From positions 6,272-70,271 of the forward strand of contig CAYMAV010000001.1 in NCBI GenBank assembly GCA_964388545.1: a stretch of DNA of 64,000 nucleotides, given 5' to 3'. Made by a program: the position numbers and the translations under genes. The stretch comes from an uncultured Clostridium sp. (GTDB lineage Bacteria; Bacillota_I; Bacilli_A; RF39; UBA660). Numbering within the stretch: the first letter of the stretch is position 1; every line of letters begins with the position of its first letter. Below, piece by piece: positions 1 through 64,000 of this stretch. The notes beneath the pieces are model-generated. The model saw nothing but the letters and a program-made list of their open reading frames with translations, ran no database searches and was not told where the DNA came from.

Positions 1-3000
1 TAGTATCAACTACTAAATTCCCTCCAACAGTACTTTGAGTAAAATTAGTTCTTACATTAAGATAAATATTATCACCTAGATAAACATTATTACTTAAAAG
101 ACTAGAGTTAAGTTCCAAAATCGGATCCTTATTAGTATAGATATTATATATTAATTGTTGTTGCTGAATTCCTATTACCGAAGTTATTATTTGATTATCC
201 GAACTTCTTAACTCCAAAATCATCATCTTGTTGATAACATCCTCATTTATTCCGGCATTCTTAAAATCAAAGATAAATATAAACTCTTCTTCAGCATAAG
301 TATTCTTCCAATATATTTGATTTTTCACCGCATCATCATAATTATTTGTTTGCGTAGTGCTTCCCATTTTTATAAATTTAGATAATTTATAGGCAGCATC
401 TCCATGATCAGCTATTTCAACTCCTTTATCAATATAATCTTGGGCGGTTACAACATAGTAATAGTATTCTGGAAGTGAACCCTCTCGAAGGTCGATCATC
501 GTAATTTTTGTGTTTTCTGGTAAATTATATGTTGAAGATAACACACGATGATACCCTGGTTTATAAATAGTTGTATCTGCTTCTGCATATAAAGAATAAT
601 AAGTTGAAAAACTACTAGTTGAGGTAATATTTACAAGGCTTGTTGGAAACATCTCATATTTTTTACCAGAAGAAATTGTACCCTCATACTCATTACTTTG
701 ATATAATGCTCTATTTAAAGTTACATTTATATTAATTCTTTTAACCTCATTATTTAAATCATCAATTGGAATAATAGCAACTAACGAAATAACTCCTGTT
801 CCCATTTCACCAGATGTTTGTAAGTTTTTGGAGTGATATAAATAAAATAATAAAGTTGGAACCCCGCTTGAATTTTCTTTTTTATAGTTAATACTTCCAC
901 TTATTCTTTCTTCATTTGTTAAAAAAGTTGTTCTACTGTCAGTTACCCATCCTGTATCACTGCTTTCCATTACAAGACTCATAATCCTATCAGCATCCGC
1001 TGAGTTATCGGCTACTCTTGGAATATTTTCTTTTTCAACCAAATTAATATCACTATTAATGCCATCATAATTAAAATTTAAAATTGAAAAAGCAGTATTT
1101 GGATTGGAAAAATTAATTAATGGTAGTTCATAAATACCTAAAGTCGAATATTTAGATGCGGTTAATGTTATATCAAAAGATGCAACTTGTTCACCTATCG
1201 CCCAAATATAGTAGTTAGAATCCTCAGGAGTAGGCTCTACAAAATCAACATAAATTCTATCTGGGTCATTTTTATCATTAAAGACACTATAAAAACCATC
1301 GACCTCATAATTATGATTAATTTTATGAAGACCTAAAACATAACTACCTTTATCAAAATATAAAAGATCTTGGGAAGGCACGATGCTATCATTATTGTAA
1401 TTTGTTTTATAAATTGCCGTATAAACCTTACCATCTCGATCATAACCATACATTCCGAAGAAAGTCATACCAACAACCTCACCATAGGCAGTTATATTTT
1501 CATTAGTTGCAATATTAATATTTTTTCCACCATAGACAAAAAGTTTATTATTAACGTTTCTTGTTACATTTCCATTATCGTCTATTGTTATTATCTCTGG
1601 AGTTTCCAGATTATTTACAATAACCGAACTAGTAAATTTTTTTAACAGATTTGTTCCTGTTTCTAAATATAAAACCGAATTATTAGTTAATTTTAAGCTA
1701 TCAACCCTACTTATTGAAAAAAGCACATCCGAATACTCGTTAGTTCTGTCGGTTGCACCATTAAGCTCAATTACCGAATTACTTAAAGTAACATTTTGAG
1801 CCCTTTGAATTGAAACATTCTTTTTATAATTTGCTTCTGTTCCATAATTTTTTATTAAAATATTGCTATAACCACTAGTACTTGATGCATTTCCGCTACC
1901 AAAAATCGAACCATTAATATTAAATACGGAATGACTTTCGGCATCGATTTTTATATTAATTCCTACCGTTACCGAAATAAAAGTAAAGTCATAAACTTCC
2001 GATCCAGAAGCATTTGCCTCTCCTCCGCCAAATACCGTCCCTCCGATATTTATATTTCCTCTTTTTAACAAGTTATTAATTAAGGTATTAGCTCCAATAT
2101 TTACATTAGCAACTCCATATAAAACCGAAGTATTAGCTCCTCCATAAACATTTCCACCACAAGTAAGACCTGCGATATTTACAACACTTGAAGAATTATT
2201 TAAATCTTCTCTTCCCGTTACTGCAGCATTCCCGCCACCAAAAATATGATTAGTTACTGTTGTTACACCATCGACATTTAAAGTAGTATTTCCATATACC
2301 GTAGCACTTTGACCATTACCTCCACCATAAACACTATGACCGATAATAGAATCCGTAATATGAAGAATAATATTTCCTCTTACTTCTCCTAAGTTTCCGC
2401 CACCATAAATAGAATTTGTTATTCTTGTGTTTTCAACTTTTACATCGACATTATTTTCAACAAACGACTGATTTCCACCACCAAAAACCGATCCACTTAC
2501 ATCGGCATTTCCAACATTTAAATTTACTCTGCTAGTTGGCGCATTATTTCCACCGCCATAAATATCCTTTATATTTCCATAATCGATATTTAAAATAGCA
2601 TTACTTGTTATACCGCCTTGATTATTTCCACCATAAATATAAGTTATATTTGGTTTGTTAGTTGATACCTCAACATTTACATTAGCAGTTGTAACATCTC
2701 CTGCTCTATTAGAGCCACCAAATAAATTTTGAATTTTTACTCCACCTCTAACAATTACATTAGAAGTTGTAACAGAAGCTTCGTTTCCTCCGCCATAAAC
2801 ATTAATAATAGTACCAGTATTCTTTTGTAATATTACATTACTTGTTGTACTATTAGCGTGATTTCCACCACCAAATATATTCGAAATTAATCCTCCATTT
2901 ATCAAGAGATTTGAGCTCTGAGTTAAACCACCATAATTGTTACCACCATAGATATTTGTAAAAGTACCATTAACTGTTTCAATATTAGAACTAACAACCG

Positions 3001-6000
3001 TTCCACTTTGATTAGATCCTCCATAAGTTGTATTAACTATTCCACCCAACAATCTAATATTTGAGCTTTCCGTAATTCCGGCTTGATTTCCTCCACCATA
3101 GATTTCTCCAACAGTTCCAGAGTTCATAACAACATTAGATTTTCTAACATTGGCAAGATTTCCACCACCATAAACAGTGTTTATATTAGTACCACCATTA
3201 ATAACTACATTAGTCTCATCAGATATAGCTTCGTTTCCTCCGCCATAAACTAAAGGAACTTCTCCACCATTTAAAGTAACATAGGAAAGCAAAGTTGTAC
3301 CACCTAGGTTATTACCGCCATAAATCTGATTAGCTTTTCCACTTGTAGTTATAATATTAGAAGCATTAACTGTTCCACTTTCATTAGACCCCCCATATAT
3401 TTTATCAATTGTCGAACCTTTTAAATTAACATTTGTTGTCGTTGCATCTGATCTATTACATCCACCAAAGGCATTAGTTGATACTCCACCATTTAAATTA
3501 ACAGTAGCCGTATTAATAGGTGCATAATTTCCTCCACCATAAAGATTGTTTACTGTTCCACCATTTAAATTTACAGTTATCGTTCCATTAGGTGTACCTT
3601 TAACATCGTTCGCTCCCAACGCGTTATTAACTGTTCCTCCATTAATATTTACCGTAACATTTCCCAAAACATATGGAGTTGTATTTTGATCTCCTTCGCC
3701 ACCACCAAATAAAGCTCCTTCTACGGTTCCTTTATTCATATTTACGGTTGTTGTGTAAGGACTTACATTGCTGTTTGCAACAGTTCCATTAACTACTCCT
3801 AAAGCACTTCCACCATAAACTCTATTTACAATTGGACTTGCTGGATAATTAACATCCCCAATATTAACAACAACATTTTCACTAACAAAAGTACCAGAGT
3901 TTGTTCCCGATACTCCACCTTTTCCACCACCATAGATGCTACCTGCAACTATACCGCCATTAATATCTAAATTAGTACTTCCATGTATTGTTCCACTAAA
4001 ATTACTTCCGCCATAGATACTACCTAAAACATTTCCATCAAGCATTTTAATATATATTTGAGATTTTTTGCTAGTACTTCCCGAACCATTTCTATTTCCA
4101 CCACCATAAATATCTTGGGAAATTGTTCCTCCTAATACATTAATTTTACTTTGAGTTGTTGTTTGACTACCACTTATACCAGTAGCACCAAAATTTCCAC
4201 CACCGTAAACAGAATTTAAAACATTAGCATCTTCATCGATTATTACAAAGGAATTATAAGCTGTCCCAATTGTCGAATACCCATTTCTTCCATTTCCAAT
4301 ACCAAAAACATTACCAGCTGTTGCACCATATAAAGTAAGATTAGCTGCAACAACATCAGGATCTCCTACCATTACATTACCACCAACATAAATAAATGGA
4401 TTGCCTCTTAATGTTCCATCTCCCTCAGAACCAGTATAAGCATTACTTCCACCAAATACATTGTAATTGATCTTACCACCAGTTAATTGAATTATCCTGT
4501 TACCATAGGTTGCTGTAAGTCCTGCTCCTCCAAATACTGCATCGATATTTCCTCCCATTATATAGATATAACTATCATTTAGATTTTCGCGACTAGAATC
4601 CGTTAAAGGTCCTGCTATTAAATTATAGATATAACCACCTTCAACACGACCCATTCTTGATGTGTAATGAGTCCCAGCGTATCTCCCACCGATATAAATT
4701 CCAAAACTATAATCCGTTTTTAATGTTCCAAAACTTCCGCTTTTTACAACAGTATTAAAAGAACTAACATCATTGTTAGAATAATAGTTTCCACTCCAAG
4801 ATCCACCAGCACAAAAATAAAATGTAAGATTAGAATTGTTTTGAGTTATCCTGTCATAGTCATTTCCATAAATACCTTTAGCAAGAACATAATTAGTTGT
4901 TGTACTCCAGGAAGTTGATGCACCATTTGTTAATGATAATGAACTATAGGGTCCACTTTCTACTATCAATTTATACTTTTTAGGATTACTACTACTTCCC
5001 ATACTGCTGTTAGTCCCACCAATAATTGACCTAAAAGCAACGCGAGTTGAACCGCCCGCAGTTATTCCTCTTCCAAGCTTTAGATTATATCCATTACCAT
5101 AAATTGATCTTGTGGTACTAGTAGAACTAGATGGATTATATTCTCCTCCATATGAAGCTGAATAAATATTAATATTTTCTATTCTAACATCGCTATACAA
5201 GTTAACCGCACGGCTACTTATTGTCCATGTCGCCCCACTTACACTACCATTATTTAAAGTAGTTAAAGTAAATGGTTTTGTATTACTATTCCATGTATAG
5301 CTATTATTACTATTCATAACAACGATATTGGTATCTCTAGTAACTAGATAATAATAATCTTTATAGATATCTAAATAATTAGCATTCCCTGCTTGATCTG
5401 CGTATTGAATTAATCTATATAAAGTACATCCGGTTGAGGAATTACAAGTCCCCGACATCAAATTTCCCTGATTATCATATAAACCCGTTATACTTGAATA
5501 CCTTGGAATAATAACCTGCTCATAATAGCCTGACATAACAAAATTATTATTAAAATCATTATGATATGTAATGCTATCTATTTCAAAAACTATCGTATTA
5601 ATGTTAAGCGGTGTCATACCAGTTGCTACTAGATAATAATAATTTGATGATGGTGTTACACCATAATATAGATACTCGGTTTCTGGGGGATTTAGGCTAT
5701 AATAGGTACATCCACCCCAAGAATTACAATAGCAACTGCTTCCTTGCAAACTCCCATAATAATCATAATAACCACTACAACTAGAATTTCTAGGAACAGT
5801 TACTTGTTTATAATATCCCACTAAATCATAAGGTTTATAATTAATAGTATGAGTGTTAATCTTAACCATACTTATATTTTTTAATCCGTTTAAAGCATTA
5901 TTCCAAGACGATGAATTATTAGTTGTTATATAAGAAGTCGTAGCCTCAGTCCAACTAGCATAAAAGTTTACTATCGTAGCATCCGGTATATCCCCATCGT

Positions 6001-6571
6001 AGGTGATGGGAATCTTGGCAAACCTTTCATAGTAAATATTATCAAAGGATATTTCACCATTAGTATAATTTGTATACCAACCATTAAAAGCTTTATTAGA
6101 TGGTCTATTAGAAAAAGGATTATCGATTAACTCTATTAAGATATAATCATCCTCTTTATTAGTGGGAGTACCATTATTATTAACTAGAAAATAATTATAA
6201 TAAACATATAGATATTGAGATTCCGTATTAGATACATATCCTTTTAATCCGTTATTAATATCTTCACCACTATAAATAACCTTAGTCTCAACTAAGTTAA
6301 ATTCATTATAAATATTTTGGTTTTCTCCACTTGGAAGAGCGTTATAGGTAGTAGTTGTATAATTTAGACCTTTATAATAGTTTAGATCTCTTTCTGAATC
6401 ATTAATATAAATTGTCTCTCCAACAATACCAGAAGCTTCTTTTTGCAGTTTAGAGACAAATTCCCCGTGGCTTTTTAAAAAAGTTGAGAGTGCTATTGCT
6501 AGAAACAAAAAAGACAAAAAGAAAAAAACTACTTTTTTTAATTTGATAAGTTCTATTCTTTTTATCTTCAT
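1..6571 (-). CDS. Giant secreted/surface repeat protein (N-terminal >=2190 aa; C-terminus beyond window start). Signal peptide followed by a Cys-rich duplicated module, then >35 tandem ~25-aa YGGGN beta-solenoid-type repeats, then a non-repeat C-terminal region.
   Basis: Minus-strand ATG at 6571-6569 preceded by RBS GAGGGG (revcomp of 6576-6581). Translation begins MKIKRIELIKLKKVVFFFLSFLFLAIALSTFLKS. The frame stays open through position 2. Repeat signature is visible on the + strand as recurring ccaccaccataaa / ccgccataaa about every 75 bp between ~1900 and ~4900. Absent from the ORF track because there is no stop codon in the window. Confidence 0.7.
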   Translation of the reverse strand, partial: MKIKRIELIKLKKVVFFFLSFLFLAIALSTFLKSHGEFVSKLQKEASGIVGETIYINDSERDLNYYKGLNYTTTTYNALPSGENQNIYNEFNLVETKVIYSGEDINNGLKGYVSNTESQYLYVYYNYFLVNNNGTPTNKEDDYILIELIDNPFSNRPSNKAFNGWYTNYTNGEISFDNIYYERFAKIPITYDGDIPDATIVNFYASWTEATTSYITTNNSSSWNNALNGLKNISMVKINTHTINYKPYDLVGYYKQVTVPRNSSCSGYYDYYGSLQGSSCYCNSWGGCTYYSLNPPETEYLYYGVTPSSNYYYLVATGMTPLNINTIVFEIDSITYHNDFNNNFVMSGYYEQVIIPRYSSITGLYDNQGNLMSGTCNSSTGCTLYRLIQYADQAGNANYLDIYKDYYYLVTRDTNIVVMNSNNSYTWNSNTKPFTLTTLNNGSVSGATWTISSRAVNLYSDVRIENINIYSASYGGEYNPSSSTSTTRSIYGNGYNLKLGRGITAGGSTRVAFRSIIGGTNSSMGSSSNPKKYKLIVESGPYSSLSLTNGASTSWSTTTNYVLAKGIYGNDYDRITQNNSNLTFYFCAGGSWSGNYYSNNDVSSFNTVVKSGSFGTLKTDYSFGIYIGGRYAGTHYTSRMGRVEGGYIYNLIAGPLTDSSRENLNDSYIYIMGGNIDAVFGGAGLTATYGNRIIQLTGGKINYNVFGGSNAYTGSEGDGTLRGNPFIYVGGNVMVGDPDVVAANLTLYGATAGNVFGIGNGRNGYSTIGTAYNSFVIIDEDANVLNSVYGGGNFGATGISGSQTTTQSKINVLGGTISQDIYGGGNRNGSGSTSKKSQIYIKMLDGNVLGSIYGGSNFSGTIHGSTNLDINGGIVAGSIYGGGKGGVSGTNSGTFVSENVVVNIGDVNYPASPIVNRVYGGSALGVVNGTVANSNVSPYTTTVNMNKGTVEGALFGGGEGDQNTTPYVLGNVTVNINGGTVNNALGANDVKGTPNGTITVNLNGGTVNNLYGGGNYAPINTATVNLNGGVSTNAFGGCNRSDATTTNVNLKGSTIDKIYGGSNESGTVNASNIITTSGKANQIYGGNNLGGTTLLSYVTLNGGEVPLVYGGGNEAISDETNVVINGGTNINTVYGGGNLANVRKSNVVMNSGTVGEIYGGGNQAGITESSNIRLLGGIVNTTYGGSNQSGTVVSSNIETVNGTFTNIYGGNNYGGLTQSSNLLINGGLISNIFGGGNHANSTTSNVILQKNTGTIINVYGGGNEASVTTSNVIVRGGVKIQNLFGGSNRAGDVTTANVNVEVSTNKPNITYIYGGNNQGGITSNAILNIDYGNIKDIYGGGNNAPTSRVNLNVGNADVSGSVFGGGNQSFVENNVDVKVENTRITNSIYGGGNLGEVRGNIILHITDSIIGHSVYGGGNGQSATVYGNTTLNVDGVTTVTNHIFGGGNAAVTGREDLNNSSSVVNIAGLTCGGNVYGGANTSVLYGVANVNIGANTLINNLLKRGNINIGGTVFGGGEANASGSEVYDFTFISVTVGINIKIDAESHSVFNINGSIFGSGNASSTSGYSNILIKNYGTEANYKKNVSIQRAQNVTLSNSVIELNGATDRTNEYSDVLFSISRVDSLKLTNNSVLYLETGTNLLKKFTSSVIVNNLETPEIITIDDNGNVTRNVNNKLFVYGGKNINIATNENITAYGEVVGMTFFGMYGYDRDGKVYTAIYKTNYNNDSIVPSQDLLYFDKGSYVLGLHKINHNYEVDGFYSVFNDKNDPDRIYVDFVEPTPEDSNYYIWAIGEQVASFDITLTASKYSTLGIYELPLINFSNPNTAFSILNFNYDGINSDINLVEKENIPRVADNSADADRIMSLVMESSDTGWVTDSRTTFLTNEERISGSINYKKENSSGVPTLLFYLYHSKNLQTSGEMGTGVISLVAIIPIDDLNNEVKRININVTLNRALYQSNEYEGTISSGKKYEMFPTSLVNITSTSSFSTYYSLYAEADTTIYKPGYHRVLSSTYNLPENTKITMIDLREGSLPEYYYYVVTAQDYIDKGVEIADHGDAAYKLSKFIKMGSTTQTNNYDDAVKNQIYWKNTYAEEEFIFIFDFKNAGINEDVINKMMILELRSSDNQIITSVIGIQQQQLIYNIYTNKDPILELNSSLLSNNVYLGDNIYLNVRTNFTQSTVGGNLVVDT

Positions 6572-6582
6572 ATTAATCCCCT

Positions 6583-7584
6583 CTATGCTGGATTTATTGT
6601 AAATTGTAAATTAAATACAATGTCATCAAAGGATGCTCCATCTTCGCAGTCAACATCCTGTCCTTCAATCCACATATATATTCTTACTTTTGTTATTCCT
6701 TGTTGTAATCTAAATATTTGTTTAAATTGATCAAAATTCTTTTCAGTATAATAATCAATATTTACTCTTTTAAAATAATTTGGATATTTAGTTTGATTAG
6801 CATCTTTTACATTTACACCAATATCCTTAGTAAATGCGCTTATTAGTCCATCATATGGAATTTGTGGTCCATTAGTATTAGGAATAGTAATTCCGTAGAC
6901 ACTTTGAGCATGTGCTACTGCTGCATCGGTATGAACATCATAATTAGGTTCCCAAATATAAGTAGTAGCAGGAGTTGCTCCCTTAAGAGCTTGTACAACG
7001 GCTGGATTAGTACCTATCGGACGAGTTCCTTGTATCAAATAGGCAACTCTTGTAGAAGCTGCTATTCCTTTTTCTGAATTAGTATCCATATAGACAACAT
7101 TTGAATTAGTACTCATATAAATATCAATATCGTTAAAAGTTCTAAAGAATAGATCAAAAGCGATAAACTTACCAATACTAGTACTCCCATGACTTTCAGT
7201 TTCAATATTTCTTGTCGATGTTAAAATATTATTTCCATCTTCATCGCTTTCCGCTGTACCATAATACATTTTTAGAAAACCAGTAGTTGCATCTATTTCT
7301 TTTCCAGTTGATACCGGCTCCATTCGATCAGGAATTTGATTTGTACTTCCTAGATAACCTTGATCTCTAGCTGAAATTATATCTTCAGGATCTACTACCG
7401 TTGTCCAATTTATCGCATTTGATGATATTTCTATACCACCCGATGCCTCGACATGAATATTAATGCTTCTGATAGTTACAATTCTATTATGAGTAAACCA
7501 AGCATAAGTCGAGGTCGAAAGCATAATCGCCGTAAGTAACAATAAAAATATAAAAAAGTATACTCTTCTTTTATTAATCATCAT
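6583..7584 (-). CDS. TasA/camelysin-like secreted protein (SipW-cognate-type signal peptide)
   Basis: N-terminus MMINKRRVYFFIFLLLLTAIMLSTSTYAWFTHN resembles the TasA/CalY signal region (GTWAAFND / GTFAFFSD). C-terminal segment NLQFTINPA resembles the TasA-family C-terminal (L/I)(Q/E)(F/W)(S/T)F motif. Lies 12 bp upstream of the giant gene on the same strand. Confidence 0.55.
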   Translation of the reverse strand: MMINKRRVYFFIFLLLLTAIMLSTSTYAWFTHNRIVTIRSINIHVEASGGIEISSNAINWTTVVDPEDIISARDQGYLGSTNQIPDRMEPVSTGKEIDATTGFLKMYYGTAESDEDGNNILTSTRNIETESHGSTSIGKFIAFDLFFRTFNDIDIYMSTNSNVVYMDTNSEKGIAASTRVAYLIQGTRPIGTNPAVVQALKGATPATTYIWEPNYDVHTDAAVAHAQSVYGITIPNTNGPQIPYDGLISAFTKDIGVNVKDANQTKYPNYFKRVNIDYYTEKNFDQFKQIFRLQQGITKVRIYMWIEGQDVDCEDGASFDDIVFNLQFTINPA

Positions 7585-7590
7585 TACCTC

Positions 7591-8298
7591 CTATTTATTT
7601 TCTATATGCTCTTCTTTAATATTCATATGAAGTTTAATTTCTCCACCGATAATTGCGTTAACACAATCCGGATCATCACCTTCAAGCCATATTACAATTG
7701 TAAACTTATCAACATCATTAGGTTTAAAATCCTTCCTACTTTCTAATATTGCTATATCATCATCTTTTTCGTAAAACGGCTTTGTCTCTGGTTCTGGTTC
7801 TTTAGTATGACTATTAATCTTGGCATACACAGTTCTTTCTCCATTATGATAAACCATAATACGAACTGCTTCATCAACATTTTTAATGACATCATCTATT
7901 ATGATTTCATACCAGTAATTAATTATTCTTTTACCATCGTTTTCAACGTAAAAAGTATAGGCAATATAGTTTTGACCATTATGAGATCCATCTTTTTCGT
8001 TATGTATATCTTTAGGTAACCACTTAATTGATATATTATCCATAAACTTTATCTCATCCGCATATAATCTTCTTTTAGAGTCTCTAGCCTCGCTATTATC
8101 ATATAAAACAATACCTGATTCTAGTGCTAGATTATTATCAAGGGTAATTACAAAACGACCACCCTTATAAATAATCGACAAAACTATAAAAGTTAAAGTC
8201 ATTAAAACAAAGATTATTAAACCTATTCTTTTAGTTCTTTTTAATCTTTTTTTTCTATTATAAACTTTATCTGCTGTTACTATTATTTCCTTAGCCAT
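7591..8298 (-). CDS. Membrane-anchored paralog of the TasA-like protein (type II anchor; shares the C-terminal W(I/L)EGxDxDC motif)
   Basis: Basic N-terminus KRLKRTKR followed by a TM helix IGLIIFVLMTLTFIVLSIIY. C-terminal IVIWLEGDDPDCVNAIIGGEIKLHMNI parallels YMWIEGQDVDCEDGASFDDIVFNLQFTI in the 6583..7584 protein. 7-bp gap to the next gene. Confidence 0.55.
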   Translation of the reverse strand: MAKEIIVTADKVYNRKKRLKRTKRIGLIIFVLMTLTFIVLSIIYKGGRFVITLDNNLALESGIVLYDNSEARDSKRRLYADEIKFMDNISIKWLPKDIHNEKDGSHNGQNYIAYTFYVENDGKRIINYWYEIIIDDVIKNVDEAVRIMVYHNGERTVYAKINSHTKEPEPETKPFYEKDDDIAILESRKDFKPNDVDKFTIVIWLEGDDPDCVNAIIGGEIKLHMNIKEEHIENK

Positions 8299-8386
8299 TT
8301 ATCATTAATATCCTTTACTATATATGTCAAATTTTACCATATTAAAGTGCATTTTACAATAAAACTGATACATTGAAAAAGTAAAC

Positions 8387-8420
8387 TTGAAATATTTTAC
8401 AATTATTATATTATTAAAAT
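8387..8420 (+). promoter_or_regulatory. Putative sigma-A promoter for the CPBP protease gene
   Basis: TTGAAA at 8387-8392, 17-nt spacer, TATTAT/ATTATT -10 in the divergent intergenic region. RBS AAAGGA lies before the ATG at 8437. Confidence 0.35.
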
Positions 8421-8436
8421 AGAAAGGAATATATAA

Positions 8437-9753
8437 ATGAAAAAAATATCAAAAACTATATCATTTAGTTTCCTGTTTATTATAATACTTATGTTTTTAC
8501 AAATTTTAACAGGAATAGCTACTAATAGTATATTATCTTTACCTAGAGGTATAGATATAATAGCACAAGCTTTTATGAGTGTATTTACGCTAGTAATACT
8601 ATTGCTTTTTGGAAATTCATATGTTTTCAAACAAGAAAAAGAAAAAACAAGAAAAGGTTTATTTTATGGTTTATTCTTTATAATTACTCTTATTCTTATA
8701 ACAATAGCAAATAGTAAAGGATTTTCTTATATACCATCTGTAATTAACCTTTTAATATTTTCGTTTTTGGTTGGTCTTTCAGAAGAGTTATTATGTAGAG
8801 GGTTTTTACTTAATGAACTATTAGAAAAATTCGGTCAAACAAAAAAAGGAATATGGTTTTCTATAGTATTTAGTGGATTCCTTTTTGGTATTATACATAT
8901 TACTAATGTACTTGGTGGAGAACAAGATTTAATTTCTACTATAATCCAAGTAATAAGTGCTACTTCGGCAGGAATGGCATTTGGAATAATTTACTTTAAA
9001 ACTAAAAATATATGGTCATTAATAATATTACATGCTCTATGGGACTTTGCTATATTTCTTGGAGATTTAGTTCCAACAATGGAAATATTTGAAAAAGTTG
9101 TTGTAACATCACCACTTGTTTATCTAAGTTCAATATTAATGTTTGTTGCTAACTTGACTGTTGTAATGCCCTTTGTAAAAAATATTGATGAAGAGCCTAA
9201 AAAGAAAAAAATCGTTATTTGGAGCATAGTAGGAGTTTTACTTGTTTTTGCTGCAGGTATTATTGGTAACATTGATGCTAAACAAGGTCAAAAATATGTA
9301 TTCTATGAAAAGGAAATAAAAGACTTCTCAATTACTACTGTATATAAAGAAAAGCATTTGGTGAGCAATGAAAATGCCACAATTAGTTTATCTTTTAAAG
9401 ATTTTGAACTAACTCTTAAAAACGAAAAAACTAATTATTCTAAAAAATTAGATGTCAAGAATTTAAATAATTATACTGTCGTTGAAAAAGAAAGTAGCTG
9501 CATCATAGCATTCACAAATTCTGTTGATGGTAATTATTATTTAAATTATTATGAAATAAATAAAGTCGATTTAAACGATAGTAATGAATTAATTGACTCA
9601 ATAGAAAAAGGATTTAATAAACATTTATTAAAAAATTCTGGAACACAATTAAATGCGTTAAAAGATGAAAACAATAAATTATATTTACATATTGTTGATT
9701 ATGATTATAACAATTATATATTAGATGATAACAAATTATATATTCTAAAATAA
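8437..9753 (+). CDS. CPBP family (CAAX/Abi) intramembrane metalloprotease with a C-terminal extracytoplasmic extension
   Basis: Three CPBP motifs: LSEELLCRGF (EExxxR), FGIIHITN (FxxxH) and LHALWDF (HxxxD/N-type). Multiple TM helices. About 150 aa of soluble C-terminal extension. Confidence 0.8.
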   Translation: MKKISKTISFSFLFIIILMFLQILTGIATNSILSLPRGIDIIAQAFMSVFTLVILLLFGNSYVFKQEKEKTRKGLFYGLFFIITLILITIANSKGFSYIPSVINLLIFSFLVGLSEELLCRGFLLNELLEKFGQTKKGIWFSIVFSGFLFGIIHITNVLGGEQDLISTIIQVISATSAGMAFGIIYFKTKNIWSLIILHALWDFAIFLGDLVPTMEIFEKVVVTSPLVYLSSILMFVANLTVVMPFVKNIDEEPKKKKIVIWSIVGVLLVFAAGIIGNIDAKQGQKYVFYEKEIKDFSITTVYKEKHLVSNENATISLSFKDFELTLKNEKTNYSKKLDVKNLNNYTVVEKESSCIIAFTNSVDGNYYLNYYEINKVDLNDSNELIDSIEKGFNKHLLKNSGTQLNALKDENNKLYLHIVDYDYNNYILDDNKLYILK

Positions 9754-9759
9754 AATTTA

Positions 9760-9790
9760 AAGCATATATTACTATATATGCTTTTTCTAT
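9760..9790 (+). terminator. Rho-independent terminator
   Basis: Perfect 10-bp stem AAGCATATAT / ATATATGCTT with loop TACT, followed by TTTTCT. Confidence 0.5.
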
Positions 9791-9878
9791 GTCAAATTTT
9801 ACTATCATGCTATTTTTTATTATTTAATTTAAATATATTAAAAAAATATTATGCTATACTTAAAATGAGGAGATACCA

Positions 9879-10463
9879 ATGAAAAAAAAGAAATATCTTT
9901 TGTTGATTTTAGCAGTTTTTTCAATTTGTTTTACAGTTTCAACTATTAATGAGACCTATGCTAAATATGTTAGTAGTGCTAGATCAACAACATTAACTTC
10001 AATAGCAAGATGGAAAATCGTTGTAAATGAAAACGATATTTCTTTAGGTGCATCTACAACTAATTTTATAACACCTGTCTTTCCAGGAAGTGACCATATA
10101 AAAGAGGGGGTTATCGCTCCAAATGTAGAAGGTTATTTTGATTTAGTACTGGATGCTACTAATGTAGATGTATCATTTAATTATAAAATAAATATTGTTC
10201 AATCAGAGACTAACCCAGTAAAAGAATTGGTGGCAACAAGATATACTATTAATAACGGAGAGGCGGTTTTATTTCAAAATGGAATTCAAGAAATTAATGA
10301 AACCATTTTATTTACCTCAGTAGATAGAATAGCCAATATTAGAGTTTATGTTAAATGGGATGATAGCCTTAATTTAATGAATAATAGTGAGGATACTGAT
10401 ACAACTATAAATAACCAAAAAGGAATGATTGAAGTCGTTGTATCTGCTATTCAAATAGAATAA
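9879..10463 (+). CDS. Small secreted protein with a signal peptide and a TasA-like cleavage-region motif (ETYAKY)
   Basis: MKKKKYLLLILAVFSICFTVSTINETYAKY with RBS GAGGAG. The TYAKY motif echoes the TYAWF motif of the 6583 protein. Confidence 0.55.
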   Translation: MKKKKYLLLILAVFSICFTVSTINETYAKYVSSARSTTLTSIARWKIVVNENDISLGASTTNFITPVFPGSDHIKEGVIAPNVEGYFDLVLDATNVDVSFNYKINIVQSETNPVKELVATRYTINNGEAVLFQNGIQEINETILFTSVDRIANIRVYVKWDDSLNLMNNSEDTDTTINNQKGMIEVVVSAIQIE

Positions 10464-10500
10464 AAAAAGTTAATATTATCTATTAACTTTTGTACTATAC
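10464..10500. terminator. Bidirectional hairpin terminator between convergent genes
   Basis: AAAGTTAATA / TATTAACTTT stem flanked by an A-run (5') and T-rich sequence (3'). Confidence 0.4.
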
Positions 10501-11309
10501 CAATATGGATTACCATCTGGTCTTGTTTTAAACACATGGGTAAATGTATTACATTTATCTTTATTTTTTGTGTAATATTCTTTTGCGTTTTCAATCGCAT
10601 TATCAAAATCCTGCTCACTACTAGAGTTTACTCCAATAAACTCTTTTATTTGACTTTTTTCAAAATCTGTTGAACTAAAGTAGCTTGCTTGAATAATGTC
10701 CATAACTAGAAAACATGCATTTTCTTCTATTATTATTTCACCATTATTTTTAGTCATTGAATTTATAGTATTAAATTTAGTAATCGAACCAGCTCCCGCA
10801 CCATAAAAAGAGACATAATATGGTTCGAAGTAATAGGCAACTCCACCAGGAAGTGGAATTTCATCAGCTTTAACATTCTCAATGTTATAAAGTTTTTTCA
10901 ATGTAAGATTTACATCATCTATATGATAATATCCATCACCAGTACATTCATCATCAGGTCCTTCTCCGCATGATTCTCTTTTTACTTTTGGTTTATTTTC
11001 CTCTGTAAAAGGTCTCTTTTCAGTAGACATTAATGCAAGTGACACAATAGTCTTTTTAGGAATTGTATCAGTTGTATAATCATGTCCAGAGTAAGCATCG
11101 AATTGGGGCTCTATAGTCGTAGAGTTAAAAAATGGTACTCCTTCTAAATATTCATTCGCTTCCTTCTCATTTGTTACGGCTGGTTTTTCTTTTTCTAATT
11201 TTGTCTTACTATCACTTGATGTAAAGAAATTAAGATAAACTAGTACTCCTATTATTAATAGTAAAACTACATAACTTGCTATTAACAAGTATTTTTTATT
11301 ATTTGTCAT
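10476..11309 (-). CDS. Hypothetical membrane-anchored extracytoplasmic protein
   Basis: N-terminal TM helix YLLIASYVVLLLIIGVLVYL. Contains a Cys cluster CGEGPDDECTGDGYYH. Confidence 0.5.
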   Translation of the reverse strand: MTNNKKYLLIASYVVLLLIIGVLVYLNFFTSSDSKTKLEKEKPAVTNEKEANEYLEGVPFFNSTTIEPQFDAYSGHDYTTDTIPKKTIVSLALMSTEKRPFTEENKPKVKRESCGEGPDDECTGDGYYHIDDVNLTLKKLYNIENVKADEIPLPGGVAYYFEPYYVSFYGAGAGSITKFNTINSMTKNNGEIIIEENACFLVMDIIQASYFSSTDFEKSQIKEFIGVNSSSEQDFDNAIENAKEYYTKNKDKCNTFTHVFKTRPDGNPYWYSTKVNR

Positions 11310-11339
11310 TTTTCCTCCTTTTTATAACTAAACAAAGAT

Positions 11340-11627
11340 CTATCTAAATCTTTGGGATTTTTTAACTTTTACATAATAATTAACTGGTATCTTTTTGGAA
11401 ATTTCCCATAGTCGACAAACACTGCAATTTCTTGAAAACTCCATGTTAGAATCAATTTCCCAATTGGAAAATTCATGTCCAAAAGTTGTGCAAATTTTAT
11501 TATTTATTTCTCTTAACTCATCTTTCTTAGATTCTAAAATCTTATTAGAAAGGTCTACTTCTGATAAAATCTCTTCTCTTTTTCTAAAAAGATACTCTTT
11601 TATTTCAATTACATCATTATTTTTCAC
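11340..11627 (-). CDS. Small Cys/His-containing hypothetical protein (possible zinc-ribbon), translationally coupled to the ABC-2 permease
   Basis: Contains KICTTFGHEF...CSVCRLW. 1-bp gap to the upstream permease gene. Confidence 0.45.
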   Translation of the reverse strand: MKNNDVIEIKEYLFRKREEILSEVDLSNKILESKKDELREINNKICTTFGHEFSNWEIDSNMEFSRNCSVCRLWEISKKIPVNYYVKVKKSQRFR

Positions 11628-11628
11628 T

Positions 11629-12420
11629 TTAATAAAAATCCTTTTCTTTAAATCTATGTTTTGCTAATAGAATCATTAATATGCTAATTAGAAAACCAAC
11701 AACAAGCCTAAGGATATCCAGTTTAGAAGTTTGGATGATATCTCTTACCGGAATTAATGAGAAGACTGATAAATTACTAATCCATGAAAAGTCATCTGAT
11801 AATCCTCCTACTACATTTATTATATAGAAGAAGAAGACCATACCGATACTAATTGTAACCATTATCTTATTATTTCTAAAAAATGTAGAAATAAAGAAAG
11901 AAATTGTATAAATAACATATAGTACTAATGCCATATTCAAGTACATTAATACCAAAAGATTAAAATCATAGGGCGCTGTTAGTTCATAGCCCCAAAATAT
12001 AAATACAAAAGTTAGTAGTATAAATGATGTTAACAGAATAAAGCCACTAATTAGTTTATTAATAAAGATCTTTTCTCGGCTAATAGGTTTTGATAATAAA
12101 TAATTTATTGAACCTTCACTTTCTTCATTGAGTAGTAATCCTCCTCCTAATAATGAGGCATACATTCCTCCTATTAAGAGTATCATTATTACTCCTTCTG
12201 ACTTAAACCATCCGAAAGCAGACATTATATCAACTAAATCAAAGTTCATTGTCTGAAGCATCTCCTTTGGTAAAAGTTCTAAATAACTATCCATCAGTGC
12301 CGGATCCATTTTATCTATTAGAGTAGGATATATTAAAAATACTAGTAGAAATAAACCCATTATAACTACGGACCAAATTAATAAACTTTTATAACTAGCT
12401 TTCAATTCTTTCTTTATCAT
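11629..12420 (-). CDS. ABC-2 family transporter permease
   Basis: About 6 TM helices. Overlaps the ATPase gene by 4 bp. Confidence 0.7.
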   Translation of the reverse strand: MIKKELKASYKSLLIWSVVIMGLFLLVFLIYPTLIDKMDPALMDSYLELLPKEMLQTMNFDLVDIMSAFGWFKSEGVIMILLIGGMYASLLGGGLLLNEESEGSINYLLSKPISREKIFINKLISGFILLTSFILLTFVFIFWGYELTAPYDFNLLVLMYLNMALVLYVIYTISFFISTFFRNNKIMVTISIGMVFFFYIINVVGGLSDDFSWISNLSVFSLIPVRDIIQTSKLDILRLVVGFLISILMILLAKHRFKEKDFY

Positions 12421-13283
12421 TTATTATCTCCTCCTTTATAGTAAGATAAAAAGATATCTTCTAATTCGGGATTCTCTATTAATAAATTAGTAACTTTTAT
12501 TTCTCCTATTAATTTTATTAGTTTATTAATATCTCCATTATAAGAAAACTTAATAGTGTTCTTATTTACTTCTAATACTTCTTCTTTTATTTTAGATTTT
12601 ATTTTAGAAATATCTCCTTCAATAGTAATAATTTTATTATTAAAAAGTTTATCCAGATCTTTTATCTTTACGATTTTGCCATCTTTTATTAATGCAATAT
12701 CATCACAAAGACCTCCTACTTCCTTCAGATTGTGAGAGGATAGAAATATTGTCTTACCATTTTCTTTTTCCTTTTTTAGAATTCTATGAAAAATATCTTG
12801 AATTAATGGATCAAGCCCCGAAGTCGCTTCATCTAGTATAATTATGTCAGGGTTATGCATTAATGCTGTTACTATTCCTACTTTCTTTAAATTTCCAAAA
12901 GATAATTCCTTAATTTTTTTCTTTGTATCTAAATCTAACTCATTTATTAGCATTTTCGCTTTGTCCATACAATTAAAATCGTAGAAAGAAGCATTATACT
13001 CAATAAACTCCATTACTCTCATGTCTTCATAAATTTCTATTTCACTTGGAAGGTATCCAATTCTATTTCTAATATCAATTTCATCCTTAGTCATCAAAAC
13101 ATCATCAATATATATTTCTCCAGTATAGTTAAGTATATTAATTAAACATTTAATTGTTGTACTTTTACCCGCTCCATTAGGGCCTATAAAACCAAATATT
13201 GTACCTTTAGGTATAGTTAAACTAATATTATCTAATGATTTAAATAAACCATAATATTTTGTTAAATTTCTTATATCAATCAT
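12417..13283 (-). CDS. ABC transporter ATP-binding protein
   Basis: Walker A GPNGAGKST, signature LSFGNLKK, Walker B IIILDEATSGLD, H-loop SSHNL. Confidence 0.85.
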   Translation of the reverse strand: MIDIRNLTKYYGLFKSLDNISLTIPKGTIFGFIGPNGAGKSTTIKCLINILNYTGEIYIDDVLMTKDEIDIRNRIGYLPSEIEIYEDMRVMEFIEYNASFYDFNCMDKAKMLINELDLDTKKKIKELSFGNLKKVGIVTALMHNPDIIILDEATSGLDPLIQDIFHRILKKEKENGKTIFLSSHNLKEVGGLCDDIALIKDGKIVKIKDLDKLFNNKIITIEGDISKIKSKIKEEVLEVNKNTIKFSYNGDINKLIKLIGEIKVTNLLIENPELEDIFLSYYKGGDNK

Positions 13284-13289
13284 TATCTA

Positions 13290-13589
13290 CTATCCTTCCT
13301 TCCATTGATATTTATTTAAATCAACAGAGTTATGTTCTACTTCTACTCCATCACTTTGTAATCTTTTCCTTTGAATATCAATACCGCCATCTCCAAAGTT
13401 ACTAGCCAGTTTTCCAGATGCATTTACAACCTTAAAACAGGGCTGATTAATAGGATCCGGATTATTATGCAAAATATTTCCAACCACTCTAGAAAGATTC
13501 TTATTACCTAGATAAATAGCTATCTGAGAATAGGTAACAACCTTTCCTTTGGGTATTATTTTTAGATATTGATATACTTTTTCTTTCAT
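13290..13589 (-). CDS. MGMT-family (O6-alkylguanine-DNA alkyltransferase-like) DNA-binding domain protein with an atypical PCFK active-site motif
   Basis: IPKGKVVTYSQIA...NPDPINQPCFKVVNASGKL matches the Ogt C-terminal domain. The canonical PCHR motif is replaced by PCFK. Confidence 0.65.
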   Translation of the reverse strand: MKEKVYQYLKIIPKGKVVTYSQIAIYLGNKNLSRVVGNILHNNPDPINQPCFKVVNASGKLASNFGDGGIDIQRKRLQSDGVEVEHNSVDLNKYQWKEG

Positions 13590-13591
13590 AA

Positions 13592-13620
13592 TTAAATTAT
13601 ACCATAATGTATGTTATAAT
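13592..13620 (+). promoter_or_regulatory. Extended -10 promoter (TGtTATAAT) for the metallophosphoesterase gene
   Basis: tgttataat at 13612-13620. Weak -35 TTAAAT at 13592-13597. ATG at 13645 with RBS AGGGGGA. Confidence 0.4.
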
Positions 13621-13644
13621 ATTACTAATTTTTAGGGGGATATT

Positions 13645-14538
13645 ATGGAACCAATAATTGAACAATTTTTTATTGAAAGTCAAAAGTTAAAAAATGATAA
13701 AAAGATTATTTCAATGGCTGACTTACATATTAATTTAAAACTTAATAAAAAAGTATTATTAGCAATACAAAAGTTTTTATATGAAAGTAGCAAAATAGAC
13801 TTAATTACTATTTCGGGTGATACATTATATGCATCAGAATATCTTAGGTCTGAGTATATGAGAAAACTTGAATATTTGTTATCTTCTTTTAGAGAAATAG
13901 CACCTGTAGTATTATCCTTGGGAAATCATGATATTGAAAAGAGAGAAGAAGAAGCAAAAAAATCGTTTAAAAGTCTCGAGAAAATAAAAAATGTTTATCC
14001 ACTTGATAATGAGAGTATTAAAATAAACGACATGACAGTAACCGGATTCTATCCTAGATATCAGACATATGAAAAAAGAAATGATGGACTTCAATCTGAA
14101 ATAAGTTTTGTAAAAGACTTTAATAATTCAGGAATTACCTTTGATGAAGAAGAATTTAATATCTTACTAAATCATGAACCTAGATATATTAAAAGTAGAT
14201 ATACTCAATCAAAATTAACAGAATTATATGAATATGTTGATTTAATAGTTGCAGGACACTTACATAATGGATATGTACCTGAAATTATTGAGAGAATATT
14301 TCATGAGAAAATAAAAGATTATGGGATAACTCTTAATCAAAGTATTATTCCGCCCAGACTTTTCAGCAAAGTTAATCTATGTAGAGGAATTTATTCTCTG
14401 GGTAATGCTAAACTTATTGTTACTAAAGGAGGAAGAAAATATAATGGTATTCTACCTTCTGCACTTCCTATTAGACCAAATTTAACAGAAATAGAAGTTA
14501 TCGCTAAGAGAAAAACACTAAATTTACCAAGAAAGTAA
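13645..14538 (+). CDS. Metallophosphoesterase (calcineurin-like phosphoesterase)
   Basis: Motifs ISGDTLY, LGNHD, AGHLHNG. Confidence 0.8.
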   Translation: MEPIIEQFFIESQKLKNDKKIISMADLHINLKLNKKVLLAIQKFLYESSKIDLITISGDTLYASEYLRSEYMRKLEYLLSSFREIAPVVLSLGNHDIEKREEEAKKSFKSLEKIKNVYPLDNESIKINDMTVTGFYPRYQTYEKRNDGLQSEISFVKDFNNSGITFDEEEFNILLNHEPRYIKSRYTQSKLTELYEYVDLIVAGHLHNGYVPEIIERIFHEKIKDYGITLNQSIIPPRLFSKVNLCRGIYSLGNAKLIVTKGGRKYNGILPSALPIRPNLTEIEVIAKRKTLNLPRK

Positions 14539-14555
14539 TCTAAATATTAAGAAGC

Positions 14556-14595
14556 AAAAGTATTTATTTATTTTATATAAATACTTTTTTTTATA
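14556..14595 (+). terminator. Rho-independent terminator
   Basis: Stem AAAGTATTTA / TAAATACTTT (10 bp) followed by TTTTTTTT. Confidence 0.5.
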
Positions 14596-14613
14596 GTTTA
14601 CTAATAATAATTC

Positions 14614-14642
14614 AATAAAAAAACTCGAAACATTCCGAGTTT
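14614..14642 (-). terminator. Rho-independent terminator downstream of the tRNA pair (minus strand)
   Basis: Stem AAACTCG / CGAGTTT. An A-run on + at 14617-14623 corresponds to a T-run on the minus strand. Confidence 0.5.
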
Positions 14643-14651
14643 AATTCAATA

Positions 14652-14736
14652 TGGTGCGGGTGACAGGACTTGAACCTGCAAGCCGTGAAGCGCTAGATTC
14701 TAAGTCTAGTGCGTCTGCCAATTCCGCCACACCCGC
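14652..14736 (-). tRNA. tRNA-Leu (anticodon UAG)
   Basis: Revcomp GCGGGTGTGGCGGAATTGGCAGACGCACTAGACTTAGAATCTAGCGCTTCACGGCTTGCAGGTTCAAGTCCTGTCACCCGCACCA. Anticodon loop CTTAGAA, long variable arm, encoded CCA. Confidence 0.85.
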
Positions 14737-14742
14737 ATATTA

Positions 14743-14819
14743 TGGTGGACCCTATAGGACTTGAACCTATGACCTCCCGGTTATGAGCCGGATGCTCTAA
14801 CCAACTGAGCTAAGGGTCC
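14743..14819 (-). tRNA. tRNA with CAU anticodon, most like lysidine-type tRNA-Ile2 (alternatively elongator Met)
   Basis: Revcomp GGACCCTTAGCTCAGTTGGTTAGAGCATCCGGCTCATAACCGGGAGGTCATAGGTTCAAGTCCTATAGGGTCCACCA. Acceptor and D-loop resemble Bacillus tRNA-Ile(CAU). Confidence 0.8.
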
Positions 14820-14836
14820 GTTTCATTGACTAATTT

Positions 14837-14865
14837 ATAATATCACATTAGCCTTTGTCTTGCAA
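14837..14865 (-). promoter_or_regulatory. Sigma-A-type promoter for the tRNA pair
   Basis: On the minus strand: TTGCAA (-35; + 14860-14865), 17-nt spacer, TATTAT (-10; revcomp of + 14837-14842), about 18 nt upstream of the tRNA 5' end. Confidence 0.45.
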
Positions 14866-14899
14866 GGATAAAATGTATATAGTCAATGTTAAATCTATT

Positions 14900-16066
14900 T
14901 TACCATTTTGTTTTTTTCTCCCAAAATTTAATATATGAAAGAATTCTTTTTAGTAAAACTTTTTTACCAGAAAAAGTATGTTTATACAAGGCTTTTTTAT
15001 ATCCTTTATTTTTGTAAATATTATAGAAATTTACACTATTTGGATTGATCTTTGTTGGTTGCTGAAGATTATGTTGTAAACCATATTTAATATCCGCCTT
15101 TAAACAATCTAAATTATCTTTTAATTTATCAAAAATATCTAAGCCTTTTTTTGAATTGATTAATAATATTGATACTCCCTTATTATCAAAAAAATTTTTA
15201 TATTTTTCTTCTCCCTTCCAAAAATCACCTATCGTTAAATCGGATACTCTATCAACATTTGAATAATGACAGTTATAACAGGAATCCCTTAAACATAAAT
15301 TATTTTGAAATAGCTTTGGATATCTTTGTGAAAAAACAGAAATTGAATCTTCTTTATTATTTAAAATTATATTTTCTACATGTGATTTCCATCCATATTT
15401 TTTACATCTAAACTCATAATCAACTAATTTGTTTTTGTATTTTTTTTCAATTAGATCAACATGATCTTTCCACATACCTGGTGCCATTACACCATGACAG
15501 ATAATATCACATAATATTAAATTATTATAATCTTTTTTTAAAAAAGAACGTAATCCAGCAACTTGACAAGGAGTCCCCGTAAATAAAACTAATCTTTCTT
15601 CTTCTAAATCTTTTTTTAGTTGAAAAAATATATTTAAATCTAAATCACTTTGAACATATTTAGATTTCCTTAAACTATCTCTTCCTTTTTTATCAGTAAC
15701 TCTTTTGTGAATTACCTTCATATCTGAGTCAAATCCAACTCCATAGACAATACCTTTATTTTTTAAAACATAATCTGAAATCGCCGTAAACATCCCACCT
15801 GATGTACTATTATTTCTTACATCAAGATCTTTATGCTTAATAGCATAGCATTCTTTTAATGTATTTTTCATTTTATCAAATTTTTCTTTACTAAAGGGAC
15901 ATGTTTTAACACAAAGCCCACATTGAATACATTTATCATGATTAATTTTTGGATATTTAAATCCCTTATCATCCATAACCATATCAATAGCAGAAACTGG
16001 ACAAACATTTTTACAAGCTGTGCAACCTGAACACTCATCCTTTTTCTTAAAAACTTCTTCTATCAT
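14900..16066 (-). CDS. Coenzyme F420 hydrogenase/dehydrogenase beta-subunit-like 2x[4Fe-4S] protein (pyruvyl-transferase partner in polysaccharide loci)
   Basis: CSGCTACKNVCP and CIQCGLCVKTCP ferredoxin motifs at the N-terminus. FrhB-like C-terminal domain. 4-bp overlap with wzx. Confidence 0.7.
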   Translation of the reverse strand: MIEEVFKKKDECSGCTACKNVCPVSAIDMVMDDKGFKYPKINHDKCIQCGLCVKTCPFSKEKFDKMKNTLKECYAIKHKDLDVRNNSTSGGMFTAISDYVLKNKGIVYGVGFDSDMKVIHKRVTDKKGRDSLRKSKYVQSDLDLNIFFQLKKDLEEERLVLFTGTPCQVAGLRSFLKKDYNNLILCDIICHGVMAPGMWKDHVDLIEKKYKNKLVDYEFRCKKYGWKSHVENIILNNKEDSISVFSQRYPKLFQNNLCLRDSCYNCHYSNVDRVSDLTIGDFWKGEEKYKNFFDNKGVSILLINSKKGLDIFDKLKDNLDCLKADIKYGLQHNLQQPTKINPNSVNFYNIYKNKGYKKALYKHTFSGKKVLLKRILSYIKFWEKKTKW

Positions 16067-17589
16067 ATTTTCTTTCTCCTAAATATCAATAGTATTTTTT
16101 TATAAGCACTCTTTAACATATTATTTTCAAGAACAAAATCAAAAAGCAGAATAATTATAATAGAGAACATCATTGAGATAATAGCATAAATAAGCCAATC
16201 AAAATAAGTATTAGTATTAAACATAAAATAATTTCCTATAAAATAAATAGATGCTCCTAAAATAAAAACTTTTATAATTCTTAAAATTGTAGTTATTCTA
16301 TTTGTTTTAGTAATATATTTAGGAACAAAATAAATTAAATCAATGGTTCTATAAATATTTGATAATATGGAAGCAAATAAAATACCATTTATTCCATATT
16401 TTGGAGTTAAAAGAACTCCAAATATTAAAATTATTAAGGCTTGAATAGTAGTTTGAACTTTAGTTTCTTTATACATTCCAGATGAGTGAATAAGCATGCC
16501 TTGAGGAGTTTTTAAATTATATAACAGACCATTTAATACAAAGAGCAATGCTGTTGTTGGTAAAATATAATTAGCATCTGTTATTCCTTTTGTAAATAAT
16601 CTAATGAAAGGTATTATTAAGACATAAGTTAAAGAATAGGAAATGGTTAATAAATTATAATAAACATACTCAAATAAATTATAAGATTCCCTTAATGTCT
16701 TATCTTCTTTTTTAGCAATTATTTCACCAAAAGACGATGACAACCCACTAATAAATATAGATAATAGATTATTAACACCCATCATTATCATGTTATAAAT
16801 CGTATAAATACTAACACTTATTAAGTCTGAAAATATCGTTAAAATAATATATGGGCTTCCATTTTGAAATGAACCTAATATCTGAAGGTATAAAGCATCC
16901 CATCTCTTTTTTAAAAGATCCTTTTTTGGTTTTAAATTAAAATTAAGATCTTTATATTGTTTTTTTACATATAGTATTAGAATAATAGATCTTGTTAAAA
17001 CCGAGAATAATGCAAAAAATCTAACTATAATAATATCCATGCCTAAAACAGAAAATAGTAAAATAATTAAAGTGTTAATAACAATTCCTATAATAGATGC
17101 AATTGAAATAACATATAATCTTTGATCAGCAGTTAAAAGCGTTCTATATTTGGCAAGAGTAAAAAAGTCTAATATTCCACTCGCACCAATTATAAATACT
17201 AAAGCAATAATTTGAAATTTATTCATTACATCAGTAGAAACAATTAAAGGATAAAATACTGCTAATATTGTTACTAATAATAGAAAAATTAATCCAGATT
17301 TATAATAAAAATGTTTTGTTGTTGATACTACTTCGTTAATTTCCTTTTTATTTTTATTAGCTAACGGTTTGTAAAGAGCAAAAACTGATGCTGCAGAAAG
17401 GCCAGCCTCTACAACCGAAAAATAATTAATAAATTGAGTTACCGAGGATACCAACCCATTTATACTTGATCCATAATAAACTAACATTATTTTAGGAACA
17501 ATAAAACCAGCTAACATTGATACAACGGAAAGCAAAGCAGAAAAAAACACATTAATAAAAAACTTTCTAGTTCTAGTCAATTTATTCAC
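16063..17589 (-). CDS. Wzx-type polysaccharide flippase (MOP superfamily)
   Basis: 508 aa with about 12-14 TM helices, typical polysaccharide-biosynthesis-protein architecture. Confidence 0.7.
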   Translation of the reverse strand: MNKLTRTRKFFINVFFSALLSVVSMLAGFIVPKIMLVYYGSSINGLVSSVTQFINYFSVVEAGLSAASVFALYKPLANKNKKEINEVVSTTKHFYYKSGLIFLLLVTILAVFYPLIVSTDVMNKFQIIALVFIIGASGILDFFTLAKYRTLLTADQRLYVISIASIIGIVINTLIILLFSVLGMDIIIVRFFALFSVLTRSIILILYVKKQYKDLNFNLKPKKDLLKKRWDALYLQILGSFQNGSPYIILTIFSDLISVSIYTIYNMIMMGVNNLLSIFISGLSSSFGEIIAKKEDKTLRESYNLFEYVYYNLLTISYSLTYVLIIPFIRLFTKGITDANYILPTTALLFVLNGLLYNLKTPQGMLIHSSGMYKETKVQTTIQALIILIFGVLLTPKYGINGILFASILSNIYRTIDLIYFVPKYITKTNRITTILRIIKVFILGASIYFIGNYFMFNTNTYFDWLIYAIISMMFSIIIILLFDFVLENNMLKSAYKKILLIFRRKKI

Positions 17590-18679
17590 CTAATGCTTTA
17601 AATAGAAAATTTAAAGATTTTTCCCTTTCTTTTTGTAGAATATTTCCAACTTCATTATAATCTATTTCCTTTTTTATTATCTCATAAGATTTTTTTGAAT
17701 CATCAATTATTCTGCTATCCAATGATAGTTTATTTAGCAAATCTCTTTGCCTACTACCTCTTGTTTTATGTAATATAGTTGCAAATTTTTTATTTAAGAC
17801 TATCGATAGACAAACCCCATGAAAGGAATTTGTTATAACATAAGCGCTTTCATTCATAAAACTTAAAAAGTTTTCCGGAGAAACCTTAGTATCATTTAAC
17901 AATTCTCTTTCAAATTTATAATCAGAACCTACCAATACTACACCCATATCTAATTTATTAGATAAGAGATTAACCGTATCAATAATGTCTTGATTAACCT
18001 CCAACATATAAACAAAAATATATTTTTCTTTAATTAATTTTTCATGAGAAATATCTAGCCAATTTATTTTATCCAATAAAAGAGTTGGATCTAGAACTAC
18101 TTCAATTTTTTTATCATTTAAATTTTTCCTTAAACTTTTCTCACGCACACTAATAAAAGAGTAATCTTTTATATCTTTTTTTAGTTTTTCTATAACTTTT
18201 TTTCCAGGATTATCCTCACCCAAACTAGCACTATAAGATATCTTATTAGCATTATCAAAAAAACTTAAATTATATACACTACTATCATCATTAGTAATTT
18301 TTGCATTCCAAACCTGATCACTACCCGTAATTAAATAGTCATATTGTTTTGACAATAACTTTAACTCGTCTTTATCATTAATCTTCTTAGATATTTTAAT
18401 ATTTTTATTTACAAAACTTTTAAACCTTAATCTTCTCTTATTTGTTTTAGGTAACAAAATTAATCTTTTAAATATCTTTAATGGCTTCAAATAAAATCTT
18501 TCATTATCTGAAAATTCAAATATTCCTTTGTAGTCAAAACCATATACATCGTTAGAATAATAATCGATTACTTCAGTATCATAACCTTTATCATTTAATA
18601 CTTTATTAAGAGCATATGTTTGGAATACTGCCCCATAATTTAGTGCACGATGAAAAGTTAACACACCTATTTTTTTCAT
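17582..18679 (-). CDS. Polysaccharide pyruvyl transferase (CsaB/WcaK family)
   Basis: MKKIGVLTFHRALNYGAVFQTYAL N-terminal hallmark of PS_pyruv_trans. Confidence 0.75.
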   Translation of the reverse strand: MKKIGVLTFHRALNYGAVFQTYALNKVLNDKGYDTEVIDYYSNDVYGFDYKGIFEFSDNERFYLKPLKIFKRLILLPKTNKRRLRFKSFVNKNIKISKKINDKDELKLLSKQYDYLITGSDQVWNAKITNDDSSVYNLSFFDNANKISYSASLGEDNPGKKVIEKLKKDIKDYSFISVREKSLRKNLNDKKIEVVLDPTLLLDKINWLDISHEKLIKEKYIFVYMLEVNQDIIDTVNLLSNKLDMGVVLVGSDYKFERELLNDTKVSPENFLSFMNESAYVITNSFHGVCLSIVLNKKFATILHKTRGSRQRDLLNKLSLDSRIIDDSKKSYEIIKKEIDYNEVGNILQKEREKSLNFLFKALGE

Positions 18680-18686
18680 AAATACC

Positions 18687-19682
18687 TCACTTATATTTTG
18701 CTTTAGGTATAAACCAAAACAACATTAATCCCAAAGTATAATTAAATCTTTTTAAATATTTTCCTTTTAAACCAAATTTTAAATATTTATTTTTTTTATA
18801 ATCTGGAAATTTTTCTTTAACATTCTTTATTGCCAACTTTAACAGTTTTTTATATTTACCAAAATCTTTTCTTTTATTTGCTAGTTTTGCTGCACTACCA
18901 AGCATTGTTGCGTATATATATCTTACATATGAATATTCTAATTCTTCCTTATATTTATTATATATCTTTTTTTCTTTATAAAAATCTATTATTCCATTCA
19001 TATTTTCAATATAATTTGCTATTCTATCATCAAAACTTTTGGATATTCCACCTTTTCTTTGATAATAATTGTAAAAAGGCTTTTTTACAACACCTATTGA
19101 TTTTATATATGGTAACAGTCTATAAAGCATTTCAACATCCTCAAACCAAACACCTTTTTTATACCACAAATCATTATCTATGAATAAAGATTTTTTATAT
19201 ATTTTATTCGTGGCAGTTGGATAAAAGTTTATAAAAATATTTTTATATTCATCAACGTTTAATATATCACTATCTAAACTGCATGAAATTGTTCTATTTC
19301 TACTTACATCATCATAATATTCTAAGGTGTCGCAACAAACTAAATCAAACCCTTTTTCTATTTTTTCATACATATCACCAACCATATTTTCATCAATCCA
19401 ATCATCACTATCTAAAAACATGATATAATCTGCATTCGATTTTTTTATTCCGTAGTTTCTAGTATCACTAAGACCGCCATTCTTCTTTTCATAGGCTTTG
19501 ATTATTTTAGGATACTTTTTTTCATACTTATCAATTATTTTTTGAGAACTATCCGTACTACCATCATTTACAACAATAGCTTCAGATTCTTTGAAATTTT
19601 GCTTAACTACACTATCTAAACATTTTTCTAAATATTTTTCCATATTATAAACAGGTATAATTAAACTAACTTTTGCCTTCAT
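18687..19682 (-). CDS. Glycosyltransferase family 2
   Basis: SLIIPVYNMEKYLEKCLDSVVKQ, VVNDGSTD, DSDDW motifs. Confidence 0.8.
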   Translation of the reverse strand: MKAKVSLIIPVYNMEKYLEKCLDSVVKQNFKESEAIVVNDGSTDSSQKIIDKYEKKYPKIIKAYEKKNGGLSDTRNYGIKKSNADYIMFLDSDDWIDENMVGDMYEKIEKGFDLVCCDTLEYYDDVSRNRTISCSLDSDILNVDEYKNIFINFYPTATNKIYKKSLFIDNDLWYKKGVWFEDVEMLYRLLPYIKSIGVVKKPFYNYYQRKGGISKSFDDRIANYIENMNGIIDFYKEKKIYNKYKEELEYSYVRYIYATMLGSAAKLANKRKDFGKYKKLLKLAIKNVKEKFPDYKKNKYLKFGLKGKYLKRFNYTLGLMLFWFIPKAKYK

Positions 19683-21357
19683 TTTTATCTCCTCCTATTT
19701 TTTTATTAAAAAAGAATGATATTAATAAAGAAAGAATAATAGTTGGTAACATTTCATCAAAAACATGACCACCAAAATAACTAGAAAATATTACTAGAGA
19801 AACACTTGCTACAGGAATAACTTTTTCAATTTTAAAATATTTTTCCCTGTCTTTTAAAAATAAATAGATAGCAAACATAATAAATAAAAAATAAGGAGAA
19901 ATTAATATCAACAGTCCAACTAAACCAATGGTATAATAATGAACTAAAATATCTTTTTCTAAATACAAATTATATCCACCACTATTTCTAAAATTCGAAT
20001 ACGAAAGACCAAATAGATTATAATAAATTCCTGCTTTATTTCTAGATCTTTCCATCATACGACTAAATATTTTTTGCTGAACTTTCCTTGTATTATTATA
20101 TGACTCCTCAGGTTCTTTTATTAGATTATTCCAAAATTCAGCATCATAATCTTTAGGATATATCTCGGTATAAAATTTTTCATAGATTACGCTTTCCTCA
20201 ATTTTTTGAATTTCTTTTTCTTTTTCACCATCATCAACTCTTCCCCTATATCGATTTGTAATAAAATCTTCAAACAAGAAAAACAGTGATAATATTAATA
20301 CAAAATATACCGCATAGCTACTAAATCTTTTTCTTTTATAAATAATATATCCAAAAGAAAACATAAATAAAATAAAAAGAATAATGTATAATAGCGAAAA
20401 GCTGATATTTTCATATATTAATTCAACCCAATTATATCTTAAAAAAATTGGCGAAAATAAAGATAAAATTAAATGAAAATATAAAATATATAATAGTTTA
20501 ATAATCCTTTTATAATTAAATTTCTTTTTATTCTTAATCTTTTTAACTATTATATAAACAAATAAAATGAAAAAAGATAAATATGTTCCTAAAAAGGCGG
20601 TTCTTGTACCAATCATGAGCATTGAAAGCAATATTAATAATAGTCCTACTAAATATTTAATATCATCATATTTATAATAAAAATATAAGTTAAATGGTAA
20701 TAACATTAATAAAACATTACCTATTTCATTAGCATATAAAAAGAACCCTTTTGATGTCATCTCAATAAAATTATAAATTGAATTTGAATATGAAAACCAT
20801 TCAAAAATACTCATTTTAATAAATTCTACTTCTTCTGAATAAGATACCAAAGAAATTTTAAGAAAATTAGTTAATACAATTGTTAAAGATATAATTAATG
20901 AAAGATAGTATATTAATTTATAAACTTCTTTTTTCTCAAACTTTAAATTATAAATAATTATAAATAGGAATATTGGAATATTCATTCTAAATATATAAAA
21001 TAATTCATCAATTATTGAAAAGACATAGTTATTAGGCAAAAAGTTTATATTTAGTGCTCCAACTATATGAAATATAGAATATATTAGAATAATTAGTGCA
21101 TATATTGAAACAAATTTTATAAACTTCATCTTGTCTTTGCAACCCAAAAAAAAGTTAATAAAAATATATATAAACCCAAAAATCCTAAATATTGTAGCAG
21201 GCGCCACAGTAAGTTTTGGTATCAAGCTATCTGTAAAGAAAAAACCATACGACAAAAAAGGTTGTATCAAGATATAAAGAAAAACAACCTTCTTTAAACT
21301 ATCTTTATTTTTTATATCAAACTTTATGTAATTCATTTTATAGCTCCTATTTTTCAA
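19666..21357 (-). CDS. Wzy-like polysaccharide polymerase / O-antigen-ligase-like multi-pass membrane protein
   Basis: 563 aa with more than 10 TM helices and a large cytoplasmic or extracytoplasmic loop. Position in the cps locus. Confidence 0.5.
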   Translation of the reverse strand: MKNRSYKMNYIKFDIKNKDSLKKVVFLYILIQPFLSYGFFFTDSLIPKLTVAPATIFRIFGFIYIFINFFLGCKDKMKFIKFVSIYALIILIYSIFHIVGALNINFLPNNYVFSIIDELFYIFRMNIPIFLFIIIYNLKFEKKEVYKLIYYLSLIISLTIVLTNFLKISLVSYSEEVEFIKMSIFEWFSYSNSIYNFIEMTSKGFFLYANEIGNVLLMLLPFNLYFYYKYDDIKYLVGLLLILLSMLMIGTRTAFLGTYLSFFILFVYIIVKKIKNKKKFNYKRIIKLLYILYFHLILSLFSPIFLRYNWVELIYENISFSLLYIILFILFMFSFGYIIYKRKRFSSYAVYFVLILSLFFLFEDFITNRYRGRVDDGEKEKEIQKIEESVIYEKFYTEIYPKDYDAEFWNNLIKEPEESYNNTRKVQQKIFSRMMERSRNKAGIYYNLFGLSYSNFRNSGGYNLYLEKDILVHYYTIGLVGLLILISPYFLFIMFAIYLFLKDREKYFKIEKVIPVASVSLVIFSSYFGGHVFDEMLPTIILSLLISFFFNKKIGGDKNEGKS

Positions 21358-22510
21358 TAATATTATATATTTTTTCTAAGTTTTCTTCATCATTAACTTT
21401 ATATTCATTTAAATTTTTTTTAAATTCAGAAATTATTTTTGAATTATTAAGAACATTTTTTATACCTTCATACAAGGCATCTTCCGAATTCTCAACAATT
21501 ATACCATATTTTTTATTACCTAGTAAATAATCAATACCAGCAACCTTTGTTGATATAACAGGAGTCTTTAAATATAAAGATTCAAAAACAACAGTAGGCA
21601 TACCTTCAAGAATTGAACATAAAACAAATAAATTTGCTTTCTTCACATAAGGAAATGGATTTTTCTTAAATCCAAGCATTATAAAGGAATCCTCAATATT
21701 TAAATTTCTTATTTTTTCATCTATTAGTGAAAATTCACTACCATCACCAATTAAATAAAATCTTATTTTATACCCATCATCAATTAACCTCTTATGAACA
21801 TCAACATATCTTAAGTAGGCTTTAGGTTTCTCAAGTCTTCCAACAGAAATTAAATTAATATATTTGTTATCAAAACTTTCTTTTATTTCTTCATTAGATA
21901 AGGGAATTATCTTTTCTAAATTTTGAATATTTATTATTACCTTTGCATCTTTATCTAGATTATATATTTCTTTTATAGATCTAGAAGCTTCTTCGGATAC
22001 AGCAACAATTTCATCATATTTTAAAAGTGCGTCTCTAAAGATATTTTTATATCTTGCAGAATAATTAAACACCTTATAATCTGAGTGAATCCAACATACT
22101 TTTCTATGGCCATCACCAAAAGCTGTAAACAAAGTAGCAAAACCATCGCTATACGCTATTTCGCAATCGTATTCTTCACTAATTATTTTTCTTCTGTTAT
22201 TTTTAATCATTCTTTTTATTAATTTTGTTTTAATACAAAAAGAAAAAAGAACTTTTTTTATTATTTTTAAGACATTAAAGGTTTTTACTAATTCTTTTAT
22301 TCCTCTACTATTAATATTAAAATATCTATCACCAGATAATATTTTTATATTTTTAGGAATTTTTTCTTTAACATTTTCATAATTATCCATATTTAAGACA
22401 AGCAAAGTTACTTCAAATCTTTTATAGTCAAATTTACTTAAAGTATTAAGTAGTATAGTTGTAACCCCTCCAAAATTCAGATCATTAACAACATAAAGAA
22501 TTTTTTTCAT
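21347..22510 (-). CDS. Glycosyltransferase family 4 (GT1-like)
   Basis: EGMPTVVFESLYLKTPVISTKVAGI (E-x7-E motif). Confidence 0.75.
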   Translation of the reverse strand: MKKILYVVNDLNFGGVTTILLNTLSKFDYKRFEVTLLVLNMDNYENVKEKIPKNIKILSGDRYFNINSRGIKELVKTFNVLKIIKKVLFSFCIKTKLIKRMIKNNRRKIISEEYDCEIAYSDGFATLFTAFGDGHRKVCWIHSDYKVFNYSARYKNIFRDALLKYDEIVAVSEEASRSIKEIYNLDKDAKVIINIQNLEKIIPLSNEEIKESFDNKYINLISVGRLEKPKAYLRYVDVHKRLIDDGYKIRFYLIGDGSEFSLIDEKIRNLNIEDSFIMLGFKKNPFPYVKKANLFVLCSILEGMPTVVFESLYLKTPVISTKVAGIDYLLGNKKYGIIVENSEDALYEGIKNVLNNSKIISEFKKNLNEYKVNDEENLEKIYNIIEK

Positions 22511-23466
22511 TTTCGAAACCTCCTTTTTACTTTTGAGACGGCAACTACAATTCCTTCCATACCCTTTAATAACAATGAATCTCTTACTTTTTTTGAAAAC
22601 ACTTGATTTTTATAATATTTATTCTTCTTCCAATTTGGATAGTTATCTTTTAAAAATATTAGTACTTCTTTTTTAAAGGCTTCAACACTTTCACCTTTAT
22701 GGTATAAATTTCTAATATAAGCCGATGATAATTCTCTTATATATAAAAACTCTAATTCTTCAGGGTAAGTATTACCAAACTTTAACGTTAAATTTTTAAG
22801 AGCATCAAAAATATTATATTCTCTTTCGAGAAATTTTTTCGGTTGCATTGTTGAATTTTCCCTAATCATGTAATGATAATGTGCTTTATTTAAATATACA
22901 TGTTTTCTTACAAGAGAATTAATATAAGGTATAATTGCCAAATCTTCAAAAATAACTCCCTCTAAAAACAATTTCTTTTCCTTTTTTAAAAGACTTGCGC
23001 GATATAGTTTAAAACAAGGTCCACAGCTGGATAAAATTAAATTTTTGTCTTTTTCTTCTGTATAATCTTTTATTGTTTTACCATATTCTGTTTTATCAGG
23101 ACGATCTATATAATAATCCGAAAGAACAAGGTCAACATCTTCATCCATAACATCCATCATATCTTTAATAGTGTCTTCCTCAATCCAGTCATCACCATCA
23201 ACAAACATTATATATTCTCCTGTTGATTTAGCAATTCCAACATTCCTTGCTTTAGCTTGACCACCATTTTCTTGAGATATTAAAACTATACGATTATCCT
23301 TTTTCGCATATTTTTTTATAATACCTTCACTTTTATCTTTAGAACCATCATTAATAACAATAATTTCTAAATTTTCATATGTTTGACCAATAACACTATC
23401 CAAACATTTTGATAATATATCCTCAAGATTATATACGGGTATAATAATGCTCACTAGTTTCTTCAT
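22507..23466 (-). CDS. Glycosyltransferase family 2
   Basis: VSIIIPVYNLEDILSKCLDSVIGQ, VINDGSKD, DGDDW motifs. Confidence 0.8.
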   Translation of the reverse strand: MKKLVSIIIPVYNLEDILSKCLDSVIGQTYENLEIIVINDGSKDKSEGIIKKYAKKDNRIVLISQENGGQAKARNVGIAKSTGEYIMFVDGDDWIEEDTIKDMMDVMDEDVDLVLSDYYIDRPDKTEYGKTIKDYTEEKDKNLILSSCGPCFKLYRASLLKKEKKLFLEGVIFEDLAIIPYINSLVRKHVYLNKAHYHYMIRENSTMQPKKFLEREYNIFDALKNLTLKFGNTYPEELEFLYIRELSSAYIRNLYHKGESVEAFKKEVLIFLKDNYPNWKKNKYYKNQVFSKKVRDSLLLKGMEGIVVAVSKVKRRFRK

Positions 23467-23476
23467 ATAAACCTCT

Positions 23477-24037
23477 CTATTTAAATATCAATATAATTAA
23501 TCCTATTAAAATCGTAAATAAAAATATTATTCTAGCAGTTATATCTATCTGCCTTGAACCAAATTTCTTAATATCTTTTTCTAAGTTCTTTATCAATTTA
23601 TATGTAGAAGATTCAAATTTTTTAGGATTAAACTTTTGAATCATCTTAATAGCAGTTTCTAAATCATCTAAATTAGTAACTCCAATTATATATCCATCAT
23701 CTGAAAATTTCTCAATTAATTCTACCTGATGATCATTAACATGCTCTTTATATTTCTTTAGTCTTGGAACTCCAATAACTTTTTTATTATTATTTATCGC
23801 CGTTAATATAGTACCAACTCCACCATGAGTAATTATATATCTACTTTCTTTAATTAAATTATCAAATTCATCTCTAGGTATTAAATTGAATACTTCCATA
23901 TTTTTAGATTTATATTCAGTAAATCCTGCTTGAACAACAACTCTTTCATTTATAACTTTTTTATCGATTAATTCATCAACTTTTTCTAATAACCTAACAA
24001 AGGACTTGTCCTGTGTTCCTAACGTAATTAATATCAT
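23477..24037 (-). CDS. Alg13-like glycosyltransferase C-terminal-domain subunit (Cps14G/EpsF-like)
   Basis: Glyco_tran_28_C-like sequence ITHGGVGTILTAI. Paired with the Alg14-like gene (1-bp overlap). Confidence 0.7.
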   Translation of the reverse strand: MILITLGTQDKSFVRLLEKVDELIDKKVINERVVVQAGFTEYKSKNMEVFNLIPRDEFDNLIKESRYIITHGGVGTILTAINNNKKVIGVPRLKKYKEHVNDHQVELIEKFSDDGYIIGVTNLDDLETAIKMIQKFNPKKFESSTYKLIKNLEKDIKKFGSRQIDITARIIFLFTILIGLIILIFK

Positions 24038-24510
24038 TAATAAACTCTACCTCCAAACTCTGATTTAGGGTATAAATTTAACATTGTTTCCCATTGAACA
24101 TAAAATTTACTTGCCATCGGATAAACTAATCTTCCAGTTACTGTTCTGGTATGAAAATTTGCAAAAGTTTCAATATAAATAACTTTACTGCCAAAAATCC
24201 TACCGATATAACACATTGGAACGCAAGTGTGTGCTCCTGTTGTTACAATAACATCTGGTCTAATAATCAAAAACAATATAAAACTATAAATAGAATTAAA
24301 TAAAAACTTAAAAATATAAGTAAATAGATGACTTTTAGTACCATATATTAAATAATTAACGTTCTTATATTTTTCTTTAAGCTTCATATTTGATTTTGTT
24401 CTTTCTGTTACTATATAAGAATCATAATTTTTAAACATAGGATCCAATTGTAAAAGTTCTGTTAAATGACCCCCTGTTGATGATATAAACAAAGCCTTCT
24501 TCTTTTTCAT
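24037..24510 (-). CDS. Alg14-like membrane subunit (Cps14F-like)
   Basis: ISSTGGHLTELLQL (GGHxxE motif). Probable start at MKKKKALF (ATG 24510) with RBS AAGGATGGTG. The ORF track begins 21 codons earlier. Confidence 0.7.
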   Translation of the reverse strand: MKKKKALFISSTGGHLTELLQLDPMFKNYDSYIVTERTKSNMKLKEKYKNVNYLIYGTKSHLFTYIFKFLFNSIYSFILFLIIRPDVIVTTGAHTCVPMCYIGRIFGSKVIYIETFANFHTRTVTGRLVYPMASKFYVQWETMLNLYPKSEFGGRVY

Positions 24511-24560
24511 AAACACCATCCTTGTATTTTTATTATAACATGTTTTATATTTATATAAAA

Positions 24561-24585
24561 TAAAAAAGCACATTTCTGTGCTTAT
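24561..24585 (-). terminator. Hairpin terminator downstream of tRNA-Glu (minus strand)
   Basis: Stem AAGCACA / TGTGCTT with loop TTTC. A-run 24562-24567 on + corresponds to a T-run on minus. Confidence 0.45.
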
Positions 24586-24592
24586 ATCATAA

Positions 24593-24668
24593 TGGTGATC
24601 TGTATGGGATTTGAACCCATGAATGTAACCTTGAGAGGGTTATGTGTTAACCACTTCACCAACAGACC
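24593..24668 (-). tRNA. tRNA-Glu (anticodon CUC)
   Basis: Revcomp GGTCTGTTGGTGAAGTGGTTAACACATAACCCTCTCAAGGTTACATTCATGGGTTCAAATCCCATACAGATCACCA. Anticodon loop CTCTCAA. Glu-type D-loop TGGTGAAGTGGTTAA. Confidence 0.75.
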
Positions 24669-24708
24669 GATTTAAAAACTTATACCGATAGTATAAGTTT
24701 ATCTTCAT

Positions 24709-24785
24709 TGGTAGCGAGAGGGGGATTCGAACCCTCGACCCTTCGGGTATGAACCGAATGCTCTAGCCAACTGAGCTATCTCGCC
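24709..24785 (-). tRNA. tRNA-Met elongator (anticodon CAU)
   Basis: Revcomp GGCGAGATAGCTCAGTTGGCTAGAGCATTCGGTTCATACCCGAAGGGTCGAGGGTTCGAATCCCCCTCTCGCTACCA. Anticodon loop TTCATAC as in Bacillus elongator tRNA-Met. Confidence 0.8.
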
Positions 24786-24827
24786 ATAAACGACAAAATT
24801 AATATATCATAAAAATTATATTTACTC

Positions 24828-24858
24828 AACAAAAAAAGAGATTTTTATATCTCTTTTA
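24828..24858 (-). terminator. Hairpin terminator after the GGDEF-domain gene
   Basis: Stem AAAGAGAT / ATCTCTTT with loop TTTTAT. A-run on + 24831-24837 corresponds to a T-run on minus. Confidence 0.45.
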
Positions 24859-26910
24859 TCTATTTTCTTCCTTATTCTTTTTCATATTTAAAACCGCTTC
24901 ATTAATCGCATCATCAATCGACTTAATCTCGTCTTGAATCATACTGTAACCGATTGCTGCTCCAAATTGATATGGAAGAGCTTTAAACTCTTTAAATAAA
25001 TTCTTAGCATATTTAGATATTTGCTCTTCACTATAACCTACTAAATATATTAAGAACTCGTTACCATCTGTTCTTATTATCTCCGTATTTTCTAATTGTG
25101 CATTAATAAGCATACTAGCTGCCTCTACAATAAGTTTATCTCCCTCAGAATGGCCATAATTATCATTAACATATTTAACATTATTTAAATCAACTATTAT
25201 TATCGATTGTGGAAACTTTTTTGATTCATTCCATAATTTAATATTATAATTCAAATAATTTCTATTCTTTAAAGATGTAAGCATATCAATATACTTTCTC
25301 TTTTCATCTTTTCTTATTAACTTTATCTTCTTACGATTCTTATAAATAATATATGCTATCATGACCGTAAATAAAGGACCTAAAGTAATAACCAATAATA
25401 TTAAATATAGATTTTCAAAAGAAGAACTTTCCCAAATAGAGATATTAAGGCTATTTAAACCTCTATTTCGATAATTAAAATATGAATTAGTACTAATTAT
25501 ATAATTAAATACATCATAGAATATCTTGTTATCATCAGAATTACTAATCATAAAATTATAATCATTTGTTATCGTAGATTCAAAAAGCAAATCATAATTT
25601 TTAAGTTTACTATTTTTATAAAAACTATATACCTCTTTATCCAAAACTATTAAATTGTTATCACTTTTTTTAAGTAAATCATTTAAATTTCCTACAGGTA
25701 CTAATATTGCTTTAGAATTATCCTTAAAGAAATTATATATCGCATTATTATTTAAAATTGAGACCTTTAATCCCTTCATAGACTCAAAACTATTTATAAC
25801 ATAATTATCCTTTGTATTACCTAAAACAACATATTTTTCGATAAAAATTGAATTTGTAGGTTTATAATCTTGATGTTCAAAATTAAAATAATTAAAATAA
25901 ATATCAACTTCTTTTTTTTCTATCGCTTGTTTTAATTCATCAACATTTTTATATTCTTTATAATTAATACTTAATGAATTTGATAATCTAAGAAATCTAT
26001 TAATATATTCCCCTGCTATTCCATATAAAACATCCTTTTTTACAGTTTCATATGGTTTGTTTTCAACATAACCATAACTATAAGTCTTAGTTAAAAATTC
26101 CGTTTTAGTCTTATCATTAATATCATCATAGTTTTTAAAATAAAATTCTAAAATTGAATCATTATAAACTTTTAAATAATCATTTTTCTTCCAATTATTA
26201 TAGTATTTAGTAAATATTTCATTCATTTTAGACATATCTTTATTTTCATTTAATGAAAACACTATTTTGCTAGTAACCTCTGTAAAAACATGTTTAATGT
26301 TATATTTTTCATTATTAATTGTCTTATCTAAATACATATTATGGCAAGTAATAATAAAATCAATTTTGCTATTTTCATAATCACTTAGCATCTGGTCTAT
26401 TTTTTCATATATTTTTAATTTTATATTAGGATATGACTTTAAATAATATACCATTTCATCGGAATCTTCAGTTAAAACGCCAACAGTCTTTCCATCTAGC
26501 TGATTAAGAGAATCTAATAACTCTTTTGTTTTTCCATAAACAACATATACATCTTCTTGAAGTAGAAGATCGTTTTTACCTAATTTTTCCTTATTATCTA
26601 AAATCTTAAATTTATATTCTTTATTAGTAATCTTTTCGCCTTTATCATAAGGAACTATATTAAATTCTAATCCTGTATCTTCTGAAAAACTATTAATGAA
26701 AGCTCTAAATACACCTGACTGTCCATAAATAGGATAATCATCTGGTAAATAAAAATCGATTATTTTATTTTTTTGTTCTCCTATCCATTTTTTATCAGTT
26801 GTTGTTAAAGCATTACCATCTTCACTATAGTAATAGTAGTAAAGACCTAAAAACAACGAAATTACTATTAATAAAGGAATTGTAATTATCCACTTCTTTT
26901 TTAGTTTCAT
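24856..26910 (-). CDS. Membrane sensor protein: N-terminal TM, ~470-aa extracytoplasmic domain, TM, C-terminal degenerate GGDEF domain (DGNEF)
   Basis: C-terminus LTSLKNRNYL...VDLNNVKYVNDNYGHSEGDKLI...IRTDGNEFLIYL...GAAIGYS matches the GGDEF fold with RxGGDEF replaced by RTDGNEF. Confidence 0.75.
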   Translation of the reverse strand: MKLKKKWIITIPLLIVISLFLGLYYYYYSEDGNALTTTDKKWIGEQKNKIIDFYLPDDYPIYGQSGVFRAFINSFSEDTGLEFNIVPYDKGEKITNKEYKFKILDNKEKLGKNDLLLQEDVYVVYGKTKELLDSLNQLDGKTVGVLTEDSDEMVYYLKSYPNIKLKIYEKIDQMLSDYENSKIDFIITCHNMYLDKTINNEKYNIKHVFTEVTSKIVFSLNENKDMSKMNEIFTKYYNNWKKNDYLKVYNDSILEFYFKNYDDINDKTKTEFLTKTYSYGYVENKPYETVKKDVLYGIAGEYINRFLRLSNSLSINYKEYKNVDELKQAIEKKEVDIYFNYFNFEHQDYKPTNSIFIEKYVVLGNTKDNYVINSFESMKGLKVSILNNNAIYNFFKDNSKAILVPVGNLNDLLKKSDNNLIVLDKEVYSFYKNSKLKNYDLLFESTITNDYNFMISNSDDNKIFYDVFNYIISTNSYFNYRNRGLNSLNISIWESSSFENLYLILLVITLGPLFTVMIAYIIYKNRKKIKLIRKDEKRKYIDMLTSLKNRNYLNYNIKLWNESKKFPQSIIIVDLNNVKYVNDNYGHSEGDKLIVEAASMLINAQLENTEIIRTDGNEFLIYLVGYSEEQISKYAKNLFKEFKALPYQFGAAIGYSMIQDEIKSIDDAINEAVLNMKKNKEENR

Positions 26911-26922
26911 TTTTCCTCCTAA

Positions 26923-27672
26923 CTAACCAACCCATACAAAATCTTTAGCCTTAGCACTCCTATAACCAATTACTGGAAAACCAGTAACTGTTAAACTATT
27001 AGAATAAATTTTTCTAGTATTATCCTTATTGGATGTAGCTTTTTTTACAACCTTAATACTACAAGTTTGCTCTGCACTTTTATCTTGCGTAAATCCATAG
27101 ATAATATGCTCACCATCTTTAGTAACCTTAAATTCCTGTTTTTTATTATAATCTTTTTTATTAACATCAGTTATTCCATAATTTAATGTATAAGGATTTT
27201 TACTTAAGTCCTCAGCAAATTTAACTGTAACATCTTCTACAAAAACATCCTCATCATTTGCAAGCCCTGATACTACAAGATTACAATCATAATATTTATT
27301 GATAAAAACCTCTATATCAAAGAAGTTTTTTTGATCATCTGTTAGCTCTTTTAAAACCTTATTAACAATTGGTTTAGCTTCATTTGCACTTGTCTTATAT
27401 TGAACATCAACAACAATTTTTAAAATCTTTCCATTAAGATAAGGATCTGTTGCTCTTAAAACAAAGTCTTCTTTTTTAATCTCTTCTGAAATCTTTTTAA
27501 ACTGTTCATTTGTTATCATTACCTTTTCAATGCCATCTAATCTATTACCATAAACTGGCATCCCATTATTACCTAAAAACAAATTATATAAAAAATATGC
27601 CACTGCTATAAAAACAATATATACAAATATAATAAAAGTTGATAACTTATGTTTTTTAATATATTTAATCAT
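26923..27672 (-). CDS. Hypothetical membrane-anchored protein (co-transcribed with the GGDEF sensor)
   Basis: N-terminal TM helix FIIFVYIVFIAVAYFLYNLF. 12-bp gap to the downstream gene. Confidence 0.5.
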   Translation of the reverse strand: MIKYIKKHKLSTFIIFVYIVFIAVAYFLYNLFLGNNGMPVYGNRLDGIEKVMITNEQFKKISEEIKKEDFVLRATDPYLNGKILKIVVDVQYKTSANEAKPIVNKVLKELTDDQKNFFDIEVFINKYYDCNLVVSGLANDEDVFVEDVTVKFAEDLSKNPYTLNYGITDVNKKDYNKKQEFKVTKDGEHIIYGFTQDKSAEQTCSIKVVKKATSNKDNTRKIYSNSLTVTGFPVIGYRSAKAKDFVWVG

Positions 27673-27707
27673 TTCCTACCTCCATATTATTATTATATAA
27701 CACTTTT

Positions 27708-29126
27708 TTAATTTTTAGATAACAAATCTACTATTATTTCATTTACTTTTTCTGGATTAGCATTGGACTTAACCATCTTCATTGCCTGTCCCATTAAATA
27801 TTTAATAGCTCTTTCGTTACCCTCTTTATATTCTTTGACGCTTTTTTCGTTTTCACTTAAAACTTGATTTATAATTTCTACAAGTTCATCATCAGACATT
27901 TCTTTTATATTATTCTTTTCTAATATTTGATCTACGGATAAATCTGTTTCCATAACCTCATCAATTATATCTTTAAATATCTTATTATTTATTTTCTTTT
28001 CTTCTAGATATTTAACTATCGTATCAAATTTTTCATCACTACATTTTGTATCTTCTAGATTTAATCCTGTTTTATTTAGATAATTTGCAATATCACCCAA
28101 CAAAAGATTACTTGCTATTACTAAATTTACCTTTCTATTTAAAAGATAATCAGATATTTTCCTATTTTGAATAATTTTTTCAACATTAATTGGCAAAATG
28201 CCACTATCTAAATAGGTTTTTCTTCTTTCATCAGCTGTTGGCGGGATATCTTTTTTAACCTCATTAATATATTCATCAGTTAATACAAGCATTGGGATAT
28301 CAGGCTCCGGAAGATAACGATAATCATTTCCTGTTTCTTTAACTCTCATCAAAATAGTTTTATTTTCCTTATCATCAAATCTTCTTGTTTCTTCTTTTAA
28401 TATTTCACCTTTTTCAAGTAATTCGATTTGTCTTTTCTTTTCTATTTCAATTGCAAGGCCAACATTAGAAATTGACCCGATGTTTTTTACCTCTATTTTG
28501 GTACCCCATTTATCTGTTTTACTAACTGATACATTACAGTCACATCTCATGCTTCCTTCTTCAATCTTACAATCAGAAATATCCGCATATAGCATTATTT
28601 CTCTTAGTTTTTCTAAGTATAAAATTGCCTCTTCACTTGATGCAATATCCGCCTCACTTACAATTTCTATAAGAGGAACCCCTGCTCTATTATAATCAAG
28701 TAAAGAACTATCGTCACTATGAATACTTTTCGCGGTATCTTCTTCCATATGAATATCGTGAATTCTAATCTTTTTTTCTTTACCTTCTAAATTTATCATT
28801 AGATATCCATTTACTCCGATAGGCGTTTTGTCTTGGGTAATTTGAAAGTTTTTAGGGTTATCTGGATAAAAGTAATTTTTACGATCAAAATGCATTTCTT
28901 TATTAATTTCACAATTAAGCAAAATAGCAGCTTTTAAGGCAAGTTCTACTCCCTTTTTATTAATAGTAGGGAGTGCTCCTGGATAACCTAAATCAACAAC
29001 ATTTGTTAATGTATTAGCCATCTTACCATATTGATTAAGACTACTTGAAAACATCTTTGTATTAGTTTTTAATTCTAAATGAACCTCTGTTCCAACCGTT
29101 ACTTTATAATTATTCATTTTTATCAC
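27708..29126 (-). CDS. gatB: Asp-tRNA(Asn)/Glu-tRNA(Gln) amidotransferase subunit B
   Basis: VGTEVHLELKTNTKMF and GYPGALP motifs. 472 aa. Confidence 0.9.
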   Translation of the reverse strand: MIKMNNYKVTVGTEVHLELKTNTKMFSSSLNQYGKMANTLTNVVDLGYPGALPTINKKGVELALKAAILLNCEINKEMHFDRKNYFYPDNPKNFQITQDKTPIGVNGYLMINLEGKEKKIRIHDIHMEEDTAKSIHSDDSSLLDYNRAGVPLIEIVSEADIASSEEAILYLEKLREIMLYADISDCKIEEGSMRCDCNVSVSKTDKWGTKIEVKNIGSISNVGLAIEIEKKRQIELLEKGEILKEETRRFDDKENKTILMRVKETGNDYRYLPEPDIPMLVLTDEYINEVKKDIPPTADERRKTYLDSGILPINVEKIIQNRKISDYLLNRKVNLVIASNLLLGDIANYLNKTGLNLEDTKCSDEKFDTIVKYLEEKKINNKIFKDIIDEVMETDLSVDQILEKNNIKEMSDDELVEIINQVLSENEKSVKEYKEGNERAIKYLMGQAMKMVKSNANPEKVNEIIVDLLSKN

Positions 29127-30561
29127 CCTTTGGATTTAAATCTAAATCTAATTCTTTTTCAATATCAGCTGCTAATTGATATATAGTCTTTTCATCAAAT
29201 TTTCTAGAAACAATTTGCATTCCAATAGGAAGTCCATTTGAAAATCCGATTGGAAGACTTAGTCCTGGAAGAGCTGCTATATTAACAAAATTAGTTAAAG
29301 CATCATCCATAAAAGTCTTTCGAGGATCCTCCTCTTCTAATCTTATATCTCTTGCAATCTCCGTTGTTGTTGGAGAAATAATTAAATCGAATTTTTCAAA
29401 AACATTATCAATTTCTTTAACTAAGCCCTTTCTTATCTTTAAGGCTTTATCATAATATTCTTTAGCATTATCTCCACTTAATAAGAAAGATCCTACCATT
29501 ATTCTTCTTTTTACTTCCTCACCAAAGCCTTCTCTTCTTGTTTTCATATATAACTCTTCTAGTGTTTTAACATCACTGGCTGAATATCCATATTTAATTC
29601 CATCAAATCTTGCTAAATTGCTGCTAGCTTCTGATAGTGCTATTATTTCATATAAGGTAACCGCATTTTCCAAATATTTTATATTTACATATTCTATTTT
29701 GCATCCTTTATCCCTTAAATATTCTATAACATTATCAAACTTTTCTCTAATTTCTTTATCTACGATATCACTAACAAATAAACTAGGAATTGCAATTTTT
29801 AAACCTTTTATATCTTTTCCTATTAAACTAGTGAAGTCTTCATTAGTTTCAGCACTCGTTAAATCTTTTTTATCTTTTTTAGAAATCACATTTAATAAAA
29901 GTGCATTCTCATAAACATTTCTTGAAAAAACACCAACTTGATCAAGACTTGATGCAAAAGCGATAACTCCATATCGAGAAACTCTTCCATAAGTAGGCTT
30001 CATTCCAACGACCCCACAATGGGCAGCTGGCTGTCTTACCGAACCTCCTGTATCTGTTCCTAGCGCTAATGGGGCAAATCGATTAGAAACACTTGATGCA
30101 CTTCCTCCACTAGAACCACCTGTTATTTTTTCTTCGTTCCATGGATTTAATGGAGGTCCAAAATAGCTAGATTTACTATCTCCTCCCATAGCAAATTCAC
30201 TCATATTAGTCTTACCAATAATAATCATATTTTTATCATTTGTAAGCTCTATTACTGTCGCATCATAAATAGGAGTAAATTCTTCCAACATCTTACTAGC
30301 TGCGGTTGTTTTTAATCCCTTTGTACAAATATTATCTTTAATTGCTATTGGAATACCAAAAAGAAAATTATCTACTTCTTTTTCTTCTAGTTCCTTAGCT
30401 TTCTTTAATGCTTCTTCTTTATTTAGTGTTATAAAAGCATTTAGTTTGGTATCCTCTTCTATTCTTTTAAAAGATTCCTCTACTAAGTCAATCGGCTTAA
30501 TTTTTTTGTCCTTTAATAGTTTATTTATCTCAACTATATTTAAATCTAAATATTTACTCAT
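29110..30561 (-). CDS. gatA: Glutamyl-tRNA(Gln) amidotransferase subunit A
   Basis: Amidase signature GGSSGGSASSV. GIPIAIKDNI. Confidence 0.9.
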   Translation of the reverse strand: MSKYLDLNIVEINKLLKDKKIKPIDLVEESFKRIEEDTKLNAFITLNKEEALKKAKELEEKEVDNFLFGIPIAIKDNICTKGLKTTAASKMLEEFTPIYDATVIELTNDKNMIIIGKTNMSEFAMGGDSKSSYFGPPLNPWNEEKITGGSSGGSASSVSNRFAPLALGTDTGGSVRQPAAHCGVVGMKPTYGRVSRYGVIAFASSLDQVGVFSRNVYENALLLNVISKKDKKDLTSAETNEDFTSLIGKDIKGLKIAIPSLFVSDIVDKEIREKFDNVIEYLRDKGCKIEYVNIKYLENAVTLYEIIALSEASSNLARFDGIKYGYSASDVKTLEELYMKTRREGFGEEVKRRIMVGSFLLSGDNAKEYYDKALKIRKGLVKEIDNVFEKFDLIISPTTTEIARDIRLEEEDPRKTFMDDALTNFVNIAALPGLSLPIGFSNGLPIGMQIVSRKFDEKTIYQLAADIEKELDLDLNPKGDKNE

Positions 30562-30844
30562 TAAGCATCACCGGTACTTCCACAAAATTTCCTTTAGAAT
30601 TTGGAACATTTAACAGTACTTCTTTATAAGATAACATTTCCGCCTCTTTATCTTCTCTAAGAATTGTCTCATGTTCAACTGGAGCAATTAATATTTCTTC
30701 ATCGCAATCAATATCTTTTATCTTAGATACATCATCTAATATTTTTGCTAAATTTTCTCTATATTTTTCTACTTCTTCATCAGTTAAATATATTTTTGCA
30801 AGATTTGCTATATGTTTAACCTTATCATAAGATAATTTATCCAT
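30554..30844 (-). CDS. gatC: Glutamyl-tRNA(Gln) amidotransferase subunit C
   Basis: 96 aa. Overlaps gatA by 8 bp. Confidence 0.85.
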   Translation of the reverse strand: MDKLSYDKVKHIANLAKIYLTDEEVEKYRENLAKILDDVSKIKDIDCDEEILIAPVEHETILREDKEAEMLSYKEVLLNVPNSKGNFVEVPVMLNE

Positions 30845-30857
30845 AAATCCTCCATTT

Positions 30858-30885
30858 ATCTATTTAATAGTATAACATAATATTG
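30858..30885 (-). promoter_or_regulatory. Putative extended -10 promoter for gatCAB
   Basis: On minus: TTTAAA...TGTTATACT upstream of RBS GGAGG and the gatC ATG. Confidence 0.3.
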
Positions 30886-30896
30886 TTTAAATGAAT

Positions 30897-30935
30897 TAAA
30901 AAATCAGTTCAATTAGAACTGACTTTTTTATATTC
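30897..30935. terminator. Bidirectional hairpin terminator
   Basis: AAAAAATCAGTTC / GAACTGACTTTTTT imperfect stem with flanking A and T runs. Confidence 0.4.
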
Positions 30936-30942
30936 TTACATA

Positions 30943-31521
30943 CTATGCTTTTACTTTTGTTTTTACTTTTTCGCTTGAATGTGTATTCATAACTTGAGTT
31001 TGTGATTTTTTATGGTTTTCCATTTTAATTCTTATTTCTTCAGGTGAATCGAAATAATCATATACGATTCCATCATTGTCATCTACTATTAATTGGTTTT
31101 CTGCAACATCCCTTGCTCTATCATATGAATCAGGACCTGATATAATAAGGTCATCTTTGTTAAACGAAATTCCTGCTCCATATTCGTCTACTACTAAGAA
31201 TACAAAATTTTCAAGAGAAACTGTATGGTGATTTCCTTCGCTATGCCCCAAAATTTTTCTTGTAAAACTTTGCATATCATAAAAAGGTATTAACATAGCT
31301 CCCTCTTCGGTATATTCAACTGCTGTCCCCATTAGACTTCTTTCTTCCATAGCCTTTACTACTTTAGCATTTGATATTTCATTATCATCTATTGAATATG
31401 TTGCAAATATAGCAATCATCACTCCAGAGGATGCAAGAAAACCTGCTACTACTCCGCCAATAGCAACCTTTTTAAGTACACTTTTAACTTTAGATGTTTT
31501 TGTTCCATTTGTCTCTTCCAT
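30943..31521 (-). CDS. Hypothetical membrane-anchored protein
   Basis: TM helix VAIGGVVAGFLASSGVMIAIFA followed by a soluble domain. Confidence 0.5.
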   Translation of the reverse strand: MEETNGTKTSKVKSVLKKVAIGGVVAGFLASSGVMIAIFATYSIDDNEISNAKVVKAMEERSLMGTAVEYTEEGAMLIPFYDMQSFTRKILGHSEGNHHTVSLENFVFLVVDEYGAGISFNKDDLIISGPDSYDRARDVAENQLIVDDNDGIVYDYFDSPEEIRIKMENHKKSQTQVMNTHSSEKVKTKVKA

Positions 31522-31572
31522 TTGATATTCCCTCTTTAATTAATTTGCTATTATACCACATTTTTGAAGAAA

Positions 31573-32307
31573 TCAATAAATAACTTCTTTTAGATATAAG
31601 CCTTCTGGTTTGGTAATAGTAACATATTTAACATATTTTTCATCTTTTAATATATTATCTATCATTTCTGGTTCTATCTTACCATTACCTACTCTAATTA
31701 AAGTTCCTACCATATACCTTACTTGATACTTCATAAATCCATTCCCAACAAAGGTAAATATTAACTTATCATTATCTTTCTTGATATAGGCCTCATATAT
31801 TTCTCTAACATAGGAATCTCTTTTATCTTCACCAGATACAAAAGCTTTAAAGTCATGCTCTCCAATTAGATATTTAATAGCTATATTAATCTTATCAATA
31901 CCTAATTTCCTATTATATTGATAAACATAGTTTCTTTCTAAAGGATTATATTCTCCCATATTAATTACATATTCATAAGTCTTTTTCTTAACATCAAATC
32001 TAGCATTAAAATTATCATCAACTACTCTAGCAGTTTTAACATAAATATCATTAGGAAGATAAGTATTTAAAGCTTTAACCAGCTTTTTTTCATTTATATC
32101 TACCTCAATATTAAAATGAGCGGTCTGATTAATCGCGTGAACACCACGATCGGTTCTACCTGATGCATAAACCTTTGTTTTTTTATTATTAATTTTAGAT
32201 AAAGCTTCCTCTAGACAATTCTCAACCGTCCTTTTATGAGGTTGGCTTTGATAGCCATTAAAATCAGTTCCATCATAAGAAAATGAAATTAAATATCTCA
32301 TAGACAC
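31573..32307 (-). CDS. truA: tRNA pseudouridine(38-40) synthase
   Basis: SFSYDGTDFNGYQSQ and GRTDRGVHA motifs. Confidence 0.9.
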   Translation of the reverse strand: MSMRYLISFSYDGTDFNGYQSQPHKRTVENCLEEALSKINNKKTKVYASGRTDRGVHAINQTAHFNIEVDINEKKLVKALNTYLPNDIYVKTARVVDDNFNARFDVKKKTYEYVINMGEYNPLERNYVYQYNRKLGIDKINIAIKYLIGEHDFKAFVSGEDKRDSYVREIYEAYIKKDNDKLIFTFVGNGFMKYQVRYMVGTLIRVGNGKIEPEMIDNILKDEKYVKYVTITKPEGLYLKEVIY

Positions 32308-32309
32308 CC

Positions 32310-32897
32310 CTAAACTATAATAATTATTATAAATAATACTATTGATAAAAGAAGTATTAAATAATCAATTTTTTCCCATCTTGATTCATAATGATTATTA
32401 TTAACAACTCTAAAACCAAAAAATCTAATTCTAGATTGAAGGTAATTTCTTTCTAGGTCTTTTCTTAATTTTTTTTCGATTTCTACTTCTTTTTCATAAT
32501 TTAAATCCACATTATTCTTTATATTAGTTAGGGCATAGTTATAATTTTTTTCATAGAATTGACCTCTTCTATTATTATTGTTCCTTGGATAATACTTATT
32601 TTTTAAATAATGTCTTTGTCTAATAGAAAGATATATAAAGAAAATATATATTATAATAATAATTAAAAATATCTTAATAATTAGATAATTTAAACTTATG
32701 CCAAAGATTAAATATAATAGCAATAAAAGAGTTAAAACAAATGCAAAAATTCTTCTATTAATAAATAAAAGGATCAGGTTTAATGAACAAAACACAAGTA
32801 AAACATAATAATTATTTGTTATTACCACGCTTATAATTGCTAATATTGCTATAATAATTTTTAAATATAAATTCATTCTATACATGTTTATATACAT
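32310..32897 (-). CDS. Hypothetical polytopic membrane protein at the position normally occupied by ecfT
   Basis: 4 hydrophobic segments plus a basic RNNNNRRGQ loop. 3-bp gap to truA. Confidence 0.45.
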   Translation of the reverse strand: MYINMYRMNLYLKIIIAILAIISVVITNNYYVLLVFCSLNLILLFINRRIFAFVLTLLLLLYLIFGISLNYLIIKIFLIIIIIYIFFIYLSIRQRHYLKNKYYPRNNNNRRGQFYEKNYNYALTNIKNNVDLNYEKEVEIEKKLRKDLERNYLQSRIRFFGFRVVNNNHYESRWEKIDYLILLLSIVLFIIIIIV

Positions 32898-33561
32898 CCT
32901 TTATTATATCTCTTACATCTTTGCTATAAAACAATTTTACATCCTTATCCTTTTTAGCCTTATAAGTTATATAAGAAAGAGTCGGAACCTCTAATTTTAA
33001 CTTTAAAAGAGTATCTACATTAGAATAAATATCTTCTGTTTTTCCATATTTTATAGTTGTTTTATTGCTTATAACAGAATAATCACCATATTTATATAAT
33101 CTATTAATATCGTCTGCTACTAGAATTACTATATATTTTTTATTGACTAAATATTTAAACATCTCAATAATCTTTTTTTCCATTGAAATATCAAAACCCT
33201 TAAAAAAATCCATAAAAACTATTATTTGGGTGTTAAATGATAAATTTCTAAATAAGTTAAGCAAAATCTTCTCCATTAAAGAAAGACTATCAATTTTTCT
33301 ATCAAGAAAACTACTATCGTAATCAAATATCTGAATTATTTCATTTACATATTCTAAATCTGGCATATCATTGTAACAAAACATCTCATTTAATACCGTA
33401 TCTGCTATAAAAAACAAATTTCTATTATCAATAACTCTTAAATCATTTTTATCACTTAAATTCTCTAGTATTATATCTTCTTCAATCGATTGAATTGTTA
33501 AAATTCCTTTGCTAATTTCAATCTTTTTACTTTTGGAACTACCTTTGATAACTAATTCCAT
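32878..33561 (-). CDS. Degenerate ABC-ATPase-like protein lacking Walker A (ecfA2 position)
   Basis: No P-loop. Residual Walker-B-like IIVFMDFF and C-terminal ILVADDIN...KYGKTEDI regions. Confidence 0.45.
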   Translation of the reverse strand: MELVIKGSSKSKKIEISKGILTIQSIEEDIILENLSDKNDLRVIDNRNLFFIADTVLNEMFCYNDMPDLEYVNEIIQIFDYDSSFLDRKIDSLSLMEKILLNLFRNLSFNTQIIVFMDFFKGFDISMEKKIIEMFKYLVNKKYIVILVADDINRLYKYGDYSVISNKTTIKYGKTEDIYSNVDTLLKLKLEVPTLSYITYKAKKDKDVKLFYSKDVRDIIKDVYKHV

Positions 33562-34361
33562 AAAGCCTCCACCACCTTATCAGGATCGTAATAGATTTTA
33601 TCTATTAAATCATAAAATCTCAGTTTCATAGATAAATCTACCATTATTGGAATTATTATTCCCATTTTTGCAAGTTCATTATCGTTTTCAATAATTCGAT
33701 CAAACATACCATTTAGAAATATTTCACCATCTCTAATTACAGTTATGTTTGTAGCATCAATTACATCTTCTAAATCGCTTGTTACAAGAATAATTGCCAT
33801 ATTATACTTTTTATTAATTTCTTTTATTATTTTCCTTATTTTAATCTTTTCATCGTTTTTTAGTAATTTATATATATCGTCTAAAAATAATAATTTTGGC
33901 TTATGAATAATGGATGCGCCTAATAAAACCTTAACCTTTTCAAAATAGGTTAATCTATTAGTATCTTTTCCTAATATTAATTTAATATCTACTAGATCCG
34001 CTACTTCTTCAACTCTTTTTTCTATTATATGATCTTCAACATTCAAATTTTCTAATGGATATTTTAATTCTTCCACTACCTTATTACAGATAAATTGATT
34101 ATCAATATCATCCAAAATTGTGGAAATTCTAACTGCAAATTTACCTAAATTCTTCTTACATACCTCAATATTATCAATATAAATTTTCCCAGAATCTACA
34201 TAGTCAATACCGCTTAATAGTCTAATAAGTGTTGTCTTACCACTATTTCCAGAAAGTAAGATGCCATTTACACTGCCTTCTTTAATAGATAAAGAAAGAT
34301 TAATAAAGAGATCTCTATCATATGATTTGTAAATATTTTCTACTTTTAATATTTTCTTCAA
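33552..34361 (-). CDS. Divergent ABC-type ATPase (ecfA1 position) with degenerate signature, Walker B Glu and H-loop
   Basis: P-loop LSGNSGKTT. Signature replaced by LTYFEKVKV. Walker B LLFLDDIY (Asp in the Glu position). H-loop VTSDL (His lost). Confidence 0.6.
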   Translation of the reverse strand: MKKILKVENIYKSYDRDLFINLSLSIKEGSVNGILLSGNSGKTTLIRLLSGIDYVDSGKIYIDNIEVCKKNLGKFAVRISTILDDIDNQFICNKVVEELKYPLENLNVEDHIIEKRVEEVADLVDIKLILGKDTNRLTYFEKVKVLLGASIIHKPKLLFLDDIYKLLKNDEKIKIRKIIKEINKKYNMAIILVTSDLEDVIDATNITVIRDGEIFLNGMFDRIIENDNELAKMGIIIPIMVDLSMKLRFYDLIDKIYYDPDKVVEALWN

Positions 34362-34429
34362 AATACATCCCCCATTTAATTAATGACTTATATTATATAA
34401 TAAAATCTAAAAAAAGAAAGTAAAATCTC

Positions 34430-35956
34430 TTACTTTTCTTTTATTAATATATCTCCAGTCATTTCACTTGGTATATCTAGTCCAAGTGTTTTTAAAATTG
34501 TTGGAGCGATATCTGCAAGTTTACCATCTCTTAAAGAAACATTTTTATCAGTTATAATACAAGGAACTTTATTTAGAGTATGAGAAGTAACTGGATTTTT
34601 ATTACTATCCCACATCATCTCACAGTTACCATGATCAGATATTACAATCATTGTATAATCTAACTCTTTAACTGCTTTTTCATATATCTTACCAATACAA
34701 TTATCAAGTGTCTCTACTGCTTTAGCTGCCGCTTCGTAATTACCAGTGTGTCCTACCATATCTCCATTTGCTAGGTTAAGAATAGTTACATCAAATTTAT
34801 CTATTTCTTCTAATAATTTATCTGTTACTTCATAAGCGCTCATTTCTGGCTTTAAATCATAAGTTGCTACCTTAGGAGATGATATTAATATTTTTTTCAT
34901 ATCATCGTATTCAACTTCTCTTCCACCGTCAAAGAAAAAAGTAACATGTGCATATTTTTCAGTCTCTGCTATTCTTAACTGACTTCTTTTATTCTTATGC
35001 AAATAATCTACTAAAAGATTTTCTAAATTTAAATCATCAAAAATATGAGGAGATTTAACAACATTTACTACTGGAAACATTGTAAGAGTCTTTAAATTTT
35101 TTATTTCTTTAAATTCTATTCCAGTATTCTTAGAAATCTCTTTTCTTAATTCATCATTAGATAGTAGTCCAAACATCTCTCTTAGGCGATCTTTTCTAAA
35201 ATTAAATGTTATAAACGCATCATTATCACTTAAAGGGGCGTTATCTATTAAAGCTGGTACAACAAACTCATCGTATACACCTTTATTATAGCTCTCTTCA
35301 ATAAGGGCCTTATAACTATTATATTTTTTCCCTTTTCCTAAGCAAATCGCATCATATGAAAGTTTAATTCTGTCATAATTATTATCGCGATCCATTCCAT
35401 AATACCTTCCCGATATAGTTGATATTTTTCCTATACCAAGCTCATTAATTTTATCGCTTAAAATATCTAAATATTTAATAGCACTTTTCTCATATGTATC
35501 TCTTCCATCTAAATATAAATCTATATATACATTATTAACATTATTTTTCTTACAAATATCCAGTAAATATAATAGATGTTCAATATGAGAATGAACTCCA
35601 CCATCAGATAATAATCCCGTTATATGTAGATTTGATTTATGTTCTTTAACATGCTTAAAAACTTCCAATAGATGATGATTTTTCTCTAAACTTTTATCGA
35701 TAATTGAATTGTTAATAGCTTCTAATGGTTGGATAATAACCCTTCCACTACCAAGATTCATATGTCCTACTTCACTTGTACCCATTTGTCCTTCTGGTAG
35801 ACCAACCGCTTGTTCACTAGCTGCAAGCTCTGAATTAGGATAATTTTTAAATAAATAATCTAAATTAGGAGTATTAGCATTTACAAAAGCATTTCCATCT
35901 TTTTCTTTTCTAATTCCAACTCCATCCATAATACAAAGCAAAACTCTTTTATGCAT
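34430..35956 (-). CDS. gpmI: 2,3-bisphosphoglycerate-independent phosphoglycerate mutase
   Basis: LLCIMDGVGIRKEKDGNAF and SEVGHMNLGSGRV motifs. 508 aa. Confidence 0.9.
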   Translation of the reverse strand: MHKRVLLCIMDGVGIRKEKDGNAFVNANTPNLDYLFKNYPNSELAASEQAVGLPEGQMGTSEVGHMNLGSGRVIIQPLEAINNSIIDKSLEKNHHLLEVFKHVKEHKSNLHITGLLSDGGVHSHIEHLLYLLDICKKNNVNNVYIDLYLDGRDTYEKSAIKYLDILSDKINELGIGKISTISGRYYGMDRDNNYDRIKLSYDAICLGKGKKYNSYKALIEESYNKGVYDEFVVPALIDNAPLSDNDAFITFNFRKDRLREMFGLLSNDELRKEISKNTGIEFKEIKNLKTLTMFPVVNVVKSPHIFDDLNLENLLVDYLHKNKRSQLRIAETEKYAHVTFFFDGGREVEYDDMKKILISSPKVATYDLKPEMSAYEVTDKLLEEIDKFDVTILNLANGDMVGHTGNYEAAAKAVETLDNCIGKIYEKAVKELDYTMIVISDHGNCEMMWDSNKNPVTSHTLNKVPCIITDKNVSLRDGKLADIAPTILKTLGLDIPSEMTGDILIKEK

Positions 35957-37172
35957 TTAAACCAGCCCTCGCTCTCGCATCTGCAATTTGATAAAATCTA
36001 TCGTCTCTTATTCTTCTTACATTATAACCTTTATATCCTTGACCAACCTCTGATCCGGCTGCCATTTGTCTTGAATTAACAGTATCCATTCTCTCAATTT
36101 GCCCATCCCAAGTATCGAGAATCAATAAATCTTCGCTTCTTAAATCAGCCGCACTCTTAACATTAGACTTAAAACCAACCACTGTAATAACATGTCGACC
36201 ACCTGGTTTTTTCCTTTTAACATCTATTGAAACAGGTCTTCCAGCTTTTAATTCCTCATATATAGCAGCAAGTGCTGCTTGTTTATTTGAAGTATCAATT
36301 CTTCTATCCCTATTATAATAAACATCTCCAGCTGCACTATGCATCTGTTGTGAAAGACTTCCACTATATTTTTCATTCATAAGCATACTCTTTGCATAGA
36401 AATGAGCTGCTGAAAAACAAGAATTTGTCGCATCAGATCCATCTTGATATATTCTGTTTTTCTGAATATAGTTAAAAAAATCAACTAATCCAAATGCTGT
36501 ATCTACAACTGAATATTCACCATAATTCAACATGTTTCCTTCTCTTCCAACTAACATATTATGAGTTAATAAATAGTTGTTTGGTTGATTAGATTTAACA
36601 TATTGAGCATTATCGTTACTTCCTACTGGTACATTAATTTTAATTTTCTCTGGTTTTAAAGAATTAATCTTTTGTATTGTCGTATCACAATCAGACACTA
36701 ATGTTTTTAATTCAGTATCAAGTTTTGATTTTTCACCAACAAGAGAATTCATTTTACTCATATAAGTAGCATAATCCGGATTATTGTTTCCCTTGCTATC
36801 TTTAGCACTTGGTTCTGGCCCTAAAGCTTTAATTTGTTCATCTATTTCCTCTAATCTTTCGTCTTTTTCTTTAAGAATTTTTAGCTTTGGAAGTAAGGTT
36901 CCAATAGCCAAAGTTACCGCCTCCACTAAAATTGTCGCTCCCTGATTTAAAACACCCATCTGAGTACTTACAATTTGCATAAATTCACTAGTTAACTGAG
37001 CCTTTCCCAATTCTATCCAAGAGGATGCATCAATACTAGAAGATAAATCCTTTATTTTTGTATGAGCACCCATCATTTCGTCTGAAACACTTTGAGCAGA
37101 AGAGGTCATATCCGTTGCTTTTTCTAATGAATCATAATATTTTTTATATTTATCCGTAAAGTACACTGCCAT
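35949..37172 (-). CDS. Hypothetical two-domain protein: helical LXG/WXG-like N-terminal region plus C-terminal papain-like (Cys/His/Asp) domain
   Basis: N-terminal helical region with SWIELGKAQL. C-terminus NSCFSAAHFYAKSM...PGGRHVITVVGFK...LLILDTWDG. The C-terminal third is unusually Ala/Gly/Arg-rich for this genome. Confidence 0.5.
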   Translation of the reverse strand: MAVYFTDKYKKYYDSLEKATDMTSSAQSVSDEMMGAHTKIKDLSSSIDASSWIELGKAQLTSEFMQIVSTQMGVLNQGATILVEAVTLAIGTLLPKLKILKEKDERLEEIDEQIKALGPEPSAKDSKGNNNPDYATYMSKMNSLVGEKSKLDTELKTLVSDCDTTIQKINSLKPEKIKINVPVGSNDNAQYVKSNQPNNYLLTHNMLVGREGNMLNYGEYSVVDTAFGLVDFFNYIQKNRIYQDGSDATNSCFSAAHFYAKSMLMNEKYSGSLSQQMHSAAGDVYYNRDRRIDTSNKQAALAAIYEELKAGRPVSIDVKRKKPGGRHVITVVGFKSNVKSAADLRSEDLLILDTWDGQIERMDTVNSRQMAAGSEVGQGYKGYNVRRIRDDRFYQIADARARAGLNA

Positions 37173-38310
37173 TTGGTCCTCCTTCTTTTACCTCAGGAAT
37201 AGTGGTTTCTGGAACTTCCTCAATAACATAATCTTCTGGTAAAAGAGTTCCTTCATCTATCTCTTCGGTTTGATTTATATCTACGCTTTGCTCCATTTTA
37301 TCATTATTTTTTGTTTGTTCTATTTCTTCAAAACCTTCACTAGGTATGAATTCATCTGGATTTACATCTGTTTTTTCTTCAGTATTGTCTGACTCATTCG
37401 TATTAGCTGTTCCTTTATTTTCTTTATCATTATTCTTTTTTATTAAATGATCAAAAGCCGAAGTCATTTCCACATCTTCTGATGTAGTAGATGGTCCTTC
37501 TTGTTTTATCTCTAACCTTTTAGCAATATAGGCCTTTATTTTATCAAACTCTTCTGCAGTAACTTTACTATTGTGAATTCCGCCTTCATATATCTTAATT
37601 AATAAATTCTTTAAAATTCCTTCATATTTAGAATCTACTAATAAATCTCCTACTGTAATATTATTTTCTTTAGCAAAGTCTATTAAAAACTCTCTTAGAA
37701 TATAAATTGTATCCTCTAATTCTATATTATCTAGTTTTTCAGAAAACAACTTATTAATTAAAGTTTTCTTTATTAGTTTTATATCTTCTTCGCTAAATTC
37801 TCCATCTAATTTTAATTGATCCTTTAATATTTTAAATAAATTAGCCGATTGTTTAGGATCAAATAATAATTCATCCAAATTAACCTTATCCTTTAAAACA
37901 TTTATATTATGTATTAAGTTCGAAAGTGCATTTTTATCAGTATTCTGTAGACTTGCAACTATTCCTTCTACAATTTGAGCTGGATTAGTAGTATCAACTG
38001 GCGGATTAACTCCACTTCCATTACCAGAACCCCAATCGTTGAATTGATTTTGATTACCCATCTCCAACTCTTGCATATTTGCTAGATGAGAAGAAATACT
38101 TTGGGCGATTAAATCTAATACACTTGATACTTGTTCGGCATTACTAACTAATATTTCAATTCCCTCAACAAAAAGTTCACAATCAGTTAATCCTTTAAAA
38201 CCACTTTTTAGCTTTTCTGTAACATTGGAGCTAACAGAGGTAGAAGCTGATTTAAACTGTGAAACAATGTTTTCTATTTCGCTAGATTGTATATTCATTT
38301 GATTTTCCAT
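37150..38310 (-). CDS. Hypothetical protein: helical N-terminal region plus acidic low-complexity C-terminus. Translationally coupled to the 35949 gene.
   Basis: 23-bp overlap with the downstream gene. GSGNGSG linker. Acidic tail EEIDEGTLLPEDYVIEEVPETTIPE. Confidence 0.5.
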   Translation of the reverse strand: MENQMNIQSSEIENIVSQFKSASTSVSSNVTEKLKSGFKGLTDCELFVEGIEILVSNAEQVSSVLDLIAQSISSHLANMQELEMGNQNQFNDWGSGNGSGVNPPVDTTNPAQIVEGIVASLQNTDKNALSNLIHNINVLKDKVNLDELLFDPKQSANLFKILKDQLKLDGEFSEEDIKLIKKTLINKLFSEKLDNIELEDTIYILREFLIDFAKENNITVGDLLVDSKYEGILKNLLIKIYEGGIHNSKVTAEEFDKIKAYIAKRLEIKQEGPSTTSEDVEMTSAFDHLIKKNNDKENKGTANTNESDNTEEKTDVNPDEFIPSEGFEEIEQTKNNDKMEQSVDINQTEEIDEGTLLPEDYVIEEVPETTIPEVKEGGPNGSVLYG

Positions 38311-38319
38311 ACTACCTCC

Positions 38320-39603
38320 TTATATTAATTCACTTAGACAAAATGTGGCATAAACTGGTATACATCTAATTCCTCTTCTAAGCGAGAAATTATCGCCTGA
38401 TATTCTTATTAATTGAGATGGATTATATTTAGAATTAAATACCGATAACGATTTTGATTTACTTTTATTAGATGCAGTAATTTCGATAGGAATTATATAG
38501 CCAGCCTTAGTTTGAATTACAAAATCGATAAAAGCTTTTCCACTTGATTGATAATAATATAAATTATATCCATTCGAGATAAGCGATACGGCTACACTAT
38601 TTTCATATAGTATCTTCATATACTCATCAGTATTTTCAACTAATAATTTGCTGGCTTTTAATTTTTTAAATAAAATACCAGTATCATTCATATAAACCTT
38701 AAAAGAATCTAAATCCCTATAACTGCTTAACGGAGATTTTACATCATTTAAGCGATAGCATTTATATACAAAAGCATTATTATGAAGAAAGTTAAGAGAG
38801 TTTTCATATTCTTTGCTTCTTCCACCTTCTTTAATCAGCCCATACATAAATTTTTTGTTGTCTTTTAAGAGTTGTAAAGGAACACTATTATAAACTTCTA
38901 CACTTCTTGTAATATCTATTAGATTTTCTTGAGTACCAATTTCTTTTAAATAAGTATCAATGATTTTATCAAAGGTAGAATTAAGAAGTAGTTTGTTTTC
39001 GTTTTGAATAAATTGATGAACCGCCTCAGGCATACCTCCCGTTAACAAATAATCCTGAAAATAATCCATCGAGATATTATGAAATGGATTTTTTTTGTTA
39101 TGTTTAAAAGAATTTTTAATATAATCTATTAATTCGCTTTTATTAATTGCTATTAAAAATTCCTCAAAGTCCATTGGTAAAACCGATTTAAATTGTAACT
39201 CAATTCCTTTAAATGAAGATAAATTATCTTTTAAGGAAGTTATTAATATAATATGATAATCATTTTTAAACTTTCCAAAAGTCTTTATAATATTAACGAG
39301 TTCTACGCTATGAACATTATCAAAAACTACCAAAGTTGCTTTTTTTTCGATTTTTTCCATAGAATATTTTTCAAGTTTTAAAACAATACCATCAATTGTT
39401 GTTTCCTTTTTTACATAATCAAAAAGTTTCGTATTCTCATTTGAATCAATATAAACTACATTATCATAATTTTCATATCCGTAATTTAATACCGAATAAG
39501 TCTTTCCTACTTGCTTTGATCCATAAATAAGAAGCGGTTTTCTCTCTGAGTCTTTTTGCCACTGTTCTAAAAATTTATCAATTTTTCGTTCCATAAAATG
39601 CAC
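38320..39603 (-). CDS. AAA+ ATPase of the AAA_14/DUF4143 family
   Basis: Walker A LLIYGSKQVGKTYSV. Walker B LVVFDNVH. 427 aa. Confidence 0.75.
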   Translation of the reverse strand: MHFMERKIDKFLEQWQKDSERKPLLIYGSKQVGKTYSVLNYGYENYDNVVYIDSNENTKLFDYVKKETTIDGIVLKLEKYSMEKIEKKATLVVFDNVHSVELVNIIKTFGKFKNDYHIILITSLKDNLSSFKGIELQFKSVLPMDFEEFLIAINKSELIDYIKNSFKHNKKNPFHNISMDYFQDYLLTGGMPEAVHQFIQNENKLLLNSTFDKIIDTYLKEIGTQENLIDITRSVEVYNSVPLQLLKDNKKFMYGLIKEGGRSKEYENSLNFLHNNAFVYKCYRLNDVKSPLSSYRDLDSFKVYMNDTGILFKKLKASKLLVENTDEYMKILYENSVAVSLISNGYNLYYYQSSGKAFIDFVIQTKAGYIIPIEITASNKSKSKSLSVFNSKYNPSQLIRISGDNFSLRRGIRCIPVYATFCLSELI

Positions 39604-39651
39604 TCCAATATCATTTATTATACTTTATTATAATATTTACTAAAAAATAAG

Positions 39652-40359
39652 TCAATTGTTTGATTTTAGACTTTCTACTATTGTCATGATATATTGCCGA
39701 TTACTAGGCTTACCCTTATTTTGACATACACTATAACCAAAAAGTTTATCCATAATATCAAAATTTCCCCTATTCCAACTAACCTCTATCGCATGTCTAA
39801 TATTTTTTTCAATACATATCTTATTTGTTGAAAAGTTCTCCGCAATATTGGAATACAAATCGCCAAAAAGGTAGTGATCATTTTTATATAACTCTGCAAT
39901 AGACTTTTTCAGATATAGATATCCCTTTAGATGAGAAGGAATACCTAGGTCGTGTAAGATGTTTTTAATTTTATCTTCTATATTGATATTTTTAATTATA
40001 GAATCTCCTTTTATTAAATCCTCTATTACTTTTGGTTCCGTTGGTTTTATTAAAATACTATCTACCTCAACAGTATCTAATCTCTCAATTATCTTCTTTG
40101 ATATATATGAGGTGTTTACTATTACTTTTTTTGATTTAATATTTTTGTTTATTTCTTTAATTATCGAAATACTATCCACATTGGATAATATTAAATCTAA
40201 AATTACTATTTGATAATCATCGTTTTCTCTTACATAATTTATAGCTTCTTCTCCACTAGAAAAGCTTATAATTTCAATAAGACTATGATTACAAAAATAC
40301 TTTTTATAACTATTGATTAAATCTATATCATAATCAATTAAAAGTATTTTATTCTTCAT
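39652..40359 (-). CDS. Spo0A-like response regulator (receiver domain plus Spo0A_C DNA-binding domain), unusually short
   Basis: C-terminus LGIPSHLKGYLYLKKSIAELY...NIRHAIEVSWNRGNFDIMDKLFGYSV...GKPSNRQYI closely matches the Spo0A C-domain (HIKGYLYLREAI...ERAIRHAIEVAWSRGN...LFGYTV). The N-terminal receiver has D in ILDL, T in VNTSY and K in ILIKP. Confidence 0.7.
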   Translation of the reverse strand: MKNKILLIDYDIDLINSYKKYFCNHSLIEIISFSSGEEAINYVRENDDYQIVILDLILSNVDSISIIKEINKNIKSKKVIVNTSYISKKIIERLDTVEVDSILIKPTEPKVIEDLIKGDSIIKNINIEDKIKNILHDLGIPSHLKGYLYLKKSIAELYKNDHYLFGDLYSNIAENFSTNKICIEKNIRHAIEVSWNRGNFDIMDKLFGYSVCQNKGKPSNRQYIMTIVESLKSNN

Positions 40360-40448
40360 CTATTCCTTTCTATTATAATAATAGCATTTTTAAATCTTTT
40401 AACAAACAAATTTAATCATATTAAATAATTGTTTACAAAAAAAGATTA

Positions 40449-41153
40449 TTAACTTTTATTAATAATCTTTAAAAAATCTTCACATATTGTACTAGCCTTA
40501 CCAATTAGGTATCCGTCAAGATCTTTAACCCTGCTTAATTCCTCAATATTATTAGCATTTACACTTCCACCATACAACACTTTTACATTATATTTATATT
40601 TTTCTTTTATTATTTTTTTAATGTAATCCATTATCTCTTCTATTTCTTCGACTTTAGGTATTAGGCCAGTTCCAATAGACCAAACTGGTTCATAAGCAAT
40701 AACAATATTTTCCCTTTTTGCAGTTATACCATTTAAAACCTCTTCTATTTGCAACTTAACTTTATCCTTATACTTATTTTTTTCTCTTTCTTCTTTAGTT
40801 TCACCTACACAATAAATAGGTATTATATCTTCTTCTAAAAGATTATTAATTTTAATTATTAAAGTTTCTTTTTCTTCCTTAAAAAATTCTCTTCTTTCAG
40901 AATGACCAACTAAAGAATACTTTACTCCCAAACTTTTTAACTGACTGGCAGTTACTTCTCCTGTTGAATTATCATTAGTATTAATCGATACATCTTGAGA
41001 ACCTAACAAAAAATTAGTCTTATTAAATTCGTTAATAAACGGAATAGAAGGTATTATAACTACACTACTAACATCCTTATCTTTAAAATATTTTACAAAT
41101 TCTTCAATTTTTTCCTTTTTTAGATATGCCTTTTGATTTCCAACTATTAACAT
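40449..41153 (-). CDS. tpiA: Triosephosphate isomerase
   Basis: IVGNQKAY, HSERR, YCVGET, YEPVWSIGTG, YGGSVN motifs. The annotated start overlaps the upstream GT4 gene by 50 bp. Confidence 0.85.
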   Translation of the reverse strand: MLIVGNQKAYLKKEKIEEFVKYFKDKDVSSVVIIPSIPFINEFNKTNFLLGSQDVSINTNDNSTGEVTASQLKSLGVKYSLVGHSERREFFKEEKETLIIKINNLLEEDIIPIYCVGETKEEREKNKYKDKVKLQIEEVLNGITAKRENIVIAYEPVWSIGTGLIPKVEEIEEIMDYIKKIIKEKYKYNVKVLYGGSVNANNIEELSRVKDLDGYLIGKASTICEDFLKIINKS

Positions 41154-42381
41154 TTTGACGTTTCCTTCCTACAATCTTTTTTTTAAAACTATTAATTATT
41201 CTATACTCGTTATATTTATGATTTCTTATCGCTTCTTCATAAACCTCTATAACCGATTCTCCATAATATTTAGAACTAAATACACTCGAGGTTCTTCTAG
41301 CGCCTTTTTGTAATTTTAATAATTCTTTTCTATCATTATATAAATCTTCAATTATTTTTATATATTCTTCTTCATTTTTAAAAAATCTTCCGTCAACTCC
41401 ATCAGTAACCATATTTGTAAAACTCTCATCATATATACAAATAGGAGGAACAGATGCAGCCATCGCCTCTATTACTGTTAAACCTTGCGTTTCTGAAGTT
41501 GATGCGGTAGCAAATAAATCTCCTAAATGATAATAACTAGGAATTTCATCCCATGATACCTTACCGGTAAAGATAACATTATCATCTATTTTTAATTCAA
41601 CCGCCTTGCTTTGATATTCTAAAACATCTGGGCCATCACCAACAATAATTAACTTTATATTTTTATTTTTTATTTCTTTTTGCGCTTCTAACAATAAATC
41701 GATATTTTTTTCTTTAGCTAATCTTCCAACAAACAAAATACAAAAATCATCATTCTTTATTTTATATTTTTCTTTTAACTCTTTTACTTTCTTTATATTT
41801 ATATTTTCTTTATAAAACCTTTCAATTTCAATTCCTGTTGGAATAACATAAATATCTTTATCTACCTTATATTTTTTCTTAAATAAAACCGAAATTTTCT
41901 TCGTTGGCACAATTAATTCATCAGCCATATCGTCACAAAAGAAAACTGAAAAATATTTTGCTATTTTTTTACTAGCTCTAGTAAAATAACCTTTAGTAAC
42001 ATAATGCATATAGTCCTCATATAAAGTATGATAAGTGTGAACCAAAGGAACTCCATTTTTCTTTGATAGTACTCTAGCAAAAATACCCATACTAAACTCG
42101 GTATGTGAGTGATATATATCCAAATTTAAATCATCAATGATCTTTTTAGCTTTTCTCGGATACGGAGAGGTTAATCGATAATCATATATTCCTGTTTTAA
42201 AACCAGGTATTTTAATAACCGTATTATTTTCTTCATAACCATATTTCTTACCCTCATTATTAATGGTTATTACATATACTTCATGTCCTAATGACTCCAA
42301 CGATCTTTTAAGCATTTGAACACTAGTAGAAACTCCATTAATAAATGGAGGATAAGTATCCGAAAAAAGTCCTATTCTCAT
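41104..42381 (-). CDS. GT4 glycosyltransferase, alpha-monoglucosyldiacylglycerol-synthase-like (glycolipid synthase)
   Basis: MRIGLFSDTYPPFINGVSTSV N-terminus typical of MGlcDAG synthases. C-terminus has an E-x7-E motif. Confidence 0.7.
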   Translation of the reverse strand: MRIGLFSDTYPPFINGVSTSVQMLKRSLESLGHEVYVITINNEGKKYGYEENNTVIKIPGFKTGIYDYRLTSPYPRKAKKIIDDLNLDIYHSHTEFSMGIFARVLSKKNGVPLVHTYHTLYEDYMHYVTKGYFTRASKKIAKYFSVFFCDDMADELIVPTKKISVLFKKKYKVDKDIYVIPTGIEIERFYKENINIKKVKELKEKYKIKNDDFCILFVGRLAKEKNIDLLLEAQKEIKNKNIKLIIVGDGPDVLEYQSKAVELKIDDNVIFTGKVSWDEIPSYYHLGDLFATASTSETQGLTVIEAMAASVPPICIYDESFTNMVTDGVDGRFFKNEEEYIKIIEDLYNDRKELLKLQKGARRTSSVFSSKYYGESVIEVYEEAIRNHKYNEYRIINSFKKKIVGRKRQNVNSWKSKGISKKGKN

Positions 42382-43382
42382 TCTTTTTTATCTCCTTCAT
42401 ATAAGGTAAAGAAAATTCCACCTATAATCATTCCAAAATAATAAGTAATAAATCTCCATACAATTAAAGCAGATTTTAAAACCGGATCTGGCACTATTAA
42501 ACCAAAGAATGTTAAGAAACCAAACTCAATTCCACCGCTTCCACCTGGTATTGGTACAAAATTACCCATAACTGCTATAAATGATGAGAAAATAATAGTA
42601 TCTAGAATTTCTACTTTAAAATTCAAAGCATTAAATACAACTAAAGGAATAATATATTGAATAAATATTGCGATTAAATTAATAAACATACAACTTAAAA
42701 ATAACTTTTTATCCTTAAGAAGAATATCCGCACTTCTATTATAGTCTTTTAATTTTTCTTCCCATTCATCTAATTTTTTTTGTTTATCTTTTATAAATTT
42801 GAATTTATGTCCTATATTAATTATAAATTTTACAAAAAGTCTACTAAACTTTTTTGAGAAACTTATTACTATAAAGAAAATTCCTACTAATATATTAATT
42901 GCAAAACCTAATATAAGTAGTTTAGTAACTAATGATGAGAAACTATATAATTTAAAATAATAATTAATAAATAATGTACCCGCTCCCATAAAAACTAATA
43001 CTATTTGATAGATTATAAGTTGCTGAAGAATTATATTTGTTGCGGTTAAAGTCTCTACTTTTTGCTTGCTTAACATATATATCTGCATTGGCTCTCCACC
43101 AATAGCAAAAGGAGTAATACCTGCAAAAAATTGATTGACTATTATAAGCTCTAATATTCTATAAAATTTTACATCAGCGCCGTTTTTCTTAACTACAGTA
43201 TATAATGATAGCGCTTTTAAAAACCAATGAATTAATAAAAGAATAACCGCAGCAAAAATAACTTTTTTATCAGATAAAAGCAAATTGCTAATTATTGCTC
43301 GGTAATCGTCTTTTAAAAGAAAGGCTAATATCACTATATAAATAAGAAATATAATTATGGCATTTCTTTTTTTTACTTTCAT
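42378..43382 (-). CDS. UPF0104 / lysylphosphatidylglycerol-synthase-TM-domain-like (flippase-like) membrane protein
   Basis: 8 TM helices with ITPFAIGGEPMQIY and PIPGGSGGIE motifs. 4-bp overlap with the GT4 gene. Confidence 0.6.
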   Translation of the reverse strand: MKVKKRNAIIIFLIYIVILAFLLKDDYRAIISNLLLSDKKVIFAAVILLLIHWFLKALSLYTVVKKNGADVKFYRILELIIVNQFFAGITPFAIGGEPMQIYMLSKQKVETLTATNIILQQLIIYQIVLVFMGAGTLFINYYFKLYSFSSLVTKLLILGFAINILVGIFFIVISFSKKFSRLFVKFIINIGHKFKFIKDKQKKLDEWEEKLKDYNRSADILLKDKKLFLSCMFINLIAIFIQYIIPLVVFNALNFKVEILDTIIFSSFIAVMGNFVPIPGGSGGIEFGFLTFFGLIVPDPVLKSALIVWRFITYYFGMIIGGIFFTLYEGDKKE

Positions 43383-43384
43383 TA

Positions 43385-44566
43385 TTATTTGTTAGAAATC
43401 GCTTCAATTCCTGGCAACTTCTTTCCTTTCATGTAATCTAAGGTAACTCCTCCGCCAGTTGATAAATGAGTTAATTTATCTTTATACCCTAATGAAATAG
43501 CACTTGCCACAACATCTCCTCCGCCAAGAATTGTAATATTATTTAAGGAACTAAGTTTTTCTAAAATACTATTTGTACCCTTTATAAAATTAGAAAATTC
43601 ATATACTCCTAATGGACCATTCCAAAATACTGTCTCAGAATCTACTAGATTTTTCTTAAATAATTCAATAGTATCTGCTCCAATATCCATTCCCATATCA
43701 TCTGATGCAAAATCTCCAACTTGACGATTTTCAAAAGGTACATCATTAGAAAATTCTTTTGTTACTACATTATCAACTGGAAGAACTATTTTATCTTTAT
43801 AGTTTGCTAAAACATTTTTACAAAAATCAATGCTTTCTTCATCTAAAATAGACTTTCCTATATTATATCCAAGAGCATATAAGAAGGTATAAGCCATACC
43901 TCCACCAATTAATATCTTATCTGCTTTAGTAACTAAATTTTCAATAACACCAATCTTATCTTTTACTTTGCTACCACCTAAAATTAAAACAAATGGTCTT
44001 TTAGGATCATCAAGTTTTTCTAATTCTTTTAATTCTTTTTCTACAAGAAATCCAACTCCACTTGGTAAAAATGTTGATATTCCTACATTTGAAGCATGTG
44101 CTCGATGTAAAGTTCCAAAAGCATCATTTATAAATACTTCTCCAAGACTTGCCCAGTACTTAGCAAGTTCTTCGTTATTTGAACTTTCCTTATTCCCATC
44201 TACATCTTCATATCTAGTATTTTCTACTAATAAAACTTCTCCAACTTGTAAATTATTAACTAAATCCTCTAACTCTTTTCCTCTTGTTACAGGTGAAAAA
44301 TAAACATTACAAGTTAATAATTCCTTTAATCTTTCATAAACAACATTTAAAGAGTTTTTCTTTTTATCTTCTTCAGTTTCTACTCTTCCTAAGTGTGACA
44401 TAACAATTACTTTCGCACCTTTACCAAGTACATAATTTATTGTTTCTAGACTTTCCTTAATACGATTATCATCGATAATCTTACCATCTTTTACTGGAAC
44501 ATTAAGATCACATCTTATTATTACCTTTTTTCCATTTAATTCATAATCATTTACTGTATTCTTCAT
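43385..44566 (-). CDS. pgk: Phosphoglycerate kinase
   Basis: KKVIIRCDLNVP and GGGMAYTF motifs. 393 aa. Confidence 0.9.
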   Translation of the reverse strand: MKNTVNDYELNGKKVIIRCDLNVPVKDGKIIDDNRIKESLETINYVLGKGAKVIVMSHLGRVETEEDKKKNSLNVVYERLKELLTCNVYFSPVTRGKELEDLVNNLQVGEVLLVENTRYEDVDGNKESSNNEELAKYWASLGEVFINDAFGTLHRAHASNVGISTFLPSGVGFLVEKELKELEKLDDPKRPFVLILGGSKVKDKIGVIENLVTKADKILIGGGMAYTFLYALGYNIGKSILDEESIDFCKNVLANYKDKIVLPVDNVVTKEFSNDVPFENRQVGDFASDDMGMDIGADTIELFKKNLVDSETVFWNGPLGVYEFSNFIKGTNSILEKLSSLNNITILGGGDVVASAISLGYKDKLTHLSTGGGVTLDYMKGKKLPGIEAISNK

Positions 44567-44597
44567 AACTTTCTCCTATATTAATATTATATCACAA

Positions 44598-46334
44598 CTA
44601 CATTTTATCAGGACATTCAATTCCAAATAAATCTAGGATAAACATATTCATTTGATAAACTACATCGGATAATATTAACCAAGATTCTCTTAAATTTTTA
44701 TCTTCTTCAACGAGTATCCTATTTTCTGAATAAAACTTATTATATACACTTGTTAATTTATAGATATATTCTGCTAAATCACTTAAAGACTGGGTATCAT
44801 AAATCTTAGTTAAAACCGTTGGGAATCTTAATAAGTTAATAATTATATCTCTATCGGATTTATCTTTTATAACCGAATATTTATTATAAGTAAGACCTTC
44901 ATTTTTTGCTTTTTCTAAAAGAGATTTAATCCTAATCGTTGAATATAAAAGATATGGTCCAGTCTTACCATCTAGATCGCTAAACTTTGCTGGATCAAAG
45001 ATATAATCCGTTGTTCTAAATGGAAGTAAGTCAGCATATTTTAAGGCTGCGATTGCAATCTTTTCACTAACTTCTTCTTCGTTTTCAGTAACAATATCGC
45101 GATTAAGGCGCTTATTAGTCTCCTCTTTTATCATATCTATTAGTTCACTTAAAGGCATTACTCCACCATCACGAGTTTTAAATGGCTTTCCATTTGGTCC
45201 GTTCATCGTACCAAAACCAAAGAATACTAAATTAGTATCATCTTTTACTATTCCTGCCTTTTTTACTACTCTAAAAACTTGCGTAAAATGTAGTTCTTGT
45301 CTTATATCTGTCGTATACCATATTTCATCTATTGGAAATCTTTTCATTCTTCCATAAATTGTTGCGATATCAGTCATTGAATATAAGTAACCTCCGTTAC
45401 CCTTTTCTAATATTACCGGAGGAATTTCTATTTTATCTTCTTCTTTGCTAACATCCATTACTATTGCATCTTCGCTAACATAAGTAAGTCCTTTTTTATT
45501 TAATAAATCCATAACCTCTGGAATATATTCAAAACTATCTATCTCGCCTTCCCAAAGGTCAAAATTAGCATTTATCATCTCATATATAGTTTTTATATTT
45601 TTAACCGATAATTCTCTTACTTTATTCCATAATGTTCGATAACCGATATGTTTTTTTTGTATTTGAAGAGTAATTTCTCTTGCTTCTTCTAAATAATCTT
45701 CATCCTCTTTTGATTTTCCCGAAGCGAAGGGATAAATTATAGCTAAGTCATCATTGGTAATTGGAAGTTCAAAATCTTCTCCCTTATAATCATCCTTAAA
45801 ACATATTAAATCTGGATATCTATTTTTTATTTCTAGGACAACAAGACCGGTTTGAAGACCAGAATCACCTAAATGAACATCACTAATTGTTTTATGTCCT
45901 AATGCTTTTAAAACTCTATTAACAGCTTCCCCAACATTTGCACTTCTTAAATGCCCTACATGAAGAGCCTTAGCAACATTCGCTCCACCATAATCAACCA
46001 ATATATTCTTAGGTTCCATCTTATCGATATTATTTTCAATATCTTCATTTAATTCATTAACATAATCTATTAATACTTCATCACTTAGTGATAAATTAAT
46101 AAAACCATTACCTGCTACATCAACATTTTTAAAAGAAGAATTCTTCTCCATTTCACCTACAAACTCTTTAGCAACCTCTAACGGATTTACCCTATGAGTT
46201 TTAGCTATCTTCATCGCATCATTTATTTGAAAATCACCTAATTCTTCTCTATTAGATGCTAACAAAGTTAACTTAGCATCATATTTTTTACCTATATTTT
46301 CAATTTGTTTTTCTATTTCTTTAAATTTACTCAT
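44598..46334 (-). CDS. argS: Arginine--tRNA ligase
   Basis: Class I HIGH motif ALHVGHLRS and KMSK-like region. Likely start MSKFKEIEK (ATG 46334) with RBS AAGAGGTG. The ORF track adds 31 upstream codons. Confidence 0.9.
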   Translation of the reverse strand: MSKFKEIEKQIENIGKKYDAKLTLLASNREELGDFQINDAMKIAKTHRVNPLEVAKEFVGEMEKNSSFKNVDVAGNGFINLSLSDEVLIDYVNELNEDIENNIDKMEPKNILVDYGGANVAKALHVGHLRSANVGEAVNRVLKALGHKTISDVHLGDSGLQTGLVVLEIKNRYPDLICFKDDYKGEDFELPITNDDLAIIYPFASGKSKEDEDYLEEAREITLQIQKKHIGYRTLWNKVRELSVKNIKTIYEMINANFDLWEGEIDSFEYIPEVMDLLNKKGLTYVSEDAIVMDVSKEEDKIEIPPVILEKGNGGYLYSMTDIATIYGRMKRFPIDEIWYTTDIRQELHFTQVFRVVKKAGIVKDDTNLVFFGFGTMNGPNGKPFKTRDGGVMPLSELIDMIKEETNKRLNRDIVTENEEEVSEKIAIAALKYADLLPFRTTDYIFDPAKFSDLDGKTGPYLLYSTIRIKSLLEKAKNEGLTYNKYSVIKDKSDRDIIINLLRFPTVLTKIYDTQSLSDLAEYIYKLTSVYNKFYSENRILVEEDKNLRESWLILSDVVYQMNMFILDLFGIECPDKM

Positions 46335-46335
46335 C

Positions 46336-46671
46336 TTACACCTCTTTATAGCTAATATTAAAAGAAATCTCTTCCTTATCAAGTTTATATTTATAACTAT
46401 AAGAGCTTTTATTTTCTTTAGAAGCAATCATTTCAATATTAAAATCGATTTCAAGGTCCTCGTTACTAATTTTAATTTGTTTATTTTTAAAATCGATTAT
46501 CATCTTATCATTTTCTTTCTCTTTTATTAACCTTTTAATCTTTAAATCAAAAATATACTTATATTCTCCGTTACTAAAAAGAATTAAATCTTTATTTAAT
46601 AATCCTTCTCCTTCATAAATATAAGGCATATTTTTACTATCTACATTCATACTAACGATTATTTTTTTCAT
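46336..46671 (-). CDS. DUF1934 (YwiB-like) small protein upstream of argS
   Basis: 111 aa, no TM. Conserved synteny with argS in Firmicutes. Confidence 0.5.
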   Translation of the reverse strand: MKKIIVSMNVDSKNMPYIYEGEGLLNKDLILFSNGEYKYIFDLKIKRLIKEKENDKMIIDFKNKQIKISNEDLEIDFNIEMIASKENKSSYSYKYKLDKEEISFNISYKEV

Positions 46672-46672
46672 A

Positions 46673-47251
46673 TTACTCTTTAACTATTTCTAGCATATCT
46701 CCAGTTTTTAAAAGTGCTGCATTTCCATCATCAGTATCAAGATGGGCCTCAAACGCATAGTTTTCACTTTCTCTTATAAAAACATCACTAAAAATTGTTT
46801 TCTTTTCAGTATCTGCTACTAAAGATATTTTCTTAACATCTACTAAATTTAATTCTTTTCTTATTTCTGGAGTTATATGAAGATGTCTATTAGCAATAAT
46901 GCAACATTTTTTAGTTACTTCACCTTTTGGCCCAACTATTGTCACCTCTTCAGCACCGTCTAAATCTCCAGAATTTTTTACTGGAGGGTTAATACCTAAA
47001 AAATAAGAATCTGTTCTTGATATTTCAACTTGTGAATTCTTTCTAAAAGGACATAAAAGTCTTACTTTATTTAATATATTCTTACTTGTTTTAATCGATA
47101 CAACTTTGTCTGTTGCATATTCTCCGGGTTGAACTAAATCTTTTATTTTAACAACTTCTTCATTTCCAAATAAAGTTTTATAATCTTCTTCGCTTAAATG
47201 AAGATGTCTATTTGATACTCCTAATAATACTTTCATAATCATTTCCTCCAT
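46673..47251 (-). CDS. pduL: Phosphate propanoyltransferase PduL-like phosphotransacylase
   Basis: Duplicated motifs GVSNRHLHLS and ANRHLHIT. Confidence 0.75.
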   Translation of the reverse strand: MEEMIMKVLLGVSNRHLHLSEEDYKTLFGNEEVVKIKDLVQPGEYATDKVVSIKTSKNILNKVRLLCPFRKNSQVEISRTDSYFLGINPPVKNSGDLDGAEEVTIVGPKGEVTKKCCIIANRHLHITPEIRKELNLVDVKKISLVADTEKKTIFSDVFIRESENYAFEAHLDTDDGNAALLKTGDMLEIVKE

Positions 47252-47357
47252 AAAAATTATAACATTTATAATATACTTTATCTATATTTACAACTAAATT
47301 CAAATTTAATCTATTAATCTTTTTATTTATGATATTATATTTTTAAGGAGTTAGGTT

Positions 47358-48374
47358 ATGACAGAAAAATATAAAATTTTAAATGATGAATCACTAGAAT
47401 TTTTTGAAAATCTTTTAAAAGATAAAGTCAAGGATAAAAATAATTTAGACAGATGTAAGAATGAATTAAAATTACTTTATGAAACAGGTTCTCTTTTTAT
47501 TATAGAAGCCTTATATTTATATAAAAAGAAAAATAAACATATAAAATACTTTTTTAAAAGAACATTTAATAATCTACTTATATTATATTTATTAAAATTA
47601 AATGCTGTTGATCCAATAAAATATAACTTACCATATTATTTTTTTAACGAAAACAAATTAGATGTCGCTATAATAAATGAACCGTCAATTATCTTTATTT
47701 GTTATGAGCTAGGCAAAAAGGATTCCTTCAAAGTAATAGCTGGAAATTTTCAAGAAGAAGACATAGAAGATGTTCCCTTTTTGCTTGATCATTACATATT
47801 TATCCCATATTATATACATCCTTTGGATATGCAGTTTAAATTAAGAAATAGTATGTTTGAAACAGTTGAAGATTTTAGGAATTATAAAAATGAATATTTG
47901 ATTGCTAGAATAAGCGAAATAGAGCCTTTTGTAAATTTAGATATAAAGATCGAAAATGCTTTTACATCAGAATTTGAATTAATGTTAAAAGAAAAATTAA
48001 AACCAAAAACCTTTAATGACTATGTTAAAATTATCTCACTAGCACATGGGACTAATGTATGGAGTGATAATCAAGACAAGCTCTTTGAAAAAGGGAAAAT
48101 TAACATTAAAAATATAATTAGTAATAGAGAAGATATTTATGAACTATTACTTGATCATTCTATAGATGAAAAAACAGCATTAAGAATGTGTAAAGTTTTA
48201 TTTTTTCCAAAGAAAAATAAAAATTATGAATGGAAGGAATGTATAAAAATTATGAATGATCATAATATAGATGATATGTATATAGATATTTTCTATAGAT
48301 TAAATTATATAGCTCCTAGAGGTCAATATGTTAATGAATGTTTAATTGCATTAGATAAGAAAAATTATGTATAA
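47358..48374 (+). CDS. Stand-alone PolC/DnaE C-terminal-region-like protein (pol III alpha fingers/HhH-region homolog lacking the catalytic palm)
   Basis: [51 protein letters not shown] and [16 protein letters not shown] align with the PolC segments [49 protein letters not shown] and YMFPKAHAAAYVLMAV. N-terminal [23 protein letters not shown] resembles [31 protein letters not shown]. Confidence 0.55.
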   Translation: [338 protein letters not shown]

Positions 48375-48392
48375 AAGAAGCATAGATAAAAT

Positions 48393-48803
48393 CTATGCTT
48401 TATATTTTCTTTTAGAATCTTCATACACCAAACTTATTAACCTATCCAAACCCTCATCTTGATTATATCCATCATATTTAGGCGCTCTTTCTAGCTCTTG
48501 AATTTCACTAAACATATCCCAAAACTCTAACTTAAAATGAAATGAAAAATGTCCTTTTGGTGTTTCAATTCCTACAATAAAATCGCCATTAAACATCGGA
48601 TCATTTTCTTCATCAAAATGTTTTTTAGATTTCCATGCTTTATCTTTATTTTGGTTACATATAACACTAAACAAATATACCCTTTGTTTATATAAATCCC
48701 CAAAAGTATGATATTTATCCGATACTTTTTTAGTATTTAAACCCATATTATCTTTTAACCTTACAATCAAACGATTTACAACATCATGCGGTTCCCTAAG
48801 CAT
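48393..48803 (-). CDS. Hypothetical protein
   Basis: 136 aa, no recognizable motif. 24-bp gap to the upstream P-loop gene. Confidence 0.45.
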   Translation of the reverse strand: MLREPHDVVNRLIVRLKDNMGLNTKKVSDKYHTFGDLYKQRVYLFSVICNQNKDKAWKSKKHFDEENDPMFNGDFIVGIETPKGHFSFHFKLEFWDMFSEIQELERAPKYDGYNQDEGLDRLISLVYEDSKRKYKA

Positions 48804-48827
48804 ATTAATAACCTCATTTCATAATTA

Positions 48828-49307
48828 TTATAGTTTATCAAAATTTCGATTATTAACAAGTATTAATTTATCTTTATATTGTTCAAGCTCTTTTAAAATT
48901 CTTTTCTCTTTTTTAAAATAAGAATTAACCACTGAATAAAAATATCCTAATTGATTAAATGTTGGTGGAGCATTATATCTTTCTTTACCAATCCTTTGTC
49001 TAAACCATCTTTTTGTAACACGAAGATAAGCCTTAACTCTACTTATTTTAATATAATATATTTTATCAGCCTTTTCTCTTCCTTTTTTAAACTTATCTCT
49101 ACCTACATCTTCAATAATCCAATCCTTTTTAATTAAAATATCTTTAAATGTTTTACTTACTTCTTCATCTGTTCTTTTAATGTTTCCATTATCATCGTCC
49201 CAAGCTACTTTATCAAGTTCATAACTTTTTATTTTATATTTCTTAGATAATTTTTCAGAAAGATAGGTTTTCCCACTTCCAGGAGATCCAATTATATATA
49301 TTCTCAT
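48828..49307 (-). CDS. P-loop NTPase, topology-modulation-protein / adenylate-kinase-like (AAA_33)
   Basis: MRIYIIGSPGSGKTYLS. Confidence 0.7.
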   Translation of the reverse strand: MRIYIIGSPGSGKTYLSEKLSKKYKIKSYELDKVAWDDDNGNIKRTDEEVSKTFKDILIKKDWIIEDVGRDKFKKGREKADKIYYIKISRVKAYLRVTKRWFRQRIGKERYNAPPTFNQLGYFYSVVNSYFKKEKRILKELEQYKDKLILVNNRNFDKL

Positions 49308-49337
49308 ACTATAAAATCCTTTCTTTAATAATGTAAA

Positions 49338-50204
49338 TTACTGATTAAAAAACATTTTAAAGAAAAATATTCCATATTGAATTATTCTTTTTATTTCACT
49401 TAAGTCTTTTATCTCTTCTTTTTCTTCTTCTAACTTTTCAACTATAATTTTATATTCTTGCTCTTCTTGATTTTCTGCTATTACTTTAATGATAATTTCA
49501 TTTTCCCCAACCGTTAAATTTTCATTGCCTGTTATTATAACCTTAGCATTACCATCTTCTAAATCGTAACTAATATTTAGGTTATCTTGATTAAAAGGTA
49601 TAGTAATTTCTTTATTTTCAAATTCAAAGAAATCTAATTTTTTTTCATCAACCTTTATTACAATATTTTTATTATTACTAAGAATCTTTTCTCTAACAAT
49701 TACCAATTTATATTCCTTAACAGATCCATTTTCGGCAGCAACTTTTATAGGAACTATATTTTCTCTGATAGTCAAATCAACATTCTTATTATAGTTGATT
49801 GTTGCTTTACTATGCCCTGCAGTTGCTAATATAACCGCTTTTTCTTGTTTTGTTGTATAAATTAACTCTTCTTTAATTTCAACTTTATCATTATTAACAA
49901 TTATAGATAGTAATGAATTATCAGCACTTTTAGTTATTACAATATTTTTTGATGGGATATTTTGAGAGGTATTTTGATTACTTGTTGATTTACAAGGATA
50001 ATAATACATTTCCTTCCCAGATGCATTATAACCTCCTTTTGATGTTCTTACAGCAACATGCCAGTGTCCATCCATATGTTGACCATATGTAACTCCGTTG
50101 CAAGAAATAATGCTATTTTTCTTTAAAGCTCCAGGTGTTGCATTAACATTTTGAACATTAACTAAAAATATTATAATAATTAGTATAAAAATTCTTTTTT
50201 TCAT
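49338..50204 (-). CDS. Secreted protein with signal peptide, His-rich N-terminal module and cadherin-like beta-sandwich repeats
   Basis: MKKRIFILIIIIFLVNVQNVNA signal. GQHMDGHWHVA. Repeated Ig-like segments. Confidence 0.5.
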   Translation of the reverse strand: MKKRIFILIIIIFLVNVQNVNATPGALKKNSIISCNGVTYGQHMDGHWHVAVRTSKGGYNASGKEMYYYPCKSTSNQNTSQNIPSKNIVITKSADNSLLSIIVNNDKVEIKEELIYTTKQEKAVILATAGHSKATINYNKNVDLTIRENIVPIKVAAENGSVKEYKLVIVREKILSNNKNIVIKVDEKKLDFFEFENKEITIPFNQDNLNISYDLEDGNAKVIITGNENLTVGENEIIIKVIAENQEEQEYKIIVEKLEEEKEEIKDLSEIKRIIQYGIFFFKMFFNQ

Positions 50205-50290
50205 AAAATTTTCTCCTTTTAATTATTTAATATACATTATACCTAAATTATATAACCTATTTTTAAATAAAAGTAAATAAATATGTTTAT

Positions 50291-50779
50291 TTATATCTTT
50301 TTCATTACCTCAAAATTTCTATCTAAATAACCATTTTTATAATAAAACTTTTTCGCCCTTTCATTATATGAAAAAACATCTATTGATATAGCTCTACACC
50401 CAACAGATTTAAAATAACTTTCCATTTTATTCATTAATTCATTTCCGATTCCTTTTGTTCTGGAATTGCTTGATACTATTAACTCGCTTATCCTTCCTCG
50501 CTTTGGTGCTTTAAAATTATAAAGATCTTGTTCTTCATTATTAATTAGTCCTACTATTAAACCTATTGCTTTTTCTTTTTCGACAGCCAAAAACATTTTA
50601 CCTTCAAAATCATCAAGTTCTTTCATTATCGTTTTAAATTGAATTTCTCTATACCCTTCCGTAATGATATTATATCCATCCTTATCTATTGAAACTATGT
50701 ATTCTTGTAATTCAGCCAATAAATCTTTAACACCTTCACTATATTTTTTATTATATTCTATAATTTTCATTAATATCAC
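50291..50779 (-). CDS. GNAT family N-acetyltransferase
   Basis: RTKGIGNELMNKMESYF and ERAKKFYYKNGY motifs. Confidence 0.8.
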   Translation of the reverse strand: MILMKIIEYNKKYSEGVKDLLAELQEYIVSIDKDGYNIITEGYREIQFKTIMKELDDFEGKMFLAVEKEKAIGLIVGLINNEEQDLYNFKAPKRGRISELIVSSNSRTKGIGNELMNKMESYFKSVGCRAISIDVFSYNERAKKFYYKNGYLDRNFEVMKKI

Positions 50780-50836
50780 CTGAATTTATTATAACAAAAA
50801 AACCTAGCATTTTTATACTAAGTTTTAATAATCAAT

Positions 50837-50910
50837 TGGCAGGGATAGAAGGATTCGAACCCTCACGAACGGTTTTGGAGACCGACATACTACCATTATA
50901 TGATATCCCT
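50837..50910 (-). tRNA. tRNA-Trp (anticodon CCA)
   Basis: Revcomp AGGGATATCATATAATGGTAGTATGTCGGTCTCCAAAACCGTTCGTGAGGGTTCGAATCCTTCTATCCCTGCCA. Anticodon loop CTCCAAA. Closely parallels Bacillus tRNA-Trp. Confidence 0.85.
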
Positions 50911-50972
50911 AAATATAGATTTATTTCTAAATCTATAAGGTATTTTAACATTTTTATATGTTTTTATCAATA

Positions 50973-51374
50973 TCAATTGGAATTGACCTCTAACTCATTA
51001 ATATTTTTATCAATATCACTTTTAAGAGTTGTATTTAAATTCTCATAATTTTCTACAGCCATATTTAAAAATTTTATATATATTAACAACGACTCTGATA
51101 TTGAATCATAACTATTAGTAAGCTCTAAATATTTTTCACAATATTTTTTTTGAAGTTCACTATTCCATATATCGGTCCCTAATTCAGAATAAAACTTTAG
51201 CAGCTTTTCTTGAAACTCTCCGCCTAAATTTCCAACAATATAATTACAAGCAGTCATTTCTGCCAATATATTTTTAAAATTTACAGATAAACTTTCCTTA
51301 GTTGTTTTTAAGGTTACAGAATCTGATAATTTATTATAATAATCTTGCATTTCTGCCGTAAAATATTGCCCCAT
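50973..51374 (-). CDS. Hypothetical protein
   Basis: 133 aa, acidic, predicted helical. Confidence 0.45.
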   Translation of the reverse strand: MGQYFTAEMQDYYNKLSDSVTLKTTKESLSVNFKNILAEMTACNYIVGNLGGEFQEKLLKFYSELGTDIWNSELQKKYCEKYLELTNSYDSISESLLIYIKFLNMAVENYENLNTTLKSDIDKNINELEVNSN

Positions 51375-51434
51375 ATAAAGACCTAATAATCTTTTTATTA
51401 TATTAGGTTAATTATATCATTATTTAATAATTAT

Positions 51435-52532
51435 TTATACATTAAATCTAAAAAAGCAAATATCTCCATCTTGCATTAAATAGTCTTTCCCTTCAAGTCT
51501 TGTTTTTCCTGTTTCTCTAACTTTTAATTCGCTACCATATTTGTCAAGATCATCATAAGTTATAGTTTCTGATCTGATAAAGCCTTTTTCGAAATCTGTA
51601 TGAATTATTCCAGCACATTGTTTAGCATTCATTCCTTTTTTAAATGTCCAAGCTTTAACCTCATCTGGCCCACCGGTAAAAAATGTTGCTAATCCTAGCA
51701 AATCATAAGTAGCTCTTATAAGTAAATCTAGACCACTTTCTTCAACTCCGATAGTTGATAGCATTTCTTTTTTCTCTTCAGGACTTAATTCCGATAACTC
51801 TTCTTCCATTTTACAAGATACTTTAATTACTCTAGCATCCTCATCTTTAGCATATTCTTCTAACTTTTTAACATATTCATTTCCATCTACTAAATCATCT
51901 TCAACAACATTTGCTAAATATATAATCGGTTTTATTGTCAATAAACTAAAAGATTTTAAAAACTTATGTTCTTCATCACTAAATTTAACATTTCTTAAAC
52001 TAATACCATTTTCTAAAGCCTCTTTTGCCTTTTTTAAAGCTTCATACTCATCAAGAGATTCTCTATCTTTAGTCGTCTCAGCTTTCTTTTTTATTTTATC
52101 AATTCTCGCATTAACTATTTCTAAGTCAGATATTGATAATTCTAAATTAATAATTTCAACATCGCGAATAGGATCTACTCCCTCTTCAACATGAATAATA
52201 TCTGCACTATCAAAACATCTAACCACTTCAACTATCGCATCGACTTCCCTAATATGAGATAAAAATTTGTTACCTAGACCTTCTCCTTCACTAGCACCCT
52301 TTACAAGACCTGCTATATCAGTAAACTCATAAGTCGTTGGCGATAACTTTCTAGGTTGATAAATCTCTTCTAATCTTTTTAGTCTTGAATCTGGCACAAT
52401 TACTACTCCGACATTAGGTTCAATTGTTGCAAAAGGATAGTTAGCTGCTAAAATTCGCTGTTTTGTAATCGCATTAAATAAAGTAGATTTCCCAACATTA
52501 GGAAGTCCAACTATACCTGCTCTTAAACTCAT
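51435..52532 (-). CDS. ychF: Ribosome-binding ATPase YchF
   Basis: GIVGLPNVGKSTLFNAIT plus a TGS domain. 365 aa. Confidence 0.9.
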   Translation of the reverse strand: MSLRAGIVGLPNVGKSTLFNAITKQRILAANYPFATIEPNVGVVIVPDSRLKRLEEIYQPRKLSPTTYEFTDIAGLVKGASEGEGLGNKFLSHIREVDAIVEVVRCFDSADIIHVEEGVDPIRDVEIINLELSISDLEIVNARIDKIKKKAETTKDRESLDEYEALKKAKEALENGISLRNVKFSDEEHKFLKSFSLLTIKPIIYLANVVEDDLVDGNEYVKKLEEYAKDEDARVIKVSCKMEEELSELSPEEKKEMLSTIGVEESGLDLLIRATYDLLGLATFFTGGPDEVKAWTFKKGMNAKQCAGIIHTDFEKGFIRSETITYDDLDKYGSELKVRETGKTRLEGKDYLMQDGDICFFRFNV

Positions 52533-52544
52533 TTAAATTCCCCC

Positions 52545-54134
52545 TTATATAATTGGAAATACATTTGGTCCAATTGGTAAATTAATAATATAAAATATAA
52601 TAACTATAAATATCCAAGTTATTCCTATAATTAAACTATATGGATAAATATAGTTTAATGCCTTTTTAATCGATATTGGTTCTTTATCCGTATTATAGAT
52701 ATTTAAATAACCAAGAAATATCGCAAAATATGCCATCAAAGGAGTAAAACCTTTAGTCATTGAATCTCCAGCTCTAAAAATAAATTGAGAAAATTGAGGA
52801 GATATATTATATTGCATAAATAAAGGTACCATAACTGGCGCTAATATAACCCATTTTGGTGTTTGTGTTGTTATAAACAATCCGGATATTGCAATTAAAA
52901 TTAAAACTAAAAGTACTAATGGAAATCCACTAAAAGACAAATCCTTTATAAAATTTGCAATAAGTGATAATACATAGGTTCCAATATTAGTCTTTTTAAA
53001 AACTGCGATAAATTGTGATGCAAAAAATATTAATGCCGATAAATATCCAACATCACTTAAATAAACAGAGGTTTTATCAAATAAATCTTTATCACTTTTT
53101 ATCGTTTTAGCTGCTATACCATAAGATAGACCCATTAACAAAAACATCATTGATATTAAGAAAGTAAAACCTTCTTGGAAATATGAGTTAGCCCCAAAAA
53201 GTTGATTAATATAAGTTTTTTCGTTTAAATCTAAAAGTAAACCACTAAGAGGTAAATTAGGAATTAACATATAAGCAATCAATAAAATAGATATTAAAAA
53301 AGTTATTAAAGATGCTTTAATTCCCTTTCTTTCTCTTAATTCTAGTTCTATTAATTTTTGCTCTTCTTCCTTAATATTTACAACCTCAATATTTTTTGTG
53401 GATCCTTCTATTTCATCCTTATCATTTTTATATTTTCCAATTCTATTAACAAGAATTTTTTCAACAACATAGGTACCAACTATTGATAAAACAAAGGTGG
53501 AAATAATAATTGCAATTAAATTAGATAGCATCTCAACGTGATATGTATTATCGATTAATCTTGCTGCTTCCTCTGTAATAGGGACTAAATTAACCTCCGC
53601 GCTTCCTGCAAAAAGAGTAACTCCATATGAGAAAGCAACTCCACAAAAGCTGGCAATAATACCTAGTATCGGATTTCTTCCATTAGATAGAAAGATTAAA
53701 GCTGATAGAGGAATTAAAATAACATAACCGACATCGTTGATAATGCTTGATATTCCTGCAATAAAAATAATTAAAAAGGTAATAATCTTCTTATCAATTT
53801 TTGATATATACCTTTTTATAAACGCATCAATAAAGCCACTAGCATATGCAACCGAAAGTCCAATAAGCGCGATTATTAAGTTATTTAACGGGGTAAAAGT
53901 TACAAAGTTCTTAGCTGCATTACTAATTAAAAACTTAAAGCCTTCAAAATTAAATAATCCTTCTACGCTTACTAGAACACTTTCAAATTTATTAGCACCA
54001 ACTATTTTATAATAAGATGTATTGGCATTTAATTTAGCTAATATCGAACTAAAAAGCATAACTAAAAAAGTTAATATTACAAATGTTGTTATTGGATGTA
54101 CAAATAATTCCTTATATTTTTTCTTTTTAAACAT
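52545..54134 (-). CDS. AbgT-family transporter (p-aminobenzoyl-glutamate transporter family)
   Basis: IPLSALIFLSNGRNPILGIIASFCGVAFSYGV matches MPPMGALIFLAVGRHPVAGLLAAIAGVGCGFTA. C-terminal LPIGPNVFP matches LPIGPGIYP. Confidence 0.7.
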   Translation of the reverse strand: MFKKKKYKELFVHPITTFVILTFLVMLFSSILAKLNANTSYYKIVGANKFESVLVSVEGLFNFEGFKFLISNAAKNFVTFTPLNNLIIALIGLSVAYASGFIDAFIKRYISKIDKKIITFLIIFIAGISSIINDVGYVILIPLSALIFLSNGRNPILGIIASFCGVAFSYGVTLFAGSAEVNLVPITEEAARLIDNTYHVEMLSNLIAIIISTFVLSIVGTYVVEKILVNRIGKYKNDKDEIEGSTKNIEVVNIKEEEQKLIELELRERKGIKASLITFLISILLIAYMLIPNLPLSGLLLDLNEKTYINQLFGANSYFQEGFTFLISMMFLLMGLSYGIAAKTIKSDKDLFDKTSVYLSDVGYLSALIFFASQFIAVFKKTNIGTYVLSLIANFIKDLSFSGFPLVLLVLILIAISGLFITTQTPKWVILAPVMVPLFMQYNISPQFSQFIFRAGDSMTKGFTPLMAYFAIFLGYLNIYNTDKEPISIKKALNYIYPYSLIIGITWIFIVIIFYIINLPIGPNVFPII

Positions 54135-54141
54135 ATCGCAC

Positions 54142-54342
54142 CTATTCTATAACCCTTTTTAACTTTTTATTAAAATCTACTCTTGGCAGCATAATTACTC
54201 TATTGCAATTAACACATCTTAATTTGATATCGGCTCCTACCCTAGTTACTTCCCATTCGTTAGTACCACAAGGATGACCTTTTTTCATTATGACTCTGGA
54301 TCCAATTTCTATTTTTTTCTCTTCCATATTATCACTTCTCAT
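54142..54342 (-). CDS. Small CxxC zinc-ribbon-like protein (DUF951-like) downstream of parB
   Basis: 66 aa with HPCGTNEW...CVNCNR. 11-bp overlap with parB. Confidence 0.5.
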   Translation of the reverse strand: MRSDNMEEKKIEIGSRVIMKKGHPCGTNEWEVTRVGADIKLRCVNCNRVIMLPRVDFNKKLKRVIE

Positions 54343-55219
54343 TAATATTTAATATCTCAAGTATTCTATTTAAATCATTAACATTATTAAATGAAATATT
54401 AATCTTATTAGAGCTTATTTTAACCTTTGTTCCTAATTTCTCACACATCATGTTCTCAACATATTGATACTCTTTTTCTTTAGTATTTTTAAAAGGATTT
54501 CCTCTTTTTATACTTTGAGTTTTAATTTCGACATCACGAACATTTAAATTGTCTTGAACTATCTTGTTGGCAAGTTCTATTATTTTTTCTTTATCTTCTA
54601 ATTTACTTAATGTTCTAGCATGACTCATTGTTATTTTCCCATCAATAATCATATTTTTAACCTCTTCAGGTAAAGTAAGTAATCCGATTGTATTTGTAAT
54701 ATGACTTCTACTTTTACCTAATTTAGTTGCTAACTCTTCTTGCGTGATTTTTAACATTGCTAATAAATTTTTATAAGCATTTGCTTCTTCAATCGCATTT
54801 AAATCTTCTCTTTGCAAATTTTCTAAAACGGCAATTTGCATCATCTCATCATCATTAAATTCTCTTACAATTGCTGGTATTGTTGTTAGCCCTGCCATTT
54901 TAGATGCTCTTACTCTTCTTTCCCCCGCAATTATTTCATAACCTTTTATAGAACTTTTCTTAACAATAATCGGTTGAAAAACACCATGTTCCTTTATGGA
55001 TGCTGATAATTCTTTTAATTTTTCTTCATCAAATATCTTTCTTGGTTGATATGGATTAGGTCTTAAATCATCGATATTTATATGAATTATATCCGATTCA
55101 CTAGTTTCATTTACAATAGTCTCTTCTATTTTGTCAAAATTTAATTGTTCATTGTTAAATAACTCTTCTAAACCTTTTCCTTTACCTAATGCTTTCTTTT
55201 TAGTTTCCATTTCTTTCAA
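54332..55219 (-). CDS. parB: Chromosome partitioning protein ParB/Spo0J
   Basis: ParB box IIAGERRVRASKMAGL, HTH region. 295 aa. Confidence 0.85.
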   Translation of the reverse strand: MKEMETKKKALGKGKGLEELFNNEQLNFDKIEETIVNETSESDIIHINIDDLRPNPYQPRKIFDEEKLKELSASIKEHGVFQPIIVKKSSIKGYEIIAGERRVRASKMAGLTTIPAIVREFNDDEMMQIAVLENLQREDLNAIEEANAYKNLLAMLKITQEELATKLGKSRSHITNTIGLLTLPEEVKNMIIDGKITMSHARTLSKLEDKEKIIELANKIVQDNLNVRDVEIKTQSIKRGNPFKNTKEKEYQYVENMMCEKLGTKVKISSNKINISFNNVNDLNRILEILNINEK

Positions 55220-55985
55220 TCACTTCCTTTGCCAGATTTAAATAAGCATCTGTTGCTCTACTATTTGGATCATATGCAATTATTGGTTTACCATGCGATG
55301 GTGATTCTGCTAATCTTACTAGTCTTGGAATAATCGTATTATAAACAATTTCTTTAAAATATTTTTTTATTTCTTCTGCTACCTCAAAACCAAGATTTGC
55401 TCTTCCATCTAACATTGTAAGAAGAACTCCTTCTATTTCAAGACTTGGATTTAAATTTCTTTGTGCCATCATAATTGTATTTAATAATTGAGTAATTCCT
55501 TCTAATGGTAAAAATTCGCATTGAACTGGAATAATAACCGAATTAGATGCTGTTAGAGCATTAATTGTAATAATGCTTAACGATGGCGGACAATCAATTA
55601 TAATGTAGTCATATTCATCTTTAATTAAAACTAATTTGTTTTTTAATTGGGCACTCTTAACAAAGTTTGGCTCTTCTTTTGATTTTTCAAAAAACTCTGA
55701 TTCCAACCCACTTAAATTAACAGTTGCTGGGATCAAATGAAGTCTCTTATAATCAGTTTTAAAAACAGCCGCGTTTATTTCACACTTTTCTGTTAATACA
55801 TCATAGGTATTATTTTCAATATCTCCTTTATTTAGTCCAATCCCTGTTGTTGCGTTACCCTGAGGATCTAGATCTATTAATAAAACTTTTTTACCTAAAT
55901 ATGCAAGTGATGCAGATAAATTTATACTTGTTGTTGTCTTACCTACTCCACCTTTTTGATTTACAATTGAAATTATTTTACCCAT
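55200..55985 (-). CDS. parA: Chromosome partitioning ATPase ParA/Soj
   Basis: KIISIVNQKGGVGKTTTSINL deviant Walker A. Confidence 0.9.
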   Translation of the reverse strand: MGKIISIVNQKGGVGKTTTSINLSASLAYLGKKVLLIDLDPQGNATTGIGLNKGDIENNTYDVLTEKCEINAAVFKTDYKRLHLIPATVNLSGLESEFFEKSKEEPNFVKSAQLKNKLVLIKDEYDYIIIDCPPSLSIITINALTASNSVIIPVQCEFLPLEGITQLLNTIMMAQRNLNPSLEIEGVLLTMLDGRANLGFEVAEEIKKYFKEIVYNTIIPRLVRLAESPSHGKPIIAYDPNSRATDAYLNLAKEVIERNGN

Positions 55986-56091
55986 ATTCTATCTCCCTTC
56001 ATAACTACTATCTTATTCTACCAAAGATTAGGAAATTTATAAATGCTTTTTAGTGAATTTGGGTAAATAAAAAGACTAAGCATTTTTAATT

Positions 56092-64000: not shown

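What the first reader, a model, noticed from the sequence alone, without database searches (positions are those of the whole stretch)
1..6571. Giant YGGGN-repeat beta-solenoid-type surface protein missed by the ORF track
A minus-strand ATG at 6571 (RBS GAGGGG) opens a frame that translates a classical signal peptide (MKIKRIELIKLKKVVFFFLSFLFLAIALSTFLKS). The frame stays open for at least 2190 codons to the window edge. From roughly aa 560 to 1550 the protein is built from more than 35 tandem ~24-26-residue units, for example VNLNGGTVNNLYGGGNYAPINTAT, VVINGGTNINTVYGGGNLANVRKSN and IRLLGGIVNTTYGGSNQSGTVVSSN. The consensus is N-[VI]-x-[VIL]-N-G-G-x-[VI]-x-N-[IV]-[YF]-G-G-[GSN]-N-x-x-[GAS]-x-[VT]-x-x-[ST]. 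On the + strand this appears as ccaccaccataaa / ccgccataaa recurring about every 75 bp from ~1900 to ~4900. The regular spacing of small and hydrophobic residues and the Asn ladders suggest a parallel beta-helix or beta-roll stalk, as in adhesins or S-layer-associated fibres, but I do not recognise the exact repeat family. It is co-operonic with two TasA-like genes.
Basis: seen in the sequence. Interest (0 to 1): 0.78.

Follow-up and report, generated by a model that had tools for sequence, protein, structure and literature searches.

The report
Giant beta-solenoid surface fibre protein
This is a real gene for a 2,427-residue exported protein of an uncultured, small-genome gut Bacillus, whose middle third to half is predicted to be a rigid rod of about 25-residue "YGGGN" coils. 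It belongs to an unannotated family that in hundreds of related species sits in one conserved gene cluster with dedicated SipW-type signal peptidases, so it is most likely a surface fibre or adhesin of an appendage system nobody has described.

Summary
The minus-strand frame from ATG 6571 is open for 2,190 codons to the window edge. A 99%-identical full-length copy elsewhere is 2,427 aa and has no C-terminal anchor. Residues 667-1568 contain 31 recognisable units with consensus SNVVLNGGTINNIYGGGNQAGVTTS and a 25-aa period (z=6.7). AlphaFold2 models aa 430-1620 as all-beta with regularly spaced strands (pLDDT 90). Pfam, NCBIfam, PDB sequences and Foldseek/PDB give no significant match, so the repeat family is unannotated.

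The gene is not isolated. Relatives occur in 333 species genomes of uncultured gut and rumen Bacilli (labelled Mycoplasmatota, Tenericutes, CAG:451). In most, the gene lies in a roughly 16-gene cluster with two archaeal/SipW-type signal peptidases, about eight exported proteins sharing a [ST]-[YF]-[AGS]-x-[YF] motif after the hydrophobic segment (the giant included), and a membrane-anchored McrB-like AAA+ protein.

Best reading: an exported shaft or adhesin subunit of a SipW-dependent surface appendage. This is a new variant of a known kind, and the mechanism is inferred, not shown.

The parts
1..6571 (-). Giant gene, codons 1-2190 of 2427. The window edge cuts off the last 237 codons.
   Evidence: The frame is open. 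The full-length 99%-identical copy P0001/L001 is 2427 aa. pN/pS is 0.24.
6578..6583 (-). Shine-Dalgarno GAGGGG, 6 nt upstream of the ATG at 6571. It overlaps the stop codon of the 333-aa gene.
   Evidence: Sequence read.
6464..6571 (-). Signal peptide or signal anchor, aa 1-36. It has a K/R-rich n-region, a hydrophobic core, then S-H-G|E-F-V-S. Cleavage after G36 is predicted, not shown.
   Evidence: Hydropathy. The motif [KT]-T-[YF]-[GSA]-[ED]-[FY]-V-[ST] is conserved across 42 family members. The same motif class occurs in the neighbouring small exported proteins.
5282..6463 (-). N-terminal extracellular region, aa 37 to about 430. It is Y/N-rich, has an invariant FNGW motif, and contains two roughly 95-aa modules each with a conserved C-x5-C pair. 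It is the least conserved part of the protein.
   Evidence: Alignments A2 and A6: invariant F162 N163 G164 W165, C282, C376, C382; mean column identity 41%. No PDB relative by profile. Some homologues carry a Gly_rich_2 domain inserted here.
1763..5281 (-). Predicted beta-solenoid rod, aa about 431-1603.
   Evidence: AF2 with a 42-sequence alignment: pLDDT 90.0, pTM 0.75, all-beta with short regularly spaced strands. There is no significant PDB fold match; the best hits are beta-helical adhesins at E>=0.58.
2294..3580 (-). Canonical core of the repeat: 17 contiguous 24-26-aa YGGGN units, aa 998-1426.
   Evidence: Motif and HMM scans, autocorrelation at lag 25 with z=6.7, and DNA motif spacing of 72-78 bp.
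2..1762 (-). Post-solenoid region, aa 1604-2190, which continues to aa 2427 outside the window. aa 1556-2000 is the most conserved part of the protein. Its function is unknown.
   Evidence: A7 has a mean column identity of 62%. No PDB relative by profile. The region is found only in this giant architecture: 228 clusters among 1.84 billion representatives.
6583..7584 (-). 333-aa exported beta-sandwich protein with signal end S-T-Y-A|W-F-T. It lies immediately upstream in the same operon.
7591..8298 (-). 235-aa protein with a cytoplasmic K/R tail and one TM helix. It lacks the cleavage-type motif and is a candidate membrane anchor. It shares the C-terminal W-[IL]-E-G-[DQ]-D-x-D-C motif with the 333-aa protein.
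   Evidence: (60% identical to the L002 229-aa protein, with cross-hits to the 332/339-aa family). It is present next to the giant in 74 of 85 loci.
9879..10463 (+). 194-aa small exported protein with signal end E-T-Y-A|K-Y-V-S. It is divergently transcribed and a member of the cluster's small-subunit family.
   Evidence: 43% identical to the L002 223-aa protein. Family alignment A5. Distantly related to the 333-aa family over the signal plus the first ~100 aa (hhalign 74%, E 2.7e-5). Present in 63 of 85 loci.

Best explanation
The gene encodes a Sec-exported, 2,427-residue extracellular fibre protein.

After an N-terminal signal there is a variable Cys-containing head region (aa 37 to about 430). 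Next comes a rigid beta-solenoid rod of about 1,170 residues. At 25 residues per coil that is roughly 45 coils; assuming the usual 4.8 A rise per coil, the rod would be about 22 nm long. The rod is followed by a strongly conserved C-terminal region of about 830 residues with no known anchor motif.

The signal peptide ends in the same [ST]-[YF]-[AGS]|x-[YF]-x-[ST] motif as the small beta-sandwich proteins encoded around it.

I infer three things. First, the protein is processed by a SipW/archaeal-type signal peptidase. Second, it works together with its operon partners: the 235-aa single-pass membrane protein, the 333-aa protein and the 194-aa exported beta-sandwich protein. Third, it acts as the long shaft or adhesin component of a surface appendage or matrix fibre of uncultured host-associated Bacilli. 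This would be analogous to the tip, minor-subunit and anchor arrangement of TasA-superfamily fibre loci.

Shown: gene, architecture, repeat, predicted fold, family distribution, gene-cluster conservation, peptidase identity in related loci.

Inferred: cleavage, surface location, partnership with neighbours, adhesive or fibre role, and which end faces the cell.
For: - Open frame and full length.
- A single N-terminal hydrophobic segment and no other TM segment or LPxTG motif.
- Conserved Cys pairs and N/S/T/G/Y-rich composition, typical of extracellular proteins.
- 25-aa periodicity and 31 units.
- AF2 beta-solenoid model with pLDDT 90. The only fold neighbours, all weak, are beta-helical adhesins.
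- Some homologues carry inserted lectin-like or binding-type domains, Fib_succ_major and Gly_rich_2. This pattern is expected for adhesin stalks carrying payload domains.
- The family occurs in 333 species genomes of gut and rumen Bacilli.
- Cluster conservation in 85 loci, maintained through block rearrangements: l493 77, h229 74, small subunits 60-63, SipW-type peptidase 61 and 52.
- The two peptidases exceed the TIGR02228 cut-off, at 77.3 and 70.6 bits against 51.85.
- The signal-end motif is shared by the giant and by the g, n, p, i and q families. It obeys the -3/-1 rule, as in TasA (GTWA|AFN).
- TasA-superfamily loci are reported to combine a dedicated TIGR02228 peptidase, minor subunits, structurally diverse tip proteins and membrane anchors (bioRxiv 10.64898/2026.01.04.697558).
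Against: - No SipW-type peptidase gene lies in the 64-kb window or in L001. In the window's own clade the locus is reduced to g-h-i-GIANT-k-l, flanked by unrelated genes.
- No significant sequence or profile link to TasA.
- Cleavage, polymerisation and surface exposure are untested.
- The cluster also holds cytoplasmic proteins (l493, b301, k37) and a McrB-like AAA+/DUF2357 pair. No known TasA-type system has these, and this model does not explain them.
- No multimer prediction could be run.
Confidence: 0.55

Rival explanations
1. It is a stand-alone surface coat or adhesin. The N-terminal hydrophobic segment is an uncleaved signal anchor that holds the protein in the membrane. The solenoid is a spacer and the conserved C-terminal domains bind a ligand. 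The neighbouring genes are functionally separate.
For: - The only hydrophobic segment is N-terminal, and there is no other anchor.
- Many hosts are labelled Mycoplasmatota or Tenericutes, where wall anchors would be useless.
- NCBI's pipeline names one homologue 'S-layer family protein'.
- The window clade keeps the giant without an adjacent peptidase module.
Against: - The residues just after the hydrophobic core (T-Y-G-E-F-V-S) are conserved and match the cleavage-type motif of the neighbouring small exported proteins. A plain anchor would not need this.
- h229, i332 and l493 stay adjacent to the giant in 50-77 of 85 loci.
- The gaps to the upstream genes are 11 nt and 6 nt.
- There is no SLH domain or any Pfam S-layer domain.
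Confidence: 0.22
2. It is a secreted carbohydrate-active enzyme or tailspike-like depolymerase. Right-handed beta-helices are the standard scaffold of pectate lyases, polysaccharide lyases and hydrolases, and phage tailspikes.
For: - A beta-helix fold is predicted.
- The host lives in the gut or rumen, where glycan degradation is central.
- The post-solenoid domain is highly conserved, with invariant D, R, H and E residues.
Against: - No hit to Pectate_lyase, Beta_helix, NosD or any CAZy-type Pfam or NCBIfam model at E<=1.
- No lyase or tailspike appears among the Foldseek hits.
- 17 near-perfect G/N-rich coils without the loop insertions that form catalytic grooves.
- No phage genes are nearby.
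Confidence: 0.08
3. It is a secreted toxin or polymorphic effector delivered on a beta-helical stalk, in the manner of CdiA or FHA.
For: - Weak fold neighbours include the TPS exoproteins EtpA, HxuA and FHA, and also VacA.
- A McrB-like candidate defence-type protein lies in the cluster.
Against: - The C-terminal end is conserved, not polymorphic (A7 62% and A8 55% column identity).
- No immunity-like small gene varies with the C-terminus. The downstream genes k and l are conserved.
- No TPS domain, TpsB partner or toxin Pfam domain is present.
- The host is a monoderm.
Confidence: 0.04

Closest known systems
TasA-superfamily fibre loci: B. subtilis tapA-sipW-tasA, C. perfringens sipW-bsaA, archaeal AbpA/AbpX bundling pili, Tafi, Saci_0406 threads, and cannulae
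   Same: - In related genomes there is a dedicated TIGR02228/SipW-type signal peptidase.
- Several small exported beta-sandwich proteins carry a conserved signal-end motif obeying T-x-A|x-F.
- There is a single-pass membrane protein that could act as an anchor.
- There is a large, structurally different extra component, as described for 'tip proteins' in AbpX and Tafi loci.
   Different: - There is no detectable sequence or profile homology to TasA/Peptidase_M73.
- Among the papers I searched and read, I found none describing a TasA-type locus with a 2,400-aa beta-solenoid protein, two peptidases plus a degenerate third, a membrane-anchored McrB-like AAA+ protein with a DUF2357 partner, or the cytoplasmic l493/b301 proteins.
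- Donor-strand assembly is untested here.
Beta-helical adhesins of diderm bacteria: TPS exoproteins EtpA/FHA/HxuA, autotransporter passengers EspC/Hbp/pertactin, chlamydial Pmp
   Same: - A long single-chain parallel beta-helix with about 20-25 residues per coil.
- Gly/Asn-rich turns.
- A role as a rigid stalk that presents binding regions.
- These are the only Foldseek neighbours.
- Like Pmp (GGA[ILV] and FxxN motifs, from my own knowledge), each coil has two short Gly/aromatic/Asn motifs: NGGx[VI] and [YF]GG[GSN]N.
   Different: - No significant match: best E is 0.58 and TM is at most 0.25.
- No hit at E<=1 in Pfam or NCBIfam, the libraries that hold the Pmp, Fil_haemagg and PATR models.
- The host is a monoderm, so there is no TpsB or beta-barrel translocator.
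- The N-terminal signal is of SipW-substrate type.
- The C-terminal region of about 830 aa is unique and conserved.
Giant1-5 of Apilactobacillus kunkeei and the SRRP binding-region beta-solenoid of Limosilactobacillus reuteri (PMC12863079)
   Same: - Very large extracellular proteins of small-genome, host-associated Bacilli that contain a beta-solenoid.
[quoted passage not shown]
- They take up a noticeable share of a 1.2-1.5 Mb genome (L010 chromosome 1.26 Mb).
   Different: - There the solenoid is a short N-terminal binding domain, followed by alpha-helical repeats and an SH3b-like C-terminus.
- Here the solenoid is the roughly 1,170-aa shaft.
- SRRP did not appear among the fold hits.
- The gene neighbourhood is different.
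RTX adhesins such as MpIBP (region IV Ca2+-bound beta-helix, 3p4g)
   Same: A repetitive Gly/Asn-rich beta-solenoid within a giant adhesin. It ranked second among the Foldseek hits.
   Different: - RTX and MpIBP coils are nonapeptide- or 19-residue-based with Ca2+-binding Asp (from my own knowledge). Here the period is 25 and there is no conserved acidic position.
- There is no T1SS signal.
- E 0.58 is not significant.

Membership tests
Parallel beta-helix / beta-solenoid surface adhesins (fold class) | Tandem coil-length repeats (about 18-30 aa) with conserved turn residues | tested here: met
   Period 25 aa with z=6.7. 31 units, consensus SNVVLNGGTINNIYGGGNQAGVTTS.
Parallel beta-helix / beta-solenoid surface adhesins (fold class) | All-beta solenoid three-dimensional structure | tested here: met
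   AF2 pLDDT 90.0 and pTM 0.75, with only short periodic strands over 1,191 residues. This is a prediction, and the coordinates were not inspected.
Parallel beta-helix / beta-solenoid surface adhesins (fold class) | Significant structural match to a solved beta-helical adhesin | tested here: not met
Parallel beta-helix / beta-solenoid surface adhesins (fold class) | Export signal and surface retention module | tested here: inconclusive
   An N-terminal signal-like segment is present. There is no LPxTG, SLH domain or C-terminal TM segment.
Chlamydial Pmp / POMP repeat | Match to the Pmp repeat models that Pfam and NCBIfam contain (GGA[ILV]/FxxN repeats) | tested here: not met
   No family at E<=1 in Pfam or NCBIfam for the 2,190-aa protein.
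Filamentous haemagglutinin / TPS exoproteins | TPS secretion domain and Fil_haemagg repeats | tested here: not met
   No Pfam or NCBIfam hit. FHA and HxuA TPS domains appear only at Foldseek E 7-10.
RTX beta-roll | GGxGxD nonapeptide repeats with an 18-residue turn | tested here: not met
   The period is 25, not 9 or 18, and the consensus has no conserved Asp.
S-layer proteins (name given to homologue P0089 by NCBI) | SLH, CWB2 or another wall-binding module | tested here: not met
   No Pfam domain in the query. Nearly all of the 120 listed homologues have none either.
TasA / camelysin (Peptidase_M73, PF12389), applied to the 333-aa, 235-aa and 194-aa neighbours | HMM or profile-profile match to the family | tested here: not met
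   - Pfam gives none for the 333-aa and 235-aa proteins, for 26 members of the 333-aa family, or for 24 members of the 194-aa family.
- The profiles do not reach TasA chains in PDB.
- hhalign against a 25-sequence TasA profile gives probability 0.2% and 1.5%.
TasA / camelysin (Peptidase_M73, PF12389), applied to the 333-aa, 235-aa and 194-aa neighbours | TasA-like jelly-roll fold | tested here: inconclusive
TasA / camelysin (Peptidase_M73, PF12389), applied to the 333-aa, 235-aa and 194-aa neighbours | SipW-type signal peptide and a cognate SipW gene in the locus | tested here: inconclusive
   - The motifs STYA|WFT and ETYA|KYVS resemble TasA's GTWA|AFN.
- No NCBIfam family (which would include any SipW-substrate signal-peptide model) matched at E<=1 or 0.1.
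- There is no SipW gene in the window or L001.
- TIGR02228 peptidases are present in 61 and 52 of 85 related loci.
Donor-strand-complemented filaments (TasA superfamily, chaperone-usher-like) | The subunit's N-terminal strand completes the fold of the next subunit | not testable with these tools
   This needs a multimer prediction or a structure. The only hint is lower confidence for the mature N-terminus of the 333-aa model (pLDDT about 67 for residues 31-50, against more than 88 afterwards).

The most novel reading that the evidence does not exclude
The giant protein is the shaft or tip of a previously undescribed multi-subunit surface appendage of uncultured small-genome gut Bacilli.

The appendage would be encoded by a cluster of about 16 genes (about 24 kb, roughly 2% of a 1.26-Mb genome). 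About eight proteins with a common signal-end motif would be processed by two dedicated archaeal/SipW-type signal peptidases. Assembly or extrusion would be driven or gated by a membrane-anchored McrB-family AAA+ GTPase with a nuclease-less McrC-like (DUF2357) partner.

This would be a new class of monoderm cell-surface machinery and a non-defence use of the McrBC module.
Probability: 0.3. Interest if true: 0.8.

Novelty: new variant of a known kind. Interest (0 to 1): 0.55.

Why it matters
The lineages that carry this family are labelled uncultured Bacilli, Mycoplasmatota, Tenericutes or Clostridium sp. CAG:451. They are common in human, rodent and ruminant guts, have genomes of about 1.2 Mb, and are almost entirely uncultured, so how they attach to hosts or partners is unknown.

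A 7.3-kb gene kept under purifying selection in 333 species, together with a conserved accessory cluster, is likely to be a major determinant of their surface biology. It is also completely unannotated: no Pfam or NCBIfam family covers the giant or most of its partners.

Defining the family would improve annotation of thousands of metagenomic proteins. It would provide a marker and possible antigen for these organisms. If the cluster is one machine, it would extend SipW-dependent fibre systems to a new architecture that includes a McrB-like motor.

Tried and rejected
Searches that found nothing significant:
- Pfam and NCBIfam on the giant and both upstream proteins gave nothing meaningful.
- phmmer and profile searches of PDB gave nothing for the whole giant, its N-terminal, post-solenoid and C-terminal regions, the 333-aa family or the small-subunit family.
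- Foldseek/PDB on both models gave no hit at E<=0.001.
- TRF on the DNA found no tandem array.
- The promoter and terminator scan gave counts no higher than in shuffles, so it was uninformative in this AT-rich DNA.
- Rfam found only tRNAs.

TasA homology was tested three ways and rejected at the sequence level: a single TasA sequence, a TasA family profile, and Pfam.

Other dead ends:
- Looking up the 100%-identical 333-aa protein (P0121) to recover the window's own NCBI contig returned only a 3-kb Logan contig and no name. The organism's name, and whether a SipW gene lies elsewhere in its genome, remain unknown.
- The l493 profile hit only designed coiled coils.
- Literature searches found no description of this cluster or repeat.

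Ideas rejected:
- Phage tail fibre: no phage genes, and conserved chromosomal synteny.
- RTX beta-roll: wrong period.
- Artefact ORF: conserved and under purifying selection.

Full report
**1. The observation**

Translating the reverse complement of 1-6571 gives 2,190 codons without a stop. The ORF tool does not list ORFs that run off the window, which is why the gene was 'missed'.

- The ATG at 6571 is preceded by GAGGGG at 6583-6578. The upstream 333-aa gene ends 11 nt before the ATG. The 235-aa gene ends 6 nt before the 333-aa gene.
- A 99%-identical full-length copy from another metagenome (P0001, locus L001) is 2,427 aa, so the window lacks the last 237 residues.
- Between the two strains there are 13 synonymous and 11 non-synonymous codon changes, giving pN/pS of about 0.24.
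- The only hydrophobic segment is N-terminal. There is no LPxTG-like motif and no C-terminal TM segment.

**2. The repeat**

- A [YFLA]GG[GSNAC] motif occurs 30 times, with 24-26-aa spacing in the core.
- BLOSUM autocorrelation of aa 661-1540 peaks at lag 25 (z=6.7) and at its multiples. The flanking regions show nothing comparable.
- An HMM built from the units recovers 31 units between aa 667 and 1568. Seventeen are contiguous at aa 998-1426. The consensus is SNVVLNGGTINNIYGGGNQAGVTTS.
- On the + strand, CCNCCRWA occurs 31 times in the gene and 9 times in the remaining 57 kb, with 72-78-bp spacing.
- TRF sees no DNA array, so the units are anciently diverged here. One homologue (L002) does have near-identical three-unit (75-aa) duplications.

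**3. Fold**

AlphaFold2 on aa 430-1620, with a 42-sequence family alignment, gives pLDDT 90.0 and pTM 0.75. The model consists only of short, regularly spaced strands. At 25 residues per coil this is about 45 coils. Assuming 4.8 A per coil (general knowledge of beta-solenoids), the rod would be about 22 nm long.

Foldseek against PDB gives no significant hit. The weak neighbours are EtpA, the MpIBP beta-helix, CsgA, EspC, VacA, Hbp, RsaA and HxuA/FHA (E>=0.58). A beta-solenoid is therefore supported, but it belongs to no solved or catalogued family. Pfam, NCBIfam and PDB sequences give zero hits at E<=1.

**4. Architecture and conservation**

- The family aligns over its whole length.
- The N-terminal region (aa 37 to about 430) is the least conserved, with 41% mean column identity. 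It has an invariant FNGW motif and two modules with conserved Cys pairs.
- The post-solenoid region aa 1556-2000 is the most conserved, at 62%. The last 427 residues show 55%.
- None of these regions has a PDB relative by profile.
- The post-solenoid region occurs only in this giant architecture: 228 clusters at 50% identity among 1.84 billion representatives.
- A few homologues carry inserted Gly_rich_2 or Fib_succ_major domains.

**5. Distribution**

Relatives occur in 333 species-representative genomes. All listed ones are uncultured gut, rumen or digester organisms labelled Bacilli, Mycoplasmatota, Tenericutes, Acholeplasmataceae or Clostridium sp. CAG:451, plus some obviously mislabelled bins. 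They include a closed 1.26-Mb chromosome.

**6. Neighbourhood: the main new finding**

In distant homologue loci the giant lies in a conserved cluster. I ran tblastn of the L002 cluster proteins against 85 loci and counted how often each co-locates with the giant:

| Protein | Loci (of 85) |
|---|---|
| l493 | 77 |
| h229 | 74 |
| m193 | 64 |
| g223 | 63 |
| q339 | 62 |
| o174 | 61 |
| p191 | 61 |
| n193 | 60 |
| a303 | 59 |
| c503 | 59 |
| d368 | 53 |
| e186 | 52 |
| i332 | 50 |
| f208 | 49 |
| b301 | 45 |

The set stays together through several block rearrangements.

- e186 and o174 are archaeal/SipW-type signal peptidases. They score 77.3 and 70.6 bits on TIGR02228, against a cut-off of 51.85. 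m193 is a degenerate relative.
- c503 has a TM segment and a McrB-type AAA+ core. It hits PDB McrB at E 2e-4 and PADLOC PDC-M26A at E 2e-32. It is by far the most conserved protein of the cluster, at 77% column identity.
- d368 is DUF2357, which I read as McrC-N-like.

The window itself contains homologues of g (9879-10463, +), h (7591-8298, -) and i (6583-7584, -), but no peptidase. In the window's clade the locus is reduced to g-h-i-GIANT-k-l, between unrelated genes.

**7. A shared signal motif**

The giant family's N-termini end in [KT]-T-[YF]-[GSA]-[ED]-[FY]-V-[ST]. In the window this reads S-H-G|E-F-V-S. The other families carry related motifs:

- g/n small proteins: T-Y-[AG]-[KL]-[YF]
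- p: [TS]-[FY]-S-[RK]-Y
- i/q: [ST]-Y-A-W-F

These obey the -3/-1 rule. They also parallel TasA's GTWA|AFN, whose mature start I verified against the fibre structure sequence. The 235-aa h protein lacks the motif and looks like an uncleaved single-pass membrane protein. The 333-aa and small-protein families are distantly related over the signal plus the first ~100 residues (hhalign 74%, E 2.7e-5).

**8. Are the neighbours TasA-like?**

By sequence, no. Pfam, PDB profiles and hhalign against a real TasA-family profile are all negative.

The analogy to TasA-superfamily loci is reasonable. Those loci combine a dedicated TIGR02228 peptidase, minor subunits, diverse tip proteins and anchors. Membership, however, is not shown.

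**9. Interpretation**

The best-supported reading is an exported shaft or adhesin protein that acts with its operon partners in a SipW-dependent surface appendage (confidence about 0.55).

Rivals are a stand-alone N-anchored coat or adhesin (0.22), a beta-helical glycan-degrading enzyme (0.08) and a toxin or effector (0.04).

Still unexplained:
- the role of the McrB-like/DUF2357 pair and of the cytoplasmic l493, b301 and k37 proteins;
- where the window clade keeps its peptidase;
- which end of the giant faces the cell.

**10. Verdict**

The family is unannotated and lineage-restricted. Its genomic context points to an undescribed appendage system. I rate it a new variant of a known kind, with interest 0.55.

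Noticed in passing
L002:1894-22525 (also L004, L006-L085); only partly present in window 6583-10463: A cluster of about 16 genes (about 24 kb) is conserved around the giant gene in hundreds of uncultured Bacilli. It holds two SipW/archaeal-type signal peptidases plus a degenerate third, about eight exported proteins with a common signal-end motif, and several unannotated cytoplasmic proteins. The cluster is kept together through block rearrangements.
   Followed up: partly
L002:3717-6344: A membrane-anchored McrB-family AAA+ protein is followed by a DUF2357 (McrC-N-like) protein with no recognisable nuclease. The AAA+ protein has Walker A GISGTGKTS and Walker B ILDEMN, and at 77% column identity it is the best conserved protein of the cluster. 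It is unclear whether the pair is a defence module or part of the appendage machinery.
   Followed up: partly
window 8437-9753 (+): A 438-aa CPBP/CAAX-type intramembrane protease with a long C-terminal extension sits between the 235-aa and 194-aa cluster genes. It is absent at that position in the close relatives L086 and L087.
   Followed up: partly
P0090 aa 337-573 and 1617-1794; P0075 aa 324-566; P0030 aa 1214-1393: Some homologues of the giant carry inserted Pfam domains: Gly_rich_2 in the head region and Fib_succ_major within or after the solenoid. This suggests modular payload domains on a common stalk.
   Followed up: partly
L002:10001-17599 (giant homologue, solenoid region): Three near-identical copies of a 75-aa (three-unit) block, LNGG.ITNVFGGGNKTSQNITNI.LKGSTVTNIYGGSNETGNVNTSNITVTSGTVEAIYGGNNIGGITDKSY, are present. 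Repeat copy number is therefore still changing in some lineages.
   Followed up: no
window 14900-23466 (-): A run of genes looks like a surface-polysaccharide biosynthesis cluster: an Fe-S/F420-dehydrogenase-like protein, a flippase-like 508-aa protein, a pyruvyl-transferase-like protein, a GT2 and an O-antigen-ligase-like 563-aa protein. This was read from the translations only.
   Followed up: no
L086:4876-6680: In a 70%-identical relative, a SLATT_4 plus SMODS/AGS_C (CBASS-like) pair lies directly beside the locus. The flanks of the reduced six-gene locus are variable and island-like.
   Followed up: no
window 7591-8298 and 6583-7584 (-): The 235-aa and 333-aa proteins share a C-terminal W-[IL]-E-G-[DQ]-D-x-D-C-E/V motif with an invariant Cys. 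They are therefore paralogues, one membrane-anchored and one secreted.
   Followed up: partly

Follow-up and report, generated by a model that had tools for sequence, protein, structure and literature searches.

Previous studies reported that the Tafi loci encode a peptidase (TafD), an accessory protein (TafG), pilins, a tip protein (TafC) and an anchor (TafF) (PMC12337348; PMC11821415). The proposed TafF anchors are membrane-embedded proteins with a pilin-like jelly-roll domain, and the Natrinema versions possess a single helix (PMC12337348; PMC11821415). For the TasA superfamily, acidic proteins, Ca-assisted strand complementation and, in AbpX homologs, an aromatic residue at mature position 2 were reported (bioRxiv 10.64898/2026.01.04.697558). 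The AbpA/AbpB pili and the Sulfolobus threads are donor-strand-complemented filaments, the kinship of which to TasA is visible only by the most sensitive methods (PMC9245690). In Streptococcus pyogenes, SipA/LepA is an inactive signal-peptidase-like protein that is needed for pilus polymerisation (PMC4049620).

In our study, a stretch of 64,000 nucleotides from an uncultured Clostridium sp. (hereafter the window) was found to contain the genes of two proteins, f235 and f333. They form the conserved core of a gene cluster that is widespread among uncultured gut Bacilli and has no annotation. Both families are large. There were 2,927 non-redundant homologs of f333 and 3,594 of f235, with 527 matching stretches; the families have no Pfam/NCBIfam annotation, and none of the homologs contained a Pfam domain. 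They were concentrated in uncultured, genome-reduced gut Bacilli and in 'Tenericutes' MAGs from humans, ruminants and chickens. In related orders, the absence of sortases has been read as reduced surface-protein display (PMC10868615).

Gene order of the module

The f235 gene (7591..8298, 235 aa) and the f333 gene (6583..7584, 333 aa) are present on the minus strand as given in the preliminary description, followed downstream on the same strand by the ORF of a giant protein (1..6571). The latter starts at 6571 and is open past the window start, with at least 2190 codons without a stop. A small, putatively secreted protein, f194, is encoded on the plus strand (9879..10463), divergent to f235. 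The two intergenic gaps, given earlier as 7 bp and 12 bp, are 6 nt and 11 nt long, respectively. The f235-f333 gap is GAGGTA, which lies within a GGAGG ribosome-binding site overlapping the stop codon; the f333-giant gap is AGGGGATTAAT, and it is also accompanied by a ribosome-binding site. No terminator-like site was found at either the f235/f333 or the f333/giant junction. The sole such site (7062..7043) was found inside the f333 coding sequence, at chance level, and the promoter scan was at chance level as well (37 found, 32.5 expected).

The earlier grouping of f235, f333 and the giant gene into one unit was borne out by the relatives. The module f194 (divergent)-f235-f333-giant-f502 was present in 79 related loci, drawn from the 527 matches in species-representative genomes, and the core gene set also included an ORF of 37–50 aa between the giant protein and f502. 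Giant homologs of 2300–3279 aa were found directly 3' of f333 in 56 of the 63 loci, and the median gap of the f235-f333 pairs (n = 69) was −8 nt. The third protein, f194, is a genuine conserved member of the locus, being divergent and upstream of f235 in 57/65 loci. The layout of the window matches the f194 (divergent)-f235-f333-giant arrangement of the relatives, and a search of the window with the HMMs of every family of the relatives found no further members. A gene cluster of the window at 14.9–24.6 kb was considered as the upstream gene set of the relatives and was rejected, being an ordinary polysaccharide cluster. A phage origin was also rejected; the PDB-sequence matches to Afp and tail fibres were weak (E ≥ 0.16), and there was no viral fold match.

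Predicted signal sites, shared motifs and structural models

The f235 protein is predicted to be an N-in single-pass membrane protein. It contains a conserved basic cytoplasmic tail (residues 1–24), a TM helix (residues ~25–44) and a beta-rich ectodomain; the AF2 model (pLDDT 77.9) has a helix at residues 9–44 followed by 12 strands, in agreement with the basic N-terminus and single TM helix described before. The A9 residue of the tail is invariant, and K11, R15 and K16 are at least 90% conserved. The motif after the TM helix, IYKGG(K/R)F, has K/N or Y at position −3, which is unfavourable for signal peptidase I; among the locus families compared for a cleavage-type motif, only f235 breaks the −3 rule. 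The best Foldseek match of f235 was the AbpA bundling pilin 7UEG (E=3.2e-3, prob 0.95, TM 0.28/0.35), and its weak matches also included the PapG pilin domain. We propose f235 as the membrane anchor or the terminator of an assembly.

The f333 protein appears to be a secreted, beta-rich protein with a predicted SipW/TasA-type signal site. Its hydrophobic N-terminus is followed by STYAWF, in which W29 and F30 are invariant, with at least 90% conservation of Y27 and A28; the pattern [ST][ST][YF]AWF was found in 81 of the 84 f333 homologs at a median position of 31. The conservation of this motif points to a signal-peptidase site at T26-Y27-A28|W29-F30 (7495..7509, minus strand), where f333 would be cleaved between A28 and W29. 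At this site, the residues in positions −1 and −3 are small and the one in position +2 is aromatic, as in T-W-A|A-F of TasA, which was verified against PDB 8AUR. N-terminal to the motif, conservation is low and the hydrophobic core is only ~15 residues long, as in a signal peptide, whereas f235 has a conserved tail and a 20-residue helix. In the AF2 model of f333 (pLDDT 87.9, pTM 0.85), residues 21–40 had a pLDDT of 49–62, against >90 elsewhere, though they are among the best conserved; a strand that becomes folded only on complex formation would be expected to behave in this way. The weak Foldseek matches of f333 included the Saci_0406 thread 7PNB and FimA. An invariant polar cluster, W211-E212-x-N214-x-x-x-H218, was also found, with P213, Y215, D216 and T219 at least 90% conserved. 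The mean column identity of f333 and f235 was 57–60%, with many invariant polar residues (e.g. WEPNYDxHT); this conservation is unusually high for exposed pilins and could point to an enzymatic or machinery role. The mature proteins of the window have a pI of 4.5–5.0. We propose that f333 is an adaptor, or a pilin-like subunit, placed between the anchor on one side and the giant protein on the other.

The ETYAKY motif reported earlier in f194 was confirmed, A28, K29 and Y30 being invariant in 36 homologs, and the predicted site is T26-Y27-A28|K29-Y30 (9954..9968, plus strand). Profile alignment (hhalign) showed homology of f194 to f200 over the full length (91–95%) and of its N-terminal part to f333 (86–93%). 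The N-terminal 60–85 columns of f333 matched f194 and f200 (92%), and its C-terminal 38 columns matched f235 (87.5%); this modular homology fits donor and acceptor roles. The f194 family contained 912 representatives at 50% clustering (exhaustive phmmer). No match to f194 was found in Pfam, NCBIfam or PDB, and the 45 most divergent family members, meant as a bridge to an annotated family, belonged to no Pfam/NCBIfam family. We propose f194 as a minor subunit.

The window contains the N-terminal 2190 aa of the ~2420 aa of the giant protein, which is 2418–2426 aa at full length in the closest relatives. An N-terminal hydrophobic segment is present, with a predicted site at S34-H35-G36|E37-F38 (6458..6472, minus strand). 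No match was found in Pfam or NCBIfam. The GG[GSNAC][NGSE] motif is spaced by 24–26 aa over residues 680–1515, and this region is probably solenoid-like with a repeat period of ~25 aa. The N-termini of the giant homologs contained TYG|A(F/L) or (S/T)Y(G/S)|(E/D)(F/L), and their C-termini had neither a TM segment nor LPXTG. The proposed role is that of a distal fibre or adhesin. The f333, f194, f200 and f305 families and the giant proteins have one cleavage-type motif in common. Positions −1 and −3 are occupied by small residues and position +2 by F/Y, or by F/L in some of the giant proteins, and the stretch behind the motif is alternating and strongly conserved. The [ST]-aromatic-[AG]|x-[FY] site was also found in three more proteins or paralog families of the relatives' clusters.

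The C-terminal block that f235 and f333 had been said to share was recovered by pairwise BLASTP (8/17 identities, E=0.002). The [WYF][ILV]EG[DEQN]D[PV][DE]C motif was present in 84/84 f333 and 71/73 f235 homologs, far beyond chance, and always ~30 residues from the C-terminus. It holds the only Cys of f333 (W305-I-E-G-Q-D-V-D-C313; 6646..6672, minus strand) and the only Cys of f235 (W204-L-E-G-D-D-P-D-C212; 7663..7689, minus strand); exactly one Cys was found in 74 of the 84 f333 homologs. In the AF2 models, the motif of f333 is placed at the end of strand 296–307 and in the loop preceding the last strand (321–329), and that of f235 at the end of strand 196–205 and the start of helix 210–216, ahead of the last strand (221–229). 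The acidic Cys motif may have a metal-/Ca-binding or cross-linking role. An obligatory f333-f235 disulfide is not supported; in one f235 homolog the Cys is replaced by Thr while the partner protein has retained its own Cys, and a second f235 homolog is without a recognisable motif. To call the two proteins paralogs overstates their relationship, because only 34–38 C-terminal columns align (59–87.5% probability).

TasA profiles and the SipW genes of relatives

The f235 and f333 proteins are very probably not true TasA proteins. Their assignment to the TasA/camelysin family in the preliminary description found no support in the PF12389, profile-profile and PDB-profile checks. Peptidase_M73 (PF12389) was carried by every TasA homolog retrieved. 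At E ≤ 1, none of f333, f235, f194 and the giant protein matched it, and there was no match in the 36 f194 homologs or, at E ≤ 0.01, in the 45 divergent f194-family members. The signal region of f333 is TasA/CalY-style in the form of its site (T-aromatic-A|x-F); with the TIGR04088 HMM, no match was found for f333, f235, the 36 f194 homologs or the 45 divergent members. Against a purpose-built TasA/CalY alignment of 111 sequences, f333, f235, f194, f200, f305 and f194big reached an hhalign probability of 0.1–4.6%, with a positive control of 100%. A merged f194 and f200 profile (2.0%) and a 112-sequence f194 profile (1.3%) did not improve the TasA signal. No match to a TasA-family HMM was found across the window, and no TasA chain was found when the family profiles were compared with PDB sequences. 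The Foldseek matches listed for the f333 and f235 models included neither 5OF1 nor 8AUR; the donor-strand pilin matches had an E of 3e-3 or worse and a TM of ≤0.38, and generic beta-sandwiches scored alongside them. Relaxed hhalign alignments put the f333-type site in register with the TasA signal site and were weakly collinear with the TasA C-terminus (C-terminal strand, acidic loop and '..F.Q' strand).

The absence of a nearby sipW holds for the 64-kb window, as the SipW-family HMM gave E ≥ 0.12 on all window ORFs. A SipW gene was also not found flanking the module in the two closest relatives, and so processing would need a peptidase encoded elsewhere. In the relatives, the module is often embedded in a ~13-gene cluster with the order f166, f305, f327, AAA+, DUF2357, SipW, f200, (f194), f235, f333, giant, f502. 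Among the 46 related loci for which 8 kb or more of upstream sequence was available, SipW was found upstream of the module in 29. The SipW-type peptidases of the relatives scored 64.4, 71.0 and 78.1 bits against TIGR02228 (cutoff 51.85) and kept the SM(x)P Ser and TH(Q/R) His columns. The f166 protein is a SipW paralog (98.3% to SipW), in which both TM helices were kept and the catalytic Ser and His columns were lost. Solo f333 paralogs (n = 9) were located 61–122 nt downstream of a SipW gene. The clusters also contained a TM-anchored McrB-like AAA+ protein and a DUF2357 protein, and this pair hints at an energy-dependent step; to our knowledge, no such step is known in any TasA-type system. 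The full set of a locus with a dedicated peptidase, putative minor or tip subunits and a putative anchor is present in the relatives; of that set, the window itself is limited to the anchor and subunit genes and the giant gene.

Proposed assembly and comparison with known systems

We consider it about an even chance that the locus encodes a surface appendage, in which f235 is the anchor, f333/f194 the adaptor and the giant protein the fibre, all joined by donor-strand complementation. The f333, f194 and giant proteins would be exported and cut by an archaeal/SipW-type signal peptidase at the [ST]-aromatic-[AG]|x-[FY] site. The cut would uncover a conserved N-terminal strand, the second residue of which is aromatic; this strand may insert into the neighbouring subunit, as in the TasA superfamily and Tafi pili. 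The f235 protein would remain uncleaved, held in the membrane by its single helix, and would offer only the acceptor side, formed by the C-terminal strand, the acidic W-x-E-G-x-D-x-D-C loop and the final strand common to f235 and f333. The outcome would be a membrane anchor, an adaptor and a ~2,400-aa solenoid fibre, held without sortase. Several points stand against this model. Neither in sequence nor in structure was a statistically significant link to a member of the TasA superfamily found, no SipW gene accompanies the module in the window or in the two closest relatives, the conservation of f333 and f235 is unusually high for exposed pilins, and the AAA+ and DUF2357 proteins of the relatives are unexplained by the anchor-adaptor-fibre scheme. 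A bolder version, which we regard as rather unlikely, is that of an undescribed class of Gram-positive surface machine, in which a SipW-processed, strand-exchanged stalk of f235, f333, f194 and related small subunits would hold a beta-solenoid adhesin of ~2,400 aa at the membrane, with neither sortase nor a link to the cell wall, the AAA+/DUF2357 proteins assemble or regulate it in the ~13-gene version, and the W-x-E-G-x-D-x-D-C loop acts as a metal-dependent or covalent latch.

The proteins could instead be uncleaved, membrane-tethered accessory factors of the giant protein, e.g. a platform for export, folding or retention, without polymerisation or strand exchange, the aromatic motif being a juxtamembrane interaction element. 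We give this reading a minor share of the probability, though a real one. The very high conservation with many invariant polar residues, unlike typical pilins, would fit it, as would the N-terminal helix that AF2 gives to both f235 and f333 and the absence of SipW from the window and from the surroundings of the closest relatives' modules. The genes overlap or are a few nt apart in most loci, which suggests a stoichiometric complex. The reading is opposed by the N-terminus of f333, which is poorly conserved before the motif and has a short hydrophobic core, unlike f235, by the recurrence of the motif in four other families with the small −1/−3 residues that signal peptidase I requires, and by the solo f333 paralogs directly behind SipW genes.

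That f333, possibly with f235, is an extracellular enzyme appears improbable. Its activity could be that of a metal-dependent hydrolase, or that of a Cys/His transpeptidase by which the giant protein is covalently attached in place of sortase. The W211..H218 cluster, the E307-G-Q-D-x-D-C313-E314 segment and the single invariant Cys would suit such a role; the related orders RFN20 and ML615J-28 were reported to lack sortases (PMC10868615), and covalent inter-subunit bonds are reported for related fibres (archaeal threads, C. perfringens BsaA). No sortase, peptidase or hydrolase family match was found in Pfam/NCBIfam, however, generic glycosidase beta-sandwich domains were the only ones of this kind among the listed Foldseek matches, and f235 has the Cys motif without the His cluster. 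A sortase-like Cys/His/Arg arrangement in particular was rejected, as the order of His, Arg and Cys differs from that of sortases and there was no fold or family match. Least probable by far, in our judgement, is that f235 and f333 are genuine TasA/camelysin (Peptidase_M73) paralogs forming TasA-type biofilm fibres. The likeness of T-Y-A|W-F to T-W-A|A-F, the collinear relaxed alignments and the SipW genes linked in the relatives speak for it; the ~85 sequences scanned without a PF12389/TIGR04088 match, the hhalign, HMM, PDB-profile and Foldseek results given above and the length of f333, ~100 residues more than mature TasA, speak against it.

If the surface-appendage model is true, a SipW-dependent, membrane-anchored strand-exchange system with a giant adhesin would explain how these bacteria attach to hosts or to each other, and the TasA/Tafi-type assembly logic would reach a bacterial lineage that is new to it, with a giant solenoid in place of a thin homopolymer as its new cargo.

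Compared with tapA-sipW-tasA of B. subtilis (PDB 8AUR, 5OF1), the locus shares the T-aromatic-A|x-F form of the signal site, an archaeal-type signal peptidase encoded with its substrates (here in the relatives) and apparently secreted, acidic, beta-rich subunits with a weakly collinear C-terminal strand/acidic loop/strand. It differs in the lack of a PF12389, TIGR04088 or profile-profile match, in the larger size of f333, in a membrane-anchored partner in place of the secreted TapA, and in a co-transcribed giant protein with no sipW in the window. In Foldseek, the f235 and f333 models were matched best, though weakly, by AbpA/AbpB (7UEG) and the Sulfolobus threads (7PNB); the TM-scores of 0.20–0.35 are not significant, the hosts are archaeal hyperthermophiles, and abpA has no dedicated peptidase nearby. 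Like SipA/LepA, f166 of the relatives would be an inactive peptidase-like protein within a putative surface-fibre locus; the S. pyogenes pili, however, are covalent and sortase-polymerised, and f166 is missing from this window.

The membrane-anchored partner, called unusual in the preliminary description, has a precedent in the Tafi anchors (TafF; PMC12337348; PMC11821415). The present locus differs from the haloarchaeal Tafi system (TafA–G) in several respects. Sequence similarity between the two was not detectable, and the locus is found in gut Bacilli, which are bacterial hosts. Its signals resemble those of the Sec type and contain no twin-arginine motif. The 'tip', a solenoid of ~2,400 aa, exceeds TafC in size by far, and the loci of the relatives add the AAA+/DUF2357 pair missing from Tafi loci. 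The two are alike in having a dedicated signal peptidase (TafD, and SipW of the relatives), a membrane accessory protein (TafG, and f166 as the inactive paralog of SipW), a number of small, putatively pilin-like subunits, a large putative adhesin at the tip (TafC, and the giant protein) and a proposed anchor (TafF, and f235).

Family membership and the C-terminal module

The minus-strand proteins f235 (7591..8298) and f333 (6583..7584) had been regarded in the preliminary description as TasA/camelysin-like paralogs. The Pfam model of the TasA/CalY/camelysin family (Peptidase_M73, PF12389) and the NCBIfam model of the SipW-cognate signal peptide (TIGR04088) were searched, and neither matched f333, f235, f194 (9879..10463, plus strand) or the giant protein, nor 36 f194 homologs or 45 divergent members of the f194 family. 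A comparison set of 120 TasA/CalY homologs, all annotated with PF12389, was collected and 111 of them were aligned; residues 28–261 of the TasA reference were identical to PDB 8AUR chain A, and its mature protein begins at A|AFND (the bar marks the signal-peptidase cut). Against this alignment, each family of the locus gave an hhalign probability of 0.1–4.6%, compared with 100% for the positive control (TasA versus CalY), and the family profiles matched no TasA chain among the PDB sequences. TasA/camelysin family membership was refuted. Relaxed alignments were collinear with TasA, placing TYA|KY opposite TWA|AF, and the C-terminal strand, the acidic loop and the final '..F.Q' strand opposite the TasA C-terminus. 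This collinearity is a lead, not evidence, and true TasA membership is the least probable of the readings considered.

Pairwise BLASTP aligned 17 residues of f333 and f235, 8 of which were identical (E=0.002). Both families are large and well conserved, with 2,927 (f333) and 3,594 (f235) non-redundant homologs, none of which contained a Pfam domain. The W(I/L)EGxDxDC block noticed earlier in the two proteins is real: the pattern [WYF][ILV]EG[DEQN]D[PV][DE]C was present in every f333 homolog (84/84) and in 71/73 of those of f235, and its distance from the C-terminus was about 30 residues throughout. Profile-profile comparison limited the homology to 34–38 C-terminal columns, with a probability of 59% in one alignment set and 87.5% in another; therefore, f235 and f333 are not paralogs over their whole length, and have one terminal module in common. 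Exactly one Cys was found in 74/84 f333 and 53/73 f235 homologs, inside the acidic motif (window 6646..6648 and 7663..7665, minus strand). In one relative (L013), the motif Cys of f235 was replaced by Thr and was kept in the f333 copies. The mature window proteins are acidic (pI 4.5–5.0). The acidic Cys loop may be a metal site, for Ca2+ or another ion, or may link subunits; in AbpX and CanA, strand complementation is known to be assisted by Ca (bioRxiv 10.64898/2026.01.04.697558).

Gene order in the window and in related loci

In the window, f235, f333 and the giant gene (1..6571, minus strand, start at 6571, open at the window edge after 2190 codons) were closely packed, as had been described, with intergenic gaps of 6 and 11 nt; the earlier lengths of 7 and 12 bp were each one too many. 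Each gap contained a GGAGG-like ribosome-binding site, no terminator-like site was found at either junction, and a promoter scan of the window gave a result at chance level. The giant protein, solenoid-like and about 2,420 aa long, of which 2190 aa are visible in the window, repeats about every 25 aa, with GG(G/S)N-type repeats at 24–26-aa spacing between residues ~680 and 1515. It had no Pfam or NCBIfam match at E<=1. The C-termini of its homologs form a conserved '...SGTYK.VFSLYD....IG....Y.IIK' domain, and no TM segment, LPXTG or anchor was found there.

A scan of species-representative genomes gave 527 stretches with f333 relatives, almost all from MAGs recorded as uncultured gut 'Bacilli bacterium', 'Tenericutes', 'Mycoplasma sp. 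CAG' or 'Clostridium sp. CAG'. ORF classification of 79 loci gave a conserved order of f166, f305, f327 (families named by length), a TM-anchored AAA+ protein, DUF2357, SipW and f200, followed by f194 (opposite strand), f235, f333, the giant gene, a 37–50-aa ORF and f502; a second set (f166', f194', SipW', SipW'', f333') was sometimes present after the main cluster. Among loci with enough flank, 69 f235-to-f333 pairs were found (median gap -8 nt), and the giant gene lay directly downstream of f333 in 56/63, which upholds the proposed three-gene grouping. The third protein, f194, which carries TYA|KY, was divergent upstream in 57/65 and is a conserved member of the module. A SipW-type gene (archaeal/ER-type signal peptidase I) was present in the upstream 8–10 kb in 29/46, and nine solo f333 paralogs lay 61–122 nt downstream of one. 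The predicted peptidase of the relatives is formally assigned to the SipW type, with TIGR02228 scores of 64–78 bits against a cutoff of 51.85, the Bacillus SipW model next best, and the Ser and His columns kept. The window and its two closest relatives (f333 copies 65–68% identical) contained the core only, with unrelated flanking genes; the earlier remark that no sipW is nearby is thus true of the window and is a local feature, not a property of the family.

The f166 protein, found in 49/82 sources (81 loci and the window; e.g., L002:2306-2806), is a SipW paralog (hhalign 98.3%) that has kept both TM helices and neither of the catalytic columns (Ser and His); this is reminiscent of SipA, the inactive signal-peptidase-like protein needed for pilus assembly in S. 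pyogenes. A trio between f305 and SipW (L002:3742-7326; 39–43 of the 82 sources) consisted of a 327-aa protein with no matches, a 487–516-aa protein in which a TM segment at the N-terminus is combined with a McrB/AAA_5-like P-loop domain, and a DUF2357 protein of 370–410 aa (PF09823, E=1e-12) in which no nuclease domain was matched. The assembly proposed below gives no role to this McrBC-like pair in a putative surface-fibre cluster. In a 365-aa protein (L005:130-1227), a peptidase domain of the SipW type (TIGR02228, 78 bits) is fused to a second TM segment and to a beta-rich domain at the C-terminus; this last domain opens with a TLS|RF-type motif of its own and shows a 'PGD..F.V.N' pattern. 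A putative enzyme and a substrate-like domain thus share one polypeptide. Similar proteins of 376–417 aa were found in L013, L079, L069, L080, L081 and L085.

Between f235 and f194, the window contained a CPBP/Rce1-like intramembrane protease gene (8437..9753, plus strand; PF02517, E=7e-22), encoding 438 aa with a C-terminal extension of about 230 aa. The gene was found in the same-species contigs L007–L010; in the closest relatives, L090 and L091, f194 lay a short way upstream of f235, and no large gene separated the two. Two minus-strand genes at 10476..11627 adjoin f194: one encodes 277 aa and starts with a TM segment at its N-terminus, the other encodes 95 aa and contains Cys. Neither product had a family match. 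In L091 this position is taken by a 272-aa gene, and in strain L008 the 277-aa gene is broken into ORFs of 68 and 184 aa. A SLATT_4 and SMODS/AGS_C pair (CBASS-like defence) just upstream of f194 in L090 (4876-6680) suggests that the module lies in variable surroundings.

Elsewhere, the window is unremarkable low-GC chromosome (GatA/B, iPGM, ArgRS, MnmE/G, five tRNAs, a polysaccharide cluster and a GGDEF protein). The nine-gene cluster (14900..24573, minus strand), bounded by tRNA genes, reads as polysaccharide biosynthesis by eye from the translations; it includes genes whose products resemble GT2 and GT4 glycosyltransferases, a flippase (508 aa), a polymerase (a 563-aa membrane protein) and an Alg13/14 pair. 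The C-terminal part of the 684-aa protein at 24856..26910 (minus strand), about 17 kb from the locus, is a GGDEF diguanylate cyclase domain (E=1e-20); genes for c-di-GMP signalling have been reported in the neighbourhood of AbpX loci in bacteria.

Putative processing signature and predicted structures

In all secreted families of the locus, the hydrophobic core was followed immediately by a single type of motif: (S/T)(S/T)YA|WF in f333 (81/84), N(S/V/A)FA|WF in f200, (E/Q/D)(T/S)YA|KY in f194, (T/S)(Y/F)G|RY in f305, and TYG|A(F/L) or (S/T)(Y/H)(G/S)|(E/D)(F/L) in the giant proteins (KSHG|EF in the window). Small residues were present at -1 and -3 and an aromatic residue at +2, with Leu also occurring in the giant proteins; TasA TWA|AF has the same pattern. 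The AbpX homologs, a TasA-superfamily clade, are described as having a conserved aromatic at donor-strand position 2 (bioRxiv 10.64898/2026.01.04.697558). The exception was f235, with IY(K/N)GG(K/R)F, K/N or Y at -3, a hydrophobic helix of 20 residues and a conserved basic cytoplasmic tail; it probably stays in the membrane.

The N-terminal 60–85 columns of f333 matched f194 and f200 (92%) and its C-terminal module matched f235 in profile-profile comparison, while f194 and f200 were homologous over their full length (91–95%). This modular homology of f333 fits what a donor/acceptor scheme would predict. The stretch of f333 right after the predicted cut was among the best conserved, yet had the lowest pLDDT (49–62). 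The AF2 model of f333 was confident (pLDDT 87.9, pTM 0.85), with an N-terminal helix (3–24) and a beta-rich body, and that of f235 was fair (pLDDT 77.9), with a helix (9–44) followed by 12 strands. Foldseek gave no PDB match at E<=1e-3 for either. The best match of f235 was the archaeal bundling pilin AbpA (7UEG; E=3.2e-3, prob 0.95, TM 0.28/0.35), and the PapG pilin domain was among the next matches; f333 gave weak matches to the Sulfolobus thread subunit 7PNB and FimA. These four are donor-strand-complemented pilins, but generic beta-sandwiches were ranked next to them.

Proposed assembly and comparison with known systems

The best-supported model, to which we give an about even chance, is a SipW-dependent anchor-adaptor-fibre assembly built like the Tat-fimbriae (Tafi) of haloarchaea, in which f235 would be an acceptor-only anchor, f333 and f194 would be adaptors, and the solenoid would form the distal fibre. 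In this model we infer that cleavage and strand exchange take place, and infer likewise in what order the subunits are joined and what the motif does. The Tafi pili contain the peptidase TafD, accessory TafG, pilins TafA/E, tip TafC and anchor TafF, the last being membrane-embedded with a jelly-roll domain that accepts the donor strand (PMC11821415, PMC12337348). The main rival, in which an uncleaved membrane platform serves the giant protein, is rather unlikely, and an enzymatic role is very improbable.

No published description of this locus was found in the literature, and sortases are reported missing from the related orders RFN20 and ML615J-28 (PMC10868615). TasA-superfamily-type fibres with a dedicated peptidase are a known kind of system. 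If the anchor-adaptor-fibre model is true, the locus would add to these a bacterial form not seen before, in which a membrane anchor and a giant cargo are combined with AAA+/DUF2357 components to which the model gives no role; if the folds are unrelated to TasA, the system would be further from the known ones than this comparison suggests.

Follow-up and report, generated by a model that had tools for sequence, protein, structure and literature searches.

A coupled gene pair encoding a papain-like cysteine peptidase and its helical partner, a candidate type VII substrate module in an uncultured Clostridium

The 64-kb stretch of DNA analyzed here (the window), from an uncultured Clostridium, carries two overlapping genes that encode proteins of 386 and 407 amino acids. 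We consider the pair to be, with reasonable probability, a reduced version of a T7SSb-like substrate module that had so far gone unannotated and that is found in low-GC uncultured gut Bacilli. The evidence comes from an intact papain-like triad in the 407-aa protein, from an N-terminal carrier domain that is joined to many different C-terminal regions, and from the organization of homologous modules in more distant relatives.

A coupled gene pair upstream of gpmI

The 386-aa gene (37150..38310) and the 407-aa effector gene (35949..37172) are both on the minus strand and overlap by 23 bp, in agreement with the initial annotation. The 386-aa protein, referred to as A2, starts with MENQMNIQSSEIENIVSQFKSASTSV in the ORF translation and is composed of a helical N-terminus, a Gly-rich linker, a helical LLxD..K..IL..LLK region and a lineage-specific acidic tail. 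The 407-aa protein consists of an N-terminal carrier domain and a C-terminal papain-like cysteine peptidase domain. A strong Shine-Dalgarno sequence, GAAGGAGGA (37177..37185, minus strand), is located 4 nucleotides ahead of the ATG of the 407-aa gene (37172), within the 3′-terminal part of the 386-aa gene, where the same bases encode a KEGGP motif. The 23-bp overlap is also found in a 66%-identical relative (L032). Such tight translational coupling, with the Shine-Dalgarno sequence inside the upstream gene, would supply the two partners in matched amounts. At the other end, the stop codon of the 407-aa gene overlaps the start of gpmI (ATGCATAA, 35949-35956), which is co-oriented and, as previously noted, the next gene. 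The locus is stably syntenic within its lineage and, with its overlap with gpmI, has a domesticated look.

The gene on the other side (38320-39603) encodes a protein with AAA_14 and DUF4143 Pfam domains, and this ATPase had been counted as part of the cassette. That assignment does not hold, as the ATPase is a neighbor in the window's own lineage only and is missing from every canonical module of the family. The best sigma-70-like site in the gap upstream of it (TTGACT-17-TATAAT, 11/12; 39627..39655, minus strand) is tentatively a possible promoter for AAA-386-407-gpmI; the total number of sigma-70-like sites is not above chance, and the region 34000-41600 showed no terminator on the minus strand.

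Among the 54 genes in the window, the 407-aa gene ranks first both in GC content (0.332 versus 0.266 ± 0.030) and in the proportion of Ala, Gly and Arg (0.192 versus 0.119 ± 0.030), which reaches 0.27-0.32 in the peptidase domain. This atypical composition stems from amino-acid content. The GC3 of the peptidase domain is native (0.172 versus a window mean of 0.164), and there is therefore no sign of recent horizontal transfer; the unusual composition reported earlier is real, whereas the horizontal origin proposed along with it is unsupported as a recent event.

The papain-like peptidase domain

The C39-like papain-fold domain spans residues 205-390 of the 407-aa protein (36003..36560, minus strand). 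All three motifs of the proposed Cys/His/Asp triad are present, namely NSCFSAAHFYA (C252, codon 36417-36419), PGGRHVITVVGFK (H327, 36192-36194) and LLILDTWDG (D353, 36114-36116), all on the minus strand like the candidate oxyanion Gln, Q243 (36444-36446). No substitution of C252, H327 or D353 occurs among 8 full-length homologs or among 25 diverse homologs of the domain; the motifs are therefore not due to chance. In the domain model (pLDDT 89), the arrangement is canonical, the Cys being placed at the N-terminus of a helix and the His and Asp on successive strands (in domain numbering, Cys48 starts helix 47-61, His123 starts strand 122-131 and Asp149 lies just past strand 145-148). The Foldseek search that the initial annotation had called for returned papain-like matches in the PDB, weak at E ≥ 4e-3, and we take the domain to resemble solved clan CA peptidases in fold. 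The modeled C-terminal domain thus shows a papain-like cysteine peptidase fold with an intact Cys252/His327/Asp353 triad.

Peptidase_C39_2 (PF13529) is matched by 24 of the 25 domain members at E < 0.1. Since the window copy scores 19.8-20.5 bits, under the gathering threshold of 24 bits, and some relatives exceed that threshold (L031 with 32.1 and L017 with 25.5), the peptidase family is, on these profile scores, a divergent outlier of C39_2. It shares the clan CA fold, the C-H-D triad and the position of a C-terminal toxin module with Tox-PLC39/Peptidase_C39_2 toxins, a C39-like T6SS effector (PDB 9jdd) and a papain-like CdiA-CT toxin (PDB 8ssm), and its sub-threshold to threshold C39_2 scores add to the likeness. 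Unlike Tox-PLC39, the family is very divergent, both in its Pfam scores and in its Foldseek matches, and has a conserved motif of its own (DLLILD[ST]WDG..ERMD..SR). Tox-PLC39 has been listed with T2SS, T6SS and PVC export, not with T7SS (Zhang et al. 2012, PMC3482391).

The weak similarity to Peptidase_C39_2, together with an ABC ATPase gene 1.6 kb downstream, might also point to a peptidase that processes bacteriocins or leader peptides, or to a lysin of a phage or conjugative element. However, the ABC exporter expected of a processing peptidase is neither fused nor adjacent, and a double-glycine substrate gene was not seen. The downstream gene order (ABC_tran, ~227 aa, a ~195-aa hydrophobic protein, pseudouridine synthase) reads instead as a putative ecfA-ecfA′-ecfT-truA cluster. 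There is no PHROG match, 2.9 million viral contigs yielded no relative, and the flanks of all examined loci consist of housekeeping genes. We regard such a role as extremely improbable and, on the exporter, viral and flanking evidence, as effectively refuted.

Carrier domain, partner protein and type VII context

The N-terminal carrier domain (residues 1-200; 36573..37172, minus strand) is predicted by AF2 to be a three-helix bundle (helices 22-49, 57-116 and 132-170; pLDDT 86-95 over residues 1-170) whose first hairpin loop holds W52-x-E54-x-G56. Within the hairpin, conservation is highest at G56, which is present in at least 90% of 16 sequences and invariant in a 9-sequence alignment; in a narrower alignment of 7 sequences W52 and G56 are invariant and E54 is not. 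The carrier profile was found in 192 protein clusters, always at residues 1 to ~190, in proteins of 79 to 5353 aa. The same peptidase as in the 407-aa protein is borne by 37 of 147 new representatives, and 76 others of at least 300 aa fall into 22 C-terminal clusters, so that at least 23 different C-terminal regions (the A4-type C39 domain and the 22 other clusters) are joined to the carrier. They include other C39_2 subtypes and PIG-L deacetylase, as well as weak metallopeptidase and alpha/beta-hydrolase matches. Because of this wide and exclusively N-terminal distribution over so many C-terminal regions, the domain behaves as a polymorphic-toxin carrier, which supports the toxin character first proposed. 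Neither the window 407-aa protein nor 15 relatives match Pfam LXG (PF04740) or WXG100 at E ≤ 1, no NCBIfam match was found for the N-terminus, and a fold search returned generic helical bundles only. Of the LXG/WXG-like N-termini claimed for both proteins, the polymorphic helical carrier of the 407-aa protein stands, but the Pfam LXG and WXG100 models fit neither of the two; 'LXG-like' therefore expresses an analogy, together with genomic context, and not family membership. The failed Pfam searches and the generic fold matches count against a T7SS effector.

The 386-aa protein has no match in Pfam, NCBIfam, PHROG or PDB, and a word-index search found only 3 homologs. Its residues 1-264 are a full-length homolog of the ~300-aa product of the first gene in every canonical module (blastp 5e-20 to 1e-8; HMM 3e-31 to 2e-21), and it also aligns with the N-terminal part of the peptidase-bearing proteins of L006-L012 (hhalign probability 96.6, E 6.8e-10). 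As reported initially, it ends in an acidic low-complexity tail (residues 270-379; 37174..37503, minus strand), with 29% D+E against 16% in the remainder; P0010 (300 aa) and P0011 (278 aa), both shorter homologs, lack the tail. The maximum Kyte-Doolittle 19-residue means, 1.12 for the 386-aa and 1.59 for the 407-aa protein, are not strongly hydrophobic, and read from these means alone both proteins seem to be without signal peptide or transmembrane segment. Homologs of the two proteins (A2-type and Nterm-type) co-occur in every related locus, with the peptidase domain on either partner, and the suggested coupling is thereby borne out. Judged by gene co-occurrence, carrier-domain proteins are always accompanied by an A2-type helical partner, and the 386-aa protein is the cognate one of the 407-aa protein.

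In more distant relatives, the module has the order A2-wxgA-hB-toxin, that is, the 386-aa homolog, a WXG100-like gene with YxxxD, a second WXG100-like gene and the toxin. It was found at no fewer than 15 independent loci, often in tandem arrays with diverged paralogs. The WXG motif is present in 7/7 wxgA sequences, and WXG together with a C-terminal YxxxD in 6/7. One small gene (L034, 6429-6737) passes the Pfam WXG100 gathering score (31 > 27.3) and the others reach 19-25 bits; none attains the NCBIfam cutoffs (TIGR03930, 22-34 versus 44.85; ESAT6_2, 25-42 versus 100). In the metagenome locus L055, an EssC/YukB homolog (PDB 9qks, E 2.6e-127) directly follows a family toxin. These results support a link of the effector family to WXG100-like genes and, at this one locus, to EssC.

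The 64-kb window contains none of the T7SS core genes, such as EssC or EsxA, and no complete EssC-size ORF, in line with the absence of secretion genes stated initially. An ORF of >2203 aa runs off the window start; the beginning of its visible part, where lysine-rich sequence precedes a hydrophobic segment, is read as a putative signal/anchor sequence, unlike the FHA-type start of the L055 EssC. Among close relatives, the flanking DNA on contigs L032, L033, L038, L039 and L042 contains no EssC-size ORF, and FtsK/SpoIIIE (EssC-type) was found in none of nine large flanking ORFs scanned in the more distant loci L002, L006, L010, L013, L016, L017 and L019; one of the nine, the 1289-aa ORF of L010, has no Pfam match and carries the carrier domain at its N-terminus. 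The lack of any core T7SS gene in the window, of an EssC-size ORF in the close-relative flanks and of an EssC-type match in the nine distant ORFs is a point against a T7SS effector.

It is also evident that wxgA and hB, present in all of the at least 15 distant modules, do not separate the pair in the window or in close relatives; the missing targeting factors likewise count against a T7SS effector. Neither tblastn nor HMM searches found a wxgA homolog in the window. An orphan 133-aa hB homolog is located at 50973..51374 (minus strand), 14 kb from the pair, whereas hB in relatives lies directly upstream of the toxin. It was matched by 6 of 9 hB queries in tblastn (E 3.5e-6 to 7e-4), is the sole window match of a non-circular hB HMM (E 9.9e-15), and has a below-cutoff NCBIfam ESAT6_2 match (28.8 bits, E 1.1e-6) and a Pfam YwqH-like match (E 0.0038).

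The loss of the WXG100-like genes might have left the pair unexported, as a decayed or repurposed remnant that is non-functional or cytoplasmic. The window lineage alone lacks both genes inside the module, no wxgA homolog or T7SS gene is in view, and the 386-aa protein has gained its lineage-specific tail, all of which would fit. However, neither ORF is disrupted in the window or in close-relative contigs, the full-length relatives are 55-66% (407-aa) and 49-58% (386-aa) identical, triad and coupling are kept, and one relative carries a duplicated toxin, all of which implies purifying selection. The hB homolog is still present, and an active cytoplasmic papain-like peptidase without inhibitor would probably be harmful. 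A remnant is thus improbable.

The substrate module that we favor resembles LXG toxins of T7SSb, which require two small WXG100-like Lap proteins with an FxxxD motif (PMC9600955), for example TelC/LapC1/LapC2 of Streptococcus intermedius, in which Lap1 is DUF3130 and Lap2 is DUF3958 (PMC9600955, PMC10801868). Both have a ~200-aa helical N-terminal domain carrying variable C-terminal toxin domains, no apparent Sec signal, two small WXG100-like genes directly upstream (in relatives of the window pair) and an aromatic-xxx-D motif in the first of these (YxxxD here, FxxxD in Lap1), and one family locus adjoins EssC. In contrast to LXG toxins, the family has no Pfam LXG, DUF3130 or DUF3958 match, its hairpin motif is W-x-E-x-G, the effector domain may be on either partner, a downstream immunity gene is usually missing, the window copy is without the two small genes, and a further ~300-aa partner, A2, is obligatory. 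We know of no counterpart of A2 in LXG modules. The pair is also like the EsxA/EsxB and PE/PPE heterodimers in consisting of two co-encoded, translationally coupled helical proteins that are always together, with an export-arm-like YxxxD motif in the associated WXG protein; the 386-aa and 407-aa proteins are much larger, and their pairing is deduced from gene co-occurrence only. It is conceivable, though we think it unlikely, that A2-type and Nterm-type proteins form an obligate two-partner type VII substrate class of uncultured gut Bacilli, loosely analogous to PE/PPE and with cargo on either partner, from which the window pair has dropped the WXG100-like factors and immunity to become an operon-embedded envelope peptidase, differently exported or domesticated for the producer's own wall.

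Immunity, export and target

No immunity gene was found downstream in the window or in most relatives. In the window gpmI follows directly, as the initial annotation had observed; in relatives the toxin is followed by infC, mutS, metK, another module or EssC, and small membrane ORFs are downstream of it in L037 and L057 only. This lack is atypical for an antibacterial toxin, and with the domesticated look of the gpmI overlap and stable synteny, and with the weak Foldseek matches, it counts against a T7SS effector.

Elsewhere the same peptidase domain occurs in fusions with a signal peptide and two SH3_3 domains, with Peptidase_M23, with surface domains of Ig-like and cadherin-like type, and with membrane anchors. 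These fusions support the view that the domain has been swapped between export contexts (Sec signal with SH3b, membrane anchors, M23), and count for extracytoplasmic action. Those with SH3_3 and M23 would also fit a self-directed enzyme that leaves by the same helical-bundle export and trims the producer's own wall, either for passage of the secretion machine or its substrates or in growth, separation or sporulation, SH3_3 being peptidoglycan-binding and M23 a peptidoglycan peptidase. Such an enzyme would need no immunity protein, therefore the missing immunity gene in the window and most modules fits it, as do the stable locus among housekeeping genes and the native GC3. A precedent is EssH, a dedicated peptidoglycan hydrolase recruited by T7SSb in Staphylococcus aureus (PMC13059805), which serves such passage of the secretion machine or its substrates. 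However, a carrier joined to no fewer than 23 different C-terminal regions, some in giant proteins reaching 5353 aa, and tandem arrays with diverged paralogs are what would be expected of an arsenal of effectors rather than of a single housekeeping enzyme. EssH itself belongs to the CHAP family and is exported by Sec, a further point against this reading. It is like the 407-aa protein in being a papain-superfamily cysteine hydrolase tied to type VII secretion, and needs no immunity protein; unlike EssH, the 407-aa protein is a member of a polymorphic family and starts with a domain that resembles T7SS substrates. We hold a self-directed role to be unlikely.

For the favored T7SSb-like substrate module, we infer the export and target of the 407-aa effector as follows. 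The pair, with WXG100-like factors supplied in trans (e.g., by the 133-aa gene at 50973-51374), would form a helical bundle, and an EssC-type ATPase would recognize this 386-aa/407-aa bundle and export it without a Sec signal. Once exported, the putative peptidase would cut a cell-envelope substrate of neighbors or of the producer, the likeliest being a peptidoglycan stem-peptide, cross-link or isopeptide bond, or a surface protein. Found beside type VII secretion genes in related bacteria, the family is thus probably an unannotated version of a known type of bacterial weapon.

Organization and composition of the gene pair

Genes between 34 and 41 kb of the window are tightly packed and lie on the minus strand throughout: a tpiA-like gene (40449-41153), a Spo0A-like regulator (39652-40359), an ATPase with AAA_14 and DUF4143 domains (38320-39603), the 386-aa ORF (37150-38310), the 407-aa ORF (35949-37172) and gpmI (34430-35956). 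The 386-aa ORF shares its last 23 bp with the 407-aa ORF, and a strong Shine-Dalgarno sequence, GAAGGAGGA, is located within the 3′ end of the 386-aa gene, 4 nt 5′ of the 407-aa ATG; the 407-aa stop codon and the start of gpmI overlap as well (ATGCATAA). The top promoter-like site of the minus strand (11/12, in a scan for consensus match only) falls in the intergenic stretch that precedes the AAA gene, and the same scan found no minus-strand terminator in 34000-41600. The 386-aa proteins of this lineage share a conserved C-terminal motif, KEGGPN, whose coding bases (37172-37190) double as the Shine-Dalgarno sequence of the gene downstream; the motif may therefore be conserved at the RNA level. 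The Spo0A-like response regulator, between tpiA and the AAA gene, keeps its position in close relatives; it scores 102.9 bits with Spo0A_C and 138.5 with the Spo0A equivalog TIGR02875 (cutoff 200). The AAA ATPase had been counted as part of the cassette in the initial annotation. We have rejected it as a system component, since it lies beside the pair in the window's lineage only and none of the canonical modules of relatives contains it.

The C-terminal domain had also been described as compositionally atypical, with a hint of horizontal origin. The atypical composition is evident: among the 54 window genes, the 407-aa gene has the highest GC content (0.332 vs. 0.266 ± 0.030) and is the most Ala/Gly/Arg-rich. 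However, GC3 of the peptidase domain is native (0.172 vs. a window mean of 0.164 ± 0.023), and recent horizontal transfer was therefore rejected as its source; the anomaly is the conserved amino-acid make-up of the domain.

An ORF of more than 2203 aa at 1-6610 (minus strand) runs off the window start and has a signal- or anchor-like beginning, MKIKRIELIKLKKVVFFFLSFLFLAIALSTFL; it probably encodes a giant surface protein. The cluster downstream of gpmI was read as ecfA-ecfA′-ecfT-truA from gene order and sizes. Its second gene (32878-33561, minus strand; 227 aa) has no Pfam match, ABC_tran included, whereas its 269-aa neighbour matches ABC_tran; since the same contrast recurs in relatives, the 227-aa protein may be a degenerate ATPase subunit. 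On the opposite, plus strand, a 338-aa ORF at 47358-48374, adjoined by a WDGH-domain gene, has weak matches to DNA polymerase III alpha fragments (finger domain, 24 bits) and may represent either a remnant or an unusual fragment that stands alone.

The C-terminal peptidase domain and its likely target

All motifs quoted in the initial annotation are present, and the papain-like C-terminal domain that it proposed is borne out by the fold of a domain model and by an invariant triad, C252, H327 and D353. Only 8 full-length homologs of the 407-aa protein were found in a word-index search of 5.8 billion proteins, and the three residues are invariant in all 8. The last ~185 residues were found in 31 loci in a scan of species-representative genomes. 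Among 25 diverse domains aligned, the sole invariant residues are C252, G311, R326, H327, G333 and D353, and Q243, nine residues before the Cys, is conserved in at least 90%. Peptidase_C39_2 of Pfam matches the window protein at a sub-threshold 19.8-20.5 bits (gathering score 24); it matches 24 of the 25 members (best E 1.5e-8), among which weak matches to C10, C70 and BtrH_N are scattered. In the full-length AF2 model, made from a shallow alignment, the peptidase domain is poor (pLDDT ~40-60), and the fold was therefore read from a domain-only AlphaFold model (34 sequences; pLDDT 89, pTM 0.89). There the Cys lies at a helix N-terminus, with His and Asp following on consecutive strands, as is canonical for clan CA. 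Foldseek with the peptidase domain against the PDB returned papain-like matches, weakly (E ≥ 4e-3). Because the invariant residues, the C39_2 matches and the model agree, the predicted papain-like (clan CA) fold with its triad is solid; the weakness of the Foldseek and Pfam matches makes the family an outlier within the C39-like fold class. A phage or mobile-element origin was rejected, with no PHROG matches and no relatives among viral contigs. That the protein is a leader-peptidase or a phage-lysin is so improbable as to be essentially excluded.

The front ends of the same peptidase domain differ between organisms (L-numbers denote fetched loci of relatives). It follows a signal peptide and two SH3_3 domains in L005 and, by sequence, in L009 and L011; N-terminal membrane anchors in L016, L017, L021 and L031, the last with a cadherin-like domain in addition; a surface Ig-like domain in L023; and long coiled coils in Gastranaerophilales. 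In Saccharibacteria it belongs to large membrane-anchored proteins, including one of 1042 aa in L019 with Peptidase_M23 (106.5 bits); the related 920-aa protein of L022 has no Pfam match at E ≤ 0.001. These two loci (L019, 2681-10510; L022, 1760-10558; Saccharibacteria/Nanosyncoccaceae MAGs) each encode two adjacent large membrane-anchored proteins, all ending in the same C39-like domain, and Peptidase_M23 is found in both of the L019 proteins; such an arrangement would suit epibionts that attack the wall. Judged from these architectures, the peptidase domain would act outside the cytoplasm in its other contexts. SH3_3 is a classic peptidoglycan-binding module and M23 a classic peptidoglycan-cleaving module. 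Since the domain is fused elsewhere to both, we infer that its substrate would lie in the cell envelope. The best structural neighbours, which include the isopeptide/gamma-glutamyl-bond enzymes PeiR, Alr0975 and BtrH/CtaG, point in the same direction.

A carrier domain, its partner and the probable type VII module of relatives

The first ~170 residues of the 407-aa protein form three long helices in the AF2 model (22-49, 57-116 and 132-170; pLDDT 86-95), with W52-x-E54-x-G56 in the first hairpin loop. An LXG/WXG-like N-terminus had been proposed. It is indeed a helical carrier with varied C-termini, but Pfam LXG and WXG100 match it neither in the window protein nor in any of 15 relatives. Profile searches against the PDB gave coiled-coil noise only, and Foldseek gave BAR-like bundles at E > 0.01 and nothing informative. 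Searched against 1.84 billion cluster representatives, the carrier profile matches 192 proteins at E ≤ 1e-3 and 106 at E ≤ 1e-10, in every case starting within the first 10 residues; the proteins are 79 to 5353 aa long. The peptidase domain is present in 37 of the 147 new carrier representatives, while the other representatives of at least 300 aa (n = 76) fall into 22 unrelated C-terminal clusters. Among representatives of these clusters there are matches to Peptidase_C39_2 of other subtypes (37.9 and 25.2 bits), to a PIG-L deacetylase (37.7 bits) and, weakly, to an M90-like metallopeptidase and an alpha/beta-hydrolase; many representatives match nothing. One carrier with many cargos and one cargo with many carriers is the pattern that defines polymorphic toxins (Zhang et al. 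2012, PMC3482391), and from its sequence relationships the N-terminal domain is a polymorphic carrier. Giants of 1288+ to 5353 aa also begin with it (L010, 13128-16994, and the representatives P0155, P0176, P0202 and P0203). Their bodies have no Pfam match, and a wxgA-hB pair lies ahead of the L010 giant.

In close relatives (55-66% identity) the window order is kept (Spo0A-like, AAA, a ~300-aa gene, toxin, gpmI), and one relative carries the toxin as a tandem pair of paralogs with 56% identity. In more distant relatives the AAA gene is lacking and the locus is elsewhere in the genome. Local HMMs, run over all 58 fetched loci, found the canonical module, consisting of A2 (~300 aa), wxgA (~100 aa), hB (~110 aa) and the toxin, in every distant locus with an Nterm-type toxin and enough upstream DNA (L001-L004, L013, L015, L034, L044, L045, L047-L049, L051 and L054-L057), often in tandem arrays. 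All 7 wxgA sequences carry a W-x-G motif and 6 of the 7 a C-terminal Y-x-x-x-D. One related small gene exceeds the Pfam WXG100 gathering score (31 vs. 27.3 bits), others reach 19-25 bits, and both small families consistently match TIGR03930 and ESAT6_2 below threshold, hB with a weak YwqH-like match as well. In L055, two modules are directly followed by a 1534-aa ORF that matches B. subtilis YukB/EssC (PDB 9qks, E 2.6e-127) as well as EccC, with FHA-like similarity at its N-terminus. No EssC-type (FtsK/SpoIIIE) protein is found among nine large flanking ORFs of seven other loci, which leaves L055 as the only locus with EssC, so adjacency of the module to the secretion apparatus is an exception. 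Eight of the nine belong to housekeeping, cell-surface or M23-peptidase families; the 1289-aa L010 ORF has no Pfam match and is a giant member of the carrier family by the local HMM scan. Many LXG loci are likewise not adjacent to the apparatus. Export of LXG toxins requires the FxxxD motif of Lap1 (PMC9600955). The layout of LXG toxins with Lap1 and Lap2 is paralleled by wxgA-hB-toxin in the relatives, with YxxxD in wxgA. In relatives, the family is shown to be linked to WXG100-like genes and, at one locus, to EssC. In the L034 island of the distant homolog P0006, the stretch 5006-8297 holds a second effector-like gene, preceded by its own WXG100 pair and a 468-aa Gly/Ser-linker protein; the 415-aa product of this gene is helical at the N-terminus and an alpha/beta-hydrolase at the C-terminus (Peptidase_S9/DLH matches, GHSNG motif), and one island therefore holds several cargo types.

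The 386-aa protein is a full-length homolog of the module-heading A2 gene (blastp 5e-20 to 1e-8; HMM 3e-31 to 2e-21), which makes it a conserved partner. The very acidic tail reported for it was confirmed (29% D+E, residues 270-379); two shorter homologs, P0010 and P0011, lack it. The first ~190 residues of the 386-aa protein are homologous to the N-terminal part of a second peptidase-bearing class in L006-L012 (hhalign probability 96.6, E 6.8e-10), where the order is wxgA, hB, a protein with an A2-like N-terminus and the peptidase, and an Nterm-domain protein without peptidase. PDB searches with A2 and with hB found nothing. As A2 homologs head the modules and the L006-L012 order places the cargo on the A2-like protein, A2-type and Nterm-type proteins always co-occur, with the cargo on one or the other, and we infer that they act as a pair; the two window proteins would likewise associate physically.

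Only in the window's lineage are wxgA and hB missing between A2 and the toxin (local HMM scan), and neither tblastn nor HMM search found a wxgA homolog in the 64-kb window. The sole window match of an hB HMM is a 133-aa ORF at 50973-51374 (E 9.9e-15, a non-circular value from an HMM that left this ORF out). It is also hit by tblastn from six of nine hB queries (3.5e-6 to 7e-4) and, below the cutoff, by ESAT6_2 (28.8 bits), and is by these matches a clear hB homolog; its first residues, MGQYFTAEMQDYYNKLSD, weakly resemble the toxin's start. That the pair is a non-exported remnant, a reading that the loss of the small partners favours and this hB homolog opposes, seems quite unlikely. No immunity candidate lies downstream of the toxin in the window, as had been noted. 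Small two-transmembrane ORFs directly after the toxin in two loci only, L057 (11080-11352, 90 aa) and L037 (3519-3722, 67 aa), are possible immunity proteins with no window counterpart. A self-directed wall-remodelling enzyme, a reading that fits the missing immunity gene but not the exchangeable cargos, is somewhat less improbable than a remnant and still unlikely. The best-supported reading, and to us a reasonably probable one, is that the pair represents a previously unannotated T7SS-type effector module reduced to two genes. Its products would be exported, the helical partner and the helical carrier taking the C39-like cysteine peptidase out to the cell envelope.

Implications for type VII effectors

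Most of the definition of T7SSb effectors stems from a few cultured Bacillota and relies on the LXG model with its Lap partners. The type of system proposed here is known, and what sets it apart as a variant not seen before is its carrier family, an extra partner, the placement of cargo on either partner and the frequent lack of immunity. The gene pair suggests a substrate family that is not recognized in any Pfam, NCBIfam, PHROG or PDB search run, and that numbers no fewer than 192 clusters (50% identity) from small-genome, low-GC uncultured gut and rumen Bacilli. With its extra conserved partner and its cargo on either partner, it would be overlooked by standard domain-based screens. It widens the T7SS-linked cargo repertoire to C39-like cysteine peptidases, a PIG-L-type deacetylase and, by weaker matches, other hydrolase families, enzymes for which the cell envelope is the apparent target. 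With an immunity gene so often missing, one may ask how producers stay protected, or whether these enzymes serve as weapons in the first place. In the window copy the module is naturally pared down to a minimum of two genes, without the small partners; this copy would be a handy test case for the requirements of export.

What the first reader, a model, noticed from the sequence alone, without database searches (positions are those of the whole stretch)
47358..48374. Free-standing 338-aa protein homologous to the C-terminal region of PolC/DnaE but lacking the polymerase active site
Several blocks align in order with the B. subtilis PolC C-terminal third. [23 protein letters not shown] aligns with [40 protein letters not shown] aligns with [31 protein letters not shown] aligns with [33 protein letters not shown] aligns with [34 protein letters not shown] aligns with YMFPKAHAAAYVLMAV. 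The ~330-aa catalytic palm between the first and second block, including the PDIDLNF aspartates, is reduced to about 150 aa with no acidic triad. The gene is intact (good RBS AAGGAG, no frameshifts) and is the only + strand gene in a 35-kb stretch of minus-strand genes. It sits among small accessory genes. It could be a non-catalytic pol III alpha-like DNA-binding protein (HhH and fingers remnants), possibly phage or plasmid derived.
Basis: seen in the sequence. Interest (0 to 1): 0.6.

Follow-up and report, generated by a model that had tools for sequence, protein, structure and literature searches.

The report
Catalytically degenerate mini-PolC pseudo-polymerase gene
This intact 338-residue gene encodes a shrunken copy of the palm and fingers of the bacterial replicative DNA polymerase PolC that has lost the residues needed to make DNA, and it belongs to a conserved, apparently undescribed family that travels with mobile DNA in uncultured low-GC gut bacteria.

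Summary
The ORF at 47358-48374 (+) is real: good RBS, hairpin terminator, 338 aa. Its homology to PolC is real. The finger segment (res 202-337) matches PolC at E 1e-20 to 1e-22. The whole protein (res 18-329) aligns with a ~700-aa "short PolC" class at HHalign E 1e-42. An AlphaFold model (pLDDT 90) superposes on PolC/DnaE cores at TM 0.66-0.73.

It is not a polC fragment. At least 42 clusters of ~340-aa homologues exist at 36-48% identity, with dN/dS 0.14-0.3. The window holds no other PolC-like piece.

The palm fold is kept. The PHP domain, Zn-finger insert, thumb, clamp motif and duplex-binding domain are absent. The catalytic Asp positions and the GS motif are not conserved: D102/A104/R184 here, and GS replaced by an invariant NN. 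The family is acidic (pI ~5).

Homologues occur only in uncultured gut Bacilli/"Tenericutes" MAGs. Some are solo chromosomal genes, as here. Others sit in integrative mobile elements or defence islands next to other stand-alone replisome domains: PolC-type OB, DnaG Zn-ribbon, DnaB C-terminal ATPase, DnaA-like AAA+.

Most likely it is a non-enzymatic replisome-interacting pseudo-polymerase. That function is inferred, not shown. I rate it a new variant of a known kind, of moderate to high interest.

The parts
47252..47357 (.). 106-bp divergent intergenic region between the PduL-like gene (-) and the mini-PolC gene (+). It presumably holds both promoters.
   Evidence: Promoter-like hexamers are present but no more frequent than in shuffles (13 found against 12.2 expected), so no promoter is claimed.
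47345..47350 (+). Ribosome-binding site AAGGAG, 7 nt before the ATG.
   Evidence: Read directly from the sequence.
47358..48374 (+). Mini-PolC coding sequence: 338 aa, 40.7 kDa, pI 6.2, GC 22.3% against 27.3% for the window.
   Evidence: The family comprises at least 42 clusters. The AlphaFold model has pLDDT 90 and pTM 0.88.
47358..47651 (+). Residues 1-98: N-terminal helical part of the C-family palm. It includes the former GS-motif segment, now K67-R-T-F-N71-N72, and the conserved VDPIKYNL (84-91).
   Evidence: Pfam DNA_pol3_alpha model positions 5-93, E 0.056. HHalign to short PolC. N71/N72 are present in 26 and 27 of 27 members.
47652..47927 (+). Residues 99-190: degenerate Pol-beta-like palm beta-sheet (strands 101-105, 124-130, 145-150, 160-172, 181-187). 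D102, A104 and R184 stand at the three catalytic Asp positions. The thumb is reduced to a ~15-residue low-confidence loop (135-142).
47961..48368 (+). Residues 202-337: PolC-type fingers segment (LKPKT, [24 protein letters not shown]). This is the part most similar to PolC.
   Evidence: NCBIfam PolC E 2.4e-20. Pfam DNA_pol3_finger 24.1 bits against a cut-off of 22. PDB 3f2b and 9qpc. HHalign to PolC residues 1105-1241. tblastn of PolC against the window hits only 47961-48353.
48377..48401 (.). Bidirectional intrinsic-terminator hairpin shared with the convergent WDGH-domain gene.
   Evidence: 11-pair stem followed by a T-run, detected on both strands.

Best explanation
The gene encodes a pseudo-polymerase: a PolC-derived palm-plus-fingers core. 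It has lost the PHP/exonuclease module, Zn finger, thumb, clamp-binding motif and duplex-binding domain, and also the conserved catalytic carboxylates and the GS nucleotide-binding motif.

It belongs to a conserved, purifying-selected accessory gene family of uncultured low-GC gut Bacilli. The family most likely arose by stepwise reduction of ~700-aa PHP-palm-thumb-fingers 'short PolC' proteins carried on mobile elements. In many genomes it sits in an operon with other stand-alone replisome domains: a PolC-type OB fold directly upstream, a DnaG Zn-ribbon, a DnaB C-terminal ATPase and a DnaA-like AAA+ protein.

My inference is that it does not synthesise DNA. Instead it probably acts through binding, as an adaptor, decoy or modulator that engages the replication machinery or a primer-template/nucleotide ligand, for the benefit of or in conflict with mobile DNA. 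The copy in this window is a solo, horizontally acquired-looking chromosomal copy.

Shown: homology, fold, domain losses, non-conservation of active-site residues, family conservation, distribution and gene neighbourhoods. Inferred: lack of catalysis and the binding/adaptor role.
For: Homology and fold.

Active site not conserved:
- Asp1 column: S7/N7/C3/D2/E2 and others.
- Asp2 column: D16/E4/S3/K2/A/G.
- Asp3 column: R17/K5.
- GS motif replaced by an invariant NN.
- In a regex census, none of the core-family members carries the canonical GS or third-Asp motif and one of about 60 carries a DxD motif, against 11 of 11 PolC of at least 900 aa with the DxD motif.

A real, selected family:
- 42 clusters, all ~340 aa, 36-48% identical.
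- About 30 representatives at the 50% identity level, plus further mini forms and ~700-aa forms.
- dN/dS 0.14-0.3.

Not a polC fragment: there is no other PolC-like sequence in the window.

Mobile or accessory character:
- No synteny with the window's neighbours in 26 genome loci.
- Two copies per locus in L003, L004, L006 and L007.
- Recombinases, an integrase, a relaxase and defence genes nearby.
- Gene GC of 22.3% against 27.3% for the window.
- Head-on orientation as the lone + strand gene.

Replisome-domain neighbours:
- OB-like ORF just upstream in at least 13 loci. The top PDB hits of its profile are the PolC OB domain.
- DnaB_C-only proteins.
- DnaG Zn-ribbon-only protein, E 9e-35.
- Split DnaA-like AAA+ protein.

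Acidic pI argues for protein binding rather than generic DNA binding.
Against: No experiment and no interaction prediction supports any specific partner.

The window copy has none of the partner genes. The iterated OB HMM search of all window ORFs was negative, so whatever the operon does may not apply to this copy.

The loss of acidic residues is incomplete. Position 104 is acidic in 20 of 27 members and position 187 in 24 of 27. The window protein has D102 and E187. Residual metal or nucleotide binding, or an unusual chemistry, is therefore not excluded.

The exact register of the third-Asp strand differs between MAFFT and HHalign.

The OB-to-PolC link is weak: E 0.18 and 0.74.

PHROGs and PADLOC give no hit for the mini-PolC protein, so neither a phage role nor a defence role is documented.
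Confidence: 0.6

Rival explanations
1. It is a sequence-independent DNA or primer-template binding protein. The retained palm and fingers surface clamps a primer terminus or template strand, possibly together with the separately encoded PolC-type OB protein.
For: In PolC the palm and fingers contact DNA and the incoming nucleotide (PMC12592400; PMC8373059). An OB-fold gene lies directly upstream of the mini-PolC gene in at least 13 loci, and its best PDB matches are the PolC OB domain. The pocket-lining finger motif is remodelled but conserved: G(R/K)GQAxSE, with R321 in 25 of 27, G322 in 27 of 27 and E327 in 25 of 27 members.
Against: The family is acidic (pI ~4.8-6.4 in 25 of 27 members). 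The thumb, the duplex-binding HhH domain and the clamp motif, which hold the duplex in PolC, are absent. No OB partner is present in this window.
Confidence: 0.15
2. It is a decoy or jamming factor in conflicts between mobile elements, phages and the host. As a PolC look-alike, it either soaks up inhibitors that target the host polymerase or poisons a competitor's replisome.
For: Some members sit in or next to defence islands: MTase, McrBC, Fic and SMODS in L041/L042, and type IIG RM, NERD and a PLD-helicase in L045. The gene travels with several other catalytically incomplete replisome domains, namely a DnaG Zn-ribbon alone and DnaB_C alone. The E. faecium PolC inhibitor-pocket residues Y1274, F1276 and Y1284 (PMC12592400) fall in the stretch that aligns with res 316-327.
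Against: No PADLOC model matches the mini-PolC protein. Many copies are solo among housekeeping genes. No toxin or effector partner is evident.
Confidence: 0.15
3. It is still an enzyme: a minimal Pol-beta-fold nucleotidyltransferase, such as a primase-like or signalling-nucleotide synthase, that uses a non-canonical set of residues.
For: The palm beta-sheet is retained, with weak Foldseek similarity to small alarmone synthetases, TUTases and CCA-adding enzymes. Acidic residues persist at positions 104 (20 of 27) and 187 (24 of 27). In L008 a DnaG Zn-ribbon and a DnaB_C ATPase are present without a primase catalytic domain.
Against: No acidic position in the sheet is invariant. The window protein itself has Ala at 104. 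The GS motif that binds the triphosphate is replaced by NN in all members. The Foldseek hits to other nucleotidyltransferases are not significant (E > 0.3).
Confidence: 0.07
4. It is a decaying remnant or fragment of a polC gene, or an annotation artefact.
For: It covers only part of PolC and lacks catalytic residues. Some metagenomic relatives are shorter pieces of 95-250 aa.
Against: Start, stop and length are conserved in at least 42 clusters at 36-48% identity. dN/dS is 0.14-0.3. The gene has its own RBS and terminator. The fold is predicted with high confidence. No other PolC pieces lie in the window.
Confidence: 0.03

Closest known systems
PolC (Gram-positive replicative DNA polymerase III alpha, C-family; PDB 3F2B, 9QPC)
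   Same: The palm and first part of the fingers are homologous. The finger segment is ~30% identical (E 1e-20 to 1e-22) and the model matches the whole core at TM 0.66-0.73.
   Different: 338 aa against ~1400-1450 aa. There is no N-terminal domain, OB, PHP, DnaQ exonuclease, Zn-finger insert, thumb, clamp-binding motif or duplex-binding domain. The catalytic aspartates and GS motif are not conserved. The protein scores 72 bits against the NCBIfam equivalog cut-off of 873.
~650-815-aa 'short PolC-like' proteins (PHP-palm-thumb-fingers) of Clostridia MAGs, e.g. P0108/L030, L025, P0106, P0124. I found no description of these in the literature searched.
   Same: They are the closest relatives outside the family: HHalign E 1.2e-42 over res 18-329. 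They share VDPIKYNL, end at about the same point in the fingers, and sit in mobile-element-like contexts (FtsK/SpoIIIE and HTH genes next to P0108).
   Different: They keep the PHP domain and thumb. Many keep the DxD, GS and third-Asp motifs (23 of 34 have DxD), although some, such as L030 (E/N/N), have lost them.
ImuB (catalytically inactive Y-family polymerase paralogue acting as a scaffold in the ImuA-ImuB-DnaE2 mutasome) and other inactivated Y-family polymerases (iPolY)
   Same: The concept is the same: a polymerase fold kept under selection after loss of the catalytic carboxylates, working through protein interactions (discussed in PMC12926913).
   Different: The fold family is unrelated (Y against C). 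ImuB has a clamp-binding motif and defined partners, and none is known here. This is an analogy only.
PolX-like proteins and the inactive C-terminal polymerase module of eukaryotic Pol epsilon
   Same: They are polymerase-derived proteins that have shed or inactivated the polymerase function and persist as structural or accessory modules (PolX-like: PMC12926913; Pol epsilon: from my own knowledge).
   Different: PolX-like proteins keep PHP and lose the polymerase domain. Here the opposite part is kept, and the lineage and context differ.

Membership tests
C-family replicative DNA polymerase (PolC/DnaE alpha subunit) | Three catalytic aspartates in the palm (DxD strand plus a third Asp; E. faecium PolC D972/D974 per PMC12592400; E. 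coli D401/D403/D555 from my own knowledge) | tested here: not met
   The window protein has D102, A104 and R184 at these positions. The family columns read S/N/C/D/E..., D16/E4/S3/K2/A/G, and R17/K5. Only one of about 60 core members has a canonical DxD motif by regex.
C-family replicative DNA polymerase (PolC/DnaE alpha subunit) | Pol-beta-type GS motif (RGSxGSS) that binds the incoming triphosphate | tested here: not met
   It is replaced by (K/R)G(M/T)xNN, with N72 in 27 of 27 and N71 in 26 of 27 members. The window protein reads KRTFNN.
C-family replicative DNA polymerase (PolC/DnaE alpha subunit) | N-terminal PHP domain | tested here: not met
   There is no Pfam PHP hit. The protein starts at the position equivalent to residue ~281 of the ~700-aa short PolC, just after PHP.
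C-family replicative DNA polymerase (PolC/DnaE alpha subunit) | Thumb subdomain inserted in the palm | tested here: not met
   About 35-60 residues between the AGT strand and the GGxIIIP strand are reduced to ~15 residues, including the only low-pLDDT loop, 135-142.
C-family replicative DNA polymerase (PolC/DnaE alpha subunit) | Fingers domain | tested here: inconclusive
   Only part is present. Pfam DNA_pol3_finger model positions 50-100 of 166 score 24.1 bits against a cut-off of 22. The match to PolC covers residues 1105-1241 of 1394.
C-family replicative DNA polymerase (PolC/DnaE alpha subunit) | Clamp-binding motif and duplex-binding (HhH) domain C-terminal to the fingers | tested here: not met
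   The protein ends at the equivalent of PolC residue ~1241 of 1394. The Q239xxL242F243 string lies inside a predicted helix inherited from PolC (AQELI) and is not a free clamp-binding peptide.
C-family replicative DNA polymerase (PolC/DnaE alpha subunit) | Score above the curated NCBIfam equivalog cut-offs (NF001688 873 bits; TIGR01405 1043 bits) | tested here: not met
   71.8 and 67.7 bits.
Mini-PolC family (defined here: ~320-390-aa palm plus fingers proteins of gut Bacilli) | Full-length similarity, shared length and signature motifs (NN at 71-72, [11 protein letters not shown], LKPKTxxDYVKI, SLAHGTx[11 protein letters not shown], GRGQAxSEC) | tested here: met
   The window protein is 36-48% identical over 93-100% of its length to 35 of the 42 clusters. 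It carries most motifs with a few substitutions: K67-R68 for RG, P320 for G, Y324 for A.
Pol-beta-like nucleotidyltransferase fold superfamily | Mixed beta-sheet palm with hG[GS] and [DE]x[DE] catalytic motifs | tested here: inconclusive
   The fold is retained according to the AlphaFold strands and the PolC/DnaE superposition. Hits to other nucleotidyltransferases are weak (E > 0.3). The catalytic motifs are not retained.
Known phage protein families (PHROGs) or defence systems (PADLOC) | Profile match | tested here: not met
   No hit for the mini-PolC protein in either library at E <= 0.01.

The most novel reading that the evidence does not exclude
Mini-PolC is one component of a mobile-element-encoded set of catalytically stripped replisome domains: a PolC-type OB fold, the PolC palm-fingers core, a DnaG zinc ribbon, the DnaB C-terminal ATPase and a DnaA-like AAA+ protein. 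Together they would form a 'shadow replisome' that captures, re-targets or jams the host (or a rival element's) replication machinery in trans. This would be a previously unrecognised strategy of replication parasitism or defence. Solo chromosomal copies such as the one in this window would be domesticated or orphaned members of the set.
Probability: 0.2. Interest if true: 0.85.

Novelty: new variant of a known kind. Interest (0 to 1): 0.62.

Why it matters
C-family polymerases are regarded as universally catalytic, essential bacterial enzymes. Systematic surveys (PMC3919608; PMC12926913) explicitly discarded truncated or fragmentary sequences or those lacking an intact active site, so inactive derivatives have gone unreported.

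A conserved, selected, catalytically degenerate PolC core would add the C-family to the polymerase families known to spawn pseudo-enzymes; the Y-family ImuB is the precedent. Besides the core family, the profile search shows a size series from ~1400 through ~700 and ~400 to ~340 aa among PolC relatives in metagenomes.

Its co-occurrence with other isolated replisome domains on mobile elements suggests an unexplored way in which mobile DNA interfaces with host replication in abundant but uncultured gut bacteria. The retained, remodelled pocket overlaps the site targeted by PolC antibiotics such as ibezapolstat, so a decoy role, if real, could bear on drug susceptibility.

Tried and rejected
- Fragment of a disrupted polC. 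tblastn of a canonical PolC and two short PolC proteins against the window found only 47961-48353. Rejected.
- Bounded prophage or island at the tRNA-Trp gene (50837-50910). No att-like direct repeats were found in 46-52 kb, only AT-rich chance matches. No boundary is claimed.
- Phage or plasmid origin. There were no full-length matches in the phage, plasmid, IMG/VR or BFVD collections, only PolC/DnaE finger or palm segments.
- PHROGs and PADLOC gave no hit for the protein.
- Clamp-binding motif. Q239-x-x-L242-F243 fits QxxLF, but it lies in a predicted helix and corresponds to PolC's own AQELI. I rejected it as a clamp-binding peptide.
- Promoter prediction was no better than shuffled sequence.
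- Synteny with the window's neighbours (pgk, argS, the PduL-like gene, the WDGH gene): none in 26 genome loci.
- The listing of cluster members returned neighbours or unrelated proteins (P0043, a 196-aa protein; P0058, a resolvase) as 'members' of clusters 4 and 5. BLASTP showed that the 196-aa upstream ORF of L037, near-identical to P0043, is unrelated to the mini-PolC. I did not use those rows.
- I could not test whether the host genome also has canonical polC and dnaE.
Full report
**1.

The ORF 47358..48374 (+) encodes 338 aa. AAGGAG lies 7 nt upstream of the ATG. A strong hairpin terminator follows the stop at 48377-48401. The window is 27.3% GC with C far exceeding G on the + strand. Almost all genes lie on the - strand. 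This is the only + strand ORF of at least 120 aa between 14.5 and 64 kb that does not overlap a longer - strand ORF. Its GC content is 22.3%, below that of its neighbours.

**2. The homology to PolC is real and extends over the whole protein**

- The finger segment (res ~202-337) hits the NCBIfam PolC equivalogs at E 2.4e-20 and 4.6e-19, far below their cut-offs.
- It hits Pfam DNA_pol3_finger just above the gathering score.
- It hits the solved PolC structures 3F2B and 9QPC at E ~1e-11, improving to 7e-22 with a family profile.
- It aligns to a canonical 1394-aa PolC at residues 1105-1241 with HHalign E 2.6e-22.
- On its own, the N-terminal half gives only a sub-threshold DNA_pol3_alpha hit (E 0.056).
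- A profile of the family aligns residues 18-329 to residues 281-676 of a class of ~700-aa 'short PolC' proteins with probability 100% and E 1.2e-42.
- An AlphaFold2 model built on 27 homologues is confident (pLDDT 90.1, pTM 0.88).
- Its best Foldseek matches in the PDB are PolC (E 8.5e-11, query TM 0.66-0.73) and then DnaE. These run over the full length with ~130 gap columns on the query side.
- Weak, non-significant matches to small alarmone synthetases, TUTases and CCA-adding enzymes fit a retained Pol-beta-like palm sheet.

**3. What is kept and what is lost**

Kept:
- the helical N-terminal part of the palm;
- the palm beta-sheet (strands at 101-105, 124-130, 145-150, 160-172 and 181-187);
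- the first part of the fingers.

Lost relative to PolC:
- the N-terminal domain, OB fold, PHP domain and exonuclease (the protein begins just after PHP);
- the Zn-finger insert after VDP...;
- most of the thumb, reduced to ~15 residues that include the only low-confidence loop (135-142);
- ~25 residues at the palm-fingers junction;
- everything after PolC residue ~1241, which means the rest of the fingers, the clamp-binding motif and the duplex-binding HhH domain.

The palm is degenerate rather than deleted.

**4. The active site is not conserved**

| PolC feature | Window residue | Family column (27 members) |
|---|---|---|
| First Asp of the PDIDLNF strand | D102 | S7, N7, C3, D2, E2 and others |
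| Second Asp | A104 | D16, E4, S3, K2, A, G |
| Third Asp (HHalign register) | R184 | R17, K5 |
| GS motif RGSxGSS | KRTFNN | (K/R)G(M/T)xNN, N72 in 27/27, N71 in 26/27 |
| KAHAAAY finger motif | PRGQYVNE | G(R/K)GQAxSE |

The KAHAAAY motif lines the nucleotide/inhibitor pocket in E. faecium PolC (Y1274, F1276, Y1284; PMC12592400).

A regex census found no canonical GS or third-Asp motif, and one DxD motif, in about 60 core-family sequences. All 11 PolC of at least 900 aa carry the DxD motif, as do 23 of 34 proteins of 600-899 aa.

Two caveats apply. The register of the third strand differs between MAFFT and HHalign. Position 187 is acidic in 24 of 27 members, E187 here. The loss of carboxylates is therefore incomplete, and inactivity is inferred, not shown.

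**5. It is a family, not a fragment**

The word-indexed search found 42 clusters, nearly all 320-370 aa. Most are 36-48% identical over 93-100% of the query, and none carries a name from its source. One member of P0004's cluster is labelled 'DNA polymerase III, alpha subunit' and two 'hypothetical protein'. Twenty-three positions are invariant.

The exhaustive profile search of 1.84 billion representatives gave 1565 hits at E <= 1e-3:
- about 30 full-length core-family representatives;
- further 350-440-aa mini forms, some of which retain parts of the active site, for example P0161;
- many 650-815-aa PHP-palm-thumb-fingers proteins. Several of these score better than the best-scoring canonical-length PolC (1394 aa, E 3e-29).

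dN/dS between related copies is 0.14-0.3. tblastn with PolC finds nothing else in the window. A size series from ~1400 through ~700 and ~400 to ~340 aa is thus visible, and in the top hits the DxD motif becomes rarer with decreasing length.

**6. Distribution and context**

In one genome per GTDB species, 26 loci encode the family. Of the 24 full-length loci, 23 come from uncultured 'Bacilli' or 'Tenericutes' gut MAGs of human (Hadza), rabbit and mouse origin, and one MAG is labelled Muribaculaceae. None shares synteny with the window's neighbours.

Contexts fall into two kinds.

*Solo chromosomal copies among housekeeping genes:*
- the window: pgk, argS, a PduL-like gene, then mini-PolC, then a WDGH-domain gene;
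- P0004: frr, GGDEF, mini-PolC, YibE_F;
- P0003: mreC, an M23 peptidase, an OB gene, mini-PolC;
- P0029.

*Mobile-element or island contexts:*
- a serine recombinase in 6 loci;
- integrase, Mob_Pre, resistance genes and a defence island in L041/L042;
- integrase, resolvase, DUF5906, PIF1 and RM genes in L045;
- two paralogous copies per locus in L003, L004, L006 and L007.

In these loci the gene is operonic with other isolated replisome domains:
- an OB-fold protein directly upstream in at least 13 loci. The top PDB matches of its profile are the OB domain of PolC, though weakly (E 0.18 and 0.74);
- DnaB_C-only ATPases of 212-231 aa, and a DnaB_C fusion with a weak Bac_DnaA_C-like match at its C-terminus;
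- a 92-aa DnaG zinc ribbon alone (E 9e-35);
- a split DnaA-like AAA+ protein.

No family member was found in cultured phages, plasmids, IMG/VR or BFVD. PHROGs and PADLOC are silent. The closest outgroup, a ~700-aa short PolC (P0108), sits next to FtsK/SpoIIIE and HTH genes.

**7. Mechanism**

Shown: this is a PolC-derived palm-fingers core without conserved catalytic residues, under purifying selection, accessory and mobile.

Inferred: it acts by binding rather than by catalysis. The acidic pI (6.2 here, ~5 typically) and the loss of the thumb and duplex-binding domains argue against autonomous DNA clamping. A protein partner, or together with the OB protein a template or primer-terminus ligand, is therefore more plausible. 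The remodelled but conserved pocket motif (R321, G322, E327) and the invariant NN suggest a conserved functional site of unknown specificity.

I put the pseudo-polymerase, replisome-interacting reading at about 0.6 overall. The identity is very likely; the specific role is uncertain. Rivals are a DNA-binding module working with OB (0.15), a conflict decoy or jammer (0.15), a non-canonical enzyme (0.07) and a pseudogene (0.03).

**8. Comparison with what is known**

The protein fails the membership tests for a C-family polymerase: PHP, triad, GS motif, thumb, clamp and duplex-binding domains, and the curated cut-offs. It is nonetheless homologous to the PolC core.

Conceptually it resembles ImuB and other inactivated Y-family polymerases, PolX-like proteins and the inactive Pol epsilon module. 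The two systematic surveys of bacterial polymerases removed truncated sequences or fragments without intact active sites and describe no inactive C-family core (PMC3919608, PMC12926913). Full-text searches for 'PolC-like' and 'DNA_pol3_finger' found nothing relevant. Within the searched literature the family appears to be undescribed.

**9. Verdict**

The finding is real and its core interpretation is right, with corrections on domain content and the DNA-binding claim. Novelty: a new variant of a known kind, that is, a pseudo-enzyme derivative of the C-family polymerase. Interest is moderate to high. It rises if the co-occurring stripped replisome domains prove to act together.

Noticed in passing
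window 2-6571 (-): A very long ORF of more than 2190 aa runs off the start of the window. It has an N-terminal signal or transmembrane-like segment and no Pfam match at E <= 0.01. It is probably a giant surface protein.
   Followed up: partly
L025:1395-3500, L030:1255-3366, L031:8264-10474; P0106, P0108, P0113, P0124, P0133, P0144: This is a large class of ~650-815-aa 'short PolC' proteins (PHP-palm-thumb-fingers) with no OB, exonuclease or C-terminal domains, found in Clostridia MAGs. Some keep the catalytic motifs (L031: Zn finger plus PDIDLNF). Others have lost them (L030: E/N/N). P0108 lies next to FtsK/SpoIIIE and HTH genes. I found no description of this class in the literature searched.
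   Followed up: partly
L008:11452-11730 and 11727-12422; L003:10975-11613; L016:11387-12598: These are stand-alone replisome domains. A 92-aa DnaG CHC2 zinc ribbon (E 9e-35) overlaps by 4 nt the start of a DnaB_C-only ATPase, with no TOPRIM primase domain present. There are also 212-aa DnaB_C-only proteins and a 403-aa DnaB_C protein with a weak DnaA_C-like HTH match (E 0.03).
   Followed up: partly
L005:1945-2934, L010:8997-9968, L011:9001-9975, L020:8103-9077; L003:9275-9889, L006:840-1466: The OB-fold partner comes in three architectures: ~135 aa alone; fused to a ~190-aa C-terminal domain with no Pfam match; or preceded by an XRE-type HTH-like N-terminus (judged from the sequence, no Pfam scan run). 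The OB domain's best PDB matches are the OB domain of PolC, at non-significant E values (0.18 and 0.74).
   Followed up: partly
L003 (9920-10951 and 12766-13794), L004, L006, L007 (9896-10954 and 10961-11977): Two divergent mini-PolC paralogues occur per locus, adjacent in L007. In L003, L006 and L007 the two fall into separate sequence types, which raises the possibility of hetero-oligomers.
   Followed up: no
L041:11046-11255 and 11281-11742 (also L042, L043): Two small ORFs directly downstream of a mini-PolC match the two halves of the DnaA ATPase domain (Pfam Bac_DnaA model positions 3-63 and 86-153). This is probably a frameshifted or split DnaA/DnaC-like AAA+ gene.
   Followed up: partly
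window 48393-48803 (-), 48828-49307 (-), 50837-50910 (-), 50973-51374 (-): Downstream of the gene lie a WDGH-domain protein (Pfam E 4e-35; phrog_3392, unknown function), an AAA_18 kinase-like protein, tRNA-Trp(CCA) and a weakly YwqH-like small protein. The stretch looks like an accessory patch, but no element boundaries were found.
   Followed up: partly
window, whole: There is a strong strand asymmetry: 10,941 C against 6,520 G on the + strand. Nearly all genes are on the - strand. The window therefore probably lies within one replichore, with the mini-PolC gene transcribed head-on to replication.
   Followed up: no
L037:9337-9927 (P0043): A conserved 196-aa protein lies directly upstream of the P0004-type solo copies. 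It has no Pfam match. By eye, its sequence has a D...EIK pattern reminiscent of PD-(D/E)xK nucleases. The listing of cluster members listed it, and a resolvase (P0058), as 'members' of mini-PolC clusters although they are unrelated.
   Followed up: partly
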